Source of the DNA: Bacteroidales bacterium
Lineage (GTDB): Bacteria > Bacteroidota > Bacteroidia > Bacteroidales > G3-4614
DNA length: 64,000 bases
Direction of reading: 5' to 3'
Assembly (NCBI GenBank): GCA_017521245.1
Contig: JAFXDI010000051.1
Span: 24,162 to 88,161, forward strand
This document shows positions 1 through 64,000 of the stretch, piece after piece. How positions within the stretch are numbered: position 1 is the first letter of the stretch; every line of letters starts with the position of its first letter. The position numbers and the translations under genes are program-made. The notes under the pieces are model-generated. The model was not told the DNA's origin, did no database searches, and saw only the letters and a program-made list of their open reading frames with translations.

Positions 1-1
1 C

Positions 2-1960
2 TACTTTGCTATTAATGAGTGTGTTGATTTGGCTCTAACCGGAGAGATATACACAAAAGGCTCGTGGGGTATTCAAGGGCAATCGATATACACAAAACGT
101 TATAAATTCTCGGGATATATCAACGCAAGTTACCTTACTACCGTTTTGGGCGACAAAGGTATGCCCGACTACTCAAAACAGACAAACTTCCGCTTCATCT
201 GGCAACACCGACAAGACCGCAAAGCAAACCCCAATATGAGTTTCTCGGCAAAGGTTAATTTCACCACAAGCGGTTACGACAGAAATAGTTTAAATACATA
301 CTACAACTCTTCGGAGTTTACTCAAAACACCAAGAGTTCAACTGTAAACTTTACATACTCTTTCCCCAATGCCCCTGTATCAATATCGGCAACAACAAAT
401 ATTACTCAACGCAGCAAAGACTCTACAATAGTTCTTTCTCTGCCCGACTTCACAATCAATGTGAGCCGAATATTCCCCTTCAAGAGGAAAAAACCTGTTG
501 GTAAAGAGAAGTGGTACGAGAAGATAAGTTTTAGCTACTCGGGAATGTTCCGCAACAACATTACCACAAAACAGGATAAGTTGTTTAAATCGAACTTCCT
601 AAAAGATTGGCGTCAGGGTATGCAACATACCGTTCCCATTTCTGCAACATTCTCACTGTTTAAGTACCTGAACATAACCCCTTCGTTTACCTTCACCGAC
701 AGGATGTACACAAACCGCATAATGAAACAGTGGGACCCTCACGCATCGGCCGTTGTAAACGATACTATATATGGTTTTTACAACGTATATAATTATAGCG
801 GAAGTGTATCGATGCAGACCAAACTATACGGATTCTTTCAACCCGCAAAATGGTTTGGTGGCAAAAAGATCAAGATGATACGCCACGTCTTGACACCGAG
901 CGTAAGCATAACCGGAGCCCCCGATTTTAGCCACGAGCGTTTTGGATTCTGGCAACGATATACCCAAATCAACAAAGACGGAACAGTCAGAGAGATTAAA
1001 TACTCTCCGTTTGCCCATAACATTTTTGGTACTGCCCCGCAAGGACGGCAAGGAACAATCAACTTTAGTTTAGCAAACAACATTGAGATGAAGGTTAACT
1101 CCAAACGAGACTCTACGGGAGTCAAAAAGATAAGCCTAATTGAGAATTTAGGCGTAAACTGGGGTTATAATATGGCTGCCGATTCAATGAATTGGAGCAA
1201 CATCAATATGAATGTCCTTATAAAACTATACAAGAACTTTAACCTGCAAACAAACTTCACGTTTGATACCTACACATACCAACTGAACGAGTATGGCAAT
1301 CCTGTAAGGGTTAACATCCCTCGCTGGAAAGCAGGTAAAGGTTTAGGCAGATTGTCAAGTACCGGAACATCGTTCTCTTATACCTTCAACAATGACACAT
1401 TTAAGAAGTGGTTTGGCAAGAAAGATGACGATGGCGATAGCTCTTCAAGTGCAATAGTCAGCGACACAGGAGAGCCTATAACAGACATCGAAGAGTTGGC
1501 TCGGATTCAAGAGCAGAGAGCAGAAGAACAGAAAAACAGAGAAGAATCAGGAGAGGGAAATAAGGAAGATAACAAAATGAAAAACGGCTATCAGAAGTGG
1601 GAAATCCCTTGGAGTCTCTCTATCAACTACTCAATCAGTTACGGATATGGAGAGTTCAACAGAGAGAGAATGGAGTATAACGGAAAGATTACCCAAAACT
1701 TAAGTTTCTCGGGTAACATACAGCCAACAAAAAACTGGACTTTCACATTCTCGGCAAGTTACGATTTTGATATGAAAAAACTTGCCTACATGAGTTGCGG
1801 TATTACTCGCGATATGCACTGCTGGAGTATGAGTTGCAACTTTGTCCCCGTTGGGCCATATAAATCGTACGACTTCAGGATTAGCGTTAAATCATCAATG
1901 TTGCAAGACCTTAAATACGAAAAGAGCAGCAGCCCATACGATAACGAAAATTGGTACTAA
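2..1960 (+). CDS. C-terminal ~650 aa of a large outer-membrane beta-barrel protein (LptD/OstA-like LPS-assembly family); 5' end lies outside the window
   Basis: The frame is open from the window edge, with no stop before the track start at 29. The sequence is rich in Asn, Ser, Thr, Tyr and Phe in an alternating, beta-strand-like pattern and ends in an aromatic residue (..NENWY). The family call is from recollection of Bacteroidales LptD-like proteins and was not computed. Confidence 0.5.
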   Translation, partial: YFAINECVDLALTGEIYTKGSWGIQGQSIYTKRYKFSGYINASYLTTVLGDKGMPDYSKQTNFRFIWQHRQDRKANPNMSFSAKVNFTTSGYDRNSLNTYYNSSEFTQNTKSSTVNFTYSFPNAPVSISATTNITQRSKDSTIVLSLPDFTINVSRIFPFKRKKPVGKEKWYEKISFSYSGMFRNNITTKQDKLFKSNFLKDWRQGMQHTVPISATFSLFKYLNITPSFTFTDRMYTNRIMKQWDPHASAVVNDTIYGFYNVYNYSGSVSMQTKLYGFFQPAKWFGGKKIKMIRHVLTPSVSITGAPDFSHERFGFWQRYTQINKDGTVREIKYSPFAHNIFGTAPQGRQGTINFSLANNIEMKVNSKRDSTGVKKISLIENLGVNWGYNMAADSMNWSNINMNVLIKLYKNFNLQTNFTFDTYTYQLNEYGNPVRVNIPRWKAGKGLGRLSSTGTSFSYTFNNDTFKKWFGKKDDDGDSSSSAIVSDTGEPITDIEELARIQEQRAEEQKNREESGEGNKEDNKMKNGYQKWEIPWSLSINYSISYGYGEFNRERMEYNGKITQNLSFSGNIQPTKNWTFTFSASYDFDMKKLAYMSCGITRDMHCWSMSCNFVPVGPYKSYDFRISVKSSMLQDLKYEKSSSPYDNENWY

Positions 1961-1972
1961 GCTTAGTTAATA

Positions 1973-2073
1973 GTTGTTAGTTAACGAACATACGTTCGTT
2001 GAATCTGCTCACGCTCGGCAAAGTTTAAGTAAACTTATTTTGCCCTCGCTTAACCGCAGATTTGTTAGTTGAG
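1973..2073 (+). repeat. Structured intergenic repeat, family A, copy 1 (~100 nt, nested hairpins, immediately 3' of a stop codon)
   Basis: It aligns by eye with 49447-49550 and with the reverse complement of 29593-29717. The shared frame is gttgttagttaac..gttgaa..tgctcacgc..cgct.a....ca...tttgttagtt. Hairpin stems differ between copies by compensatory changes. Confidence 0.7.
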
Positions 2074-2076
2074 AAA

Positions 2077-2130
2077 CCTATTGGACCAATTGGACTAATT
2101 AGACTAATTGGAGCAATTAGCCTAATCAAG
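2077..2130. repeat. Degenerate 9-bp tandem array (6 units, consensus CYAATTRGA, core palindrome CTAATTAG)
   Basis: The units read directly as cctattgga ccaattgga ctaattaga ctaattgga gcaattagc ctaatcaag. A related array lies at 41326-41388. Confidence 0.7.
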
Positions 2131-2219
2131 ACATCCTCCGCCCTTGTAATAGAGTAATTATTAGCGATTTTCATTACTAAAAAGAGCGGAAAAACCTTTG
2201 AGAATAGAGCAAATTTTAC

Positions 2220-2227
2220 TATCTTTG
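2220..2227 (+). promoter_or_regulatory. Candidate Bacteroides-type -7 promoter box (TAnnTTTG) for rpsA
   Basis: tatctttg matches TAnnTTTG and sits about 59 nt upstream of the rpsA ATG. Confidence 0.45.
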
Positions 2228-2285
2228 CATCGATTTTTTGACAACATAAAGTCTAACCCATTAATTATTAAACAATTAAATTAAA

Positions 2286-4064
2286 ATGGAAAAAGAATTA
2301 TTACAACCCATTGAAGATTTCAACTGGGAAGCCTATGAGAAAGGCGAGACATTTGGCGAGAAAAGCCGTGAGGAGTTGGAGCAAGCGTATGACCAAAGCA
2401 TCAACACCGTAAAAGACAAAGATGTAACAGAAGGTACTGTTATCTCTATCAACAAAAGAGAAGTAGTTGTAAACATCGGCTACAAATCAGATGGTATTAT
2501 CTCTGCAAACGAGTTCCGTTACAACCCAGAACTTAAAGTGGGTGACAAAGTAGAGGTTTTTGTAGAGAACCAAGAAGACAAAAAAGGACAACTTTTACTT
2601 TCACACAAAAAGGCTCGTGCAGCACGCTCTTGGGATCGTGTTAATGAGGCTCTTGAAAGCAATGAGATAGTAAAAGGTTATATCAAATGCCGTACTAAAG
2701 GCGGTATGATTGTTGATGTATTCGGAATTGAGGCATTCCTTCCCGGATCACAAATCGACATCAGACCTATCCGCGACTACGATATGTTCGTAGGAAAAAC
2801 TATGGAGTTCAAAGTTGTTAAAATCAACCAAGAGTTCCGCAACGTTGTTGTTTCACACAAAGCACTTATTGAGGCTGAACTTGAGCAACAAAAGAAAGAT
2901 ATCATCTCTAAACTTGAAAAAGGTCAAGTACTTGAGGGTATCGTTAAAAACATCACTTCTTACGGAGTATTTATCGACCTTGGTGGTGTTGACGGTCTTA
3001 TCCACATCACAGACCTTTCTTGGGGACGCGTATCAGATCCTAACGAGATTGTTAAAAACGACGAGAAAATCAACGTTGTTATCCTTGACTTTGACGATGA
3101 CAAAAAACGTATCGCTCTTGGTCTTAAACAACTTACTCCTCATCCTTGGGATGCTCTTGATGCAGACCTTAAAGTGGGTGACAAAGTATCAGGAAAAGTT
3201 GTTGTTATGGCAGACTATGGTGCATTCATCGAAATCGCTCCGGGCGTTGAAGGTCTAATCCACGTATCTGAAATGTCATGGTCACAACACCTACGCAGTG
3301 CACAAGACTTTATGAAAGTTGGTGACAACGTAGAGGCTGTTATCCTTACATTAAGCCGCGAAGAGCGTAAAATGTCTTTGGGTATCAAACAACTTAAAGC
3401 AGATCCATGGGAAAACGTTGATACAAAATATGCAGTTGGAACTAAACACACAGCAAAAGTTCGCAACTTCACAAACTTTGGAGTATTCGTAGAGATTGAA
3501 GAGGGAATTGATGGATTAATCCACATCTCTGACCTTTCATGGACTAAGAAAATCAAACACCCATCTGAGTTCACTCAAATTGGTTCAGAGATAGAGGTTC
3601 AAGTTCTTGAGATAGACAAAGAGAACCGCCGTCTAAGCCTTGGACACAAACAACTTGAGGAGAATCCTTGGGACGTATTTGAGACAGTATTCACTGTTGA
3701 TTCAATACACGAAGGAACAATCACTGAGCTTCTTGACAAAGGTGCAGTAATCGCTCTTCAATATGGTGTTGAAGGATTTGCAACTCCAAAACACTTAGTA
3801 AAAGAGGACGGAACTCAAGCACAAGTTAACGAGAAACTTAACTTCAAAGTTATAGAGTTCAACAAAGAGGCTAAACGTATCATCCTTTCACACAGCAGAA
3901 TCTTTGAAGATGAGGCTAAGAAAGAGGCAGCAGCAGCTAAAAAAGCAGCTAAAAAAGCAGCAGAAGAGACAGCAGCAGCAATGCCAACAGTTGAGAAATC
4001 AACACTTGGAGACATCGAGGAGCTTGCAGCATTGAAAGAGAAACTTGATGCTTCTAAAAAATAA
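2286..4064 (+). CDS. rpsA: 30S ribosomal protein S1
   Basis: The 592-aa ORF has six tandem S1/OB-fold repeats (recurring G.V..G.V......G.F[IV][DE][IL].....GL[IV]H[IV]S[ED]) and a Lys/Ala/Glu-rich tail. The length is typical of Bacteroidota S1. Confidence 0.95.
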   Translation: MEKELLQPIEDFNWEAYEKGETFGEKSREELEQAYDQSINTVKDKDVTEGTVISINKREVVVNIGYKSDGIISANEFRYNPELKVGDKVEVFVENQEDKKGQLLLSHKKARAARSWDRVNEALESNEIVKGYIKCRTKGGMIVDVFGIEAFLPGSQIDIRPIRDYDMFVGKTMEFKVVKINQEFRNVVVSHKALIEAELEQQKKDIISKLEKGQVLEGIVKNITSYGVFIDLGGVDGLIHITDLSWGRVSDPNEIVKNDEKINVVILDFDDDKKRIALGLKQLTPHPWDALDADLKVGDKVSGKVVVMADYGAFIEIAPGVEGLIHVSEMSWSQHLRSAQDFMKVGDNVEAVILTLSREERKMSLGIKQLKADPWENVDTKYAVGTKHTAKVRNFTNFGVFVEIEEGIDGLIHISDLSWTKKIKHPSEFTQIGSEIEVQVLEIDKENRRLSLGHKQLEENPWDVFETVFTVDSIHEGTITELLDKGAVIALQYGVEGFATPKHLVKEDGTQAQVNEKLNFKVIEFNKEAKRIILSHSRIFEDEAKKEAAAAKKAAKKAAEETAAAMPTVEKSTLGDIEELAALKEKLDASKK

Positions 4065-4094
4065 TTGAATAACCAATAATTCAATTTATATAGC

Positions 4095-4128
4095 AAAAGG
4101 ATGCTTCTTACCGAAGCATCCTTTTTTT
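4095..4128 (+). terminator. Rho-independent terminator after rpsA
   Basis: The stem ggatgcttc / gaagcatcc is followed by ttttttt, about 30 nt after the rpsA stop. Confidence 0.8.
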
Positions 4129-4230
4129 ACACCTATAAACACCGTTATGTATAATAATCTACTCTGTTCAATTATCTATTAATCCAGACGAATAATTCGC
4201 AACCTGCTGATTGCAATCTTTTCTCAAATA

Positions 4231-4499
4231 CAGACCGCTAAAGGTTTGTAAGAATTGATAAAATACAAGGCGATTAAATTTAGGGAGAAAGAAGTGTAAA
4301 AAAGATACATAACTGAGCCCTAACAGTGGAAACAACACAGTAGTTTGTTGATTATAGCAAACCGCTAAAGGTTTGCAAGAATTGATAAAATACAAGGCGT
4401 TGAAGTTTAGGGCGAAAGGAGTGTACAAGAGGTACATGACTGAGCCCTAATACTGAAAACAACACAGTAGTTTGTTGATTATGGCAAACCGCTAAAGGT
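4231..4499. repeat. Family B repeat: 127-bp unit in tandem, 2.1 copies (4231-4357, 4358-4484, partial 4485-4499), abutting and overlapping the lrgB stop
   Basis: The units align directly. Each contains the hairpin ttagggc..tgtac..gtaca..gccctaa. The unit boundary caaaccgctaaaggt includes the last lrgB codons and the stop. A solo copy lies at 33846-33962. Confidence 0.85.
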
Positions 4500-5178
4500 A
4501 ATTCATAATACGTAATATAATTGGTGCAAACAACGAAGTCAACACTCCGTTGATTATAAGTCCTAAGGTTGCATATACCCCATGAATGGGGCTAACCTCC
4601 ATTGAGGCGGCTGTTCCTACGGCATGAGAGGCGGTTCCCATTGCCAACCCTTTTGATATATCATCGTTGAGTTTTATTATAGACATTGTTCTGTAACCTA
4701 TTACTGCTCCTAAAATACCTACGCACACAACAACTGCAGCTGTTAGTGACTCTATACCACCAAGAGCCGATGATATTTCAATCGCTATTGGTGTTGTCAC
4801 CGACTTTGGAGCAAGCGATATAATAACCTCGTTGGTTGCTCCCATAAGGTCGGCTATCGCTACAACCGATACTATTCCAACCACACATCCTGCCAATTGA
4901 GAGAGAAAGATGGGGATGAAGTGCTGTTTTATGGAGTCGAGGTGTTTATATAGAGGAACTCCCAATGCCACAATGGCGGGTTTTAACCAGAACTCAATAT
5001 ATTTTCCACCTTCGTTATAGGAGGTGTAACTAATATCGGCAAACTTCAAATAGCATATCATTACCGCAATGGTTATAAGTATTGGGTTTAGCAGTATTAT
5101 ACCTGTCTTTTTACGGATAATGGTTGCCACGTAATATACGGCAAAGGTCAGAGCGAGAAGTACAAACGTGTTATCCAT
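4492..5178 (-). CDS. lrgB: LrgB/CidB-family membrane protein
   Basis: This is a 228-aa polytopic membrane protein with the ..LAMGTASHAVGTA.. region typical of LrgB. Its start overlaps the lrgA stop by 8 nt. Confidence 0.85.
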   Translation of the reverse strand: MDNTFVLLALTFAVYYVATIIRKKTGIILLNPILITIAVMICYLKFADISYTSYNEGGKYIEFWLKPAIVALGVPLYKHLDSIKQHFIPIFLSQLAGCVVGIVSVVAIADLMGATNEVIISLAPKSVTTPIAIEISSALGGIESLTAAVVVCVGILGAVIGYRTMSIIKLNDDISKGLAMGTASHAVGTAASMEVSPIHGVYATLGLIINGVLTSLFAPIILRIMNYL

Positions 5179-5518
5179 TTCGTTTTCTGTTTGAGAGTTG
5201 ATATACCCAACCTGTTACGGCTATTACTATTATGGTACTTACTAATGCCGATACAAATATTGGCCAGAATTGAGCCTCTATAATATCAAAGTAGAGCATT
5301 AGAGCAATTCCTGGTGGGATAAAGAAGAATCCCATATTTGATATTAGGAAGTTTGCCACATCCTTTATCTTTTCGTATTTGACTACCCCTATTTTTAGCA
5401 ATGTACAGAGCAGTATCATCCCTATTATGCTCGAAGGAAATTTAATTCCTGTAAACATAACTATCAACTCGCCAACAGCAAGACAAGCAAATATTATCAA
5501 GCATTGTAATATCATCAC
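5171..5518 (-). CDS. lrgA: LrgA/CidA holin-like membrane protein
   Basis: This 115-aa protein has about four TM helices and sits directly upstream of, and overlapping, lrgB. Confidence 0.8.
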   Translation of the reverse strand: MMILQCLIIFACLAVGELIVMFTGIKFPSSIIGMILLCTLLKIGVVKYEKIKDVANFLISNMGFFFIPPGIALMLYFDIIEAQFWPIFVSALVSTIIVIAVTGWVYQLSNRKRNG

Positions 5519-5676
5519 CTCTTAACCTCCTTCTTAGCCTTTTTTAATGGACAACTTTTTTCGCATCCCTGACATGCAGTAAAATCCTTTTTTGTTATCA
5601 TACAGTAGATGCGGCGAACTAAATAAGCCACCACCACCACTCCTATTGCTGTAACTATTATCTCTTGTGTTCCCAT
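5515..5676 (-). CDS. FeoB-associated Cys-rich small membrane protein (53 aa)
   Basis: The track ORF (to 5766) overlaps feoB. An internal ATG at 5676, 3 nt after the feoB stop, gives one TM helix (IIVTAIGVVVVAYLV) followed by CQGCEKSC. The stop overlaps the lrgA start by 4 nt. Confidence 0.65.
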   Translation of the reverse strand: MGTQEIIVTAIGVVVVAYLVRRIYCMITKKDFTACQGCEKSCPLKKAKKEVKR

Positions 5677-5678
5677 TC

Positions 5679-8021
5679 TTAGATAAACATTAGTGCAATA
5701 CGATATGTTATGAAAGCAAACACCCATGCTACGCCTGTATTGTAGAGTACCGAGATGGTTGCCCACTTCCAGTTACTCTCGTTCTTAATTGCTATAACAG
5801 TTGCTATACAGGGGAAATATAGGAGTATAAACACCAGAAAAGAGAGAGCAGATGCAGTGTTAAATGCTCCGCCCGAAGCAAGTTTTTTTGACAATGCTCC
5901 TTCGCTTAACTCCTCTCCATCCTCCTCGGCATACAACACACCTAACGTACTGACAACAATCTCTTTTGCAGGTAGTCCAGAGAGTACCGCCACTGATGCT
6001 TTCCAATCCATACCGAGAGGCTCCATCACTGGCTCACAAACTTTACCTAACTGCTCCATATATGAGGTTTGAGGCTCGCCGTTACTCTTCTCGCCATGTG
6101 GGAAATAACTTAAAAACCATATCACTATTGAAGCAATAAGAATGAGACCTCCCATCTTTTTGAGATACTGTTTACACTTATCCCACATATGGCTAACGGT
6201 TGTTGCCAACGATGGCACTCTATATGGAGGCAACTCCATTACAAACGGGGTATCATCTTTCTTAAACATAAATCGGCGAAGAAGTTTTGATGTTACAACA
6301 GCCATCAATATTCCGCCTATGTAAAACAGAAATAGCACCAGTCCTGCATTGTTGGGGAAGAATGTTCCTATAAAGAGTATAAATATTGGAAGTCTTGCAC
6401 TGCACGAAATGAAAGGCGAAATCATCATTGTAATAAGGCGTGATGAGTGGCTCTCAATTGTGCGTGTTGCCATAATGGCTGGAACGTTACAACCAAATCC
6501 CATAACAAGAGGGATAAACGATTTACCGTGCAAACCTATCTTGTGCATTATCTTATCCATAATAAAGGCCGCACGTGCCAAATATCCCGAGTCCTCCATA
6601 AACGAGATAAAGAGATATAGAATCATAATGTTAGGCAAGAAGACTATCACACTTCCCACGCCACCTATTATTCCATCGGTAATAAGAGCCTTTAATATAC
6701 CTTCGGGCATAAAGTTACCAACAAAACCACTCAACCACTCAACACCTGCCTCAATCCACTCTTGCGGATATGCTCCAAGACTAAATGTGCAGTAGAACAT
6801 TAAAAACATTAGCAGGAAGAAGATAGGAAATCCCCATAGTTTATGAGTTACAAGAGTATCTATTATTCGGGTAACTAAAACTCCATCGTTTTTACCTGGT
6901 GTAAAACACTCCTTTAAAGCACCCGAAATAAATCCATATTTCTGGTTTGTTAATGCACCCTCAATATCCTCTTTCAAATCTCGCTCAATATGCTTAACCT
7001 CGTGGTCACGAATCTCAATCCACTCTTTATAATTGGGGCAACCACTTAGTTGAGCCTCAACACTTGCATCACGCTCCAATAACTTTAAGGCGTAGTAACG
7101 CGGCGGAAAGTATTTGGGCAATTGCTCACTATTGCGTTTCAACGCCTCTTTAACCTTTGACAGTCCCTCCTCAATAATACTTCCGTTATTAATGTGAATA
7201 TGACGCATTTGAGAGTTGGTATTCTCATACACCTCTATAACGGTATCTAAAAGCCACTCCACTCCTTTCCCGCTTTTTGTAGAGACAGGCACCATTGGCA
7301 CTCCTAACAAATCACCCAGTTGATTATAGTCAAGAACTGCTCCGCTACGTTCAAGTTCATCAAACATATTTAGCGAGACAACTATCTTCTCATCCATATC
7401 AATCAACTCGGTTGTGAGGTAGAGGTTACGTTCAAGATTTGATGCAACAACAGTATTTATTACAACATCGGGCGACTCGTTTTGAAGATGCTCTCTTACA
7501 TACCTCTCTTCGGGCGTATAAGCCGATAGGGCGTATGTACCGGGCAGGTCAGTTATGATGAAGTTGTAACCACGATAACGGCACTCCCCTTTCTTTGCAT
7601 CAACGGTAACACCGCTATAATTACCCACGTGTTCGTGACTGCCCGAGATTGCATTAAAGAGAGATGTTTTACCACTATTGGGATTACCTACAAGAGCAAC
7701 ATTTATCTCTCTGTTTCGTTGAGTAATAACCTCCTCTATACTCTCTTTTGAGTAGGTAGCAGTTGCTTTATCGGCAGGGATAAGGCTCTTTGCCTCCTCT
7801 TCGGTTATAACCTCAATCATAGAGGCTTCGCTACGGCGTAACGAAACCTCGTATCCCATAATCTCATACTTGATAGGATCTTGTAAAGGAGCATTAAGCA
7901 ACACCTTTACTCGCTTGTTGCGAACAAAACCCATCTCCATAATACGGCGGCGGAAACCTCCATGTCCCTTAACCTTCAATATTACGGCAGACTCTCCTGT
8001 ATTTAATTCCGATAAAAACAT
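5679..8021 (-). CDS. feoB: Ferrous iron transporter, FeoA-FeoB fusion
   Basis: The 780-aa protein has an N-terminal FeoA-like domain (~75 aa), a G-domain with GNPNSGKTSLFN and DLPGTY, and a C-terminal polytopic gate region. Confidence 0.95.
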   Translation of the reverse strand: MFLSELNTGESAVILKVKGHGGFRRRIMEMGFVRNKRVKVLLNAPLQDPIKYEIMGYEVSLRRSEASMIEVITEEEAKSLIPADKATATYSKESIEEVITQRNREINVALVGNPNSGKTSLFNAISGSHEHVGNYSGVTVDAKKGECRYRGYNFIITDLPGTYALSAYTPEERYVREHLQNESPDVVINTVVASNLERNLYLTTELIDMDEKIVVSLNMFDELERSGAVLDYNQLGDLLGVPMVPVSTKSGKGVEWLLDTVIEVYENTNSQMRHIHINNGSIIEEGLSKVKEALKRNSEQLPKYFPPRYYALKLLERDASVEAQLSGCPNYKEWIEIRDHEVKHIERDLKEDIEGALTNQKYGFISGALKECFTPGKNDGVLVTRIIDTLVTHKLWGFPIFFLLMFLMFYCTFSLGAYPQEWIEAGVEWLSGFVGNFMPEGILKALITDGIIGGVGSVIVFLPNIMILYLFISFMEDSGYLARAAFIMDKIMHKIGLHGKSFIPLVMGFGCNVPAIMATRTIESHSSRLITMMISPFISCSARLPIFILFIGTFFPNNAGLVLFLFYIGGILMAVVTSKLLRRFMFKKDDTPFVMELPPYRVPSLATTVSHMWDKCKQYLKKMGGLILIASIVIWFLSYFPHGEKSNGEPQTSYMEQLGKVCEPVMEPLGMDWKASVAVLSGLPAKEIVVSTLGVLYAEEDGEELSEGALSKKLASGGAFNTASALSFLVFILLYFPCIATVIAIKNESNWKWATISVLYNTGVAWVFAFITYRIALMFI

Positions 8022-8032
8022 AACTCCTCACA

Positions 8033-8629
8033 TTAAAATAGTGTCAGTTGACAATCAAGCAACTGAAATGATTTGCGATGATGCGGTGTAACGCCAAACT
8101 CTCTGATAGCATTGCGGTGAGCTTTGGTGGGATAACCCTTATTCTCACACCAACCATATTGAGGATACTCCTTAGCGATACCGTTCATATAGTCATCGCG
8201 ATAGGTTTTAGCAAGAATAGAAGCAGCCGCAATAGACAAAAATCTACCATCGCCCTTTACCTCGCACGAGAATGGAGTTTTTCCGTATGGCTTAAACCTG
8301 TTACCATCAACAAGAATATATTCGGGTTGCACCTTAAGTTGCTCCAATGCTCGGTGCATAGCAAGAATAGAGGCATTAAGAATATTAATTTTGTCAATCT
8401 CCTCAGCAGTTACCACTCCCACTGCCCAAGCGACAGCACTCTCCTCAATAATGGGGCGAAGTTCGTAACGCATCTTCTCCGACAGCTTTTTAGAGTCACT
8501 AATCAGTTCGTGTTCAAAGTCTGGGGGCAGAATTACTGCCGCCGCATAAACTGGCCCAGCAAGACATCCACGCCCTGCCTCATCGCATCCAGCCTCAATC
8601 ACGCCACTATTTTTATAACTCAAAAGCAT
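8033..8629 (-). CDS. rnhB: Ribonuclease HII
   Basis: The 198-aa protein carries the N-terminal catalytic motif [14 protein letters not shown]. It lies 11 nt upstream of feoB. Confidence 0.92.
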
Positions 8630-8681
8630 ATAAGAGTAACAACGAACAAGCGAAACTATCTTCGCAATTGTTTATTCTACG

Positions 8682-8689
8682 CAAAAGTA
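8682..8689 (-). promoter_or_regulatory. Candidate -7 box (TAnnTTTG on minus strand) for the rnhB-feoAB-lrgAB cluster
   Basis: The plus strand reads caaaagta, which is tacttttg on the minus strand. It sits 53 nt upstream of the rnhB ATG. Confidence 0.4.
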
Positions 8690-8782
8690 CGAATAAGCGA
8701 GCAAAATAATATCAAGTTTACTTGAATATTTTACAGCGAACAAGCAAAAAAAATACGAAGTTAGTTGAATATTTTACAAAGC
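8689..8782. repeat. Two degenerate ~45-bp direct repeats (8689-8736, 8737-8781), with a third copy of the head motif at 8642
   Basis: The units share cgaaYaagc....aagtt...ttgaatattttaca. The head motif acgaacaagcga also occurs at 8642-8653. Confidence 0.5.
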
Positions 8783-8884
8783 TGATTTCATTTGATTCTA
8801 ATATCTCTTTTTTTATATTCACGTATAAAATATTATCTACATACAATAAGTTATACTATTTTATTCGGCATCTAAAATAGATAG

Positions 8885-8917
8885 GAATCCCCAAAGTTTG
8901 GACAACCTTTGGGATTC
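8885..8917 (+). other. Imperfect inverted repeat / hairpin at the left edge of the low-GC island
   Basis: gaatccccaaag (8885-8896) pairs with ctttgggattc (8907-8917) around a 10-nt loop. It lies upstream of the putative promoter of the giant ORF. Confidence 0.5.
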
Positions 8918-8942
8918 GTTTCATATTTATGTAAATTTTTGT

Positions 8943-8950
8943 TAATTTTG
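8943..8950 (+). promoter_or_regulatory. Candidate -7 box (TAnnTTTG) for the giant ORF
   Basis: taattttg matches TAnnTTTG, about 94 nt upstream of ATG 9044, in a very AT-rich spacer. Confidence 0.3.
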
Positions 8951-9043
8951 CAACAACATACTATTACAGCATAACACCATCGTTAGGCTTATAGCTATAT
9001 ATCATGTATATTCTTTTGACCCTTTTGTAAATTTTATGTAATA

Positions 9044-12000
9044 ATGAATATCTTCAAGACTTTTATCGCTTCGTCTCTCAAAGGAGAATTTTTAAATATA
9101 AGAGAGAAATTTGCTAATGCACTTTGTTCTCTCAATAAAGATACGGAACTTGCCCCCCTGAATTTCAGTACATATAGGTTTGAAGAAGATGGCTCCAATG
9201 TTATCAATTGTGAGGGGTCGCAGAACAAAATCAATATGAAGATTGAGGAGTGTCAAGCTTTTGTAGTTATATGTAACTCAAATATTGGGAAAAAGACGGT
9301 GGAGGAGTTCCGGAGAGCACAAGAAAGGTGCAAAAGATTCCTTAATCCAACATTTATCATGGTATTGAAGCAGAGAGAGAATGTTCCTTGTGGTGAAAAT
9401 CAGATTACTTATGATAAGTTCAAGGAAGAATACCTAAAAATCTCCAGTTACAATAATGATGGTAGCATAAACAATGATTATACTATATACGAGTATGAGT
9501 TTGATGAAATAAAAGATGCTACAGATAAACTCAAGAAAGACCTTAAAGAGTGGATTACCCAAAATGACCATCGTCCACTATTTAAGGCTGAACTTGGAGT
9601 AGACGTCACTCCCTCTTTTCTTTATAAGGATGAGAGTAGGAAGGAAAAGTGTGATGAGAAAATGTATTTTAAGAGGGACTTTGATGATAAGCTCGATCAG
9701 GCGTTGATGTCAGATGAACCAGTGATTCAGATTAAAGGTGCATCGTTGTCTGGTAAGACTCGCGCGTTGTATCAGGCCATCAAGAATATTCCCGATGCTT
9801 GGTTTTACAAATTCAAGGAGCGTCATGTTGAGACAAAGCTTATTGCCGAAATAAATGAGATTGTCAACTATATTAGACCATCAAAGTGTGCTTCTCCTTT
9901 GTATCTTATATTTGATGATATTCATCAAATGCCTTCGACAGAAAATGTAAAATATGCATTGGAAGAACTGCTTGATGCTATCAAGAACAAGAATATACAT
10001 ATCATAACAACATCTACTTCTTCTGACAATATATTGTTAAGGGCTGAGAAGATCATAACAATAAAGTCATTGACAAGAAAGGAGCATAATGAGGCGGAGT
10101 TGTTCTTCAAACGTCATGGATTGACGGTAGAAAAAGGGTATCAGGAAGTAGGTGCTATGATAATTGACCTAAAAGAGATAAAAAATAATTACGAAATTTT
10201 TAGGTCAAATTCCAGGACAAATGAGAAACCTGTAAGAGAATGTCTGCTTTATGCAATAAAGGCAATGTCAATATGGCACAGTCTCAATATTGGAAATGTT
10301 GAAGAATTGTTCGAACTATCGAAATACATGCTTAAGAAAGAGGGCTATACTCAGGAGAATGAGACAAAGACAATGCTGTATGAAAGTATTAATTCTTTGC
10401 TAACACTGCCAGGAATAAGTCAAGATGGAAATGATGAGTTTAATGTATCCACATTCCATAAACTTCCCAAGTATATCAATATAGAGGAATATATATACCG
10501 TTATGTACTTGATAAGCTTACACTTAAAAAAGAACAGGAGATGATAAACTCTATTCTTGGTTATGTATCAAAGAAAAAAGATGAATCTATAATAGTTACT
10601 TTGTCCAAATTATCCCGACGTACCGAAAATAGGAAGGAGATAGCACAAAGTATTTATGACATGGTTATGGGTATATACCATAAAGAGGAAAGTCCCATTC
10701 CCGATACCTGTACAAAAGAATGGAGAGAAAAACTCAATAAGGAAATAATACAAAAACTCAATGAGGAAATAAGACAAATAGAGGAAGAGGTTACTAATAA
10801 TGATAAGAAAAGCAATGAGGAGTGTTCTGAATTGTGTATATATATGGCCAAGATTATATGGTCAAGAATGCTCTATATTGAATCTTATGATGAGGCTAAA
10901 GCTTTTTTTTATGCTGTACCGTATCCACTCCAGAGTTTACCTATGCTGGGGGTTTTAATAGTGAAGTCTTCGGGCAATCTGGAAGAACTTCAGAGGATAA
11001 TGGATAGAGATAATGTTAAAAACTCATTCTATATTATCAATAAACTGATTCCTTTTGCAACTGATTTTGATGAGGCCAATGAGTTATTAGAAAAAGGCAA
11101 ATTGCTATATACGAGTGATGACGATTATTTGGAATCATCAGATAGCCTCAGAACTCTTGTGAAAGATAAGAAGAACAATGCTGATGAGTGGAAAAGATTG
11201 AAGATAAAGGATATTGATAGATATAATTTTATCTGTGCTTTGAATAGTCTTGCCGAGAAAGTAGGGAGTTTTGATGATTTGGAGAAATTGGCTGAAGTAA
11301 TAAGAAAAAATTATGTGTTGCTTCTTGATGATCTAGATCTCGCTGAACGCTTCAAATCTGAAACAGATAACTACTCCAGAGATAAACTGACAATAATAGA
11401 CCTCATATCACGTCTGAACTTTTACGCTATCCGAGCGGCTTTCATAAATATCTTCTCATGGGGCAATTATGTTCCGTTTGAGTTATATAATCTCACCAAT
11501 AGAATAATAGAGGAGTTTATAAAGACATCAAACCTTTATACTCCTAGATATAAGTCTAAACATACAGTCTGTACAATATTTAATACGTTTATTGAGAAAT
11601 GTCATAATTGTTCATACAAGGAGGTATTTAAGGAGATTTTTCTCAAAATGAATGTACAGATGGGCAAGAAAATAATAAATCTTAGCGACTCTTTCACATA
11701 TAGCGTAATGATGAGGATGAAAGATTGCAAGTACATGGACGCTTTGGATCTATACTATAATTTCATAAAACCGCATAGCAAAGAACCAGATAGTCGTTTG
11801 AGGATTACACATTTCATGCTTAACGAGATTCTTAATAAGGTTAACACTCCCTCTGAGTTTAACAAGATAAGCAGACTCTTTGATGAGAATGATGTCTCTA
11901 AAGACGTGATTACATATAATCTGGCTATGCGTAACCTTAGTTATAAGGTATGTGTAAAGAAGATACTTCCACAGATGTGTAAGGATAATATTGAGATTGA

Positions 12001-15000
12001 TATATATACACTAGGAACACTTATATCAAAAGCTCCTAATGTGAAAGTTGCAGCAGGTTACTTCTATCCGTTGTTGGAAATTGGCATTAGAGCTGAAAGC
12101 AATATGATCGATAATACAGATGTTAAGAATAAACTAAAAGAAAAAATTGAAGACTATACAAAAAATCTACCTCTTGAAGAGCAGCATTATCTTTGGTCTG
12201 CTTTGGTGGGAACGCCCTGTAGGAATGATGAGGATAGAGAAGTACTTTTCCGTATTCTTGAATACATGGAAGATCCTAATAACAAAACACACATATTAGG
12301 TGAACATGATAACGGTATAATATATAATAACTGTATTAAGAATAGAAGCTTTATTCGCAATTTTGAGGAGGCTAAAAATTTTATGTCTTCAAAAAGAATA
12401 AAATCTGATAAATATACTCTAACGCATCTGATAAAGATTATAGAAGACGATTATAATAATTCAGGTGATTACGTACAGAAGATAACCTGTATAAATGATT
12501 TGTATCGTAAAAATAAAGAAATGATTCAATCTGAAATAGAGAAAAACAATACATATATATACAATAATCGTCTAAGGTTTTATAGATCACATGCGGATAA
12601 ATTGCAATTTGTTTTCATATTAGGTAACGGCACAACGAAAACAAAAAAACTTACACCAATGGAGTATCTAGAGTATCTGCATAATAACAATTTACCCATA
12701 GATCAATACACTTTCAGCCTTTTTGCTGGTATTAAGGATGGACAGTCTGTTGAATTGCTTGAAAACCTTATTAAATTCATAAATGAAAAAAATGAAAATG
12801 ACCTCTTTGTAAACCATTCTGCTATCGATTCTATTGTAGAAAGATTCAAGAATGTTATTCCAGAGGATAAACGTATAGATTTGCTAGAGAAAATATATGA
12901 TCTGCCAGTAAAGGATAATATCATCTCAGATGGGAAAGCAATCGTTAAGAAGTATTCTCTCGGCTTGTATACCCTAGAAAATGCATTTGATAAGATACCT
13001 GGGAATAATACTGAAAAGTTATATCTTTACACACAAATCCTCACGCAGTACAGGAAGTTTGCACTTGACTCAGATAAAAATGTTATATCGCCTAACGATA
13101 ACGAATATTCTTCATCTTTTTTTCGCTGTAAACAATTATATGATACATATGTGGTTGTTCAAAAAATTGTTCCCAATGTAGATATTCTTTCTGTTCTGTC
13201 TAACTTTGCGACTAATAAAAAAGAGCTTCAATCTGTATTTAATGAATTGGAAGAATACAGTCTTGCCCCGTCATCATATTTTATAACTTCAATATTACAT
13301 GTATCAAAGAACCTACAAGATGTAAAGGATTTACTTGGAACATATATAGAATATGGGGGTGCTAAACCAGGAAGACCTGGTTCAGAAAATGAGGTGGATA
13401 TAATATTGAGAGGTATCAATATTATATGGATGTCTACTAGAGACAACGAAATACATGAGAAGATCAGCGGATTAACGGACTATATTCTTTCTGATGCTGA
13501 TCATTGTGACGTCTTGAACGATTTCCCATGTTTCAAAATATACAAAGATAATGGAGGTTGTTTGACGCAAAAAGGATTGTGTGAATTGTTGAAATGTTGG
13601 CCTTATGGCTGTGACGACAAACAAACAACCAAAGATAAGTATATCGAAAGGCTTCAGTTGTTGTTAAGCCGATATTATAATCCCGATAATGATGAGATAA
13701 GACCAGCACTTGTAGAGTCCTTGTCTTTTGTATACAATAAACTTAGACTAGACCATGGTAGCCTCTTCTGTGCTCTTAAACCATATCCTAAGTTAGCCTT
13801 TGAGCTTGCTAAAGAAATCAATATTGATTATAATACATATAGTTTATTGGTTGAGAGTTGGAACAACGGATTTGACGAGATTTCTCAGAAAGATGCCATA
13901 GAGGTGCTCCTTGCAAAATTACAGTGTCTCCCAGAGGAAGTCCATAATGAGATATTTGATAGAATATTTGAAAAATGGGATGCCGGCATATCTGTAGCCG
14001 ATTTCCTTATGAGTAAGGATACAAATACTTTGCAGAACGCCATAAGGAATGTAGCCGAATACAAGGAAAATGATAAACTAAGGCAAAAATACTTGTCTGA
14101 CAAGTTTCAAAGACTTCGCTCATCAAATCAATATGACCCAGAACAGACAATTGCTCTGTTTGTGGATACTTTTGGGGAGGATCTATCCTATGCAGAATTT
14201 CTCGAGTCTGAATTGAAAAAACTGGATAAAAGCATTAGGATTTTTGATAACTTCAAACCTCTTCTTTATTCTGTTTCTGGCGAGAAAGAAAGCGTTATAA
14301 TCATATTATGCTATATGGCGGATAGGATTACTTCGTATAGTGATCTCTATTACATTATAGAGAATATATGTTCTGAAGAGGTGGATATCACAAAGGAGCT
14401 GGCTCAGAAAATAGTATCCAATTTGATGCAAAAAAAATATGATGATTACAAAATAAAATTTGTGGCCAATCAGATACTTACTGCAATTCATAATGACAGA
14501 ATTGTTTTAAATGATCTGCTGTATGTTCCGATATCTTTCCCTTATGAACAACTTCAGAGGCCTTTGAACTTGGATGAAAAAGAGAAATCTTTATACAGAC
14601 TGATATATAATCTCTCATCAGAAATGAATGGCTTATCATCAGATCAGATGATAATGCGAGCAGAGGAGCTTATATGTACCTATTATAAAGACAAAAGATC
14701 AAGTTATAAAGACAAAAGATCAAGAATAAATTCATTGGTGGTTCAAGAACTTGTTGGACTATATATACTCGCATACAATAAACAGAATGATAAGGAATCA
14801 AAGAATACCTTGTGTGAAAAGATAAGTAAAGTATTGTCTGTACCTTACTATTCCCACAAAAAAGATATTGAGAATTCTTGGTATAGCATGATAGATACAT
14901 CTGTACTTTTCTCTGACAAATGTAAAGCCAGACTTAACAATAGTGATAATTGGTATAAGGTGCCTTCAATTAACATATCCAGAATGCTTATGTCTTTCTG

Positions 15001-16759
15001 GGAGTGTGAGGATAAGGCAAAATTGGATATTGTATATTCCTCAGGTATACAGCATATTTGGTGGAATAATGCATATAAGGGTAATTTTGCGAAACTGTTT
15101 GATTGTTTCGAGTATGTTAAGTCAAAGCCAGAATCGCACTATGCGTTCATGAATAGTCTTTTTAATGAAGCTACTAACGGTAAAGATTTCATACAGGCTC
15201 TAAATATTCTTATATCTGAAGAAAAAACAAACTGTAATATTAATGTTGTTATAAAGACATTAATCAGTATAATATGTAAAGATACTAATTTGATAACGAG
15301 ACTATTGGAATACAATGAAAAACAGAGATCTAATAAGAACTATAAGTGGTATACTGATGCTAGTTTCTTTAATTTTGTATTTGAACAAAAATGTTTTGAT
15401 GAAAGTACAAACGTTAAATTACAAAAGATATTCGAGAAGAAATACATGAAAGCATTGTCAATATTCGTCTCGGAAATACATCTTAGGAAGTCTTTGTCTT
15501 CTTGTAAAATTCAACATTATCGACAACATGACCGAAAAGCTGTTGTAAATGAGGTTGACAAACTTATAGGCAATTATGTTTCTAATCATTCACGATATTT
15601 TGAAAAAGGTGGTAGAATTAATAATGGCTTGCTAATAGCCACATATATCAATACTAAAAGAAGTGCAACTTCAATAATTCAGAAGATTATGACACAGTCA
15701 TCATATAACTCTTCAATGCTACCTTCATGTGCTGGCTGTAATAATATCTTTACCGATAAGATGGATTATTATATTTTCAAGGAGTTAAGTTCAGAGATAG
15801 AAAAGAGGCGTTATCAATGGATTACGACACAGAAACTGTTGCATAAACTATTGTTGGCATGTGGTAATGATTTCGTATTGGAAGCTCCTCAATTGCTAGT
15901 ATTAGTTGCAAAGACTCTTAAAAATGCTGATGAATACCGCTGGTTCACAGAAGATTTGATGAAATTTTATTTACCTGTTACTCCAGAATTGACTATAGCA
16001 CTTATGGATGCCGTTATGATAATCCAAGAGAAAGAGAAGAAGAATTGGATATTGAAAAAGGTAGTTAGCAGATTAAGAGCATTGGCTGAGTATGAGCTTT
16101 GTTTTGCTGGAGATGTTTGTAAAGATTTCAAGGCTGGTTATTTCCTTTTAAGGCAAGAGCAGAATATTGATTTTGATAATTATTGGGCTAGACAACCCCT
16201 TCACATTAAAAGTAAAGTCTTCGATAATATGGTTAAAAAGATTAAGAATGCCAAATTCGATGAACGTATAAATGTAATCATGGATATAGATTCAATTATG
16301 CTTAGGTGTATGCTCTTGCTCAGATTTTATGTTGAGAACAAAGATCAATCAAAGAAAAATTTATCTGTTTTAAATAAAAAGATAAGTGATTGTTTTAAAG
16401 AATTGACTAACTTCCTTAATTCACCGGATACAGACGGTATGCAGATATCTTCACTCATCAGATTATTTAGACTTATGACGAAACATTCTATAAAAGTACC
16501 TAAAAATATGAGTGAATCAATGTTTCTAGGAGTGGTAAAATTCTATCGTAGGCAGACAGAGAATAAATTACTTGGAAACATTTATAAAATTCACGTTGAA
16601 TATGTACTGAATATAATCAAGTATATTTGTGATAGTAATCGTAGAAATGAGAAACCGAACTCAATAATATATTATAGGCTTTTTACAAACAACAAGGAGA
16701 AAAAAGAATTCCCTTACTTTGAATGTGATACAGAAACGCTTTATAATGCATTGAAATGA
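9044..16759 (+). CDS. Giant 2,571-aa cytoplasmic P-loop NTPase with STAND-like motif order, a TIR/DUF4062-like N-terminus and a very long helical-repeat C-terminus; family unknown
   Basis: The ORF is an uninterrupted 7,716 nt in AT-rich DNA, while every overlapping alternative-frame ORF in the track is under 80 codons. Motifs are Walker A GASLSGKT (nt 9737-9760), Walker B LYLIFDD (nt 9899-9919), then IHIITTSTS and ITIKSLTRKEHNEAELFFKRHG. No signal peptide or TM helix is apparent. Confidence 0.9.
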   Translation: MNIFKTFIASSLKGEFLNIREKFANALCSLNKDTELAPLNFSTYRFEEDGSNVINCEGSQNKINMKIEECQAFVVICNSNIGKKTVEEFRRAQERCKRFLNPTFIMVLKQRENVPCGENQITYDKFKEEYLKISSYNNDGSINNDYTIYEYEFDEIKDATDKLKKDLKEWITQNDHRPLFKAELGVDVTPSFLYKDESRKEKCDEKMYFKRDFDDKLDQALMSDEPVIQIKGASLSGKTRALYQAIKNIPDAWFYKFKERHVETKLIAEINEIVNYIRPSKCASPLYLIFDDIHQMPSTENVKYALEELLDAIKNKNIHIITTSTSSDNILLRAEKIITIKSLTRKEHNEAELFFKRHGLTVEKGYQEVGAMIIDLKEIKNNYEIFRSNSRTNEKPVRECLLYAIKAMSIWHSLNIGNVEELFELSKYMLKKEGYTQENETKTMLYESINSLLTLPGISQDGNDEFNVSTFHKLPKYINIEEYIYRYVLDKLTLKKEQEMINSILGYVSKKKDESIIVTLSKLSRRTENRKEIAQSIYDMVMGIYHKEESPIPDTCTKEWREKLNKEIIQKLNEEIRQIEEEVTNNDKKSNEECSELCIYMAKIIWSRMLYIESYDEAKAFFYAVPYPLQSLPMLGVLIVKSSGNLEELQRIMDRDNVKNSFYIINKLIPFATDFDEANELLEKGKLLYTSDDDYLESSDSLRTLVKDKKNNADEWKRLKIKDIDRYNFICALNSLAEKVGSFDDLEKLAEVIRKNYVLLLDDLDLAERFKSETDNYSRDKLTIIDLISRLNFYAIRAAFINIFSWGNYVPFELYNLTNRIIEEFIKTSNLYTPRYKSKHTVCTIFNTFIEKCHNCSYKEVFKEIFLKMNVQMGKKIINLSDSFTYSVMMRMKDCKYMDALDLYYNFIKPHSKEPDSRLRITHFMLNEILNKVNTPSEFNKISRLFDENDVSKDVITYNLAMRNLSYKVCVKKILPQMCKDNIEIDIYTLGTLISKAPNVKVAAGYFYPLLEIGIRAESNMIDNTDVKNKLKEKIEDYTKNLPLEEQHYLWSALVGTPCRNDEDREVLFRILEYMEDPNNKTHILGEHDNGIIYNNCIKNRSFIRNFEEAKNFMSSKRIKSDKYTLTHLIKIIEDDYNNSGDYVQKITCINDLYRKNKEMIQSEIEKNNTYIYNNRLRFYRSHADKLQFVFILGNGTTKTKKLTPMEYLEYLHNNNLPIDQYTFSLFAGIKDGQSVELLENLIKFINEKNENDLFVNHSAIDSIVERFKNVIPEDKRIDLLEKIYDLPVKDNIISDGKAIVKKYSLGLYTLENAFDKIPGNNTEKLYLYTQILTQYRKFALDSDKNVISPNDNEYSSSFFRCKQLYDTYVVVQKIVPNVDILSVLSNFATNKKELQSVFNELEEYSLAPSSYFITSILHVSKNLQDVKDLLGTYIEYGGAKPGRPGSENEVDIILRGINIIWMSTRDNEIHEKISGLTDYILSDADHCDVLNDFPCFKIYKDNGGCLTQKGLCELLKCWPYGCDDKQTTKDKYIERLQLLLSRYYNPDNDEIRPALVESLSFVYNKLRLDHGSLFCALKPYPKLAFELAKEINIDYNTYSLLVESWNNGFDEISQKDAIEVLLAKLQCLPEEVHNEIFDRIFEKWDAGISVADFLMSKDTNTLQNAIRNVAEYKENDKLRQKYLSDKFQRLRSSNQYDPEQTIALFVDTFGEDLSYAEFLESELKKLDKSIRIFDNFKPLLYSVSGEKESVIIILCYMADRITSYSDLYYIIENICSEEVDITKELAQKIVSNLMQKKYDDYKIKFVANQILTAIHNDRIVLNDLLYVPISFPYEQLQRPLNLDEKEKSLYRLIYNLSSEMNGLSSDQMIMRAEELICTYYKDKRSSYKDKRSRINSLVVQELVGLYILAYNKQNDKESKNTLCEKISKVLSVPYYSHKKDIENSWYSMIDTSVLFSDKCKARLNNSDNWYKVPSINISRMLMSFWECEDKAKLDIVYSSGIQHIWWNNAYKGNFAKLFDCFEYVKSKPESHYAFMNSLFNEATNGKDFIQALNILISEEKTNCNINVVIKTLISIICKDTNLITRLLEYNEKQRSNKNYKWYTDASFFNFVFEQKCFDESTNVKLQKIFEKKYMKALSIFVSEIHLRKSLSSCKIQHYRQHDRKAVVNEVDKLIGNYVSNHSRYFEKGGRINNGLLIATYINTKRSATSIIQKIMTQSSYNSSMLPSCAGCNNIFTDKMDYYIFKELSSEIEKRRYQWITTQKLLHKLLLACGNDFVLEAPQLLVLVAKTLKNADEYRWFTEDLMKFYLPVTPELTIALMDAVMIIQEKEKKNWILKKVVSRLRALAEYELCFAGDVCKDFKAGYFLLRQEQNIDFDNYWARQPLHIKSKVFDNMVKKIKNAKFDERINVIMDIDSIMLRCMLLLRFYVENKDQSKKNLSVLNKKISDCFKELTNFLNSPDTDGMQISSLIRLFRLMTKHSIKVPKNMSESMFLGVVKFYRRQTENKLLGNIYKIHVEYVLNIIKYICDSNRRNEKPNSIIYYRLFTNNKEKKEFPYFECDTETLYNALK

Positions 16760-16860
16760 TACATCTCTTTCATTTAGACTAAGGATGTCTACAATGATAC
16801 AACTATATGGGAGAGTACTTAAGGAGTGAGATGGTGAGGTGTAGTAATTCTCTACACCAC

Positions 16861-17167
16861 CTCTCTTATCCAAAGAAAATGTATGCCATAAATATGGCTG
16901 CAACTATACCAATAAAGTCGGCAATAAGACCAACTCCTGCGGCATAACGGCTGTTTTTAATACCAACCGAACCAAAATAGACGGCAAGTATATATAGTGT
17001 GGTATCGGTTGAACCCTGAATGGTAGAGGCAACACGAGCAACAAATGAATCGGCTCCGTATGTAGCCATAGCATCAACCATCATACCTCTTGCTCCACTT
17101 CCGCTAAGGGGCTTCATGAGTGCGGTGGGAATAGTTCCAACAAAGTCGGTATCAATACCACAAGCGA
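16861..17167 (-). pseudogene. 3' fragment (last ~100 codons plus stop) of a spmAB-like nucleoside-recognition membrane protein gene; duplicate of 22653-22959
   Basis: Manual alignment to 22653-22959 (offset 5,792) gives 9 mismatches in 307 bp. The last 83 codons are identical at protein level. No 5' part of the gene is present. Confidence 0.85.
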
Positions 17168-17457
17168 TTGAAATATCATCGGCTCTTGGCGGTATAGAGT
17201 CACTAACCGCAGCAGTTGTTGTGTGCGTAGGTATTTTAGGAGCAGTAATAGGTTACAGAACAATGTCTATAATAAAACTCAACAATGATATATCAAAAGG
17301 GTTGGCAATGGGAACAGCCTCTCATGCAGTAGGTACAGCAGCCTCAATGGAGGTTAGCCCTATTCATGGAGTATATGCAACCTTAGGTCTTATAATCAAT
17401 GGAGTGTTAACTTCGTTTTTTGCACCAATTATACTACGTATTATGGGCTACCTATAA
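17165..17457 (+). pseudogene. 3' fragment (last ~97 codons plus stop) of an lrgB gene, inverted relative to the full lrgB at 4492-5178
   Basis: Manual alignment to the reverse complement of 4492-4784 gives about 20 mismatches in 293 nt and only 3 aa changes (D>N, L>F, N>G). Similarity continues about 25 nt past the stop, to about 17482. Confidence 0.85.
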
Positions 17458-17500
17458 CGGTTTGCCATAATTAACAAACCTATTTGGGTAACTAAAATAA

Positions 17501-17535
17501 ACAGATAAGGGATGCTAATAGCACCCCTTGTCTGT
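17501..17535 (-). terminator. Hairpin terminator downstream of the efflux operon
   Basis: acagataagggatgc pairs with gcaccccttgtctgt (imperfectly). On the minus strand it is followed by ttattttag, 16 nt after the MFS stop. Confidence 0.55.
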
Positions 17536-17550
17536 TGTAAAATATTAAAA

Positions 17551-19143
17551 CTAAAATTGCTTATCTGCTTTATCCATACGTAGTTGATGTTTAATGTATC
17601 GGCGAATAGTTCTATATTTAGGGTGTATTGCAAAGGTGGGGCGTAGCGAACTCTCTCGCAACAAGTATATCATCAATGTTCCCAATCCAACAAGAATAAG
17701 CCATCCAAATATCTCTTTCATACTAACGGCAATAGCCTGAATTTGTACAATGCCGTAGAGTTCTCCAAGCGAGAAGTTCTTTGCTAAAACATTTACATTA
17801 TCAATCTCGCTACCGAGTAACATACTATTCTTGCATACCAATACTTTAAACAGACGTCCAACAATTGCCTCACCAAAAGCACTCGCTATGGCAGCACTAA
17901 AGAAACCTTGAATTGATACTGCCTGAAAAAAGTTGGTAAATGGTATTAACGAGAGGGCTGTAAGCAGAGTGATTGAGAGTATCACAAACCCAATGCTTCG
18001 TGCCAATATTGGCAATATAAGAGCCTCTTTAGGGAGATTAAAATCAACTACAAAGTAGAATAAAATCAAATACAAAACCAAGAATGAGAAACCAATAGTT
18101 GTCATAGTTTTGTATCTCCATTTGCGGATAGCAAATGTTCTCCAAGAGAAGAATGCTCCTATTGCAATACCCGCCAATGCCCATAGTTTCATTGATGCAA
18201 TGTTAAGTGTATCGTAGTGTAGTATCACTCCCATATACATCTCCTCTAACACGCGTGATGGAGCGTTAAGAGTTGATATTACAAGATATATAATTAGTGA
18301 ATAGTAGAGAGGTTTAAACCTCCACGTTTTAAGTTCGTAGAAGGGGTGGCGAATAAATGATGAACGCCAAAGATTAAGCCCCAATGTAACAATAGCGGTG
18401 ATAAGAGCCGTCCATATTACAGGAGAGTTAAACCAGTCGTAGAAGTCGCCATATACCATTATAAACACTAACGATAATGCAACTGTACACCACAACAATA
18501 TACCCACCCAATCAATACCAAAAAGTGGAAGTTTTGGAAGTGTTCTAATTGTACGGAATATAATTATAGTGGTAATTATAACTATCAAAAAGAGTCCTAT
18601 AACCAAAAGATACATATACTCCCATTTGGCAAAGAAAGCGGTGTATATGGTGGTAATTCCTCCAATCTCAATCATGCCCTGCACAAGTAACTCAATGTAG
18701 CAGAAGAATACCGACAAATCGCGTTTTGGAGTGAGCCATAACTGAATAGCAGAGTTGCACCCAAACGTTCCCCACATTCTAAATATACCTGTAATAAAGC
18801 ATACCCCAAACATAAGAGGAACACTTGAAGTGTTTACTACAATAATGTTACCAATGATTATTGCAGAGGAGCAGATAATAAAGGTCTGTTTCAGTGGAAA
18901 TCTGAACTTCAGCCTAAACATTATGGCAAAGGTTAGAGCAAGTCCTGCCAATGAGGCGTAACCTGCCATAAGAATATCCTCTCGCATAAGAGCGAGCGAA
19001 CCGCTCATTTCGCCTAACGCTGCAAGATATACACCTCCTGAAAGTTGAAAAACAATAACAAAGGCAATTATTATCCAAGGACGTATCTTCTCTGGAATAA
19101 AATTGCGAAATTCAGGAAGTGAAAAGGGTGGAATCTCGTGCAT
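17551..19143 (-). CDS. MFS efflux permease, DHA2/EmrB-like (about 14 TM helices)
   Basis: This 530-aa, highly hydrophobic polytopic protein is the last gene of a TolC-HlyD-MFS operon. Confidence 0.8.
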   Translation of the reverse strand: MHEIPPFSLPEFRNFIPEKIRPWIIIAFVIVFQLSGGVYLAALGEMSGSLALMREDILMAGYASLAGLALTFAIMFRLKFRFPLKQTFIICSSAIIIGNIIVVNTSSVPLMFGVCFITGIFRMWGTFGCNSAIQLWLTPKRDLSVFFCYIELLVQGMIEIGGITTIYTAFFAKWEYMYLLVIGLFLIVIITTIIIFRTIRTLPKLPLFGIDWVGILLWCTVALSLVFIMVYGDFYDWFNSPVIWTALITAIVTLGLNLWRSSFIRHPFYELKTWRFKPLYYSLIIYLVISTLNAPSRVLEEMYMGVILHYDTLNIASMKLWALAGIAIGAFFSWRTFAIRKWRYKTMTTIGFSFLVLYLILFYFVVDFNLPKEALILPILARSIGFVILSITLLTALSLIPFTNFFQAVSIQGFFSAAIASAFGEAIVGRLFKVLVCKNSMLLGSEIDNVNVLAKNFSLGELYGIVQIQAIAVSMKEIFGWLILVGLGTLMIYLLRESSLRPTFAIHPKYRTIRRYIKHQLRMDKADKQF

Positions 19144-19149
19144 AATTTA

Positions 19150-20184
19150 TTAGTAATTAACTATACATTCGGCATTCATTCCTGCTCTTAAACGAGCCAT
19201 ATCATCTGCTTTGTTATCATCGGTAAAGATGATTTTCACTGGGATACGTTGTTCAATCTTTACAAAGTTTCCTGCAGAGTTATCTTGTGGAAGAAGTGAG
19301 AAACTTGCTCCAGTTGCCTGAGATACTGACTCTACAACTCCCTTAAACACTACATCGGGAACAGCATCGACCTCAATCTCCACTTCGTTGCCAACTGATA
19401 TGTTTGCAGTTTGAGTCTCTTTGTAGTTTGCAATTACCCACTTTGAACCACTATCAACAAAGTCGGTAATAGTTTGTCCTGGTTGTATAAGTTGTCCAAC
19501 TTGAATCTTCTTGCGGCCTGTAACACCATCGCAGGGAGCAATAATAACAGTGTATGAGAGGTTTAGTTTTGCCAAATCCAAAGCAGCCTCTGCTAAACGG
19601 ATGGCAGCCTCAGTTTGGTTAAGTCTATCTCCTTGCTCGGCCTTAACAAGGACGGTTGATTGACGCTGACTCTTTAATGCCTCGTAGCGTTGTTTAAGAG
19701 CAACATAATTTGTCTCCATTGCATCAAATTGTTGTTTTGTTACAGCATCATTCTCAAACAAATTCTTATAACGGATATAATCTCTTTCGGCATTCTCCAT
19801 ACGCACCTTTGCCTCTGCAACAGCAGCATCACCCGCCTCAATATTGCTTGAAGTGGTATTTATTGCAGTAGCCATTGCCGATTTCCCCGAAACTGCATTA
19901 TAGTAGTCTGCTTCGGCTTGTGCTAAACGGAAACGAAATTCCGAATCTTCAATAATGGCAAGAGTGTCGCCCTTCTTAAACTCTTGATACTCCTCAAAAC
20001 GAATATCTTTAATAAAACCCTGAACTCGCGAGTTTACAGGAATAATATGTTGTTTTACCTGAGCATTGTCGGTAAACTCAACACTACCCAAATGAATAAA
20101 TCTACTTGCAACCCATGTCAATCCTAAAATTAAACACGCAAGAACAACAATATTAAAAATCAGTTTTTTACTTTTCTTATTCAT
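19150..20184 (-). CDS. HlyD/EmrA-family membrane fusion (periplasmic adaptor) protein
   Basis: The 344-aa protein has an N-terminal TM anchor, a central coiled-coil-like region and a C-terminal beta-rich region. It sits between the TolC-like and MFS genes. Confidence 0.85.
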   Translation of the reverse strand: MNKKSKKLIFNIVVLACLILGLTWVASRFIHLGSVEFTDNAQVKQHIIPVNSRVQGFIKDIRFEEYQEFKKGDTLAIIEDSEFRFRLAQAEADYYNAVSGKSAMATAINTTSSNIEAGDAAVAEAKVRMENAERDYIRYKNLFENDAVTKQQFDAMETNYVALKQRYEALKSQRQSTVLVKAEQGDRLNQTEAAIRLAEAALDLAKLNLSYTVIIAPCDGVTGRKKIQVGQLIQPGQTITDFVDSGSKWVIANYKETQTANISVGNEVEIEVDAVPDVVFKGVVESVSQATGASFSLLPQDNSAGNFVKIEQRIPVKIIFTDDNKADDMARLRAGMNAECIVNY

Positions 20185-20216
20185 AATTTTTATCTATTTC
20201 TCTGTAAAACAATCTA

Positions 20217-21530
20217 CTATAAACTACCTGCTATTTTGCCTAACTTATAATACTTAAACAAGATATTTATTTTTGCATTTGCAACCTCTAATTCAGCATC
20301 CAATTTCTGATTACTTGCATCTAACATCTCAGTGATAAGCACCAATCCATTTGAGTAACGCTCGTTAATTACTGAGTAATTCTCAGTTGCAAGTTGCAAT
20401 GATTTTACCTGAGTGGCATATATTGTAAATGCCTCTTCAAACTCAATGTATGCCTCTTTAATGGCACTCTCTAAATTGTCTTTTGCAATCTCCTCTTCCC
20501 AACGGGCCTTAGTGGTTGCAAGAGAGGCTATGCTACGTTTTTTGTTTGTCTTATATGTCGAAGAGAGGTTGTACTTAATACCTATACCCACATACCAATA
20601 GTTTAGGTTTTTATCAATGGGTGGTACCTCAATGGTTATTGGCCCATCTAACTTGTCGGCAGCAAAAAGAGCAATAGAGGGAATCATCTCGCTACGAACA
20701 ACCTTCTCGTTTTTCTCCGATAGTTTAACTCCAGTCTCTGCCATTTTCAAAATAGGAGAAGAGATGTTTGCACTCTCTTGCCAATACTCCTCTCCTGCAA
20801 CTTGTGGCATAACCTCCAATATACGGGCATCGGGAATAATTACTGTTGTGCAGGGTAAATCAACTAAGGTAGTAAGTTTGTTATTTACCACTGCGGAGCG
20901 GTTTTGTGTTTGAGTGAGTGCAAGTTGAAGAGATTGTAACATCAATTCATAACGAGTAATATCGTTTTTAAGAGCCAACCCCTCATTTTTACGTGCGGTA
21001 ATCTCTTTTACAACCTTTTCGGTCTGCTCAATATTTTTTTTATAGACCTCTGCTTCGTTTGCCAAACGTGCCAACTCAAGGTAGTATCCTGCTGCCAAGA
21101 AACGAACATCAATTCTATTCCTTTCAGCATCCTGTAACGATAGTTGGTGTTTAAGTTTTGAAGCATCTATTGAGTTTTGAATTGCTCCACCAGCGTATAT
21201 AACTTGCGATGCCTCAATCGCAAAGTTGTTGCCAAGATGAGGCATATCCTCATTTCTCCCGTTCTTGAAATTACGATCAGCAAGCCAAATGTTTCCTAAA
21301 TAACTTGCCGAGAGTGAGAGGTCAATCTCAGGCAATCTCATATTCTTTGCAACACGTATCTCCTCTTCTGCCTGTGCAGCAGCTATCTCGTAAGCCTTTA
21401 CGCTTTTGCTTCGTGAGTCGGCAAGAGAAAAGAGTTCATCAATAGAGATGGTAATTGAATCTTGTACTGCCTTTACCTCTGGTGTGAAAACAAACGTAAA
21501 GAGCAATAGCCATAACAATAGTTTCTTCAT
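20217..21530 (-). CDS. TolC-family outer membrane efflux protein
   Basis: The 437-aa protein has a signal peptide (MKKLLLWLLLFTFVFTPEVKA) and a two-repeat helical, TolC-like sequence. It is the first gene of the efflux operon. Confidence 0.85.
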   Translation of the reverse strand: MKKLLLWLLLFTFVFTPEVKAVQDSITISIDELFSLADSRSKSVKAYEIAAAQAEEEIRVAKNMRLPEIDLSLSASYLGNIWLADRNFKNGRNEDMPHLGNNFAIEASQVIYAGGAIQNSIDASKLKHQLSLQDAERNRIDVRFLAAGYYLELARLANEAEVYKKNIEQTEKVVKEITARKNEGLALKNDITRYELMLQSLQLALTQTQNRSAVVNNKLTTLVDLPCTTVIIPDARILEVMPQVAGEEYWQESANISSPILKMAETGVKLSEKNEKVVRSEMIPSIALFAADKLDGPITIEVPPIDKNLNYWYVGIGIKYNLSSTYKTNKKRSIASLATTKARWEEEIAKDNLESAIKEAYIEFEEAFTIYATQVKSLQLATENYSVINERYSNGLVLITEMLDASNQKLDAELEVANAKINILFKYYKLGKIAGSL

Positions 21531-21697
21531 ATTAAGAGTTTAAAATTTATATATCTAAATGGGCGATGAAATGTGAGTAAAAAAAAGAAAAATATCCCCT
21601 TTCAAAAATTGTTGCAAAGGTCGCAAAAAAGCCTCAAAAACTACATTGCTCAAAATATACAAAATTGGTTTAATTTGAACATTTAAATAAATAATAT

Positions 21698-21705
21698 TAC
21701 CTTTG
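21698..21705 (+). promoter_or_regulatory. Candidate -7 box (TAnnTTTG) for the AraC-family regulator
   Basis: tacctttg matches TAnnTTTG, 42 nt upstream of ATG 21747. Confidence 0.45.
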
Positions 21706-21746
21706 TATAGAAGTTGCGTGAGTAAATAAATAGGTTAGAAAAGAAT

Positions 21747-22649
21747 ATGAAACAGCATCTATATATTAAGAATATCTCAGACGTAAGTAGGAGTGGAGAG
21801 GTAAAAGAGTATATGAGCGGAATGTTAGGGAGTTCCTTTATAACTCATAGTAATAATCCTCTTGAGCAGACTCCTGCGGTATATATAAATGCAAATATCA
21901 CACTCTTTGTACTAAGTGGCAAAGCAGACTTTTCAATAAACTACACCACTCATAAAGTGAGTGAGAGAGATATAGTAATGCTCTCTCCTGCACATCTTGT
22001 AACATTAACAAACCTAACGGACAATTTTCGGGCGGAGGCTCTATTTGTGAGTAGAGAGTTTATGGAGAGTATGGATCCAGTTGATATAATCTCAGTTCGC
22101 ACCCGATATGGGGTAAAACTATACTCTCAACCAGTAATAAACTTCACGCCCCAAGAGGTAGAGTTTATGATGCAACGCCTCTCGTTATTTAAGCAAGTAT
22201 TGAATAACTTACAACACCACTATTATAACGAAACGGTATTGAGTACACTCATTCTCTTTTTCCTTGATTTAAGTAACATAATAGAGCAAAAGCATCTGCA
22301 AGTAGGTGAGGCTCTGCCACGTAGGGAGTATATAACAAATATGTTTATGGAACTCCTCTCGGTCAACTATCGCACCCAACACTCTGTTGCTTTTTACGCC
22401 TCAAAACTCAATATTACATCGCACTATCTGACACTTGTGGTAAAGCAGGTAACAGGGCAAACCATTTGCGATTTTATATACGAAATGCTATACAGTAGGG
22501 CAAGAGCATTATTGCAAGAGAACAAAATGAGTATTCAGGAGATAGCCTCATATCTTCACTTTTCTGACCAATCCTCATTCGGAAAATTCTTTCATCGCCA
22601 TTCGGGACTATCTCCAAAGGAGTATCGTCAAAAACAGTTAGAGAAATAG
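21747..22649 (+). CDS. AraC-family transcriptional regulator
   Basis: The 300-aa protein has a C-terminal double HTH region (..SIQEIASYLHFSDQSSFGKFFHRHSGLSPKEYR..). It is divergent from the efflux operon. Confidence 0.9.
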   Translation: MKQHLYIKNISDVSRSGEVKEYMSGMLGSSFITHSNNPLEQTPAVYINANITLFVLSGKADFSINYTTHKVSERDIVMLSPAHLVTLTNLTDNFRAEALFVSREFMESMDPVDIISVRTRYGVKLYSQPVINFTPQEVEFMMQRLSLFKQVLNNLQHHYYNETVLSTLILFFLDLSNIIEQKHLQVGEALPRREYITNMFMELLSVNYRTQHSVAFYASKLNITSHYLTLVVKQVTGQTICDFIYEMLYSRARALLQENKMSIQEIASYLHFSDQSSFGKFFHRHSGLSPKEYRQKQLEK

Positions 22650-22657
22650 AGGCTCTC

Positions 22658-23890
22658 TTATCCAAAGAAAATGTATGCCATAAATATGGCTGCAACTATA
22701 CCAATAAAGTCAGCAATAAGACCAACTCCTGCGGCATAACGGCTGTTTTTAATACCAACCGAACCAAAATAGACGGCAAGTATATAAAGTGTGGTATCGG
22801 TTGAACCCTGAATGGTAGAGGCTACACGAGCAACAAATGAATCGGCTCCGTATGTAGCCATTGCATCAACCATCATTCCTCTTGCTCCACTACCGCTAAG
22901 GGGCTTCATGAGTGCGGTGGGGATAGCACCAACAAAGTCGGTATCAATACCACAAGCGGCAACTACGTAGGTTATCCCCTCAGTCAAAAAATCCATTGCT
23001 CCAGATGCCCTGAACATTGCAATGGCAACTAACATTGCAATAAGGTAGGGGATAATAGTAACAGCGGTCGTAAATCCCTCTTTTGCTCCGTCAATAAATG
23101 CTTCATAAACATTTATCTTTTTTCTGACACCTGCCACCAAAAAGAGTATTATAATTGTAAAGAGCAACATATTTGCTCCAACGGTAGAGTAGAGCGAAAC
23201 CTTTTCTGCTGGTAAATTCATAAAGAAGGCTAACAACCCTCCCATAATGGCAGTGGCAATAGTTACGGTAGATATTATAACTCTGTCAAAAATGTTTATT
23301 CGTTGCTTTATGCAGGTTATTAACAATCCTGCAAGAGTTGTAATGTATGTAGCAAGCAGAATAGGTAAAAACACGTCCGAAGGGTTTCCTGCTCCCATCT
23401 GCGCTCTATATACCATTACGCTTATCGGTATAAGAGTTAGTCCTGTGGTGTTAAGCACCAAGAACATTATCATTGCATCGGTTGCTCTCTCCTTTTGAGT
23501 GTTCAACTCCTGCATCTCCTTCATTGCTTTAAGACCAAGAGGAGTTGCGGCGTTATCAAGTCCCAGCATATTTGCCGAGAAGTTCATAAATATTGAGCCG
23601 AATATCGGACTATCTTTTGGTATTGAGGGAAATAGTCTTGAGAAAAACGGTGATACCCAACGGGCAAATATTGAGATAATGCCTCCGCGTTCTCCGATCT
23701 TCATCAAACCAAGCCATAGCGACAACACTCCAGTTAACCCAAGAGATATTTCAAATGCGGTTTTTGCCGATGAGAAAGAGGAGTTCATAATCTCTGACCA
23801 CACATTCACGTCCCCCATAAAGATACTCTTTATGAGTGCTACTGCAAAAGCAATAAAGAAGAACGATATCCAGATATAATTAAGTACCAT
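22658..23890 (-). CDS. Nucleoside-recognition (Gate) domain membrane protein, SpmA/SpmB-like fusion
   Basis: The 410-aa polytopic protein has an N-terminal half that is SpmA-like and a C-terminal half that is SpmB-like. The assignment is from recollection. Confidence 0.7.
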   Translation of the reverse strand: MVLNYIWISFFFIAFAVALIKSIFMGDVNVWSEIMNSSFSSAKTAFEISLGLTGVLSLWLGLMKIGERGGIISIFARWVSPFFSRLFPSIPKDSPIFGSIFMNFSANMLGLDNAATPLGLKAMKEMQELNTQKERATDAMIMFLVLNTTGLTLIPISVMVYRAQMGAGNPSDVFLPILLATYITTLAGLLITCIKQRINIFDRVIISTVTIATAIMGGLLAFFMNLPAEKVSLYSTVGANMLLFTIIILFLVAGVRKKINVYEAFIDGAKEGFTTAVTIIPYLIAMLVAIAMFRASGAMDFLTEGITYVVAACGIDTDFVGAIPTALMKPLSGSGARGMMVDAMATYGADSFVARVASTIQGSTDTTLYILAVYFGSVGIKNSRYAAGVGLIADFIGIVAAIFMAYIFFG

Positions 23891-23893
23891 AAA

Positions 23894-26548
23894 TTAACCT
23901 CTTCCCGAATTATCAATTAAACTGCGTAGTTTAGTATTAAATCCCTCGTTTGCCATAAGTTGCTCAATTGTTACGTGCATTCTGTATCGCCAGTGATGAC
24001 GTGCAACGGCAGGTATGTTTATACGTTCTGCCTCAACATCTGAGAAGCGAATATTTTCATCAATCGACAACCAATCTTGGAACGACAGTATTGCCAATAG
24101 AGATGGGCTATAAAGGTGGCGACAAACAACCTCTTCGCAAATGTCTGCACTTGCAACATGGGGTGTTGCACCGCCATGATTTAATATTGTGCGGTAGTAG
24201 TGGTCGGTAACTTCGGGGTTCTCCTCCCACCAGCCTCTGAGGGTTGACATATCGTGTGTTGAAATTGAACATACTGAACGCAATGGGTAATAGTATGTGT
24301 TGCCAAACTCTTGATATGGAGCCTTTGGCATACGCTCAATCTCTAAACTCAAAATCTGTAACTGATTCATCACCCAAGGCACACACTCAGGTACCATACC
24401 CAAGTCCTCGCCACATGCCAACATTGGGGTACATTGAGTAAGCATAGGCAACTTTTTCATTGCCTGTTTATACCAGAACTCGCTATGGCGGTGGTAATAG
24501 TAGTAGTCATAGAGAGCGTTAAAAGCGTTCTGCTCAGCAGTTGTAAGTTGCTTGTATATATAGTCGTTTTGAACGCAAATGCGTGGATGATAAAGATTTG
24601 TATCGTTGCGGTCTGGTACAAAAAGCACATTGCTGATAAGAGAATATACTCCCTCTTTTATCTCATCATCACAGCCGTTGTGCCAGCACCAACTTTCTAC
24701 TTTGCGTTGAGTGTCAAACTCGGGACGTAACTCCCATCGTCCAGAGGCAAGTGGAAGCAAGAAGGTCTCTTTTACAAAATCACTCTTCTCTCCAAAAATA
24801 TCAGATAAAATCTCATCATCAATAAAAGGCGTTGTCATAAATTGAGGGCGGAACTCAAGTCCGTAACCTGCAATCTCTTCTGTTGTCATACCCTTTGCAG
24901 GAACAAACTGACCTAACAGTCCATGTACAGAGTGTGTAGGAATCTCCCAAATACGGAAGAAACCAAGTATGTGGTCAATGCGGTAGGCAGTAAAATATTC
25001 GCTCATCTTGCCAAATCTCTTACGCCACCAAGCATAGCCGTCTTTCTCCATTACATCCCAGTTATAGGTTGGAAAGCCCCAGTTCTGACCATTTGTGGAG
25101 AAGGCATCGGGTGGCGCTCCTGCCTGACCATTCATATTGAAGTAGTGAGGCTCAATCCACGCCTCAACGCTACAACGGCTAATACCAATAGGAATATCGC
25201 CCTTTAATATAACATTCTTACTACGTGCAAACTTGCTAACCTCCAATAGTTGAATATGCAAGTTGTATTGTATATAGTAGTATAGTGCAATAGAAGGATA
25301 TGCTTCGCTTGTAATAGAACAAAGTTCTTTTATTTTCTCCTCGTTATATACTGCATATTCGCCCCACGCATTGAAATCGGGAGTGCCATTAATATCTCTT
25401 AAATATGAGAAGGCAGCGTATGGCAATAGCCAATGAGAGTTATCTTCAAAGAACTTCTTAAACCCTACCGAAGCCAAAACCCTCTTTCCGTTCTGGCGGA
25501 AAAGAGCCTTGATGTATGCCATTTTGGTGGAGTTCACTCCTTCGTAATCAACAAATGGCGAAGCATTTAACTTTCGGCGTTTAACCTCAAACTCGTTTGC
25601 AAGGGTTTTATCTCTTAGTGTCCCCAGCTGCCTAATGTCGAGATACATAGGGTGAAACGCATAAATAGAGATGCTGTTATAGGGATAAGAGTCTGTCCAT
25701 GTGTTGCTTATAGTGGTGTCGTTAATAGGCAAAATTTGCACACCCTTTTGGTGGGTATGGGCAGCCCAAGCAACAAAATCTTTAAGGTCGCCAAAGTCTC
25801 CAACGCCAAAACTGCCCTCGCCACGTAACGAGAATACTGGTATTGCAGTACCAGCAATCTTTCGGTTTAAACTATCAAAGAGTGGCTCCATCTCAGGAGA
25901 GTAGAAGAGTTCTCCTTCGGCAAGGTCGGTAACATAGAGTTCTCTGTTTTCGCCACGTTCCCACTCAACAATAATTCCGTTTTTGTCGATAATTACAAAT
26001 TTAAACTCATAACGGGCCGCATAGTCGGCACAAATGCCACACTCCCATACAAAGGGGGCAATCTCTTTCATAGGAACAGGCATCTTCCACCCTCCTAAAA
26101 TATCCTCTCTACCACAAATTGCAAGACGTCTGCCATTGCCAACATGCGGAACTAATGCTCTGAAAATTGTGTTGCTTTTGTTTGTATTAGCACTTTTATA
26201 TGGTACAAAAACTTTATCTCCACTGAAAGCAGAACTAAACAGGTATGCAAACTCGGGGAGATCTCTCCAAGTGTCGCGAACATATAGTTTTGTATTCTTG
26301 CTCTCGCCAATCCATATTGAGTGAGTCATAACACCGCTCTCTATGCGTGTACACTCCCCATTCTCATACACAGCGTATGAATAATCCAACTTTGAATTGG
26401 CAGGAAATCCCTCAATTGCTATAACTCCACTCCAAGTAGCATCGTTATAACTGTTCAAAAAAAGAGGTGCAATATCTCTGTTCTTAAAAACAACAGCAAT
26501 CACCTCATCACCTTTAGTGCGATACTCAATTTTAAATTCTATTGTCAT
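23894..26548 (-). CDS. malQ: 4-alpha-glucanotransferase (GH77 amylomaltase) with N-terminal starch-binding-like repeats
   Basis: The C-terminal part looks like a GH77 core (..GDIPIGISR.., ..CGEDLGMVPECV..). The ORF is open to 26584, but the ATG at 26548 (MTIEFKIEYRT) resembles the usual Bacteroides MalQ N-terminus, so the start is uncertain by 12 codons. Confidence 0.88.
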   Translation of the reverse strand: MTIEFKIEYRTKGDEVIAVVFKNRDIAPLFLNSYNDATWSGVIAIEGFPANSKLDYSYAVYENGECTRIESGVMTHSIWIGESKNTKLYVRDTWRDLPEFAYLFSSAFSGDKVFVPYKSANTNKSNTIFRALVPHVGNGRRLAICGREDILGGWKMPVPMKEIAPFVWECGICADYAARYEFKFVIIDKNGIIVEWERGENRELYVTDLAEGELFYSPEMEPLFDSLNRKIAGTAIPVFSLRGEGSFGVGDFGDLKDFVAWAAHTHQKGVQILPINDTTISNTWTDSYPYNSISIYAFHPMYLDIRQLGTLRDKTLANEFEVKRRKLNASPFVDYEGVNSTKMAYIKALFRQNGKRVLASVGFKKFFEDNSHWLLPYAAFSYLRDINGTPDFNAWGEYAVYNEEKIKELCSITSEAYPSIALYYYIQYNLHIQLLEVSKFARSKNVILKGDIPIGISRCSVEAWIEPHYFNMNGQAGAPPDAFSTNGQNWGFPTYNWDVMEKDGYAWWRKRFGKMSEYFTAYRIDHILGFFRIWEIPTHSVHGLLGQFVPAKGMTTEEIAGYGLEFRPQFMTTPFIDDEILSDIFGEKSDFVKETFLLPLASGRWELRPEFDTQRKVESWCWHNGCDDEIKEGVYSLISNVLFVPDRNDTNLYHPRICVQNDYIYKQLTTAEQNAFNALYDYYYYHRHSEFWYKQAMKKLPMLTQCTPMLACGEDLGMVPECVPWVMNQLQILSLEIERMPKAPYQEFGNTYYYPLRSVCSISTHDMSTLRGWWEENPEVTDHYYRTILNHGGATPHVASADICEEVVCRHLYSPSLLAILSFQDWLSIDENIRFSDVEAERINIPAVARHHWRYRMHVTIEQLMANEGFNTKLRSLIDNSGRG

Positions 26549-26686
26549 CTCTAAATTATATATCGTAAAAGAGGATAAATTCAAGTATTTATTACAAACT
26601 CTTTCAAAGATATTATTTATTTTTCATCTATGCTCAATTTGTCTTAAAAAAACGTCACATTTGATTGATTTATTAAATAAAAGAGA

Positions 26687-26694
26687 TATTTTTG
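26687..26694 (+). promoter_or_regulatory. Candidate -7 box (TAnnTTTG), with an upstream TTTG at 26660-26663, for the lipoprotein gene
   Basis: tatttttg matches TAnnTTTG, 75 nt upstream of ATG 26769. This places the 12-bp triple repeat in the 5' leader. Confidence 0.4.
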
Positions 26695-26715
26695 TAGAGA
26701 TAATAAAACTCTCGA

Positions 26716-26751
26716 TGTCGGAATAAATGTCGGAATAAATGTCGGAATAAA
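26716..26751 (+). repeat. Perfect 3 x 12-bp tandem repeat ATGTCGGAATAA (each unit is a mini-ORF Met-Ser-Glu-stop)
   Basis: Read directly as atgtcggaataa three times. It ends 17 nt before the start codon at 26769. Confidence 0.95.
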
Positions 26752-26768
26752 TTTAAAACAAAAGATAT

Positions 26769-28529
26769 ATGAAAAAATTACTATTACCATTAATGTTATT
26801 AGGATTGTTTGCGTGTAGTACAAAACAGGTTGAGGAGATAACCTATGATACACCATATCCCTTAACAAGTTATGAGGAGTTAGAAGATACAAAACCTGTT
26901 GATGAGGAGGCTTGGAACAACCTCTCGGAGAGTTTCAACCTTACTTGGGCAGATAAGAATATACACTACTCATACAAAAATGTACCTTGTGTTGCTACTT
27001 GCACCGATACTGCAATTACTGTATGGCGAGGTGAGAGAGTTAGTGCGTTGGCTCTTATATACACAACTGAGGAGATAAAAGATGTGGAGTTGAAAATATC
27101 AGAGATTGATGGTGTTGAGGGAAGTGCCACTGCAAACTTTGTTACATACGTTATGACCGATGGCTTCAATGCCGATGGAAACGGAACATGCGGACCACGT
27201 CCTGATCACTCAATTTACGACAGTTCTATGGTTGCCGATGTAATTGACAACCAAAAGATAAGAGATTTAAAACCTCGCAAAGTTCGTCCGGTGTGGTGTA
27301 CTTTTGAGGTGCCTATGGATATTGAGGCAGGTAGTTATGATGTTACTCTTAAAGTAAAAGAGGGTTGGAAAACATTGGGTAAACTCAATGCAGAGATTAA
27401 TGTCTTGGATAGGACGTTACCAGCCCCCAAAGATTATGTGTTCCATTTGGATTTGTGGCAACAACCCTATTCGGTTTCGCGTTATTATAATGTGGAGAAG
27501 TGGAGTAAAGAGCATTTTGAGGCAATGCGTCCAATGATGAAGGCTCTTGCTCGTGCAGGACAAAAGGTTATATCAACCGAGATAATATATGAGCCTTGGG
27601 GTGATCAATCGCACGACAAATTTGACCCGATGATTGAGACTACTCTTAAAACCGATGGCACTTGGGCATACGACTACACCATCTTTGACCGTTGGGTTGA
27701 GTTTATGATGGAGTGCGGTATTGACAAAGAGATTAAATGTTTCTCAATGGTGCCATGGGATATGAACTTCCGTTACTTGGATGAGGCAACAGGTGAGTAT
27801 AAATTCCTTCATGCAAAAACTTCAGATGCTGAGTATCGCGAGTTTTGGACTCCTCTACTACAATCACTTGCTCAACACCTAAAAGAGAAGGGGTGGTACG
27901 AGAAGACCTCAATATGTATGGATGAGCGTGAGTTGAGTGCAATGCTTGATGCCTATAACCTGTTACAAGAGGTTGTGCCCGGAATGAAGATGTCTCTTGC
28001 AGGAAACTATCATGCCGAGTTGGTTGACCTGCTATACGACTTTACTGTGCAATATGAGCAATACTTCACAAAAGAGGAGCTGGAGCGCCGTAAAGCAAAC
28101 GGACAGGTAACGCTTTACTACACAAGTTGTGCTACAACCTATCCTAACTCATATACATTCTCATCACCTGCCGAGTCGACATGTATGCCACTTCACGCAG
28201 TACAGGCAGGATTTGACGGATTCTTGCGTTGGGCATACAACAACTGGGGCGAAGATCCATTACGTGATACACGCTACCGCCTATGGGGTGCAGGAGACTC
28301 ATTCCTGATATACCCGGGATTCCGCAGTTCGGTACGCTTTGAACGTTTTGTTGAGGGTGTGCAGGATGCCGAGAAGATAAGAATCTTACGTGAGGAGTAT
28401 GCTGCAAATGGAAACAGCGAGGCGTTAGCCGAGTTGGAAGAGAAGATAAATACCTTTGCTGAAGGTGAGATGAATGCCGAGAATGCTGGATGCAAAGTAA
28501 AGGCTCTTGAAGCAATATTAAACCGATAA
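26769..28529 (+). CDS. Lipoprotein, DUF4091 / GH123-like putative glycoside hydrolase
   Basis: The 586-aa protein has a lipoprotein signal (..LLGLFAC, Cys16). Its overall resemblance to Bacteroides DUF4091 proteins is from recollection, and the function is uncertain. Confidence 0.5.
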   Translation: MKKLLLPLMLLGLFACSTKQVEEITYDTPYPLTSYEELEDTKPVDEEAWNNLSESFNLTWADKNIHYSYKNVPCVATCTDTAITVWRGERVSALALIYTTEEIKDVELKISEIDGVEGSATANFVTYVMTDGFNADGNGTCGPRPDHSIYDSSMVADVIDNQKIRDLKPRKVRPVWCTFEVPMDIEAGSYDVTLKVKEGWKTLGKLNAEINVLDRTLPAPKDYVFHLDLWQQPYSVSRYYNVEKWSKEHFEAMRPMMKALARAGQKVISTEIIYEPWGDQSHDKFDPMIETTLKTDGTWAYDYTIFDRWVEFMMECGIDKEIKCFSMVPWDMNFRYLDEATGEYKFLHAKTSDAEYREFWTPLLQSLAQHLKEKGWYEKTSICMDERELSAMLDAYNLLQEVVPGMKMSLAGNYHAELVDLLYDFTVQYEQYFTKEELERRKANGQVTLYYTSCATTYPNSYTFSSPAESTCMPLHAVQAGFDGFLRWAYNNWGEDPLRDTRYRLWGAGDSFLIYPGFRSSVRFERFVEGVQDAEKIRILREEYAANGNSEALAELEEKINTFAEGEMNAENAGCKVKALEAILNR

Positions 28530-28539
28530 ACTTGATACT

Positions 28540-29484
28540 ATGAACAGAATATGTAGCCTTTTTGGAATAAAATACCCCATCGTGGCAGGAGGTATGGTGT
28601 GGTGTAGCGGCTGGAGATTGGCTGCTGCAGTGAGCAATGCAGGAGGATTGGGATTGATAGGTGCAGGGTCGATGCACCCCGAAACTCTCAGAGAGCATAT
28701 CCAAAAATGTAAGGCAGCAACTACTAAACCCTTTGGCGTTAACATCCCATTAATGTACCCTCAGATAGAGGAGATAATGCAGATAGTAGTGGAGGAGGGT
28801 GTAAAGATAGTCTTTACATCGGCAGGTAGTCCAAAGAAATGGACCGACTATCTACACCAGAACGGAGCGGTTGTGGCACACGTAGTATCATCGGCACTCT
28901 TTGCCAAGAAGTGTGAGGATGCTGGTGTTGATGCCGTAGTTGCCGAAGGGTTTGAGGCAGGAGGCCATAACGGACGCGAAGAGACTACAACACTATGCTT
29001 GATTCCATCGGTACGCAAAGCAACCACCCTTCCGCTTATAGCAGCAGGAGGAGTGGCAACAGGTAGCGGAATGGCTGCAACCTTCTCGCTTGGAGCAGAG
29101 GGTGTGCAGATAGGAACACGCTTTGCTATGACGGAGGAGAGTTCGGCAAGTGAAGAGTTTAAAACTCTTTGCCGAGGCTTAAACGAGGGAGATACCAAAC
29201 TGATGCTAAAACAACTCGCCCCCACTCGACTTATAAAAAACAACTTCTACAAACAGGTTGAGGAGGCTGAATTACGCGGAGCATCTGTTGAAGAGTTAAA
29301 AGAGTTATTGGGTAAGGGACGTGCCAAAAAAGGAATATTTGAGGGCGACCTCGAGGAGGGCGAATTGGAGATTGGACAAGTTGCATCCTTAATCTCGGAA
29401 CCTGAAACAGCACAACAAGCGGTAGAAGATATTGTAACCGAGTTTAACGAAACAATAAAAAGAGTATCTGAGGTAATTTTTTAG
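28540..29484 (+). CDS. FMN-dependent oxidoreductase of the nitronate monooxygenase / FabK (enoyl-ACP reductase II) family
   Basis: The 314-aa protein shows motifs YPIVAGGMVW, GLGLIGAGS and EGFEAGGHNG, typical of NMO/FabK TIM-barrel enzymes. Confidence 0.8.
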   Translation: MNRICSLFGIKYPIVAGGMVWCSGWRLAAAVSNAGGLGLIGAGSMHPETLREHIQKCKAATTKPFGVNIPLMYPQIEEIMQIVVEEGVKIVFTSAGSPKKWTDYLHQNGAVVAHVVSSALFAKKCEDAGVDAVVAEGFEAGGHNGREETTTLCLIPSVRKATTLPLIAAGGVATGSGMAATFSLGAEGVQIGTRFAMTEESSASEEFKTLCRGLNEGDTKLMLKQLAPTRLIKNNFYKQVEEAELRGASVEELKELLGKGRAKKGIFEGDLEEGELEIGQVASLISEPETAQQAVEDIVTEFNETIKRVSEVIF

Positions 29485-29540
29485 TTACCCCTTCGGGTAG
29501 TTGCTTGGTTTTTAGTTGCCCCTTCGGGGTAGTGTTATAT

Positions 29541-29575
29541 AAAAAGAGTGTGCCTTGCAAGACACACTCTTTTGC
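29541..29575 (+). terminator. Rho-independent terminator after the NMO/FabK-family gene
   Basis: agagtgtgccttg pairs with caagacacactct and is followed by tttt. It is preceded by two small GC hairpins at 29482-29534. Confidence 0.75.
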
Positions 29576-29592
29576 ATATATTAAATTATCAA

Positions 29593-29717
29593 AGCAAGTT
29601 CAACAAACGAATCTATGTTAACTAACAAAGTTGCGAGTAAGCGAACACAATACAAAATTTATTTGTGTATTGTTGAGCGAGAGCAAGTTCAACAAACGAA
29701 TGTTTGTTAACTGATAA
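29593..29717 (-). repeat. Structured intergenic repeat, family A, copy 2 (minus orientation, about 1.3 units)
   Basis: The reverse complement aligns with copies 1 and 3 and begins at the purB stop codon. The first hairpin module recurs at the distal end (29593-29630). Confidence 0.7.
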
Positions 29718-31064
29718 CTACATACCAGTATAGTTCATAGGTGTAATTTTGCGAAGTTCTGCTTTAATCTCCTCGCTAACGTTAAGGGTGTCAATGAACT
29801 CGCTGATAGAGTTTGCATCAACAACAGAGTTTTTGCGAGTAAGAGCCTTCAATGCTTCGTATGGTTTTGGATAACCCTCTCGGCGAAGAATAGTTTGAAT
29901 AGCCTCAGCACAAACATTCCACATATTGTTAAGGTCGGCAGCAATCGCCTCTTCGTTAAGAAGAAGTTTTCCTAATCCTTTCATGGTTGAAGCAATAGCA
30001 ATCATCATGTGTCCCATAGGAACTCCAACGTTACGAAGAACAGTAGAGTCTGTTAGGTCGCGTTGAAGGCGTGAGATAGGCAATTTTGTTGCAAGGTGGT
30101 CAAGAATTGCATTTGCAATACCTAAGTTACCCTCTGAGTTCTCAAAGTCGATAGGATTAACTTTGTGAGGCATAGCCGATGAACCAACCTCTCCCGCTTT
30201 AATTTTTTGTTTAAAGTACTCCATTGAGATATATTGCCAGAAGTCTTTATCCAAGTCCATTAAAATGGTGTTTATGCGGCGCATACCGTCAAAGAGAGCG
30301 GCAAGGTTGTCGTAGTTTGAGATTTGTGTAGTCCACTCCTCTCGCTCAATACCTAAGTTTTTAGATAGGAAGTTGTTTGCAAACTCTCTCCAGTTGTACT
30401 CAGGATATGCAACGTGGTGAGCATTAAAGTTTCCTGTTGCTCCACCAAACTTACCGCTGATAGGAGTGTTTTTAAGGATATTCAACTGTTTCTCCAAACG
30501 ATATACAAACACCATCATCTCTTTACCTAAACGAGTAGGAGAAGCGGGTTGACCATGAGTTTTTGCAAGCATAGGAATATCTTTCCACTCCTCAGCAAAA
30601 GTGCGACACTTCTCAATCAACTCCTCAATAGCTGGGTAATAAACATTGGTTAATGCCTCTTTGATAGAGACAGGAATAGAGGTGTTGTTAATATCTTGCG
30701 AAGTCAAGCCAAAGTGGATAAACTCTTTATAAGCCTCCAAACCACCAATAGCATCAAATTTCTCTTTAATGAAATACTCAACTGCTTTAACATCGTGGTT
30801 AGTAACGCTCTCAATCTCCTTAACGTGTTTAGCATCCTCTTCGGTAAAGCATTTGTAGATACTTCTCAAAGCAGGGTAGATATCCGAGGTGATACCTTCC
30901 ATTTGAGGAAGTTTAATCTCTGCCAAAGCAATAAAATACTCAATCTCAACATAAACGCGATAGCGAATAAGTGCATACTCCGAGAAGTAGTCTGCCAACA
31001 TCGAAGTCTTAGAGTTGTAGCGTCCGTCAATAGGCGAAACTGCTGTAAGTGGTGAAAATTCCAT
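29718..31064 (-). CDS. purB: Adenylosuccinate lyase
   Basis: The 448-aa protein has the fumarate-lyase signature GSSAMPHKVNP and the N-terminal SPIDGRY motif. Confidence 0.95.
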   Translation of the reverse strand: MEFSPLTAVSPIDGRYNSKTSMLADYFSEYALIRYRVYVEIEYFIALAEIKLPQMEGITSDIYPALRSIYKCFTEEDAKHVKEIESVTNHDVKAVEYFIKEKFDAIGGLEAYKEFIHFGLTSQDINNTSIPVSIKEALTNVYYPAIEELIEKCRTFAEEWKDIPMLAKTHGQPASPTRLGKEMMVFVYRLEKQLNILKNTPISGKFGGATGNFNAHHVAYPEYNWREFANNFLSKNLGIEREEWTTQISNYDNLAALFDGMRRINTILMDLDKDFWQYISMEYFKQKIKAGEVGSSAMPHKVNPIDFENSEGNLGIANAILDHLATKLPISRLQRDLTDSTVLRNVGVPMGHMMIAIASTMKGLGKLLLNEEAIAADLNNMWNVCAEAIQTILRREGYPKPYEALKALTRKNSVVDANSISEFIDTLNVSEEIKAELRKITPMNYTGM

Positions 31065-31190
31065 ATCTTTTAAAATTATATATAGTTTCTGAATAATAGT
31101 GCGAAGATAATAATTTTTTTGCGTACTATCCCCCTTTGTGAGTGATATATTTAGAATTGAGTAAAAAGATAATGGGGAGTGAATATATGA

Positions 31191-31223
31191 AAATAAAAAA
31201 GCACTTGCCTTTTTGACAAGTGC
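31191..31223 (-). terminator. Rho-independent terminator after tRNA-Val
   Basis: On the minus strand gcacttg pairs with caagtgc and is followed by ttttttattt, 14 nt after the tRNA 3' end. Confidence 0.75.
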
Positions 31224-31236
31224 TTTATCCTTTTTG

Positions 31237-31311
31237 TGGGCGTTGACGGATTCGAACCGCCGACCCTCTGCTTGTAAGGCAGATGCTCTAAACCAGCTGA
31301 GCTAAACGCCC
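31237..31311 (-). tRNA. tRNA-Val (anticodon TAC)
   Basis: I folded the cloverleaf by hand: acceptor GGGCGTT/AACGCCC, D stem GCTC/GAGC, anticodon stem TCTGC/GCAGA with loop CTTACAA, and T arm GGCGG-TTCGAAT-CCGTC. It is 75 nt long and CCA is not encoded. Confidence 0.93.
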
Positions 31312-31342
31312 TTTTTGAGAGGTTTGTTTCTCAATTGCGATG

Positions 31343-31350
31343 CAAAGGTA
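31343..31350 (-). promoter_or_regulatory. Candidate -7 box (TAnnTTTG on minus strand) for tRNA-Val
   Basis: The plus strand reads caaaggta, which is tacctttg on the minus strand, 32 nt upstream of the mature tRNA 5' end. Confidence 0.45.
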
Positions 31351-31529
31351 ATGCTCTTTTTTGTATCCACCAAATTTTTTACTAACTTTTTTTGAAAAAA
31401 ATATCGCAGAAAATCTTTAAATTTTATTATGTCTTAAATATCAAGTGGTTGTGGAACGTGTGAATAGTAGAATAAAAATAGGAGTAGAATAAAATTCCAC
31501 TCCTATTAAAATAAAATATATGGTTTATC

Positions 31530-33173
31530 TTATTTGCAACCACCAAGACAAAGAGGTTTAATCTGTTTAAAGAAGTCGTTGCCTTTATCATCAACAAGGA
31601 TGAATGCAGGGAAATCTTCAACCTCAATTTTCCAGATAGCCTCCATACCCAACTCGGGATACTCTACGCACTCAACGCTCTTAATGTTGTTTTGTGCAAG
31701 AATTGCAGCAGGTCCACCAATACTTCCAAGATAGAATCCGCCATGTTTGTGACAAGCGTCAGTAACTTGTTGGCTACGGTTACCTTTTGCAATCATAATC
31801 ATTGAACCTCCGTTTGCTTGGAATAGGTCAACGTATGAATCCATACGGCCTGCTGTTGTAGGTCCAAATGAGCCTGAAGGCATTCCTTTAGGAGTTTTAG
31901 CAGGTCCTGCATAGTAGATTGGATGATCTTTGATATATTGAGGCAAACCTTCGCCGTTGTCGATACGCTCTTTAAGTTTAGCGTGTGCAATATCTCTACC
32001 AACTATGATTGTTCCGTTCAATGATAGGCGAGTAGAAACAGGGTATTTGCTCAACTCTGCAAGAACTTCGTTCATTGGGCGATTAAGGTTGATTTTTACT
32101 GCATCACCCTCTCCTGCTTGACGCAACTCTTCGGGGATAAGATTTCCAGGTTGATCATCCATCTTCTCAATCCAGATACCATCTTTGTTGATTTTTGCTT
32201 TAATGTTGCGGTCTGCCGAGCAAGATACTCCCAAACCAACCGGACAACTTGCACCGTGGCGAGACATACGGATAATTCTGATATCGTGAGCAAAATATTT
32301 ACCTCCAAATTGAGCACCAATACCAGCCTCTTGAGCAGCCTTCAAAACTTGTTTTTCCAACTCAACATCGCGGAACGAACGTCCTAACTCATTTCCAGTA
32401 GTGGGAAGAGTGTCAAGATATTTGGCTGATGCAAGTTTTACTGTTTTAAGGTTAGTCTCTGCCGAAGTTCCACCAATAACAAAAGCAATGTGGTATGGAG
32501 GACATGCAGCAGTACCCAAAGTCTTCATCTTCTCAACTAAGAACTTAACCAATGAGTCGGGGTTAAGCAATGCCTTAGTCTCTTGGTAAAGATAAGTTTT
32601 GTTAGCCGAGCCACCACCTTTAGCCATAAATAAGAATTTATACTCATCGCCATCAATAGCGTAAAGGTCAATTTGAGCAGGAAGGTTGCAACCGGTGTTT
32701 ACCTCTTTGTACATATCCAAAGGTGCATTTTGTGAGTAACGCAAATTCTCTTCGGTATATGTTTGATAGATACCTTTTGAAAGAGCCTCAGCATCGCCAC
32801 CTCCAGTGTAGATGTTCTCTCCCTTTTTACCCATTACAATGGCAGTACCTGTATCTTGGCAAACTGGAAGTTGTCCTTTAGCGGCAACCTCAGCGTTACG
32901 CAACATTGTTAATGCTACATACTTGTCGTTCTCGCTTGCTTCGGGGTCTGAAAGAATCTTGGCCACCATCTCGTTATGCTCTCTGCGTAACAAAAACGAA
33001 ACGTCTCTCATAGCCGCTTTTGCCAAAGCGGTCAATCCCTCAGGTTCAACACAAACAATTTTTCTGTCTCCAAACTCTTTAACGCTTACATAATCTTTTG
33101 TAAGCAAATAATACTCAGTGTTATCCTTACCCATCTCAAAGGGGTCTTGATACTTAAATGGTTCTGTTGCCAT
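31530..33173 (-). CDS. fumB: Class I (Fe-S) fumarate hydratase, fused alpha/beta
   Basis: The 547-aa protein is colinear with the enterobacterial FumA/FumB type (from recollection). The length matches. Confidence 0.9.
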
Positions 33174-33375
33174 ATCGTTTAGTTTAAAAATAAATCATAT
33201 TCAAAAATGAAATCTTTATTCTGCGAAGATAGTACAAACCGGGATCAGAACCAAACTTGTTTGAGTTATGCCGAGGTGCCGCCTATTTTCGCAATGGTTT
33301 ATCCATTGCAAAGTTAATAAAATAGGTTATTTAAAACAATAGCAAAAGGGATATTAATATTAAGGAGATTGCCCC

Positions 33376-33546
33376 CTACTCCCAATTATAATTTTTATAG
33401 AGTTCTGCTACTTCATTATCCATTACTCCTCTATATTTAATAAATGAATTGCACGCCTCTTTTAAACCCTTAATGTTCTTTTTTTGTATTTTATCTAAAG
33501 AGGGTAACTCAGATTTTATATTATTAATAATTTCAATTTTTGACAT
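33376..33546 (-). CDS. Small hypothetical protein (56 aa), not in the supplied ORF track
   Basis: The ORF runs ATG to TAG and encodes MSKIEIINNIKSELPSLDKIQKKNIKGLKEACNSFIKYRGVMDNEVAELYKNYNWE. I have no homology evidence for it, and it lies in an AT-rich spacer. Confidence 0.2.
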   Translation of the reverse strand: MSKIEIINNIKSELPSLDKIQKKNIKGLKEACNSFIKYRGVMDNEVAELYKNYNWE

Positions 33547-33845
33547 AAAATTTTATTGTTAATTGAGGTTCGTTAATAGTGAATAAAGTATGAGAGAGAA
33601 TAACTCTATTCAGGTAAGTTTTACGGAGCAAAGGTATAGTGCTTTTTATGAAATCTCCTTCATAAAGAAGCTCTCTATCAGTTTGTCAACCGATAAATAT
33701 TTTTTGGGGATTAATAAATATAAAGGATAGTTTGTGAGTTTGCAATATATATATATATTAAATACATTGATGAGAAAATAAACTTAATATTTTACGAATA
33801 ATAAGAGGCTGTGTCAAAATGTAAATTTTGGCCCAGTCTCTTTTA

Positions 33846-33962
33846 GGTGTGTAAGAATTGATAAAATACAAGGCGTTGAAATTTAGGGCGAAAGAAGTGT
33901 ACAAGAAGTACATGACTGAGCCCTAATATTGAAAACAACACAGTAGTTTGTTAATTATGACA
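33846..33962. repeat. Family B repeat, solo copy
   Basis: It aligns over about 117 nt with the units at 4231-4484, in the same orientation, and contains the hairpin ttagggcgaaagaagtgtacaagaagtacatgactgagccctaa. Confidence 0.8.
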
Positions 33963-34102
33963 CATCGTCACCTCATACTTGCTATTAGGTTTGCTGATTT
34001 TAACATATTAATTATACAGATATATTTGTACCTATTATATATATGCCTTAATTGAGACATAAACCAACAAGAGCGAAGAAGTAAGCATCATCTTTTGTGA
34101 TA

Positions 34103-34690
34103 CTAATTTAATTTGTCATCATAAAACAGCACCTCTTTTTGCATATGAGTCATAGGCATTCCTAGAAACTCACGAATGTTTACAGAGGTAAAGCCTAATG
34201 AGGTGTAGAGTTTTTTAGCATTGGGGTTTTCGTTATCTACCAATAGTCCTAATATGGAGATGTTGAGTTCACGAGATTTCTCCTCTACCTTTGCAATTAA
34301 TGCTTTGGCTATACCACACCCTCTGAACTCTTTAAATACGGCAAGGGAGTCGATATATAACTCTCCACTTTCGCACTCATCAGTTATCTTTTTACCAAGT
34401 TGAGTGCCTCGTTTTTCAAGTTCCTGAAAGAGTGCCTCACGCAACTCATAGAGTCTTGCACCATCGTAACTGCATATTGCTCCTGCCACCTTACCGTCAA
34501 CCTCGCACACATAGCAGTTTTTGTAAGAGTATTGACTATCTTCTCGCTCGGCCAATGCTTTAACCAACTCATAATTAAAGGGAGAGGTATGTTCCGATAA
34601 CCTCTCTATATCTACCCCTATGGCAAGTAGCACCACTTTAGCAATAATGTCAGAATCTTGTTTTGTTGCCTCACGTATTATTTTGTTCAT
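34103..34690 (-). CDS. GNAT-family N-acetyltransferase
   Basis: The 195-aa protein has an acetyl-CoA pocket-like motif (..VFKEFRGCGIAKALI..). Confidence 0.8.
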   Translation of the reverse strand: MNKIIREATKQDSDIIAKVVLLAIGVDIERLSEHTSPFNYELVKALAEREDSQYSYKNCYVCEVDGKVAGAICSYDGARLYELREALFQELEKRGTQLGKKITDECESGELYIDSLAVFKEFRGCGIAKALIAKVEEKSRELNISILGLLVDNENPNAKKLYTSLGFTSVNIREFLGMPMTHMQKEVLFYDDKLN

Positions 34691-34710
34691 AGCAATTTAT
34701 CTCTATTGGT

Positions 34711-34742
34711 AAAAAAGACTTCCGATTACTCGGAAGTCTTTT
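34711..34742 (-). terminator. Rho-independent terminator after the CNNM/CBS gene
   Basis: On the minus strand aagacttccga pairs with tcggaagtctt and is followed by tttttt, directly after the stop at 34743-34745. Confidence 0.75.
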
Positions 34743-35807
34743 TTATTCAGTTTTCTTCTTAGTTTTCGTTGCTATTTTCGCTGCTCGTTGCTGACTCATC
34801 TTTTGCCAACGTTCCCGAGCAAGTTCTTGCATATCCTCAGTCTTGTCATATTCATCAACAATCTCAACACCGAGCATTGTCTCAATTACATCCTCCATTG
34901 TTACCAATCCACGCATACATCCGTATTCATCGGTAATTACTGAGATATGTTCTTTACTCTCAAGCATCTTTTCCCATATCTCCGACACTGAGGTCTCTTC
35001 TCCAAACGATAGCATTGGACGCATTATATCAGAGAGTTTAATATTAAACTTATCCTCAGCCAAACGTTCCAATACGGTTGCACGTAATATATAACCTGTT
35101 ATATAGTCGCGATTATCTTTATACACAGGAATACGTGAGTGCGACAAATCTTTTAGAGCATAAAACTCTTTTACAGTCATTGTTTCAGGAACACTCTCCA
35201 CCACCAGATTGGGTGTCATAATATCCTCTGCCAAAACGCTGTCGAGTTTTATGAAGTTTTGGATTATTTTTTTCTCCTTTACTTGGAATACTCCCTCCTC
35301 TACACCAACGTTAACCATAGCAGATACCTCCTCGCGACTAACAGTGGTTTGTTCGCCTCTATCAAATATTTTTGTTATAAACTCTGATAATTTCACAAAG
35401 GGATATGTAATTACAATCAACACTTTAATTATTTTGGTTGCTGGTATTGCCAACACTCTCCAACTATTTGCACCAATGGTTTTTGGTATAATTTCGGAGA
35501 ATACCAAAATAAGTATTGTAAGAATTGCAGATATTACACCAAAATACTCTTCACCAAACACCTTTCCTGCTTCGGCACCTACACCTGCCGCACCTATTGT
35601 GTGGGCTATTGTGTTTAATGAGAGAATGGCGGCTACCGGACCGTCAATTTCGGTTTTATACTTTTTAAGAAGTTTTGCTGTTTTGCTTCCCTCCTCCTCT
35701 TTCATTGATATATACGACATAGGAGTTGACAACAAAACTGCCTCTAATATTGAACAAAGAAATGATATTGATAATGCACCAAATAGATATAAAAAAATCA
35801 GACCCAT
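34743..35807 (-). CDS. CNNM/DUF21 transmembrane domain plus CBS-pair protein (hemolysin/CorC-related family)
   Basis: The 354-aa protein has an N-terminal four-TM DUF21-like region followed by tandem CBS-like segments. No CorC_HlyC C-terminal domain is evident. Confidence 0.75.
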   Translation of the reverse strand: MGLIFLYLFGALSISFLCSILEAVLLSTPMSYISMKEEEGSKTAKLLKKYKTEIDGPVAAILSLNTIAHTIGAAGVGAEAGKVFGEEYFGVISAILTILILVFSEIIPKTIGANSWRVLAIPATKIIKVLIVITYPFVKLSEFITKIFDRGEQTTVSREEVSAMVNVGVEEGVFQVKEKKIIQNFIKLDSVLAEDIMTPNLVVESVPETMTVKEFYALKDLSHSRIPVYKDNRDYITGYILRATVLERLAEDKFNIKLSDIMRPMLSFGEETSVSEIWEKMLESKEHISVITDEYGCMRGLVTMEDVIETMLGVEIVDEYDKTEDMQELARERWQKMSQQRAAKIATKTKKKTE

Positions 35808-36245
35808 AAATTTAAATTTAAATTAAACAATCATCTATGTCAAATTTGGGTTTAATTGACCAGACTTATAAAAAACTCGTGTATGACTTATATGGTGCCT
35901 TTGTCATTCACGATACACAAAGAATATGGATCGATACATTTTAAGTTATTAGTTTTTAGTGTTAGTTGTTGGATATTTTAAAATCCAAAACTTCATTTTC
36001 TGTTTTGCAAAGGTAATAAAAAGTTTTTAGTTTTCATATCCCATTATTTTTTTTAGTACCAATTGGGAGGTTTTCATTGATGTTTATATGCTATTTTTTG
36101 CCCTCTATATTGTTAAAAACTCCTATTTTAAGACCTATTTACCGCTGTATTTAAAAACTTATCAACAATTTAGGCAGATTATTCAAATTTGAGATGGCAG
36201 GTTTTGATAAAATTTGCTTATTTTGTAAATCGTAATAACCGAACT

Positions 36246-37007
36246 ATGGGAAAAATAATTGCAATAGCAAATCAAAAGGGAGGAGTTGGAAAGACCACCA
36301 CCTCTATAAATTTGGCAACTTCGCTTGCCGCACTTGATAAACGAGTATTAATGATTGATGCCGACCCACAAGCAAATGCAACTTCGGGAGTGGGTATCAA
36401 CGCAAAGGAGTGTGAAATATCAACATACGAATGTTTAATTGGAACTCAAGATGCTTCGGATGCCATTCTGGAGAGTTGTGTCAGGAATATGCACGTTATC
36501 CCTTCTCGCATCGACCTTGTTGGTGCTGAGTTGGAGCTCTTGAATATGGAGAATCGCGAGCGTATGCTCGAGAAACAGCTTACCGAAGTCAAAGATGATT
36601 ATGACTACATCTTGATTGACTGTTCTCCCTCGTTGGGACTTATAACCGTCAACTCGCTCACCGCAGCCGATAGTGTTATAATTCCTGTACAGGCAGAGTA
36701 TTTTGCACTTGAAGGTATCAGCAAACTTTTGAATACGATTAAGATTATTAAATCAAAACTTAATCCTCAGTTAGAGGTAGAGGGATTCTTATTGACTATG
36801 TACGACTCTCGCCTCCGCTTGGCTAATCAAATTTTTGATGAACTAAAACAACACTTTGGCGATATGGTATTTAAGACAGCCATTCAACGCAACATCAGAT
36901 TAAGCGAGGCTCCAAGTCACGGATTGCCTGTTTTGCTTTACGATCCTGATTCGCGTGGAGCATTAAACTATATGCAACTTGCCAAAGAGATTATTGACAA
37001 AGAATAA
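36246..37007 (+). CDS. parA: Chromosome partitioning ATPase ParA/Soj
   Basis: The protein starts with the deviant Walker [21 protein letters not shown] moved the start from the track position 36189 to ATG 36246. Confidence 0.93.
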
Positions 37008-37019
37008 TATACGATTGTT

Positions 37020-37892
37020 ATGATAAAACGTAATGCACTCGGAAGAGGATTGGATGCTCTTATCACAATGGATGAGATTAAGACATCCGGCTCTTCATCA
37101 ATCAACGAGATTAACATTGACCTTATAAAACCAAACCCCGACCAACCTCGTACCGAGTTTGATGAGGAGGCACTCAACGAACTTGCAACCTCAATTAAGG
37201 AGTTGGGTATTATACAACCTATATCGCTACGCAAAATGGGCAATGATTCATACCAGATTATTGCCGGAGAGCGCAGGTATCGTGCCGCCAAACTTGCAGG
37301 GCTGAAGAGTATGCCTGCATACGTTCGCACCGTTGAGGATGAGACCGTTATGGAGATGGCTCTTATTGAGAACATACAACGCGAGGATTTAAATGCGGTG
37401 GAGATTGCTCTAACCTTCCAAAAACTTATTGAGCAATACAATCTTACCCAAGAGAAACTGAGCGAGAGGATTGGAAAGAAGAGGACAACAATAGCAAACT
37501 ACTTACGACTGCTAAAACTCCCTGCCGAAATTCAATTGGGATTGAAGAACAAGGTTATTGATATGGGGCACGCTCGTGCCTTACTTGCGGTTGATAACGC
37601 TTCGCTTCAACTCAAACTCTATGAGGAGATAAAACTTAATGGTTACTCGGTCAGAAAGGTTGAGGAGAGAGCAAAAGAGATTACATCTGAAAAAGAGGTA
37701 ATTTCAAAACCTGCAAAGAAGAACAACTCAGAGTATGACGCATACAAAAGAGAGCTTATCTCTATCTTTAAAACTCGGGTTAAGATTGTTTGCGACGACT
37801 CAGGCAAAGGAAAAATCTCAATCCCATTTAAAGATGAAAAGGAGTTTGAGAGAATCAAAGAGTTACTCAGTAAAATTGTAAGCGAGAGTTAA
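37020..37892 (+). CDS. parB: Chromosome partitioning protein ParB/Spo0J
   Basis: The 290-aa protein has ParB-box residues (..IIAGERRYRAAKLAG..) and an HTH region. It lies directly after parA. Confidence 0.93.
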   Translation: MIKRNALGRGLDALITMDEIKTSGSSSINEINIDLIKPNPDQPRTEFDEEALNELATSIKELGIIQPISLRKMGNDSYQIIAGERRYRAAKLAGLKSMPAYVRTVEDETVMEMALIENIQREDLNAVEIALTFQKLIEQYNLTQEKLSERIGKKRTTIANYLRLLKLPAEIQLGLKNKVIDMGHARALLAVDNASLQLKLYEEIKLNGYSVRKVEERAKEITSEKEVISKPAKKNNSEYDAYKRELISIFKTRVKIVCDDSGKGKISIPFKDEKEFERIKELLSKIVSES

Positions 37893-37909
37893 ATCATTTA
37901 CCATTAGAA

Positions 37910-38635
37910 GTGTTTAAGAGTATTAACATAAAAAGAGTGTTTCCAACTGCAACCATAATGTTGCTGATGCTTTTTGTGTGTAATACGTATGCTCAGGAGA
38001 GTGACAAAGGGTTAGAGTTTATCAAAGGTCCCTCAATTGAGAACGACACTCTGTTTTTGGATGCAAACGACATTATCATGGAGGTTGACACCTCTGATAT
38101 TGAAGTAATTGCAGTTGACTCAAGCAAAGTATTCATTCCAAACCCCACAAAGGCAGTATGGTACTCAGCCTTAATGCCGGGAGCAGGACAGATATATAAT
38201 AGGAAGTATTGGAAACTACCCATCGTTATTGGAGGTTTTATGGGATTGGCTTACGGTATATCGTTTAACAACAGATACTACACCGACTACTCTAACGCCT
38301 ACCGCGATGCTTATAGCAACGATCCCAACGCCAATAGTTATATAAATTTTCTACCCTACTCTTACAGAGATAACAAAGAGTGGATTGAGAACAATATAGA
38401 CTGGATTCGCAACTCGCTAAAAAATAAGAAAGATTTTTACAGAAGAAATAGGGATTTATGTATTGTAGGTATGTTGGCGGTGTATGGTCTTGCAATGATT
38501 GACGCTTATGTTGATGCCCAGCTATATACCTTTGATATTTCGCCCGATGTGTCGATGAAACTCTCCCCTGCTGTTTTGGAGCCTACGGTTAAAACTCCAG
38601 CAGTTTTAGGGTTTCAATGTTCACTTGTTTTTTAA
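37910..38635 (+). CDS. DUF5683-like membrane protein conserved downstream of parB in Bacteroidales
   Basis: The 241-aa protein has a signal or anchor sequence and the motif LMPGAGQIYNRKYWK. The synteny call is from recollection. Confidence 0.6.
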   Translation: MFKSINIKRVFPTATIMLLMLFVCNTYAQESDKGLEFIKGPSIENDTLFLDANDIIMEVDTSDIEVIAVDSSKVFIPNPTKAVWYSALMPGAGQIYNRKYWKLPIVIGGFMGLAYGISFNNRYYTDYSNAYRDAYSNDPNANSYINFLPYSYRDNKEWIENNIDWIRNSLKNKKDFYRRNRDLCIVGMLAVYGLAMIDAYVDAQLYTFDISPDVSMKLSPAVLEPTVKTPAVLGFQCSLVF

Positions 38636-38644
38636 CTATATAGT

Positions 38645-40084
38645 ATGAGAAAAATAATATTCATCACATTAATATTTATTTCAACAATGCTCAACTCGGC
38701 ACTTGCACAAAGTATTGATTCGTTGAGTGTTGATTCATTAAGTGTGGTAACACTGAAAGATACCATAAGTGACAACAACTTGGTTATCATCGAGAGTCTT
38801 GAGAGCGAAAATGACTCTATTCTTTCAAATTGGTACTTACAGAAATTTACCAACATTGACAGTTCTTGCATAACAAGTTCTCAGAATGTCGATTTCCCCG
38901 ACTCGGTATATATTGACCGACTATCAAAACTACCCACCCTCATTGATATGCCATATAACAGTATTGTAAAGCAGTACATCTCGTTATATGCCGAAAATAG
39001 GAGAAAACTTGTAGAGTCGATGTTAGGCTTTGGCAATTACTACTTCCCTATTTTTGAAGAGGCATTAGAGAAAGAAGAGCTACCTCTTGAACTAAAATAT
39101 ATGCCAGTTATAGAGTCGGCACTACGACCAAATGCCGTATCACGTGTTGGAGCGGCAGGACTATGGCAAATAATGCCTAAGACCGCTAAATCATTGGGGT
39201 TAGAGGTAAACTCATTGGTTGATGAGAGACGCTCGCCAATAAAATCATCAGAAGCAGCAGTTAAATATTTAAAAGAGCTATACAATATTTACAACGACTG
39301 GAGTCTTGCCATTGCAGCCTACAACTGCGGACCGGGAAATGTAAATAAGGCAATTGTTCGCTCAGGAGGCAAACGCGACTTTTGGGGAATATATCATCAT
39401 CTGCCACGCGAGACAAGAGGCTATGTTCCGGCATTCATTGCAGCCAACTATATTATGAACTACTACGAGGAGCATAATATCTGCCCTGTTGCTGCCGAAA
39501 TACCATTGGCAACCGACACAATTATTATAAACGAGAGGATTAACCTGCAACAGATATCTGCGGTATTAAACACCCCTATTGAGATGTTGCGGGAACTCAA
39601 TCCTCAATATCGCAACGATATTATTCCCGGCAATATAAAGCCATACCATTTAAGGCTTCCCATTCAATTAACATACGCATATATAAACTCGCAAGACTCA
39701 ATAAGCAAATACCGTCAAGAGTATTTTGCAAGACAAAAAACAATTGAACCGGCAAAGTTAGAGTATGGTTATCATAAGATTCGTAACGGGGAGTCACTCT
39801 CAACCATTGCACGCAAATACCACACAACAGTCAGCAAACTTAAAGAGTTGAACGGATTAAAAAATAGCAATATTCGTGCAGGAAAGAGCATTAAAGTACC
39901 CGGTGCAGGAATGAGTTATTCATCAAGCGGAACAAGCACTGCAAAATCGCACAAGGTTAAATCGGGCGACACGTTAGGCTCTATTGCTTCGAGATATGGA
40001 GTTAGCGTATCAAAGCTAAAGAGCGCAAACGGACTTAACTCAAATCTTATTCGTGTTGGGCAAGTATTAAAGATTCCAAGATAA
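38645..40084 (+). CDS. Lytic transglycosylase (SLT/MltD-like) with two C-terminal LysM domains
   Basis: The protein has a signal peptide, an SLT motif ([22 protein letters not shown]) and two LysM repeats ([17 protein letters not shown].. and [16 protein letters not shown]..). Confidence 0.88.
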
Positions 40085-40126
40085 ATAATTAAATACAATA
40101 TAAACTTTATTTAATAAATTTACATT

Positions 40127-41311
40127 ATGGCTAAATTAGGAACTATTTTTTCAGAGAAAGGGTGCAAGGCTCTTCTCTGCGGTTCAGGAGAATTAGGCAA
40201 AGAGGTTGCAATAGAGTTGCAACGCTATGGAGTTGAAGTGGTTGCTTTAGACCGCTACGACAATGCTCCTGCTATGCAAATTGCACATCGCTCTTACACA
40301 CTCTCAATGTTAGACGGAGCAAAACTTCGTGAGATAATCGAAAAAGAGAAACCCGATTTTATTATCCCCGAAGTTGAGGCCATTGCCACATCTACTCTTG
40401 TTGAGTTGGAGAAAGAGGGTTACAATGTTATACCCACAGCCAATGCCACTCTACTAACAATGAACAGAGAGGGTATTAGACGTCTTGCAGCCGAAGAGTT
40501 GGGAATAAAGACCTCTCCTTATCGTTTTGCAGGAACAAAAGAGGAGTATGAGGCAGCCATAAAGGAGATTGGAATCCCTTGTGTTGTTAAACCTATTATG
40601 AGTTCATCGGGACACGGACAAAGCACCATCAAATGCGAGGCAGATATTGAACCAGCTTGGAAAGAGGCACAAGAGGGTGGTCGTGCAGGAGCAGGACGCG
40701 TTATTGTTGAGGGATTTGTTGAGTTTGACTATGAGATTACACTACTCACTGTTCGCCACGTAGGAGGAACAACATTCCTAAATCCAATCGGACACCACCA
40801 AGTTAGTGGAGACTATCGCGAGAGTTGGCAACCACAACCAATGAGCGACAAAGCAATTGAGGCTGCAAAAGATATAGCAGGTAAAGTTACTGCCGCACTT
40901 GGAGGCAGAGGAATCTTTGGAGTAGAGTTGTTTATCAAAGGAGATGAAGTATTGTTTAGCGAAGTATCACCTCGCCCACACGACACAGGTATGGTAACAA
41001 TGATTTCGCAAGATATGTCGGAGTTCTCACTTCACGCACGTGCAATTCTTGGATTACCCATCCCGGGCATCCGTTTCTACGGAGCATCAGCATCAAAAGC
41101 AATAGTTGTTGAGGGTAACTCAACAGACGTTGTATTTGACAACTTAGAAGAGGTACTCGCTGAGCCAGACGTTCAAATCAGAATATTCGGGAAACAAGAG
41201 GTTAAAGGACACCGCCGTTTTGGAGTAATCCTTGCTCTTGACGAGACAGTAGAAAAGGCTCTTGCAAAAGCAGAACGAGCATACTCAAAACTAAAAGTAA
41301 TTGTTAATTAG
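40127..41311 (+). CDS. purT: Formate-dependent phosphoribosylglycinamide formyltransferase (GAR transformylase 2)
   Basis: The 394-aa ATP-grasp protein has the N-terminal GSGELGKEV motif and is colinear with PurT. Confidence 0.9.
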
Positions 41312-41325
41312 TTTTCAGTTATTAG

Positions 41326-41388
41326 CCCAATAGAGCTAATTAAACTAATAGAGCTAATTTGTCTAATAGGACTAATTAGACTAATAAA
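41326..41388. repeat. Degenerate 8-10-bp tandem array (about 7 units, CTAAT(T)AGA-like), related to 2077-2130
   Basis: The units read as cccaataga gctaattaaa ctaataga gctaatttgt ctaatagga ctaattaga ctaataaaa. Confidence 0.6.
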
Positions 41389-41424
41389 AAAACAAGAGGT
41401 TGCAAATGCAACCTCTTGTTTTAT
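41385..41424. terminator. Bidirectional rho-independent terminator between convergent purT and the Na/Pi cotransporter gene
   Basis: The stem acaagaggttgc / gcaacctcttgt is flanked by an A-run upstream and a T-run downstream. Confidence 0.8.
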
Positions 41425-41442
41425 CTAACGGCTAAAACCGGT

Positions 41443-43233
41443 CTATTGTTTTATAGAACGTTTCTCGCGTACTGCATCAATAACATTAACAACATAGTCG
41501 GCAAGTTTCTCACACTCCAATATAATATCCATAAAGTGAATTCCTGCTCGATACTCATATACCTTATTGTTAATATTCTCCATATTTGCATTACGTAGCA
41601 TATTGCGATAGTTGTTTATCTCCATCTCAATATTGTAAGTTTTGTTTATATCAACATCACTTATATCTGTTTTTGAGAGAATGGTATTCATATTCTCAAG
41701 AGCATTACATACCAATGTAAACATATTAGTTATACGTTCAGTAATGTATTCGTTAAACACTATATTCTCATTGTTTTTACGTTGAATAGCACGTGCAATA
41801 CTATAACAACTATCACCAATGCTCTCAATCTCGGTAGTTTCAGTCATCATAGCATTTACCTTCATCTTACCATCAAAACTCAAACGTCCGTCAGAAACAT
41901 TGTTTAGATAACGAGCAATCTCCAACTCCATATTATCGCTGATCTGCTCATATTTTTGGATACGGCTAAATAGTTTATTGAATGCTTCACTATCGGGTTT
42001 CTCCGACAACAGGTCACGAGCCATTCCGTACATACGAGTTGTTCTTACGCTATAAAGTTCAATCTCTTTCTTTGCCTGTAATAGCGACAACTCAGATGTT
42101 GACAACATACCTGCTGAGATATATTTGAGCTGGAACTCCTCCTCCTCTCCGTTCTTTTTCTGTTTTATTACAGCACATACAATCTTCTCATATACCTTCA
42201 CAAACCAAATCATTATACCTACGTTAATGATATTGTAAATGGTGTGGAATAGAGATAATCCGTATGATACCGATGTTTGATACGTCATATAGGCTTCTGA
42301 AAGAGGAGAATCATCTCCTGCAGCCGAAATAAGTTCAGGGTGGGCATGAATGAATGGTTGCAACTCATTTGGAGAATAACCAGTCATACCTGTGGCTAAC
42401 GAATTTACCATCCTAACAAAGGGGAAGAATACTATAAGCATCCAAACCACACCAAAAGTATTAAATATAAAGTGTGAGAATGCAGCTCGTTTTGCTTGAA
42501 CATTACCCGATATAGCGGCAATATTTGCAGTAATTGTAGTACCAATGTTTTCACCCAACACCATTGCGGCAGCCAACTCAAAAGGAATCCAGCCTTTACT
42601 GCACATAATTAAAGTGATGGCCACAGTTGCACTTGACGACTGCACTATAAGAGTTATTATTGCTCCTGCAAAGAAGAATATCAGTACTGACCAATATCCC
42701 ATATCGGAATAGTTTTGCAAGAATGCCAGAATCTCAGGACTGCTTTGAATGTCAGGCACTGAGTTTTTCAAGTAAGATAGTCCCATAAACAGGAATGAGA
42801 ATCCAAGAATCAACTCTCCAATTGAGCGTCTGTTACTCTTACTTGAGAAGAAGAATGGAATTGCCAAACCAATTAATGGTATTGCAAAAACACTAATATC
42901 AACGGCAAATCCAAAGAACGAGATTATCCATGCTGTAAGTGTTGTTCCAATGTTGGCACCCATAATAACTGAGATTGATTGCACCAACGAGAGGAGTCCT
43001 GCATTTACAAAACTTACAACCATTACTGTGGTTGCCGATGAAGATTGGATTAGTGCTGTAATCAACAATCCTGTAAAAACCCCCATGAAGCGATTTGAGG
43101 TCATTGCCGAGAGGATTGAACGCATACGGTCACCTGCAATTTTTTGCAACCCCTCACTCATCATCTTCATTCCGTACAAAAACAGACCTAATGAACCTAT
43201 TAGTTGCAGAAAGTCAAAAAATGAATATTCCAT
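41443..43233 (-). CDS. Na+/phosphate cotransporter family protein with C-terminal PhoU-like helical domain
   Basis: The 596-aa protein has duplicated Na_Pi_cotrans-type segments (..QSSSATT.. occurs twice) and a soluble helical C-terminus. Confidence 0.85.
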   Translation of the reverse strand: MEYSFFDFLQLIGSLGLFLYGMKMMSEGLQKIAGDRMRSILSAMTSNRFMGVFTGLLITALIQSSSATTVMVVSFVNAGLLSLVQSISVIMGANIGTTLTAWIISFFGFAVDISVFAIPLIGLAIPFFFSSKSNRRSIGELILGFSFLFMGLSYLKNSVPDIQSSPEILAFLQNYSDMGYWSVLIFFFAGAIITLIVQSSSATVAITLIMCSKGWIPFELAAAMVLGENIGTTITANIAAISGNVQAKRAAFSHFIFNTFGVVWMLIVFFPFVRMVNSLATGMTGYSPNELQPFIHAHPELISAAGDDSPLSEAYMTYQTSVSYGLSLFHTIYNIINVGIMIWFVKVYEKIVCAVIKQKKNGEEEEFQLKYISAGMLSTSELSLLQAKKEIELYSVRTTRMYGMARDLLSEKPDSEAFNKLFSRIQKYEQISDNMELEIARYLNNVSDGRLSFDGKMKVNAMMTETTEIESIGDSCYSIARAIQRKNNENIVFNEYITERITNMFTLVCNALENMNTILSKTDISDVDINKTYNIEMEINNYRNMLRNANMENINNKVYEYRAGIHFMDIILECEKLADYVVNVIDAVREKRSIKQ

Positions 43234-43372
43234 TTACTATTTGATTTTTATAATAATTTTCTTATTTTAGCATCACAAATGCAAAAACAGTTAGGCATTT
43301 TACCGACACAAAATTAAAATAAAAATACAATTAGGCAAAACTTTTAACAGTTTTGTCATAAAAAATAGATTT

Positions 43373-45043
43373 ATGATGAACGACACTATTAAAATTTTCT
43401 GTGTTAATAACGGAAAAGAGATTGAAGTTGAGAAGGGTTCTTCAGTGTTGGAGATATTCAACAAGTCGGGGATTGTGTTGAATTCTCGTATTATGGGCGC
43501 TTTGGTAAATAACCGAACACAGAGTTTAAACTTTAGAGTATACAAACCTAAAGATATTGAGTTCTTTGACTATACCTCTCCTCATGGCGAGAGAGTATAT
43601 ATCCATACCCTTTGCTTTATTCTATACAAAGCAGTCCACGATGTTATGCCTAATGCAAAACTCGATATTGAACACTCAATTTCAAAAGGGTTGTTCTGTC
43701 GCTTATCAGAGAAATGTGGCGAGAACACTCTTATGATGATTAATGAGCGTATGCGTGAGATTGTTTCTAAGGATATGCCTATCGGCAGATTTGAAGAGCC
43801 TACAAAAGAGGTATTACAGAAATTTAAAGATGCCGGTATGACAGATAAGATAAAACTTCTATCATATATCTCTGCCCCATATACAGTATATTATAAATTG
43901 GATAATGTTATTGACACCTACCCATACGAACTTACACCCTCAACAGGATACGTTCCTGTTTTTGACTTTGTCAAGTATAGTTACGGATACCTTCTTGTTC
44001 CGCCATCAAAAGCAAATCCCAATGAACTAAACGAGATTTCGCGACAAGATAAACTTCTTGCCGCCTTTGAGGAGCAATACAGATTTAATAATATTGCACA
44101 ATTGAGCAACGTAGGAGATTTGAATGAGGCTATCGCTTCGGGACACGCCCCCACTCTTATAAAGGTTATGGAGGCATTGCACGAGAAACAGATTGCCCAT
44201 ATTGCCGATGATATTGCCGAGAGATTTAAACTTAACGGCAGCGGTAGGGTTGTTCTTATTGCAGGACCTTCATCATCGGGTAAGACAACCTTCTCAAAGA
44301 GGTTGTCGGTACAACTCTTAACAAACCTGCTACTCCCTGTGGCTATCTCGTTAGATGATTACTTTGTTGACAGAAAAGATACACCTCGCGATGAGAGTGG
44401 CGATTATGATTATGAGTCGCTCTATGCTCTTGACCTTGAGGCGTTCAATAGAGACCTTAACGATTTACTTGACGGCAAGGAGATTGATATTCCAACCTAC
44501 AACTTTGAGACCGGCACAAGAAGTTATACCGGTAAAAGACTAAAACTTACTCCTCAAAGCATTTTGATATTAGAGGGTATTCACGCTCTAAATCCTCAAC
44601 TTACCGCTCAAATTGATGATAGATTGAAATATAGAGTTTACGTTTCGGCATTAACATCCATTTCAATTGACGACCACAACAGAATACCTACAACAGACAA
44701 CCGTCTGTTGCGCAGAATTATTCGCGATGCCAAATATCGTGGCACTTCGGCTCAAGGCACCATTGCTCGTTGGCCAAGCGTTAGATGTGGCGAAGAGAAG
44801 TGGATCTTCCCATATCAAGAGAATGCCGATGCAATGTTTAACACCTCGTTACTTTACGAACTTTCGGTGATTTGCCGAGAGGCTATTCCCATTCTTGCTC
44901 AAGTGGGCAAAAACCAAAAAGAGTACAACGAGGCCAAACGTCTGCTAAATTTCCTAAGTATGTTTATACCTACTCCAGAAAAAGAGATTCCTCCAACATC
45001 TTTGGCAAGGGAGTTTCTTGGTGGAAGCAGTTTTATATATTAA
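43373..45043 (+). CDS. Uridine kinase / phosphoribulokinase-family nucleoside kinase with an N-terminal TGS-like extension
   Basis: The 556-aa protein has the P-loop GPSSSGKTTFSKRL in its C-terminal half. The substrate is not determinable from the sequence. Confidence 0.6.
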   Translation: MMNDTIKIFCVNNGKEIEVEKGSSVLEIFNKSGIVLNSRIMGALVNNRTQSLNFRVYKPKDIEFFDYTSPHGERVYIHTLCFILYKAVHDVMPNAKLDIEHSISKGLFCRLSEKCGENTLMMINERMREIVSKDMPIGRFEEPTKEVLQKFKDAGMTDKIKLLSYISAPYTVYYKLDNVIDTYPYELTPSTGYVPVFDFVKYSYGYLLVPPSKANPNELNEISRQDKLLAAFEEQYRFNNIAQLSNVGDLNEAIASGHAPTLIKVMEALHEKQIAHIADDIAERFKLNGSGRVVLIAGPSSSGKTTFSKRLSVQLLTNLLLPVAISLDDYFVDRKDTPRDESGDYDYESLYALDLEAFNRDLNDLLDGKEIDIPTYNFETGTRSYTGKRLKLTPQSILILEGIHALNPQLTAQIDDRLKYRVYVSALTSISIDDHNRIPTTDNRLLRRIIRDAKYRGTSAQGTIARWPSVRCGEEKWIFPYQENADAMFNTSLLYELSVICREAIPILAQVGKNQKEYNEAKRLLNFLSMFIPTPEKEIPPTSLAREFLGGSSFIY

Positions 45044-45073
45044 CTTCGCACTATAATTTCTATTGTAGTTTTT

Positions 45074-46543
45074 ATGGCATTAAAACAGCAGTTAGAGTTA
45101 AGGCTTCAACAACGTCTTGCTCCCCAACAGGTTCAATTTATTCGCCTTATGGAACTTAATAATTTGGAACTGGAGGAGAGAATTAAACAAGAGATTATTG
45201 ATAACCCTGCTCTTGACGAGGTTATTAAAAGAAACGATGGGGAGGATGATTCTCCATCGAAAGAAGATATTGCCACAAATGATGAAGACGGAAGCAATGA
45301 GGATATTTCGTTAGGCGACTACTTCTCAGAGGACGACATTCCTGATTATAAAATCTCACAATACGAAAACGATCATAGCGAGGGCTACAAAGGAGATATT
45401 CCTTTTCTTAGCGATAGTTCTATTCAAGGGCATCTGTTTGATCAACTTGCATTTCTTGAACTGTCAGATATTGAAGAGAAGATTGCCGAGTATATTATAG
45501 GCAATATTGATGATGACGGTTATCTGAGAAGACCTTTACAAATGATCTCAGATGATTTGATTTTTCAGGCAGGTCTTGATATTGATGTTTATACCATTGA
45601 GAAAGTTCTTGACAAGATAAAAGAGTTTGATCCTGCCGGTGTTGCGGCAACATCCCTTCAGGAGTGTCTTATGCTTCAACTCAACAGACTTGAGAGCAGC
45701 GAAGAGAATGTAATTATAGCCAAAGAGATCATAACAAACCATTTTGACGACTTTAGCAAAAAACACTACGACAGAATTGGCAAGGCTCTTGGGCTGGACA
45801 AAGAGCTACTTAAAAAAGTTATAAAAACTCTTACCCAACTCAATCCTCGTCCCGGAAATACTTGGAACTCATCGTTTGGCGATACTTATAACCAAATAAG
45901 CCCCGATATATTTATTGAGGAGAACAACGGCGAAGTTACATTCTCATTAAACGATTGTAATATTCCTGAGCTGAGAGTTAATCAGAAATATATTGATATG
46001 TATAAAGATTACACCAGCAATAAGGCAAACCAGACTAAAGAGACAAGAGAGACTCTTTTGTTTGTAAGGCAGAAATTAGATTCAGCCCAATGGTTCATAG
46101 AGTCGGTAAAACAGAGACAAATTACTTTGTCGAATATTATGGCGGTTATTCTGTCGATACAAAAAGATTTCCTTATCACGGGCGATGATCGCGACCTCCG
46201 TCCTATGATTCTGAAGGATATTGCGGAGGTTACCAATTACGACATCTCTACCGTTTCGCGCGTACTTAACGGAAAATATATGCAAACCCGATATGGAGTA
46301 TATTCTCTTAAACATCTCTTCTCGGAGAGTTTGCAAACCAATGATGGCGAAGAAGTATCTTCAAAAGAGGTTAAGAAAATTCTGGTAGATATTATTGAGA
46401 ACGAAGATAAAAAACAACCACTGTCTGATAATGAAATTTGCGCTATCCTTTGCGAAAAGGGATACAAAATTGCAAGACGTACTGTTGCCAAATACAGAGA
46501 ACAGAATAATATCCCTATTGCAAGACTAAGAAAGGAGTTGTAG
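45074..46543 (+). CDS. rpoN: RNA polymerase sigma-54 factor
   Basis: The 489-aa protein has a Gln/Leu-rich region I (MALKQQLELRLQQRLAPQQ), an acidic region II, and a C-terminal HTH plus RpoN box (ARRTVAKYRE). Confidence 0.95.
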   Translation: MALKQQLELRLQQRLAPQQVQFIRLMELNNLELEERIKQEIIDNPALDEVIKRNDGEDDSPSKEDIATNDEDGSNEDISLGDYFSEDDIPDYKISQYENDHSEGYKGDIPFLSDSSIQGHLFDQLAFLELSDIEEKIAEYIIGNIDDDGYLRRPLQMISDDLIFQAGLDIDVYTIEKVLDKIKEFDPAGVAATSLQECLMLQLNRLESSEENVIIAKEIITNHFDDFSKKHYDRIGKALGLDKELLKKVIKTLTQLNPRPGNTWNSSFGDTYNQISPDIFIEENNGEVTFSLNDCNIPELRVNQKYIDMYKDYTSNKANQTKETRETLLFVRQKLDSAQWFIESVKQRQITLSNIMAVILSIQKDFLITGDDRDLRPMILKDIAEVTNYDISTVSRVLNGKYMQTRYGVYSLKHLFSESLQTNDGEEVSSKEVKKILVDIIENEDKKQPLSDNEICAILCEKGYKIARRTVAKYREQNNIPIARLRKEL

Positions 46544-46549
46544 TTGTTT

Positions 46550-47149
46550 ATGTTAAGAGTATTATCCAAATTTATTTCGGGTCTATTATCTCCATATTTT
46601 ATATTCATATACTTATATGCCCTTATCTTTCTCTCGGCATATTTCAGCACTGTTTCGCTCTACTCTTTTGGAGTATTGTTAGGAGTTGTTGCACTATTCA
46701 CAACACTTATACCCTTTCTTGTATCAAGAATAAATAGAGTAAATCTTAACGATAAAAGCAGTGAAAGAGGCCCTTTATATATGGCTTTTGGGATTGGTAA
46801 TTTTACATTGGCATATTATCTTTTAAGTAGAGGTATTCCTGTATGGAGAATTAGTTTTTTAATTAGTGCAGTATTGGCAATAATTACACTATTCCTGTTT
46901 AATAAAAAATATAATATATCGTTCCACACAACCATGTATGGAGTATTGATTGGAGCAATGTTTATAATTGCAAAGTTTCAAAGTTTTGTTTCTTTGGAGA
47001 TTATTTGCCTTATAATTTTATTAGGGGGTATTCTGGGAAGTGCAAGAGTATATCTAAAAGATCATACTCCGAGAGAGGTTATTATCGGTGCCATACTCGG
47101 CTTTTTCTGGAGTTACTCCGGTGCTGTTTTTACGAAAATATTATTTTAA
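46550..47149 (+). CDS. Small polytopic membrane protein, PAP2-phosphatase-like C-terminal motif
   Basis: There are about six hydrophobic helices. GSARVYLKDHTPREVIIGAILG resembles the PAP2 SR..H...D motif but with Glu in place of Asp. The start could be the TTG at 46544 or the ATG at 46550. Confidence 0.45.
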   Translation: MLRVLSKFISGLLSPYFIFIYLYALIFLSAYFSTVSLYSFGVLLGVVALFTTLIPFLVSRINRVNLNDKSSERGPLYMAFGIGNFTLAYYLLSRGIPVWRISFLISAVLAIITLFLFNKKYNISFHTTMYGVLIGAMFIIAKFQSFVSLEIICLIILLGGILGSARVYLKDHTPREVIIGAILGFFWSYSGAVFTKILF

Positions 47150-47164
47150 ACTATATTATAAGAT

Positions 47165-47671
47165 ATGAAACCTATTGTCAGTATTATCATGGGCAGTACA
47201 TCTGATTTGCCCATTATGGAGAAAGCGGCTAAATTGCTTGACGAGTTTGAAATACCTTTTGAGATGAATGCTCTATCGGCTCACCGCACTCCCGTTGAAG
47301 TTGAAGAGTTTGCAAAAAACGCTGAAGGGCGTGGTATTAAAGTTATTATTGCTGCCGCAGGTATGGCAGCACATCTTCCTGGTGTTATTGCAGCAAGCAC
47401 TCCACTACCCGTTATTGGTGTTCCCATCAACTCAACTCTTGATGGTATGGATGCTCTTCTTGCCATTGTGCAAATGCCTCCGGGAATACCTGTTGCAACC
47501 GTAGGAATAAACGGGGCTTTGAATGCTGCAATTTTAGCAATACAGATGCTCTCGCTAAGCGATGAGAATATTGCATCTAAATTTAAAACCTATAAAGCAG
47601 CGTTGGCTCAAAAAATTGTAAAGGCTAACGAGGAACTTGCTAAAATAGAGTATAAATACAAAACAAACTAA
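47165..47671 (+). CDS. purE: 5-(carboxyamino)imidazole ribonucleotide mutase
   Basis: The 168-aa protein has the motifs IIMGSTSDL, SAHRTP and AGMAAHLPG. Confidence 0.95.
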   Translation: MKPIVSIIMGSTSDLPIMEKAAKLLDEFEIPFEMNALSAHRTPVEVEEFAKNAEGRGIKVIIAAAGMAAHLPGVIAASTPLPVIGVPINSTLDGMDALLAIVQMPPGIPVATVGINGALNAAILAIQMLSLSDENIASKFKTYKAALAQKIVKANEELAKIEYKYKTN

Positions 47672-47680
47672 TAATAGAAA

Positions 47681-49447
47681 ATGGATATTTTTAACTACCG
47701 CAGAAGGGTTAGTTCGGTAACAAACATTGGGGGTATTCCTTTGGGTGGAGATAACCCCATACGAATTCAATCGATGACCGACACCTCTACTCGCGATGTT
47801 GAGGCGAGTGTGAAACAGGTTCTGGAGATTGCCGATGCAGGTGCCGACTATGTTCGTTTAACCACTCAAGGTGTATTGGAGGTTGATGCTCTTGCCGTTA
47901 TACGTAAAACATTAAGAGCAAAAGGCAACACCACACCCCTTATTGCGGATATTCATTTTAACCCTAACGTGGCTGATGCCGCCGCTAAGATCACCGATAA
48001 GATAAGAATCAACCCCGGTAATTTTACCGATAGTGCAAGAGTGTTCAAAATTATTGAATATACCGATGAGAGTTACAGAGAGGAGATTAAGCGTCTTGAA
48101 GAGAGGTTTATTCAACTGCTTGATATTTGCAAAGAGCATAACACCGCTTTGAGGATTGGTGTTAATCATGGCTCGTTGTCGGATAGAATTATGAGCCGAT
48201 ATGGCGACACCCCAGAGGGTATTGCCGAGTCGTGCATGGAGTTCCTTCGTGTTTGTAAACGTGAAAACTTCAACAATGTGGCTCTCTCAATAAAAGCATC
48301 AAACACCGTTGTAATGGTAAAATCGGTAAGGTTGCTTATTGACGCCATGGAGCGTGAAGGTATGAACTACCCTCTTCATCTTGGGGTTACCGAGGCAGGC
48401 GATGGCGAGGATGGTCGTATTAAATCGGCTGTGGGTATTGGTGCTTTGCTTTGCGATGGCATTGGAGACACTATTAGAGTTTCACTCAGTGAGCCTCCAC
48501 AAAACGAAGTTCCTGTTGCATCGCAATTGGTAAACTACGTTCAGGAGCGAGAGGGGCACAAAGAGATTATTGCCACTCCTTACGAAGGGTACTCATACCT
48601 GAATATGGAACGCAGACCATCGTTTTCAGTTGCCAACGTAGGCGGAGATAATGCTCCTATTGTTATCTGCAACGGAGATTGTTCGCTTACCGGCACTCTT
48701 AAACCCGACTACATTTTAAAAGAGAGTTTATGTGTTGGAGAGAATATCTCAATCAAAGTTATTGGGGTTGAAGATATTGAGCATTACGAAAACTACTCTG
48801 AACCTCTTATTTTAAAACTACACTACCCACAACTAACCGATAGTGTTATTGCCTTTATTGCAAGTCATAAGAGTGTTATTGTAATGGCATACAGCAACCA
48901 CGCAAATATGGTGGGCGAGTTAAGAGCAACGGCTCACACTCTTACACGCAAAGGGTGCAATAACCCTGTTGTATTGATGTTGCAATATGCAGAGAACGAG
49001 AAAGAGGCTCTACAAATTAAGTGTGGTGCCGACTTGGGAGCTCTGCTTCTTGATGGAGTTGGGAATGGCGTGATGATTGTAAACAATGGTTGCATTGATA
49101 ACAACACTATAACTACCATTTCATTCTCGGCACTTCAAGCCGCAAGGTTAAGAACAACCAAAACCGAGTATATCTCATGTCCGGGTTGTGGCAGAACTCA
49201 ATTTGATTTACAAAAAACAGTTGCCCGTATTAAAGAGGCTACAGCTCATCTTGTGGGATTGAAGATTGGTATTATGGGCTGTATTGTTAATGGTCCCGGC
49301 GAGATGGCAGATGCCGACTATGGCTATGTTGGTGCAGCTCGTGGCAAGATAAGCCTATATAAGGGAAAAGTTTGTATTGAGAAGAACATCCCCGAAGATG
49401 AGGCTGTTGAACGCCTATTGAAGTTTATTGAGGAGGACCGTTCTTAG
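47681..49447 (+). CDS. ispG: 4-hydroxy-3-methylbut-2-en-1-yl diphosphate synthase (long form)
   Basis: The 588-aa protein has an N-terminal TIM-barrel part (..IRIQSMT..), a large insert, and a C-terminal 4Fe-4S part (CPGCGRT .. GCIVNGPGE). Confidence 0.93.
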   Translation: MDIFNYRRRVSSVTNIGGIPLGGDNPIRIQSMTDTSTRDVEASVKQVLEIADAGADYVRLTTQGVLEVDALAVIRKTLRAKGNTTPLIADIHFNPNVADAAAKITDKIRINPGNFTDSARVFKIIEYTDESYREEIKRLEERFIQLLDICKEHNTALRIGVNHGSLSDRIMSRYGDTPEGIAESCMEFLRVCKRENFNNVALSIKASNTVVMVKSVRLLIDAMEREGMNYPLHLGVTEAGDGEDGRIKSAVGIGALLCDGIGDTIRVSLSEPPQNEVPVASQLVNYVQEREGHKEIIATPYEGYSYLNMERRPSFSVANVGGDNAPIVICNGDCSLTGTLKPDYILKESLCVGENISIKVIGVEDIEHYENYSEPLILKLHYPQLTDSVIAFIASHKSVIVMAYSNHANMVGELRATAHTLTRKGCNNPVVLMLQYAENEKEALQIKCGADLGALLLDGVGNGVMIVNNGCIDNNTITTISFSALQAARLRTTKTEYISCPGCGRTQFDLQKTVARIKEATAHLVGLKIGIMGCIVNGPGEMADADYGYVGAARGKISLYKGKVCIEKNIPEDEAVERLLKFIEEDRS

Positions 49448-49550
49448 TTGTTAGTTAACAAGCATTTGCTTGTTGAACTTGCTCACGCGCAACAATGATT
49501 AAACATGTTTATCATTGTATTCGCTTACTAGCAACTTTGTTAGTTGTTAG
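49447..49550 (+). repeat. Structured intergenic repeat, family A, copy 3
   Basis: It starts on the last base of the ispG stop codon and aligns with copies 1 and 2. Hairpins are ttaacaagc/gcttgttgaa and acaatgattaaac/gtttatcattgt. Confidence 0.7.
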
Positions 49551-49574
49551 AAATAATTACTAATTTCATAAATT

Positions 49575-50417
49575 ATGAAATCCCTTATACTAATATCTCT
49601 ACTATTATTCTCACTCTCTTGCAGAAACGCAGTAGAGAGTGAGAATATTGTTTATTATACCGCAAAAGACTCTGTAAAGTGTGAGGAGATATTAACCCAC
49701 ACGTTTGACTCTAAGCCAGTAAGCACAACAGAAGTTGCAAAAATATTTTTGGCAACCCCTTATCAAGGGGGGACTTTGGATAGAGAGCAAACAGAGGGTA
49801 TTGTTGTGAGGTTTGACTCGCTCGACTGCACCACCTTTGTTGAGACGGTTACCACTCTTACTCGTTGCATAAACAAGGGAGTAACCGATTATAAGCAATT
49901 TGTAAAAGAGTTGGAGATAATTCGCTACCGCAATGGCAAGTGCAATGGTTATGAGAGCCGTTTGCACTACTTCAGCGAGTGGATATATAATAACCAAACA
50001 ATGGGTATTGTTGAGGAGATTTTACCTGACACCCTAATTGAAACAGAGCAACGCTCAATAAATTTTATGAGCCTTAATGCCGACAGGTACAAAGGCATCA
50101 CTTCGGACACTATCCTAAGCGAAATAAAGACCACTGAAGCGTTTTTATCTGCTCAGCCATTCTCTTATATACCCAAAGAGAAAGTTGCTCTACTGACAAA
50201 AGAGAGCGTTAAAGAGGGCGATATTATTGCTATCGTAACAGATATTAAAGGGTTGGATATATCGCACGTTGGTTTTGCCACATTTGTTGAGGGCAAAATT
50301 CATCTTCTACACGCCTCTTCAGCAAAAAAGGAGGTCATCACCGACCCTCTTCCTCTAAGTGAATACCTCGCAAAACAAAAACACCACGCAGGGGTTAAGG
50401 TTGTGAGGATACTTTAG
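49575..50417 (+). CDS. DUF1460-like lipoprotein (amidase-like domain of unknown function)
   Basis: The 280-aa protein has a signal sequence with Cys16 (..LFSLSC) and the motif LDCTTFVETV. The family call is from recollection. Confidence 0.5.
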   Translation: MKSLILISLLLFSLSCRNAVESENIVYYTAKDSVKCEEILTHTFDSKPVSTTEVAKIFLATPYQGGTLDREQTEGIVVRFDSLDCTTFVETVTTLTRCINKGVTDYKQFVKELEIIRYRNGKCNGYESRLHYFSEWIYNNQTMGIVEEILPDTLIETEQRSINFMSLNADRYKGITSDTILSEIKTTEAFLSAQPFSYIPKEKVALLTKESVKEGDIIAIVTDIKGLDISHVGFATFVEGKIHLLHASSAKKEVITDPLPLSEYLAKQKHHAGVKVVRIL

Positions 50418-50550
50418 TATCTCCACTACTTACAACAAAAGTTTGTAAATTTTATGGAGAGTATAGGACAAGGCATTATTTATACTCGTCACAATGGATA
50501 TGAAAGATGTAGTGTAATTTAGAACAACTCTTTTAATCATTATCTATTAA

Positions 50551-50587
50551 AAAGAAAAAGAGAACGATTAAATCGTTCTCTTTTCTC
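50551..50587. terminator. Hairpin terminator closing the alpha operon (rplQ), potentially bidirectional
   Basis: gagaacg pairs with cgttctc. A T-run follows on the plus strand and a T-rich run follows on the minus strand. It lies 25 nt from the rplQ stop. Confidence 0.7.
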
Positions 50588-50611
50588 TATATAGATTGTT
50601 TAGATTCTATA

Positions 50612-51097
50612 TTACTCTGCTGCTGGAGTTTCAGCAACTGGTGCCTCTGCAACTGGAGCCTCAGCAACTGGTGCTGCTGCTTTTTTTGAGCGACGTGTAC
50701 GAGTTGCTTTTTTAGCTGTTTTCTCTTTAAGCATATTCTCGTTGTAATCTACTAACTCAATAAAACAAGTTTTTGCTCCGTCTCCAAGACGTGTTCCTGT
50801 TTTGATGATACGAGTGTATCCTCCGTTACGCTCTGCAATTTTAGTTGCTATATCTCCGAAAAGCTCTTTTACTGCTTTTTTGTCTTGCAAATAGCTAAAT
50901 ACTACACGGCGAGATGCTGTTGTGTCTTCTTTTGCCTTGTTGATGATAGGCTCAGCATATACTCTTAATGCTTTTGCTTTTGCTAAAGTTGTGAATATAC
51001 GCTTGTGCATTATCAATGAACAAGTCATGTTTGACAACATGGCTGCTCTGTGTGAAGCTGTTCTGCTCAAGTGGTTGAATTTTTTATTATGTCTCAT
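50612..51097 (-). CDS. rplQ: 50S ribosomal protein L17 with an Ala/Pro/Glu repeat tail
   Basis: The N-terminus [17 protein letters not shown] is typical of L17. The gene follows rpoA. Confidence 0.95.
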
Positions 51098-51102
51098 CGT
51101 TG

Positions 51103-52092
51103 TTATTCTTTATCTAATTTATATTTAGAGATGTCCATTCCGAAAGATAGGTTCAATCCTGCCAAAAGGTCATCTAACTCGTTTAGTGATTTTTTACCGA
51201 AGTTTCGGAATTTCAATAGATCGTTTTTGTTGAATACTACCAACTCTGCTAATGTTTCAACATCGGCTGATTTCAAGCAGTTTAATGCACGAACTGAAAG
51301 ATCCATGTCAGTTAAACGGCTCTTCAACAATTGACGCATATGTAATACCTCTTCATCAAATTCTTCATTGCCATCACCGTCTGACGACTCTAATGTTATC
51401 TTCTCATCAGAGAACATCATAAAGTGATACATCAATATTTTTGCTGCCTCTTTTAAAGCATCTTTTGGGTGAATTGATCCATCGGTTGTTACCTCAATTG
51501 TCAACTTCTCGTAGTCAGTTTTTTGCTCTACACGATATGGATCGTAGTAGTATTTTACATTTACGATTGGTGTGTAAATTGAGTCTATTGCTATTACATC
51601 AACAGCATCTGTGGGTTGTGCGTTCTCCTCAGCGGGTACATATCCACGTCCTTTGTTAATGTTCAACTCAATGTTGAATTTTGCACTTGAATCAAGGTGA
51701 CATATTACCAACTCAGGGTTCAATACCTCAAAGCTTGATAGTGCTTTGCTTATATCTCCGGCTTTAAATTCAGATCCTGAACATGTTAGAGAAACTTTCT
51801 CTGTCTCTACATCTTCAACAATTCTTTTTAGACGTACTTTCTTTAAGTTCAAGATAATGTTTGATACGTCTTCTAATACTCCGGGTATGGTAGCAAACTC
51901 GTGATCAACTCCCTCAATACGTATTGAGGTAATTGCAAATCCCTCTAATGAAGAGAGGAGAATACGGCGTAACGCATTGCCTACTGTAACACCGTAGCCA
52001 GGCTCCAAAGGACGGAATTCGAATTTTCCAAAGAACTGTGTAGCCTCTACCATGACTACCTCTTCGGGTTTTTGAAATGCTAATATCGCCAT
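51103..52092 (-). CDS. rpoA: DNA-directed RNA polymerase subunit alpha
   Basis: The protein is 329 aa and occupies the conserved position between rpsD and rplQ. A C-terminal domain helix-hairpin-helix region is present. Confidence 0.96.
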
Positions 52093-52100
52093 AATTCTTA

Positions 52101-52709
52101 TTATTGTTTAGAGTACAACTCAACGATTAATTGCTCTTTGATATTCTCAGGAATATCTGCTCTTTCTGGAATGTGTAGATATTTTCCGCTTTTTGTTGCT
52201 TCATCCCACTCAATCCAAGGATATTTGCTGTGATTGAATCCTGCAAGTGAGTCTGTGATATTCTCCAATGATTTTGATTTCTCACGTACTCCTACTACTT
52301 GACCGGGTTTCAATTGGTATGAAGGAATGTTTACTACTTTTCCATCAACAACAATGTGACGGTGTGATACTAATTGACGAGCAGCTGCACGTGTTGGTGC
52401 TATACCTAAGCGATATACTACGTTGTCAAGACGTGACTCCAATAGTTGTAGTAATACCTCACCTGTAATACCTTTTGTGCGTGATGCTTTCTCAAATAGT
52501 ATGCGGAACTGACGCTCTAATACTCCGTAAGTGTATTTTGCTTTTTGCTTCTCTGCAAGTTGTGTTCCGTACTCAGATGTTTTTCTTCTTTTGTTTTGTC
52601 CGTGTTGTCCAGGAGGATAGTTCTTCTTTGACAACACTTTATCTGCTCCAAAAATTGCCTCTCCGAATTTACGTGCAATTCTTGATTTAGGTCCTGTATA
52701 TCTTGCCAT
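52101..52709 (-). CDS. rpsD: 30S ribosomal protein S4
   Basis: The 202-aa protein starts [17 protein letters not shown]. Confidence 0.97.
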
Positions 52710-52845
52710 TTTTAACTTGTTTAATTTTTGTTTTCTTGATCTTGTCCATTAAGATGCAGCCGCGATTGCGAGAGGATTATAAAAGGCAATCTTTATTTCA
52801 TCTTGTGATGGTGGCTCAAAAAAACTGTTAATGTTAATAATACTC

Positions 52846-53235
52846 TTATACTCTTCTTCTTTTTGGAGGACGACATCCATTGTGTGGCAATGGAGTAACG
52901 TCTATAATCTCTATTACGTCAATGCCTAATTGTGCAATTGTACGGATTGCTGATTCACGACCATTACCCGGGCCTTTAACGTATGCTTTTACTTTACGTA
53001 GACCTAAATCAAATGCAACTTTTCCGCAGTCTTGTGCTGCCATTTGTGCTGCATAAGGAGTATTTTTCTTTGATCCTCTAAATCCCATTTTACCTGCTGA
53101 AGACCAAGAGATAACTTGTCCGTCTTCGTTGGCGATTGAGACGATGATGTTGTTAAATGAAGAGTGGATGTGAGCTTGTCCCACAACGCCTACATGTACT
53201 TTTCTCTTCTTTACTGCGACTGTTTTTTTTGCCAT
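52846..53235 (-). CDS. rpsK: 30S ribosomal protein S11
   Basis: The 129-aa protein contains ..[14 protein letters not shown].. and ends [13 protein letters not shown]. Confidence 0.97.
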
Positions 53236-53244
53236 ACTTACTTA

Positions 53245-53625
53245 TTATTTAGTAGCTTTTTTCTTATTTGCAACGGTTTTCTTTTTACCCTTACGTGTGC
53301 GGGCATTGTTTTTTGTACTTTGTCCACGAACGGGAAGTCCATTACGGTGACGTACACCACGATAACAACCAATATCCATTAATCGTTTGATGTTGAGTTG
53401 TACTTCTGTACGAAGATCTCCCTCTACTTTGTACTCTGCTCCGATGATCTCACGAACTTTTGCTGCTTGGTCGTCTGTCCAATCTTTTACTTTAATGTTT
53501 TTGTCAATTCCAGCTTTCTCTAAGATGGTTTTTGACGCACTTCGACCGATACCGAATATGTAGGTCAAAGCGATTTCACCTCTTTTATTTTGCGGTAGGT
53601 CAACACCGACAATTCTTACTGCCAT
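53245..53625 (-). CDS. rpsM: 30S ribosomal protein S13
   Basis: The 126-aa protein starts [11 protein letters not shown]. Confidence 0.97.
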
Positions 53626-53664
53626 ATATTAATTACTGATAAATATTTTGCAAAGATAATAAAA

Positions 53665-53781
53665 TTATCCTTGACGTTGTTTATACTTTGGATTTTTCTT
53701 GTTAATTACATACAACTTTCCGTTGCGTCTAACTATTTTACACTCCGGTGTGCGCTTTTTTAATGATGCTCTTACTTTCAT
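53665..53781 (-). CDS. rpmJ: 50S ribosomal protein L36 (38 aa; below the ORF-track size cutoff)
   Basis: My own translation gives [38 protein letters not shown]. It lies between infA and rpsM. Confidence 0.93.
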
Positions 53782-53796
53782 TTTTATTTAGTTTTT

Positions 53797-54015
53797 TTAT
53801 TTATATCTAAACGCTATACGTCCTTTTGACAAGTCATAAGGTGACATTTCTACTCTTACTTTGTCGCCAGGTAGTATTCTTATATAATGCATGCGCATCT
53901 TGCCTGAGATATGGGCTGTTATTTCGTGTCCATTCTCTAACTCAACCCTGAACATAGCATTAGACAGTGCCTCTACTATTGTTCCGTCTTGTTCTATCGC
54001 TGCTTGTTTTGCCAT
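53797..54015 (-). CDS. infA: Translation initiation factor IF-1
   Basis: The 72-aa protein reads [17 protein letters not shown].. ..RIAFRYK. Confidence 0.96.
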
Positions 54016-54030
54016 AAGTTATCTTATTTT

Positions 54031-54813
54031 TTAAATGTATTTATCTCCTAAAACTTCTTCTACGTATTTGAATGTTGATAGTATGTCGGCCTTTCCTTCG
54101 CGTACGGCTACACATAATTCATAGTGTGCTGCCGGTTTGCGATCTTTTGTGCGTGCTGTCCAACCATCGCGTTCTATTACTATATTACGTGAACCCATAT
54201 TTACCATAGGCTCTATGGCTAATACCATACCACTTCGTAATACCGGTCCGCATCCTCGGCGTCCGTAATTGGGAACTTCGGGTGCTTCGTGCATTTGGCG
54301 TCCTATTCCGTGTCCACACATCTCTCTGACAAGTGAGTATCCTCTCTTCTCGCAATAGGTTTGAATGGCATTGCTTATATCGCCTACGCGATTGCCTTCT
54401 ACTGCTTTTTCGATTCCTACGTATAACGACTCTTTGGTTGTTTTCAATAGTCGTTTTACTTCGTAACTCACTTCTCCTACCGGGAAGGTGTATGTCGAGT
54501 CGGAATGAAATCCGTTCTTCAATACGCAAAAGTCTATCGATACTATGTCTCCCTCTTGCAACTCTTTGCTTGATGGTATTCCGTGTACAACTTGTTCGTT
54601 TACGGATGCACATATCGAGTTTGGATAACCGCTATATCCTAAACAACTTGGTACTCCTCCGTTGTCGCGAATATACTGTTCGGCTATTGAGTCGAGTTTT
54701 AGGGTAGTAACTCCCGGTGCCACCCATTTGGCTATCTCGCCCATGGTTTTTGCCAACAACAGGTTACTTTCCCTGATTAACTCTATCTCTTCGTCTGTTT
54801 TAAGATAAATCAT
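54031..54813 (-). CDS. map: Type I methionine aminopeptidase
   Basis: The protein is 260 aa and sits in the position between secY and infA. Metal-ligand context residues are conserved (..HGIP.., ..CGHGIG..). Confidence 0.95.
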   Translation of the reverse strand: MIYLKTDEEIELIRESNLLLAKTMGEIAKWVAPGVTTLKLDSIAEQYIRDNGGVPSCLGYSGYPNSICASVNEQVVHGIPSSKELQEGDIVSIDFCVLKNGFHSDSTYTFPVGEVSYEVKRLLKTTKESLYVGIEKAVEGNRVGDISNAIQTYCEKRGYSLVREMCGHGIGRQMHEAPEVPNYGRRGCGPVLRSGMVLAIEPMVNMGSRNIVIERDGWTARTKDRKPAAHYELCVAVREGKADILSTFKYVEEVLGDKYI

Positions 54814-54829
54814 TTTTATCTACTTTAGA

Positions 54830-56161
54830 CTAATATGCTGAAACAGAACCTTGACGGCCTTTTATTCTGCCTGATTTCAACAATCCATCGTAGTGGTGCA
54901 TCATTAAGTGACTCTCTACTTGTTGTAGTGTGTCAAGGATTACTCCTACAAGAATCAATAGTGATGTTCCTCCGAAGAATTGTGCAAACTCTGCACTGAT
55001 TCCTGCTATTTGTGCGAATGCTGGCATAATTGCCACCAATGCCAAAAAGATTGAACCTGGTAGTGTGATTCGTGACATTATTGAATCGATGTACTCTGCT
55101 GTTTTCTTTCCGGGTTTGATTCCGGGAATGAATCCATTGTTGCGTTTCATATCCTCTGCCATTTGATTGGGTTGGATAGTGATTGCTGTATAGAAGTATG
55201 TGAATACAATGATCAATATTGCATATACAAAGTTATACCAGAATCCTGTGTTATCAGTGAATGCTTGTACAAATGCACTTGATGATGTTGTTGAGAATCC
55301 TACTATTGTAATAGGTATGAACATCAACGCTTGTGCAAAGATGATTGGCATTACTCCTGCACTGTTTACTTTTAAGGGGATGTATTGTCTTGCACCTCCG
55401 TATTGTTTGTTGCCTACTATTCTTTTTGCATATTGTACGGGTACTTTGCGTGTTCCTTGTACTAATAGAATAGATGCTGCTACTACAAACAATAGGAATA
55501 CGATCTCTGCCAAGAACATTACTAATCCTCCTGTTGCTGTTGTTGCACGGTTAATGAACTCAAATCCTAATGCTTGTGGTAGGCGTGCTATGATACCTAT
55601 CAAGATTATGAATGAGATTCCGTTTCCTATACCTTTATCTGTTATACGCTCTCCTAACCATAATACAAACATACTTCCTGCTGCAAGGATGATTGTTGAT
55701 GTTACCATAAACATTACTCCTTCGGGGAATGCTGCTGCACCGATTTGGGTTTTAAGGTTCACCAAATATGAGGGTGCTTGTATTAATAGGATTGCTACTG
55801 TTAGATAGCGAGTATATTGATTCAACTTGCGACGTCCGCTTTCGCCTTCGCGTTGCAATTTTTGGAAGTATGGCAATGCCATTCCCAAAAGTTGGATCAC
55901 GATAGATGCTGAGATATAGGGCATAATTCCTAATGCAAATATTGATGCATTTGAGAATGCTCCTCCTGAGAACATATCTAACAACGCCATCAAACCACCT
56001 CGTGTTTGCTCTTGTAGGTTTGCGAGTGTTTCAACATCAATACCTGGTAGTACCACGTATGATCCTACGCGGTACACCATTATTAGCAATAGGGTAGTGA
56101 TGATTCTATATCTTAGATCCTCTATCTTCCAAATATTTTTAATTGTCTCTATCGCTCTCAT
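54830..56161 (-). CDS. secY: Preprotein translocase subunit SecY
   Basis: The 443-aa protein has 10 TM helices and sits at the end of the spc operon. Confidence 0.96.
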   Translation of the reverse strand: MRAIETIKNIWKIEDLRYRIITTLLLIMVYRVGSYVVLPGIDVETLANLQEQTRGGLMALLDMFSGGAFSNASIFALGIMPYISASIVIQLLGMALPYFQKLQREGESGRRKLNQYTRYLTVAILLIQAPSYLVNLKTQIGAAAFPEGVMFMVTSTIILAAGSMFVLWLGERITDKGIGNGISFIILIGIIARLPQALGFEFINRATTATGGLVMFLAEIVFLLFVVAASILLVQGTRKVPVQYAKRIVGNKQYGGARQYIPLKVNSAGVMPIIFAQALMFIPITIVGFSTTSSSAFVQAFTDNTGFWYNFVYAILIIVFTYFYTAITIQPNQMAEDMKRNNGFIPGIKPGKKTAEYIDSIMSRITLPGSIFLALVAIMPAFAQIAGISAEFAQFFGGTSLLILVGVILDTLQQVESHLMMHHYDGLLKSGRIKGRQGSVSAY

Positions 56162-56166
56162 ATTGA

Positions 56167-56613
56167 TTAGAGTTTAACGATTGTGCCTCCAACTGCAGTG
56201 ATTGCTGCTTCTGCTGATTTTGAGAATGCGTTTGCTGTTACTTCAAGTTTAGCAGTGATTGTTCCGCCACCTAAGATTTTAACCATTTGGTTTTTGGCAA
56301 CGAATCCAGCCTCGATTAGAGTGTTTACATCAATTTTCTCCAATCCTTTAGCCTCAGCTAATGTTTGGATTGTAGATAGATTGATTGCTTTGTACTCTAC
56401 GTGGTTAGGATTTTTAAATCCAAATTTAGGCAAACGACGTTGAAGTGGCATTTGACCTCCCTCAAATCCTAATTTTCTGCTGTATCCAGAGCGTTGTTTT
56501 GCTCCTTTGTGTCCTCTTGTTGAAGTTCCACCCATTCCTGAACCGGGTCCGCGACCAATTCTTTTACGGCTTTTTGTAGAACCTGCAGCAGGTTTTAAAT
56601 TACTTAAATTCAT
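56167..56613 (-). CDS. rplO: 50S ribosomal protein L15
   Basis: The 148-aa protein starts MNLSNLKPAAGS and has a Gly-rich N-terminus. Confidence 0.96.
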   Translation of the reverse strand: MNLSNLKPAAGSTKSRKRIGRGPGSGMGGTSTRGHKGAKQRSGYSRKLGFEGGQMPLQRRLPKFGFKNPNHVEYKAINLSTIQTLAEAKGLEKIDVNTLIEAGFVAKNQMVKILGGGTITAKLEVTANAFSKSAEAAITAVGGTIVKL

Positions 56614-56644
56614 ATCTTAAATTTTTTCTTGTTCAAAAAACAAA

Positions 56645-56818
56645 TTATTCAACTACTACCAAGTGTTTTACTTTCTCTACCATTCCTAAGATTTGAGGAG
56701 TGGCTGTATGCTCAACTGTTTGGTTTAGTTTACGCAATCCTAAAGCTTCAAGGGTTTTCTTTTGGACAGCGGGACATTTGATTTTACTTTTTACTTGTGT
56801 GATTTTAATTGTCTTCAT
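56645..56818 (-). CDS. rpmD: 50S ribosomal protein L30 (57 aa; below the ORF-track size cutoff)
   Basis: My own translation gives MKTIKITQVKSKIKCPAVQKKTLEALGLRKLNQTVEHTATPQILGMVEKVKHLVVVE. It lies between rpsE and rplO. Confidence 0.92.
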   Translation of the reverse strand: MKTIKITQVKSKIKCPAVQKKTLEALGLRKLNQTVEHTATPQILGMVEKVKHLVVVE

Positions 56819-56833
56819 CGCTTTGTTCCTTTA

Positions 56834-57352
56834 TTAACCTTTAAATACTTTTTCTACTGATACTCCACGGTTACGTGCTACCATTGCTGCGTCACGCAAC
56901 TCTGCTAATGCTGCAAATGTAGCTTTTACCAAGTTGTGAGGGTTTGAAGAACCTTTTGATTTTGCCAATACGTCAGTTACTCCAACGCTCTCTAATACCG
57001 CACGCATCGCACCTCCTGCTTTAACTCCGGTACCGTGTGATGCTGGTTTGATTAGTACTTGCGCTCCTCCGAATTTTGCAAATTGCTCGTGAGGAATAGT
57101 TCCTTTATATACTGGTACTTTGATAAGGTTTTTCTTTGCAGACTCTACGCCTTTTGCAATAGCAGCTGTAACCTCGCTGGCTTTTCCTAATCCGTAACCA
57201 ACGATTCCTTTGCCGTCACCTACTACTACGATGGCTGAAAAGCTGAATGTACGACCTCCTTTTGTAACTTTTGTTACACGATTGATGTGTACCAATCTGT
57301 CTTTTAATTCCAAGTCGTTAGTTGACTTTACTCTGTTATATTTTACTGCCAT
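56834..57352 (-). CDS. rpsE: 30S ribosomal protein S5
   Basis: The protein is 172 aa and contains ..[12 protein letters not shown]... Confidence 0.97.
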
Positions 57353-57358
57353 TGTCGT

Positions 57359-57697
57359 TTAAAATTTAAGTCCACCCTTACGAGCTGCTTCTGCAAGCTC
57401 TTTTACTCGGCCATGATAGAGGTAACCGTTACGGTCGAATACTACTGTTGTAATTCCTGCCTCTTGTGCCTTTTTTGCTATTAACTCTCCTACTTGTGCT
57501 GCTGCAGCTTTGTTATCTCCGTCTGCTAATCCTTTTGATGATGCACTTGCTAATGTTTTACCAGCTAAGTCATCGATGATTTGAACGTAGATTTGTTTGT
57601 TGCTACGGAACACTGTCATACGAGGTGTTTCTGCTGTTCCTGAAATTTTACCACGTATGCGGGTTTTGATCTTTATTCTTCTTTCTATCTTATTCAT
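57359..57697 (-). CDS. rplR: 50S ribosomal protein L18
   Basis: The protein is 112 aa and sits between rplF and rpsE. Confidence 0.96.
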
Positions 57698-57719
57698 GAT
57701 GTTTACCTTTTAACGTGAA

Positions 57720-58274
57720 TTATTTGGCACCAGCCGATTTACCTGATTTTCTACGAATATACTCGCCAACAAACTTGATACCTTTTCCTTTGTAAGGCTC
57801 TGGTTTACGGAATGTGCGGATTTTAGCACAAATCAGACCGAGTAACTCTTTGTCGCATGACTCTAACAGAATAAGTGGGTTTTTATTTCTCTCACTTTTT
57901 GTTTCGAGTTTTACCTCTTTGGGTAATTTTACATATATATCGTGTGAGAAACCGAGTGATAATTTTAGTACTTGACCATTATTCTCTGCACGGTATCCTA
58001 CACCTACTAGTTCCAACTCTTTTTTATATCCTACCGATACACCTGTTACCATGTTGTTGATAAGGGCACGATATAATCCATGCAATGAACGTGATGCTTT
58101 TGTATCATCTGGACGTGTTACTGTTAATTGTCCGTCCTCTACGTTTACTGCTATTCCTCCAGTTATGGTTTGAACCATTTCCCCTTTTGGTCCTTTTACC
58201 GATACTTCGTTATCTTTAACTGTTACTGTTACGCCTGCGGGGATAGCGATAGGCAATTTTCCAATTCTTGACAT
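57720..58274 (-). CDS. rplF: 50S ribosomal protein L6
   Basis: The 184-aa protein starts MSRIGKLPIAIPAGV. Confidence 0.97.
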   Translation of the reverse strand: MSRIGKLPIAIPAGVTVTVKDNEVSVKGPKGEMVQTITGGIAVNVEDGQLTVTRPDDTKASRSLHGLYRALINNMVTGVSVGYKKELELVGVGYRAENNGQVLKLSLGFSHDIYVKLPKEVKLETKSERNKNPLILLESCDKELLGLICAKIRTFRKPEPYKGKGIKFVGEYIRRKSGKSAGAK

Positions 58275-58291
58275 AATTTACCTCCTCTTTT

Positions 58292-58687
58292 TTAATATAC
58301 GTAACACAACACTTCTCCGCCAACATTTAAGTTACGTGCCTCTTTATCGGTCATAACTCCTTTTGAAGTTGAAATAATTGCTATTCCTAAACCGTTAAGA
58401 ACGCGTGGTAACTCTTTGTGTCCAGCGTATTTACGCAAACCGGGTGAAGATACTCTCTCCAACTTTTTGATTGCATTTACTTTATTCACGGGATCGTATT
58501 TCAAGGCAATTTTGATTGTTCCTTGAGGACCCTCTTCTACAAACTTATAGTTAAGTATGTAACCTTTGTCAAAAAGGATTTTTGTGATCTCTTTTTTAAG
58601 GTTTGATGCAGGCACTTCAACTACGTTGTGTTGTGCTTTGATTGCATTTCTTAACCTTGTAAGATAATCTGCTATTGGATCTGTCAT
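58292..58687 (-). CDS. rpsH: 30S ribosomal protein S8
   Basis: The 131-aa protein starts [15 protein letters not shown]. Confidence 0.97.
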
Positions 58688-58762
58688 ATTAAATAAATTT
58701 TAAATTGATTCGGACTACCCGAACAATATTTAACTCACTCTTTTTTTTCTTTTTTCAAGTTT

Positions 58763-59032
58763 CTACCAACTTGCTTTTTTTACTCCGGGGATTAATCCTT
58801 GAGATGCCATTTCACGGAATTGAATACGTGAAATACCGAATTGACGCATATATCCTTTTGGACGTCCTGTCAATTTGCAACGGTTGTGTAGTCTTACACT
58901 TGAGGCATTACGAGGGATTAATTGAAGAGCCTCATAGTTGCCTTCTGCTTTAAGTTGTGCTTTTTTTGCAGCGTATTTTGCAACTAATTTTGCTCTTTTT
59001 ACCTCACGAGCTTTCATTGATTCTTTTGCCAT
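58763..59032 (-). CDS. rpsN: 30S ribosomal protein S14 (long, non-zinc type)
   Basis: The 89-aa protein ends ..[11 protein letters not shown]. Confidence 0.96.
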
Positions 59033-59035
59033 AGT

Positions 59036-59587
59036 TTAGCTCTTTTTGATGTTTTTAAAAGGTAATCCAAACTCTTTTAATAATGCATATCCCTCTTCGT
59101 CAGTATTTGCACTTGTAACGAATGTGATATTCATTCCGTTGATTTTGTTGATAGAGTCGATGTTAATCTCGGGGAAGATGATTTGCTCTTGGATTCCGAG
59201 TGTGTAGTTTCCTCTACCATCTAATTTGCTTTCGATTCCTTTGAAGTCGCGGATACGGGGTAATGCTACGCGTACCAAACGCTCAAGGAACTCATACATT
59301 TTCTCACGACGTAAAGTTACTGAAACTCCGATAGGCATTTTTTTACGTACCTTGAAGTTTGAAATGTCTTTACGTGAGAGTGTTGCTACAGCTTGTTGTC
59401 CTGCAATTGCTGTTAGCTCTGCCAACGCTGTGTCGATGATTTTTTTGTCTTGAGTTGCATCTCCTAAACCTTGATTAAGTACAATTTTTTTCAAAACTGG
59501 TACTTGCATCACTGTTGTGTAGCCAAACTCTTTCATCAAAGCGGGGACGATTCTCTCTTGGTATTCTTTTTTGAGATTTGCTGCCAT
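59036..59587 (-). CDS. rplE: 50S ribosomal protein L5
   Basis: The protein is 183 aa and sits between rplX and rpsN. Confidence 0.97.
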
Positions 59588-59588
59588 T

Positions 59589-59909
59589 TTATTTAATCTC
59601 CTCTCCTGATTTTTTAGAATAACGTACTAATTTGCCCTCTTCATTCATTTTACGACCGATACGTGTTGGAGTTTTAGTTTTAGGATCTAACACGTTAAGG
59701 TTTGATAAATGTATTGGAGCCTCTTTCTTCACAATGCCGCCTTGTGGTGCTTTTGCATTGGGTTTGGTGTGTTTTGACACCATATTTACACCCTCTACGA
59801 TTGCTTTGTTGTCTTTTACCAAGACTTTAAGCACACGACCGGTTTTTCCTTTGTCCTCTCCGGCGTTAACGTAAACGGTATCTCCTTTTTTAATGTGTAA
59901 CTTACTCAT
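59589..59909 (-). CDS. rplX: 50S ribosomal protein L24
   Basis: The 106-aa protein has a KOW motif ([19 protein letters not shown]). Confidence 0.96.
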
Positions 59910-59928
59910 TAATCTACTTTTTTATTTA

Positions 59929-60294
59929 TTAAAGTACTTCAGGTGCTAGTGAAACTATTTTCATATTAGTTGCACGCAATTCACGAGCAACAGGACCGAA
60001 TATACGGCTACCTCTAATTTCACCTGCTCCGTTTAATAATACACATGCGTTGTCGTCGAAACGTATGTAAGATCCGTCAGCACGACGTATCTCTTTTTTA
60101 GTGCGTACGACAACAGCTTTTGACACTGCACCTTTTTTCATATCACTTGAAGGAACCACGCCTTTTACAGCAACAACGATAATATCGCCTACGCTTGCAT
60201 AGCGTCTTCCGGTTCCACCAAGTACACGGATACAAAGTGCCTCTTTTGCGCCGCTATTATCAGCGACTGTTAGTCTTGACTCTTGTTGTATCAT
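59929..60294 (-). CDS. rplN: 50S ribosomal protein L14
   Basis: The 121-aa protein starts [17 protein letters not shown]. Confidence 0.98.
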
Positions 60295-60298
60295 AATA

Positions 60299-60556
60299 TT
60301 ATTTTGCTTTTTCTACGATTTCAACTACTCTCCATCTTTTCATTTTGCTCAAAGGACGAGTTTCCATCAATCTAACGGTATCACCAATACCGCACTCGTT
60401 TTTCTCATCGTGAGCATGGTATTTTTTCGTTTTGTTTACGAATTTACCATAAATGGGGTGTTTCTCTTTCCATTTTACAGCTACTGTGATGGTTTTGTCC
60501 ATCTTGTTGCTAGTAACAACCCCTACTCTCTCTTTTCTAAAGTTTCTTGTTTCCAT
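60299..60556 (-). CDS. rpsQ: 30S ribosomal protein S17
   Basis: The protein is 85 aa and sits between rpmC and rplN. Confidence 0.96.
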
Positions 60557-60569
60557 TCGGCGTTATTGA

Positions 60570-60764
60570 TTAAGCGTTAAGATCTCTTTGATTTAATTCA
60601 CCCTTCATACGCGCAATCTCACGACGCAATTGTTTAATTTGCGAAGGATTGTCAAGAGGAGAGATACTGTGATTGATAACCATACGGTTAAGAGCTACTT
60701 CTTGAGCTTCAATTCTCTCAACCAACTCCTTAGTTTGAAGTTCTTTTATTTCTGCTATCTTCAT
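60570..60764 (-). CDS. rpmC: 50S ribosomal protein L29
   Basis: The protein is 64 aa and sits between rplP and rpsQ. Confidence 0.94.
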   Translation of the reverse strand: MKIAEIKELQTKELVERIEAQEVALNRMVINHSISPLDNPSQIKQLRREIARMKGELNQRDLNA

Positions 60765-60776
60765 TTTTTATCCTCC

Positions 60777-61208
60777 TTATGCGTTTTGAGTTTCGTCGTA
60801 ATCACGACGGATTATTAACTTTGTGGTAACGGGAAGTTTTTGCGCACCTAAACGCAATGCTTCTTTTGCCACCTCTAAAGATACGCCATCTATCTCTATC
60901 AAGATTCTTCCCGGTGTTACAGGTGCTACGAATCCTTCGGGTGATCCTTTTCCTTTACCCATACGTACTTCGGCAGGCTTTTTAGTAATTGGTTTGTCAG
61001 GGAAAATTCTGATCCAAACTTGTCCTTGACGTTGCATATAGCGGGTAACGGCAATACGGGCAGCCTCAATTTGGCGACCTGTAATCCACTTTGATTGCAA
61101 ACACTTAATACCAAAAGAGCCAAATGCCAACTCGTTGCCGCGTTGAGCCACACCTTTCATGCGACCCTTTTGCTGCCTTCTGAATTTTGTTTTTCTCGGT
61201 TGTAACAT
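60777..61208 (-). CDS. rplP: 50S ribosomal protein L16
   Basis: The 143-aa protein starts [16 protein letters not shown]. Confidence 0.97.
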
Positions 61209-61231
61209 TTTCTGTCAGTTCTTTGTGTTAA

Positions 61232-61966
61232 TTACTTTTTGTTTCTCTTGAAGCCTTTTTTAGCTCCTTGACCAGCGGCACCGCCACGAGTCTCTTTTTG
61301 TGCTGTAAATGAAGGAGCAAGATCTCTCTTACCATAAACTTCACCACGACAAATCCATACTTTGATTCCTAACAAACCAACTTTTGTTAGTGCCTCTGCT
61401 AAAGAGTAATCAATGTCTGCGCGTAATGTGTGTAGAGGTGTACGTCCTTCTTTGTACATTTCTGAACGTGCCATCTCTGCTCCGTTTAGACGTCCTGAAA
61501 TTTGGATTTTGATTCCCTCTGCTCCGGCACGCATAGTGTTTGATATCGCAGTTTTGATTGCACGACGGTAAGCCATCTTTCCTTCAAGCTGACGAGCAAT
61601 GCTATTAGCAACAATAACGGCGTCAAGTTCCGGTTTCTTTATCTCGTAGATATTGATTTGGATATCTTTGTCAGACTTGTCGGTGATTTTCTTTAACTCC
61701 TCTTTGAGTTTATCAACCTCTTGTCCACCTTTTCCGATAACCATACCGGGACGTGATGTGCAAATAGTTATAATTATAAGTTTTAGAGTACGCTCAATGA
61801 TGATGCGTGATACTCCACTTGCTTTTGAAAGACGGGCATTTAGATATTTACGGATATTGCTGTCTTCTAATAACTTGTCTCCGTACTTATCGCCGCCGTA
61901 CCAGTTAGAATCCCAGCCTCTGATGATTCCTAATCGGTTGCTTATCGGATTTACTTTTTGTCCCAT
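61232..61966 (-). CDS. rpsC: 30S ribosomal protein S3
   Basis: The 244-aa protein starts [13 protein letters not shown]. Confidence 0.97.
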
Positions 61967-61972
61967 CTCTTA

Positions 61973-62383
61973 TTAATCTTGATTTTCGTTTTTAGTTATT
62001 GTATCAACAAACAAGGTTACGTGGTTTGAACGTTTACGGATTCTGTATCCGCGACCTTGTGGTGCCGGACGTAGGCGTTTCAACATAGCAGCTCCATCAA
62101 CAAAGATCTCTGATATGTATAGTTCGCCGCTCTCGGCTTTGCGTTCGTTTTTCTGTTCCCAGTTGGCAATTGCTGAACGCAACAATTTTTCTAATCTTGC
62201 CGATGCCTCTTTTGTAGAGAATTTAAGTACGCCAAGTGCTCTGAACACTTCCATTCCTCTTACCATATCAGCAACTAAACGCATTTTACGGGGTGAGGTT
62301 GGTACATTGTTCAGCTTAGCGAAGCTCTTCTCTTTCAAGGCCTCTTTTCTTTTTTCGGCTGATTCTCTTTTTCTTGCACCCAT
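61973..62383 (-). CDS. rplV: 50S ribosomal protein L22
   Basis: The track ORF starts at 62425. An internal ATG at 62383 ([14 protein letters not shown]..) gives the usual ~136-aa L22, so the start is uncertain by 14 codons. Confidence 0.93.
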
Positions 62384-62435
62384 GTTATTTTTCTTTTTTA
62401 CTTTATTAGTTTTTAAAATTCCCAAGGAGGTTTAA

Positions 62436-62702
62436 TTATTTTTTGTTACCTCCGTGTCCACGGAAGATACGAGTTGGAGCAAATTCTCCAAGTTTGTGTC
62501 CTACCATGTTCTCTGTTACATATACGGGAATAAACTTATTACCATTGTGAACGGCGAAAGTGTGTCCTACGAAATCGGGAGAAATCATAGATGCACGTGA
62601 CCAAGTTTTGATTACCGATTTTTTTCCGGTAGCCTCCATTGCGTCAACTTTCTTTTGAAGTTTCACACTGATAAATGGTCCTTTTTTTAATGAACGACTC
62701 AT
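62436..62702 (-). CDS. rpsS: 30S ribosomal protein S19
   Basis: The 88-aa protein starts [10 protein letters not shown]. Confidence 0.97.
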
Positions 62703-62725
62703 AGTTATTAATTATTCAAATCAAA

Positions 62726-63550
62726 TTATTTCTTTCTTCTTTCTATAATATATTGTGAAGAAGCCTTTTTAGGAGCTCTTGTTTTAAGACCTTTTGCGTA
62801 AAGACCTTTACGTGAACGAGGATGTCCTCCTGATGCACGTCCTTCACCTCCACCCATGGGGTGATCAACGGGGTTCATAACAACACCACGGTTGCGTGGA
62901 CGACGTCCTAACCAGCGTGAACGACCTGCTTTTCCTGATTGCTCAAGTGCGTGGTCTGAGTTTCCTACTGTACCGATAGTTGCTTTACATGCTGAAAGTA
63001 TCTTACGTGTCTCTCCTGAAGGCAATTTGATAATTGCATATTTTCCTTCTCTCGAAGTTAATTGTGCAAATACTCCTGCCGAACGTACCAACGCTGCTCC
63101 TTGTCCAGGACGCAACTCAATGTTGTGAATTACTGTTCCGACTGGTATATCAGAAAGGAATAGTGCATTTCCTACTTCAGGTGCTGCTTTCTCTCCTGAC
63201 ATTACTGTCATTCCTACTTCAAGACCATTGGGCGCAATTATGTAGCGCTTCTCTCCATCAACATAATAAAGAAGTGCAATGCGAGATGAACGGTTTGGGT
63301 CATACTCGATTGTCTTTACTGTTGCGGGTACACCGTCTTTATTTCTCTTGAAATCGATAAGTCTGTACTTACGTTTGTGTCCGCCTCCGATGTAACGCAT
63401 CGTTAGATGTCCTTCGTTGTTGCGTCCACCAGTACTTTTTTTACCGACTACAAGTGATTTTTCTGGTGCGGTAGCAGTGATTTTATCAAACGCACCAATA
63501 ATCTTGTGTCTTTGCCCCGGTGTTGTGGGCTTCAATTTACGTACTGCCAT
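62726..63550 (-). CDS. rplB: 50S ribosomal protein L2
   Basis: The 274-aa protein contains ..[14 protein letters not shown]... Confidence 0.98.
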
Positions 63551-63558
63551 TTGTTTAA

Positions 63559-63849
63559 TTAAATATTGCTAAAAAAATCTATTGTATCTCCTTCTTTCAA
63601 TGTAACTAATGCTTTTTTGTATGAAGCAGTTTTACCTTCGATAAGACCTGATTTTGTATAACGGCTTTTGTTTTTACCTTTATAGTTCATTGTGTTTACC
63701 GAAACTACTGTTACATTGTACATCTCTTCCACAGCTTTTTTAATCTGTGATTTGTTAGCATCGGGACTTACACGAAATCCAAAACGGTTGTATTTCTCCG
63801 AAATGCTGGTCATTTTTTCCGTTACTATCGGTTTAATTATTATTGCCAT
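63559..63849 (-). CDS. rplW: 50S ribosomal protein L23
   Basis: The protein is 96 aa and sits between rplD and rplB. Confidence 0.95.
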
Positions 63850-63866
63850 TTTCGTGCCTCCTTCTA

Positions 63867-64000
63867 TTAAAATTCATTAATTAATGCCACTGAACTCTCA
63901 AACATTACTAAAGTCTCGCAATCGAGAATTTTGTAAGTGTTTAATTCAGAAACAGTTATAACTTTCGCTTTTGGAAGATTTCTAGCTGACAAATATACGT
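63867..64000 (-). CDS. rplD: 50S ribosomal protein L4, C-terminal 44 codons (5' part outside the window)
   Basis: My own translation of the open frame to the window edge ends ..LPKAKVITVSELNTYKILDCETLVMFESSVALINEF. The stop is at 63867-63869. The position upstream of rplW supports the call. Confidence 0.8.
   Translation of the reverse strand, partial: VYLSARNLPKAKVITVSELNTYKILDCETLVMFESSVALINEF

Follow-up and report, generated by a model that had tools for sequence, protein, structure and literature searches.

A single-gene island upstream of rnhB in a gut Bacteroidales genome encodes a giant NLR-like STAND NTPase

Does an AT-rich, single-gene segment situated between housekeeping genes represent foreign DNA, and if so, how did it arrive and what does its gene do? 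We have addressed this question for positions 8630-16860 of a 64,000-nucleotide stretch of contig JAFXDI010000051.1 (the window), from an uncultured gut Bacteroidales that is Candidatus Caccoplasma-like. A sequence-only reading had proposed that this segment is more AT-rich than its flanks, holds only a giant open reading frame and a 414-bp leader, and was acquired as foreign DNA by recombination rather than by a self-mobile element. Its description of composition and content holds: GC is 0.328 compared with 0.396 in the remaining window, and the segment contains one ORF (9044-16759, plus strand, 2,571 aa) together with a 414-nt leader with a GC of 0.273. The lowest-GC 8.2-kb stretch in the window starts at 8751 (0.329; mean 0.385, sd 0.019 over all 8.2-kb windows), the GC deviation of the island has a z of -2.6, and the tetranucleotide distance to background is 0.024-0.032 within the island, about twice the 0.011-0.022 seen elsewhere. 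Composition is nonetheless a poor guide to origin. Most of the giant gene's GC deficit comes from the first and second codon positions (z -1.6 and -2.2), reflecting a protein rich in K, N, I, Y and F, whereas GC3 is 0.323 versus 0.370 (z just -0.96). Homologs elsewhere have the same offset at codon positions 1 and 2, and those in hosts of 43-50% GC lie 3-7 points under their neighbours with a GC3 that tracks the host, so that composition is weak evidence for foreign origin. The low GC of the island is largely an effect of amino acid composition, and by itself is no proof that the DNA is foreign.

Comparison with relatives is more informative. Four independent assemblies (the window, L002, L011 and L101) carry the island, with the same junctions in each, and L015, L021 and L010, the three closest relatives, lack it. 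Neither these three nor the outgroups L016-L020 have any trace of the giant gene at the rnhB locus. L015, L021 and L010 share the order GNAT-rnhB-feoB-lrgA-lrgB|permease, relative to which the rnhB-lrgB block is inverted in the window; the window order appears to be the derived one, with the locus reshaped by at least two nested inversions. A look-up of the S1 protein, which bears on the presumed far breakpoint of the larger inversion, returned matches only in island-bearing strains. The island differs by 2.4% between strains, and the gene fragments at its right junction are 3-8% diverged from their source genes, which indicates that the insertion is not recent.

The relatives also define the island ends. 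The right edge at 16860 is as originally proposed, but the left edge is not at 8630, since 8630-8740 is native rnhB upstream DNA that aligns with L015 (87%) and L021 as far as 8740. The adjacent segment 8741-8877 is common to L021 and absent from L015 in pairwise alignment, so that island-specific DNA starts at either 8741 or 8878 and runs to 16860. Beyond the equivalent of 8877, L021 carries a different gene at the same site, encoding a 285-aa signal-peptide protein, and 8741-8877 is older local sequence at a variable spot. An imperfect tandem duplication with a period of 43 nt (8700-8778; copies at about 8700-8735 and 8743-8778), read directly from the sequence and with no TRF score, is confined to the island-bearing lineage; L021 lacks exactly 43 nt, and L015 homology ends at 8740. 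Contig ends in Logan that fall 90-165 nt upstream of rnhB could be taken for a polymorphism; we rejected this reading, because they coincide with the 43-nt duplication and the D1 repeat and reflect a k-mer break. A search of JGI metagenomes for a 29-mer taken from the segment upstream of rnhB gave zero exact matches. The island-specific leader (8878-9043, plus strand) has no homology in L015 or L021. It includes a hairpin (8885-8920) and, at 8943-8950, a -7-like motif of Bacteroidetes type, TAATTTTG, a motif with a chance frequency of about 0.7 per kb. The leader RNA fold z-score of -0.8 is not significant, scanning 8000-18000 against Rfam at E<=1 gave just two chance eukaryotic matches and no family for the leader, and a sigma-70 promoter and terminator scan (56 sites versus 45.5 expected) is uninformative for a Bacteroidales genome. 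At the other end, the island-specific 3' untranslated tail (16760-16860, plus strand) is kept in L101 and is unlike the region to the left of 22653.

The right junction is a compound scar. As the sequence-only reading recognized, the island abuts a duplicated spm fragment, with 16861 being the exact start of a 300-306-nt, 97% copy of 22653-22958; the reading missed a second piece. The first piece (16861-17166, minus strand) corresponds to the 3' end of an spm-like gene, with a Pfam Gate match on the ORF at 16866-17117, and the repeat alignment places its source at the 3' end of the native spm-like gene (22653-22958, minus strand). These two copies form direct repeats flanking the efflux operon, and L012 is a 5,792-bp circular path across them. 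The second piece (17141-17479, plus strand) repeats 339 nt of the lrgB 3' end in inverted orientation and is 92% identical to 4470-4808 (minus strand), the 3' end of the full-length lrgB and the other arm of inverted repeat I1. The two pieces are fused at an imperfect microhomology of about 26 nt (17141-17166, AAAGTCGGTnnCAAnACCAnnAGCG) that is present in both source genes, which lie 5.8 and 12 kb away, and such a fusion of local gene fragments is a signature of illegitimate recombination. The lrgB piece is in its ancestral position and orientation beside the permease gene, where relatives have a full-length lrgB, and flipping the DNA between the I1 arms would give back the lrgB|permease adjacency of the relatives. 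We also considered a foreign (mosaic) arm in the lrgB inverted repeat and rejected it, as both arms and all relatives are mutually about 90-92% identical. Small repeat elements (D2) occur at rearrangement junctions, and the D2 site downstream of the lrgB piece is empty. At 3% and 8% divergence, the two scar fragments seem unequal in age, which requires either gene conversion or two separate events; parsimony suggests the order of events that we propose below. There are no integrase, transposase or relaxase fragments in or near the island, the flanking genes are housekeeping, the sole tRNA in the window is a tRNA-Val at 31236, and the island ends have no direct or inverted repeats in common above chance. 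The island is therefore not a classical mobile island, having neither mobility machinery nor integration hallmarks, in agreement with what had been noted from inspection.

The giant ORF has the three-part layout of Avs and NLR-like proteins, with an N-terminal effector-like domain, a STAND P-loop with helical and winged-helix modules, and a helical C-terminal region of about 1,970 aa. The N-terminal alpha/beta domain (aa 1-185; 9044-9598) is TIR-like and DUF4062(NIR)-like, and its model (pLDDT 79) has a parallel beta-sheet fold with TIR-APAZ and CMP-hydrolase neighbours. Foldseek matches include SPARTA TIR-APAZ (8i88, 8isy and 8spo), RPS4 TIR (4c6r), NDT (7o62) and the CMP N-glycosidase BcmB (4jen; TMt 0.70-0.74), as well as viral nucleoside 2'-deoxyribosyltransferases, with E-values that are modest (2.6e-4) and with Ras-like flavodoxin folds also among the matches. 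The Pfam DUF4062 profile (PF13271) scores 13.7 bits (E 0.077) against a gathering threshold of 24.7 bits, and TIR_2, likewise at about 14 bits, is far under threshold. DUF4062 is the commonest Pfam match among the N-domains of the family (7/12 at E<=1, the top E being 1.5e-4), all under the gathering threshold. An exhaustive profile search with the N-domain links the family to proteins that combine this domain with NACHT or NB-ARC and TPR segments, and these intermediate NLR-like proteins have DUF4062 scores of 20-22.6 bits, near threshold. Glu88 is invariant across the N-domain relatives, and the model places it at the start of the helix following strand 3.

The P-loop NTPase core (aa 225-345; 9716-10078) matches AAA_14 with an E-value of 4.9e-7 when searched as a segment, and has intact Walker A (GASLSGKTR, 232-240) and Walker B (DD, 291-292) motifs; among 12 relatives, the most distant at 27% identity, G232, K238, T239, R240 and D291/D292 show little or no variation. 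Relatives give weak nSTAND3, nSTAND5 and NACHT matches. Helical and winged-helix modules of STAND type follow (aa 346-600; 10079-10843), and the best Foldseek matches for a model of the first 600 residues (pLDDT 81.6) are SAMD9, the EfAvs5 SIR2-STAND protein, the AVAST5 filament, MalT and CED-4 (E 4e-8 to 6e-6). The remaining region (10844-16756) is helical, low in Pro and Gly, and is presumed to be the sensor. It contains a weak PPR-like motif at aa ~954-995 (PPR_2 E 0.042), and PPR_2 reaches 30.9 bits, against a threshold of 30, at the corresponding position of homolog P0030; self-BLAST of the protein shows no internal repeats. No PDB relatives emerged from sequence searches that used profiles of the N-terminal 600 aa and of the N-domain as well as three segments of the C-terminal region, no DNA-binding output domain was detected, and PADLOC yielded no model match, with only partial hits to mad8 (E 8e-4) and PDC-S01 (E 0.018).

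The family is rare and patchy, with 31 homolog clusters that are mostly solitary genes between housekeeping genes. Some homologs have ThsB-like TIR genes as neighbours (in L095, L114 and L116), others PARP-like, AAA+ and RyR genes, and the L104 homolog sits at a prophage edge; no defence genes adjoin the window copy. The closest described counterparts are NIR(DUF4062)-Avs proteins such as PsAvs2, which are likewise encoded by a single gene and comprise a TIR-like DUF4062-type N-domain followed by a STAND NTPase and, at the C-terminus, a helical sensor. The reported structural neighbours of the PsAvs2 NIR domain are SPARTA TIR-APAZ and CMP hydrolase (Le Mouellic et al., bioRxiv 10.64898/2026.09.04.749371), the same classes that we find, and Glu88 is a candidate counterpart, in the model, of the conserved Glu after the third beta strand, which is the catalytic E108 in PsAvs2 (bioRxiv 10.64898/2026.09.04.749371) and E97 in KpSwz (bioRxiv 10.64898/2026.05.01.722283). 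Unlike NIR-Avs proteins, however, the giant protein has an N-domain under the Pfam DUF4062 threshold, is roughly double their length (2,571 aa), and has weak PPR-like motifs rather than clear TPR repeats and no PADLOC Avs match. The Avs5/SIR2-STAND proteins and human SAMD9 (9jap, 9nc9 and 9zjv) are the best whole-model matches and share an alpha/beta effector-like domain, a STAND P-loop and helical modules, although their N-domains are SIR2-type rather than TIR/NIR-type, identity is 10-14%, and TM-scores are low (0.24-0.33) as a consequence of multi-domain flexibility. Swarozyc (KpSwz) is a defence system built on a DUF4062 NADase that responds to a phage protein by depleting NAD+ (Osinski et al., bioRxiv 10.64898/2026.05.01.722283). 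It resembles the N-domain of the giant protein in its TIR-like fold of DUF4062 type, which in Swarozyc bears a catalytic Glu, but it has neither a STAND NTPase nor a giant sensor, and is activated by assembly with the phage portal. At the level of the locus, the island resembles defence islets found at hotspots without mobility genes, in that a lone defence-like gene lies between housekeeping genes, is variable in relatives, and is replaced by alternative cargo in L021; it departs from typical islets in keeping at its junction an explicit microhomology scar and nested inversions that document the capture event.

The explanation that we consider probable is a lineage-specific insertion of a single gene for a divergent NIR-Avs-like NLR, by illegitimate or replication-based capture, with later inversion and vertical inheritance. 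The gene would have been captured upstream of rnhB, at a spot where content differs among relatives, without a self-mobile element, and the recombination would have left behind, joined at microhomology, two fragments templated by nearby genes. The rnhB-lrgB block would subsequently have inverted between the two lrgB 3' copies, with the island thereafter being vertically inherited. By analogy the giant protein is probably an anti-phage sensor, in which the C-terminal region would bind a phage-derived ligand, as in NIR-Avs and other Avs and NLR-like proteins, NTP-dependent oligomerisation via the STAND module would gather the N-domains, and these may hydrolyse NAD+ or a related nucleotide such that infection is aborted.

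Two other histories of the locus can be weighed against this. It is quite improbable that the giant gene is ancestral at the locus and was lost in relatives, its low GC reflecting protein composition. The unremarkable GC3, an island old enough for 2.4% strain divergence, and the sharing of 8741-8877 with L021 are all in keeping with such loss, but the gene has left no trace in the three closest relatives or five outgroups, the relatives keep one gene order whereas the window order is derived with a scar at the island edge, and homologs occupy unrelated contexts in other genomes. There is a similarly slight probability that the gene is the stranded cargo of a once-mobile ICE, prophage or transposon whose mobility genes or ends were deleted or separated by inversions. 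The several rearrangements could have removed element ends, D2 repeats lie at their junctions, and one homolog is at a prophage edge; yet no integrase, transposase, relaxase fragment, tRNA or terminal repeat is in or near the island, and most homologs elsewhere are also solitary between housekeeping genes. Of the sequence-only proposal, then, recombinational entry without a self-mobile element is supported by the lineage specificity, the microhomology scar and the lack of mobility genes, and at most weakly by low GC.

The function of the gene likewise invites alternatives, on which the selection pattern bears. The giant gene is evolving fast at the protein level with its reading frame maintained: between-strain dN/dS is 1.11, a value that rests on just 26 synonymous differences, versus 0.03 for feoB, and the N-domain is among the fastest-evolving parts, whereas codons 2001-2500 have a dN/dS of 0.1-0.2 and the final ~570 aa are the most constrained part. 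This reverses the usual Avs pattern. The overall ratio could be read as neutral decay of a functionless remnant, which is very improbable given that both strains keep the 7.7-kb AT-rich frame open, that 5/5 indels between them are multiples of three, that a neutral simulation predicts about 7 stops (P(no stop)=0.0005), that the Walker motifs and N-domain residues are invariant among relatives at 23-95% identity, and that the C-terminal 570 aa are constrained. A non-immune STAND regulator or scaffold, such as a MalT-like signal-transduction ATPase with the TIR-like fold as a nucleotide-binding or nucleoside-processing module, is unlikely. MalT is among the structural matches, no model of a known defence system fits, the window copy stands alone beside housekeeping genes, and the N-domain resembles nucleoside 2'-deoxyribosyltransferases; against this, an output domain for binding DNA was not detected, the family is rare and unevenly distributed, homologs repeatedly have TIR, PARP-like or prophage neighbours, and dN/dS of ~1 with a kept frame is atypical of regulators.

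The preferred insertion of an NLR-like defence gene could also be part of something broader. We regard it as doubtful, but conceivable, that the gene is the first of a hitherto undescribed family of NIR-like NLRs of giant size (about 2,000-2,700 aa) from gut Bacteroidales, with a new sensor, a new selection mode and template-switch capture. Jointly, the ~2,000-residue non-periodic, weakly PPR-like region would possibly be a new sensor of nucleic acid or multiple ligands, the fast effector and NTPase-proximal portions with a constrained C-terminus would reflect phage recognition or evasion of counter-defence unlike that of known Avs, and the scar would record mobility-gene-free capture via replication-based template switching.

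To our knowledge the defence genes of gut Bacteroidales are poorly catalogued, and this giant-gene family is invisible to current defence-finder profiles. The locus offers an unusually clear forensic record of the apparent entry of a single defence gene without a mobile element, and scar anatomy of this type, with microhomology-joined fragments and repeat-mediated inversions, may help to spot islets that composition- and integrase-based finders miss. If the giant protein is a NIR-type NADase NLR, it would show that the immune effector DUF4062/NIR, newly described in the 2026 preprints, also occurs, within a phylum that dominates the gut, in an architecture that is far larger and more divergent.

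The segment between rnhB and the efflux operon (8630-16860) is a lineage-specific islet without mobility genes that bears a clear scar of illegitimate recombination. The sequence-only reading was correct that its sole content is one giant ORF (9044-16759, + strand, 2,571 aa) and an AT-rich leader (414 nt, GC 0.273), and that it lacks a tRNA target or terminal inverted repeats; the window has a single tRNA, tRNA-Val at 31236, and no direct or inverted repeats common to the island ends were found beyond chance. The neighbouring genes are lrgA, lrgB, a feoAB fusion, rnhB, a Gate-domain ("spm"-like) gene and an AraC-type regulator, together with a divergent DHA2-like permease and its HlyD and OEP efflux partners. 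The permease (17551-19143), at first read as MFS, gives a 17-bit match to an EmrB/DHA2 model across most of its length and no Pfam match at E<=0.01, and is a very divergent permease inside an otherwise typical HlyD-OEP efflux operon.

The window comes from an ENA metagenome scaffold, and the nearest genomes are uncultured Bacteroidales or Candidatus Caccoplasma-like MAGs. Alignment with relatives bears out a lineage-specific distribution: three other assemblies (L002, L011 and L101) carry this island with identical junctions, L101 being 97.6% identical across 8711-16889, and it is absent from three close relatives (L015, L021 and L010; ~91-96% DNA identity). These three share the order g34743-GNAT-rnhB-feoB-lrgA-lrgB, tail-to-tail with permease-HlyD-OEP-AraC-spm. 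Homology to the window ends at 8740 in L015 and extends to 8877 in L021, except for a 43-nt tandem duplication found in the island lineage only, and the island-specific DNA thus runs from 8741 or 8878 to 16860. Beyond the point equivalent to 8877, L021 has a different gene, so that the site upstream of rnhB differs in content among relatives, which suggests a recurrent variable spot. The L021 gene (7807-8664 of that contig) codes for a 285-aa protein that has a signal peptide and whose N-terminal domain is Leptospira LA_0442-like. The 43-nt duplication (8700-8778) is an imperfect repeat of rnhB promoter-proximal sequence, and L015 homology stops precisely between its two copies. We also note a hairpin at the left edge (8885-8920) that includes the 17-mer CCCCAAAGTTTGGACAA, which is present in inverted orientation inside another hairpin in the L015 lrgB-permease spacer (~13700-13760); both could be members of a small family of palindromic repeats.

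The AT-rich dip is real. GC content is 0.328 in 8630-16860 and 0.396 in the remainder of the window, with 1-kb bins of 0.31-0.355 over 9001-17000 and ~0.38-0.44 on both flanks; among all 8.2-kb windows the lowest in GC starts at 8751, and the tetranucleotide distance from background is ~2-fold higher within the segment. The giant gene has a GC of 0.330 (z = -2.6 relative to 35 other genes); its first and second codon positions account for most of the deficit (z -1.6 and -2.2), and its GC3 is 0.323, the mean being 0.370 (z -0.96). L, K, I, E, N, Y and F are abundant in the protein. Where the host has 43-50% GC, homologs show the same offset, lying 3-7 points under their neighbours via positions 1-2 while GC3 follows the host. 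Low GC is thus in large part a trait of this protein family and, taken alone, weak evidence of foreign origin. The AT-richness of the segment is thus mostly protein-driven. Elsewhere in the window, composition stands out only in a minus-strand cluster of ribosomal-protein-like genes (50000-64000), which has a strongly negative AT skew (-0.2 to -0.27) and a raised tetranucleotide distance, presumably reflecting high expression.

At the right junction, fragments of two local genes are fused into a chimera. As had been proposed, the edge at 16861 coincides exactly with the start of a duplicated spm fragment (16861-17166), a 97% identical copy of the 3' end of the spm-like gene (22653-22958) located 5.8 kb downstream. 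The second fragment (17141-17479, + strand) is an lrgB 3' end in the opposite orientation to the full-length lrgB 12 kb upstream, whose 3' end it matches at 92% identity. The two pieces overlap by ~26 nt that are imperfectly common to both source genes (AAAGTCGGTnnCAAnACCAnnAGCG), which makes this a microhomology junction. Because the lrgB fragment lies exactly where relatives keep full-length lrgB beside the permease gene, it is a relic of that ancestral adjacency. If the DNA between the lrgB 3' copies (4470-4808 and 17141-17479) were flipped, the order rnhB-feoB-lrgA-lrgB|permease would result again, and a single further inversion, turning the entire block with respect to the GNAT side, would explain the difference from L015. 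The divergence values show that these events are old rather than recent, with the two lrgB arms 92% identical to each other and about 90% to relatives; the spm fragment is 97% identical to its native source and either copy is 93% identical to relatives, which suggests that the spm copies may have exchanged sequence since.

This anatomy agrees with capture of the gene through illegitimate or replication-based recombination with templated insertions, which would have been followed by repeat-mediated inversion, but not with integration by a mobile element. The proposal of foreign DNA acquired by recombination without a self-mobile element is thus supported in part, by the scar and the lack of mobility genes; the mostly protein-driven AT-richness is weak evidence for it. 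A repeat of ~127 nt (D2) is also located at the rearrangement junctions, with two copies downstream of lrgB in the window, one in L010 and in L015, and none at the scar. D2 units lie at 4242-4364, 4369-4491 and 33845-33967 in the window, at 8695-8809 in L010, and at 8521-8684 and ~13560-13690 in L015. Its flanking ~30-nt direct repeats (GTTTGTTAATTATGGCAAACCGCTAAAGGT) overlap the lrgB stop codon, and D2 may be a MITE-like or slippage-prone element. Separately, a 5,933-nt contig (L012; ENA ERZ27256848 k141_1705231) has a 141-nt terminal overlap giving a 5,792-bp circular path equivalent to 16861-22652. The path contains permease-HlyD-OEP-AraC and the scar, carries the scar-type repeat and closes across the D1 direct repeats (16861-17166 and 22653-22958); it could reflect tandem amplification of the efflux operon, an excised circle, or an assembler loop.

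Sequence profiles identify only a P-loop in the giant protein (AAA_14, E 4.9e-7 on the segment), with weak PPR motifs, and weak nSTAND3, nSTAND5 and NACHT matches in its relatives; PADLOC defence models do not match the gene. A search among 5.8 billion proteins gave only 31 family clusters, all with the N-terminal domain; the Walker A and Walker B motifs are invariant, as is Glu88. For residues 1-600, an AlphaFold model (pLDDT 81.6) is nearest to SAMD9, EfAvs5 (SIR2-STAND), the AVAST5 filament, MalT and CED-4, and a model of the N-domain only (pLDDT 79) to SPARTA TIR-APAZ, the CMP N-glycosidase BcmB, plant TIR domains and nucleoside 2'-deoxyribosyltransferases. Among Pfam matches to the family N-domains, DUF4062 recurs most consistently (7/12, best E 1.5e-4), although always under the 24.7-bit threshold, and formal membership is not established. 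An exhaustive N-domain profile search gave 1,393 proteins at E<=1e-3, and ranked below the giants are proteins joining the N-domain to NACHT/NB-ARC and TPR, with DUF4062 scores of 20-23 bits. Two 2026 preprints report that DUF4062 (NIR) is a TIR-like NADase acting as the effector in NLR-like defence proteins, those of Avs2 type among them, with TIR-APAZ and a CMP hydrolase as structural neighbours (bioRxiv 10.64898/2026.09.04.749371; bioRxiv 10.64898/2026.05.01.722283). The N-domain model has the same neighbours, and NIR-Avs is thus the closest known analogue. The gene product is a giant and divergent NIR/TIR-like STAND NTPase and, by analogy, probably an abortive-infection defence protein.

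The homologs are mostly lone genes between housekeeping genes (e.g. miaA|gene|SH3, OmpA|gene|aaRS), and several have ThsB-like TIR genes and WD40 or AAA+ genes around them, adjoin a PARP-like gene, or sit at the edge of a prophage. Recurrent neighbours on five homolog contigs (L095, L102, L106, L109 and L096) are a 467-471-aa SH3/PARP-like protein, a 1,083-1,352-aa AAA+ protein with AAA_lid_6, and RyR-domain proteins; in some lineages they might act as accessory partners, and none of these types is encoded within the window.

Between the window and L101 the giant gene has a dN/dS of 1.11 (120 nonsynonymous and 26 synonymous differences), relative to 0.03 for feoB. All five indels are in-frame, and ~7 stop codons are expected under neutrality, the probability of none being 0.0005. 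In the same comparison, and with small counts, dN/dS exceeds 2 in codons 1-250, 501-750 and 1251-1500 and is 0.1-0.2 in codons 2001-2500, the reverse of the regional pattern of a typical Avs. Small as these counts are, the giant gene is kept intact and evolves fast, a common trait of immune receptors, and the interest of the segment lies in this gene itself.

Follow-up and report, generated by a model that had tools for sequence, protein, structure and literature searches.

Two fused foreign gene tails beside an efflux operon in an uncultured Bacteroidales genome: a probable closure point of a transferred 5,792-bp unit

In Campbell-type integration, and with the translocatable units of IS26, a circle that carries cargo together with one stretch of homology integrates and becomes flanked by direct repeats. 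The locus described here is similar in that its cargo is flanked by direct repeats of its homology, and departs from these units in that it lacks IS, transposase and integrase genes, its homology comes from the tail of an ordinary housekeeping gene, and the circular vehicle is one that we infer. A second group of related structures is the join points of duplications and amplifications (PMC3161906), which, like our locus, have one novel joint connecting the far end of a segment to its start through a few bases of homology, in segments of 5–40 kb; in E. coli lac amplification there is microhomology at all 40 of the sequenced junctions. As in the lac-type join (PMC3161906), the segment here carries a selectable function, an efflux operon. 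The joint is head to tail on one strand (with the spm side at the left and the lrgB side at the right) and has short homology, but the window (the whole 64,000-nucleotide stretch of DNA that was analysed) has a single copy of the operon rather than two or more in tandem, and the repeated part is a 306-nt tail only. Unlike a lac-type join, it could not have been produced by the gene order of the window, and it is thus inherited from another lineage. The repeat-flanked amplifiable units and heteroresistance amplicons (PMC12892994) are comparable in having direct repeats that allow RecA-dependent unequal crossing-over with loss or amplification, and there is a unit-length circular or tandem contig in our set as well; the departures are that the flanks are 306-nt gene tails of 97% identity, not IS elements or rRNA operons, and that amplification is here a possibility. 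Lastly, homology-facilitated illegitimate recombination and the 3′-end displacement arrays of Rhs and T6SS loci (PMC3240628, PMC5361080) share with this locus the placing of foreign modules beside a conserved gene and the orphaned 3′ remnants, although in those systems the illegitimate joint is between donor and recipient, whereas here the sequence is of donor type on both sides. The case combines established processes, and what is distinctive is a join point made in one gene order and now found in another lineage, with an empty site and a possible circular form from one sample. The scar itself is of an ordinary kind for a rearrangement, and is unusually legible.

The window is from an uncultured Bacteroidales in which the resident LrgB is NCBI MBR4120009.1, and its relatives bear the label Candidatus Caccoplasma. 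The gene order (with arrowheads for orientation) is S1 protein >, two tandem copies of a 127-nt repeat, lrgB<, lrgA<, feoAB<, rnhB<, followed by a giant ORF>, the scar, a gene for a 530-aa membrane protein<, HlyD<, OEP<, AraC>, spm< and GH77<. The features are listed in Table 1.

Table 1. Features of the scar, the efflux unit and the parent genes in the window
Feature	Coordinates	Strand	Remarks
Resident lrgB 3′ end + 22 nt	4470..4787	-	inverted-repeat partner of lrgB', 12.3 kb away
Resident lrgB	4492-5178	-	intact gene
Giant ORF	9044-16759	+	2,571 aa; GC 0.31-0.36 compared with ~0.40
5,792-bp unit	16861..22652	.	present in window; absent from empty site (L148); circular contig (L003)
spm'	16861..17166	-	last 100 codons, stop and 5 nt; left direct repeat of unit; foreign 'd' allele
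Join patch	17141..17166	.	closed by AGCG; strongest short similarity of sense lrgB to antisense spm
lrgB'	17163..17457	+	last 97 codons and stop of an LrgB gene; foreign allele
lrgB-530 native intergenic region	17458..17550	.	bidirectional terminator hairpin at 17507-17529 (terminator scan)
Tripartite efflux operon (predicted)	17551..21530	-	530-aa membrane protein, HlyD and OEP (Pfam, NCBIfam matches)
HlyD-type membrane-fusion protein	19150-20184	-	operon gene
OEP/TolC-type outer-membrane factor	20217-21530	-	operon gene
AraC-family regulator	21747..22649	+	Pfam HTH_18; right-hand end of unit
Resident spm 3′ end	22653..22958	-	right direct repeat of 5,792-bp unit
Resident spm (Gate-domain, SpmA/B-like)	22658-23890	-	intact gene

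The two fused gene tails are where the sequence-only reading had placed them. One (spm', 16861-17166) is a direct copy of 22653-22958 with nine mismatches in 306 nt, and the other (lrgB', 17163-17479) is a reverse complement copy of 4470-4787 that is mismatched at 20 of 291 coding nucleotides and at one of 22 in the 3′ flank; lrgB and lrgB' constitute inverted repeats of 318 nt and ~93% identity. Their truncated 5′ ends abut at AGCG (17163-17166) in a joint reading ...CCACA-AGCG-ATTGAA..., and the 31-mer spanning it is ATACCACAAGCGATTGAAATATCATCGGCTC. The four bases are common to both parent genes, as had been proposed from the sequence, and an illegitimate join of the microhomology type is supported. 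The fragments themselves are non-functional remnants. An earlier claim that about 25 nt downstream of lrgB had been copied holds for the flank (22 nt with the one mismatch), and the end of this match is not a breakpoint, since the sequence runs on collinearly as in sister species. The match to the resident copy stops early because the resident flank holds two copies of the 127-nt repeat. The intergenic region to the right of lrgB' is the repeat-free form of the spacer in the sister species: it aligns collinearly with that of L007 and L131 if their 127-nt repeat is left out, and it has the terminator in common with them.

The sequence-only reading had also described the divergence of both fragments as almost wholly synonymous. 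This is the case, with eight synonymous and one replacement change between spm' and the resident gene, and with 15 synonymous codons (the earlier count was about 14) and three replacement codons in lrgB', where third positions make up 16 of the 20 differences. The dN/dS values that it called for are 0.038 for spm' and 0.080 for lrgB' (NG86), similar to intact orthologs between species (0.02-0.09), and the substitutions are not random with respect to codon position, the synonymous excess under random placement having P ~1e-4 for spm and 6e-7 for lrgB. Five of the six changes that are unique to the lrgB' branch, as polarized against the sister species, are synonymous. Ortholog-like dN/dS thus lends support to the earlier proposal of divergence as functional genes in a related genome, and the codon pattern supports the view that both fragments probably diverged under purifying selection in working genes of another, related lineage. 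A decaying local pseudogene duplicate is rejected by the dN/dS of 0.04-0.08 and by the same branch-specific changes in lrgB'.

The segment between the two spm tails contains lrgB', the 530-aa protein gene, HlyD, OEP, AraC and the spm 3′ end, and is collinear with the lrgB-to-spm interval of the sister species. The 530-aa protein has a weak EmrB/MFS likeness, and the block is therefore read as a predicted AraC-regulated, EmrAB/TolC-like tripartite efflux operon. The AraC stop is 8 nt from the spm stop, as it is in sister species, and the alignment with L006 is contiguous over the AraC/spm boundary. Relative to the sister species the operon has a dS of 0.10-0.20 compared with 0.28-0.44 for the backbone (lrgB/lrgA-rnhB), and this lower value, about one-third of that of the backbone, is consistent with a separate and more recent origin. 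There is no transposase or integrase in or beside the unit, and an IS-, transposon- or integrase-borne island is rejected, as the ORFs (LrgB', MFS-like, HlyD, OEP, AraC) include no mobile-element genes and the unit is bounded by gene tails. No match to the unit was found by megablast in a plasmid collection, and an exact search with the joint gave none in JGI metagenome contigs and none in viral contigs. All relatives of the 530-aa protein in the JGI metagenomes are at most 55% identical, with no close contexts, and a protein search with the 96-aa LrgB' peptide had a single truncated resident-type sequence as its sole match.

Relatives were collected from a scan of species-representative genomes with LrgB and from exact-protein look-ups, and they have two gene orders. 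In the sister species (L006, SUXK01000005; L007; L131/L154; L153), which are ~91-96% identical at the nucleotide level and have neither the giant ORF nor the scar, the order is rnhB>, feoAB>, lrgA>, lrgB>, the 127-nt repeat, 530<, HlyD<, OEP<, AraC>, spm< and GH77<. The outgroup L008 (~79% identical) has GH77>, spm>, rnhB>, feoAB>, lrgA> and lrgB>, and the operon is absent. The scar keeps both adjacencies, with the lrgB tail beside 530 as in the sister species, and the spm tail facing rnhB as in the outgroup with the giant ORF between them. From AGCG rightwards past GH77 the window is collinear with sister genomes, and because this includes L007 and L131, AGCG is the single novel joint. Derivation of the sister order from that of the window by one inversion between the lrgB copies is rejected, since the sister species have another left neighbour of rnhB and no scar. 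We note that homology between the spm-rnhB spacer of L008 and the window flanks of the giant ORF is undetectable at such divergence.

The position of the joint is informative. The sense strand of lrgB and the antisense strand of spm share AAAGTCGGT..AC.A.ACCA..AGCG, with identity at 20 of 25 nt for the window alleles and at 19 of 25 for L006 and L131, and this pair of patches ranks first among all 25-nt pairs between lrgB and spm in the window, L006 and L131 alike (shuffle p ~0.015 with the window alleles and ~0.10 in L006 and L131). Where the genes have the sister order, the two patches form direct repeats whose spacing, 5,943 nt in L006 and 5,917 nt in L131, corresponds to 5,792 nt plus the 127-nt repeat. 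An exchange between them in that order would yield either a tandem duplication or an excised circle, and either would carry the observed joint. In the window's own order lrgB and spm are mutually inverted and 18 kb apart, so simple duplication or deletion there could not have made it.

The alleles on the two sides of the joint provide a second line of evidence (positions in the spm repeat are numbered from the spm stop). Resident spm is the same as the allele at an empty site in a conspecific genome (L148, described below), with no differences from position 130 to at least 700, and spm' differs from both at eight sites in 130-302, four of which match L006 or L131. lrgB' has 20 differences in 291 nt from the resident gene, 11 from that of L158 and 12 from those of L152, L155, L156, L157 and L161; all six of these have intact lrgB, and the contigs long enough to show the order are of the sister type. 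Both sides of the joint are thus non-resident (by eight sites in spm' and 20 in lrgB'), which argues that the joint predates its entry. The closer donor lineage that the sequence-only reading had suggested looking for was found in part: there is nearer intact lrgB (11-12 differences compared with 20), and no donor with the joint or with an identical allele was found, the best intact lrgB still being off at 11 of 291 positions and operon dS to the sampled sister species being 0.10-0.18.

Further support comes from L148 (ERZ27256848, 29 kb), which matches the window from 36584 to 22653 with 13 mismatches in 13,932 nt and then from 17166 to 12489 with 17 in 4,678 nt. Nearly all of the mismatches are within the repeat and the flanks are at least 99.9% identical. 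This contig is of the same species and represents an empty site, with intact spm joined to the flank of the giant ORF and with no operon, lrgB' or scar; insertion of the unit is therefore polymorphic within the window species, this evidence coming from one contig and the choice between insertion and loss being judged by allele parsimony. The empty site is robust, because a single k-mer length suffices to connect the private variants of L148 (repeat positions 19-100) both with the flank of the giant ORF and with resident-type bases, which begin at 130. At positions 19-100 both spm copies of the window share the d-type allele, with the exception of a private A55 in the resident copy, and this shared allele differs at eight sites from that of the empty site, which is the L006 sequence there. 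The presence of the d allele at 19-100 in both copies is not predicted by a single reciprocal crossover. The pattern may fit two crossovers (one before 19 and one between 100 and 130) from a duplicated or multimeric donor, a route in which one crossover lies within ~23 nt of the repeat edge; alternatively there may have been one crossover near 100-130 followed by a conversion tract, or the recipient may already have carried the d allele at 19-100.

We favour, as the probable explanation, that the scar is the closure point of the 5,792-bp efflux unit, made in a lineage with the sister order and then integrated here by homologous recombination. Judging from the geometry, the first step would have been an illegitimate exchange in a sister-order relative between the imperfect 25-nt direct repeats in lrgB and spm, ending at AGCG, with a product (a tandem duplication or an excised circle) that would in either form bear the joint of the spm 3′ end to the lrgB 3′ end. 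Formation of the joint is placed in the sister order because the patches are direct repeats at unit spacing there only. From the alleles, the second step would be that this DNA reached the window lineage, where spm adjoins the giant ORF and rnhB, and lrgB is elsewhere and inverted. Homologous recombination within the last ~130 nt of spm would then have placed the unit between 306-bp direct repeats, leaving a foreign spm tail fused to a foreign lrgB tail. We thus infer the sequence of joint formation as a duplication join or circle closure, transfer, and integration in the spm tail.

The same final architecture is predicted if the joint was made on entry, by homology-facilitated illegitimate recombination in which a linear donor was anchored in spm or GH77 and its far lrgB end was joined to recipient spm at AGCG, such that spm' is the recipient's old 3′ end. 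The process is recognized by microhomology joints that lie beside a homologous anchor (PMC3240628), and it would account for synonymous-only divergence too. We nonetheless consider it unlikely, as the conspecific L148 carries the resident-type allele and not that of spm' at 130-302, which argues that the left side is not recipient DNA, and as the location of the joint on direct repeats at unit-length spacing in the sister order would be a coincidence.

It is also improbable, and a little more so, that the scar arose in situ, through a complex rearrangement (e.g. template switching or MMBIR during an inversion) that copied the lrgB and spm tails and was followed by allele replacement of the parents. 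The window and the sister species do differ by inversions with breakpoints exactly at the lrgB and spm 3′ ends, and there is precedent for complex microhomology junctions into which nearby sequence was inserted (PMC3161906). However, the ancestral spm-rnhB adjacency shared with L008 would have to be re-created by chance, and both parents would need to be replaced by alleles differing by 3-7% while the flanking sequence kept an identity of at least 99.9% with the empty-site strain; the changes on the fragment branch are, moreover, still synonymous, in lrgB' as counted above.

The sequence-only reading had explained the two tails as flanks of donor DNA brought in together with the giant-ORF island or beside it, and we now regard this as very unlikely. 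The giant ORF does stand out by its low GC content and abuts spm', and it is missing at the corresponding position in L006, L007 and L008. However, in L148 it lies beside intact spm with neither scar nor operon, in L151 (a 97.6%-identical strain) it has the same flanks as in the window, and it is the efflux operon, rather than the giant ORF, that is contiguous with lrgB'. The island is thus a bystander, and the scar belongs to the 5,792-bp efflux unit. The ORF forms a single-gene low-GC island with a weak N-terminal AAA_14 match, and belongs to a rare and unnamed family of 31 clusters in which, after one copy at 95%, the next relative is 50% identical; PADLOC and NCBIfam gave nothing usable for it and an exact protein look-up was without a match. 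Within it, three contigs from two sample assemblies end or start at ~12448-12489 (L005 stops at 12448, and L148 stops where L002 begins, at 12489). There is no visible repeat or low-complexity tract at this position, and it may be a strain-variable spot.

A 145-aa chimeric ORF (17020-17457, + strand) crosses the joint as an in-frame fusion of 48 codons antisense to spm' with the LrgB tail, and public gene calls name it an LrgB-family protein. A functional role for the scar, either through expression of this ORF or through a 12.3 kb inversion by which the lrgB and lrgB' repeats would swap LrgB C-termini, would agree with the intact, gene-caller-predicted frame, with the lack of excess replacement changes on the lrgB' branch and with the length and identity of the inverted repeats. 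We find this scarcely plausible, as there is no recombinase gene between 4 and 24 kb of the window, a single orientation is found throughout all of the retrieved contigs, the alternative C-termini differ by three residues, and the empty-site strain manages without the fragment; an invertible, shufflon-like switch is rejected on the first two of these grounds. The ORF is most likely an annotation artefact of the scar, a remnant rather than a gene, and the lesson for annotation is that such a 145-aa 'LrgB' should be treated accordingly. Misassembly, a concern of the sequence-only reading, is the least credible explanation of all. Repeats of ~300 nt are a classic source of misjoined, chimeric contigs, but those of the window differ at nine and ~21 sites and are hence resolvable, and the joint with its ORF is recovered on five contigs from four sample assemblies (ERZ28653715, ERZ28654312, ERZ28653793 and ERZ27256848).

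The same sample as the empty site yielded a second contig of interest (L003), of 5,933 nt, which is 5,792 plus a 141-nt terminal overlap and describes a closed cycle of spm', the joint, lrgB', the operon and AraC. Outside the repeat it matches the window at 100% identity, and within the repeat it has the spm' (d) allele at nine of nine variable sites. For such a cycle to be assembled, the AraC end must have been connected to the spm' allele, either in actual molecules or in paths made by the assembler. We give about equal weight to two readings: the circle or tandem array is real, or it is an artefact that MEGAHIT made from a minor occupied strain mixed with a major empty one. The reciprocal product expected of a circle, a spm'/resident hybrid, was sought in L148 and was not found, there being eight extra L006-like sites at 19-100; we read L148 as a never-occupied or independently recombined site rather than as a fresh product of excision. 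A more ambitious and tentative suggestion, which we put forward as a possibility and no more strongly, is that the unit is a translocatable circle or an amplifiable array that lacks IS elements and integrase and originated at a duplication join point. It would shuttle an efflux operon among related gut Bacteroidales species of differing gene order using no more than a ~300-nt housekeeping-gene tail and host homologous recombination, and in one gut sample it would for the most part be amplified or remain outside the chromosome, where the site would be empty.

The locus documents, with rare completeness for a natural case, how an ordinary operon that lacks mobile-element genes can enter a genome where the usual two-flank homologous replacement is impossible: the join point, the gene order of the source and the empty site can all still be read, as can the foreign alleles to either side of the joint. 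The fragments have two structural consequences: the efflux operon lies between direct repeats through which it could be lost, excised or amplified, and the resident lrgB has a 318-bp inverted-repeat partner. An efflux operon between direct repeats is an arrangement known for unstable gain and loss of copy number, and this is relevant to how gut Bacteroidales tolerate drugs or bile.

The interval that separates the convergent lrgB and spm in sister-type genomes is a hotspot for cargo (e.g. L152 10726-18429; L153 4872-9072), and in these lineages the cargo begins right where lrgB ends, at its stop codon. Three variants are seen: the efflux operon; a 453-aa protein with a P-type ATPase and two GmrSD-type (DNA-modification-dependent nuclease) genes; and the 453-aa protein and P-type ATPase with the efflux operon. 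The short repeat next to lrgB is ~115-127 nt long, with copies in the window at 4242-4364, 4369-4491 and 33845-33967 and in L006 at 5677-5841 and 10687-10810. It is also 3′ of lrgB in L007 and L131, and in every close genome one copy or a tandem pair follows the lrgB stop directly. The repeat forms a long hairpin (z = -3.9) and has no match in Rfam. Around an acetyltransferase gene it occupies different places in the window and in L006; the repeat appears to be mobile and to sit at synteny breakpoints, and the flank of lrgB' looks like an empty site for it.

There are two further observations. The resident LrgB C-terminus (4492-4500) ends in ...MNYL, as do several other close LrgB variants, and lrgB', several sister variants and the outgroups end in ...MGYL. 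All three positions of this codon are changed (GGC to AAT), which suggests a clustered multi-nucleotide change. A second family of short intergenic repeats, ~60-100 nt long and 76-81% identical, is present in the window at 1966-2028, 29620-29720 and 49440-49545, in both direct and inverted copies that lie 3′ of genes.
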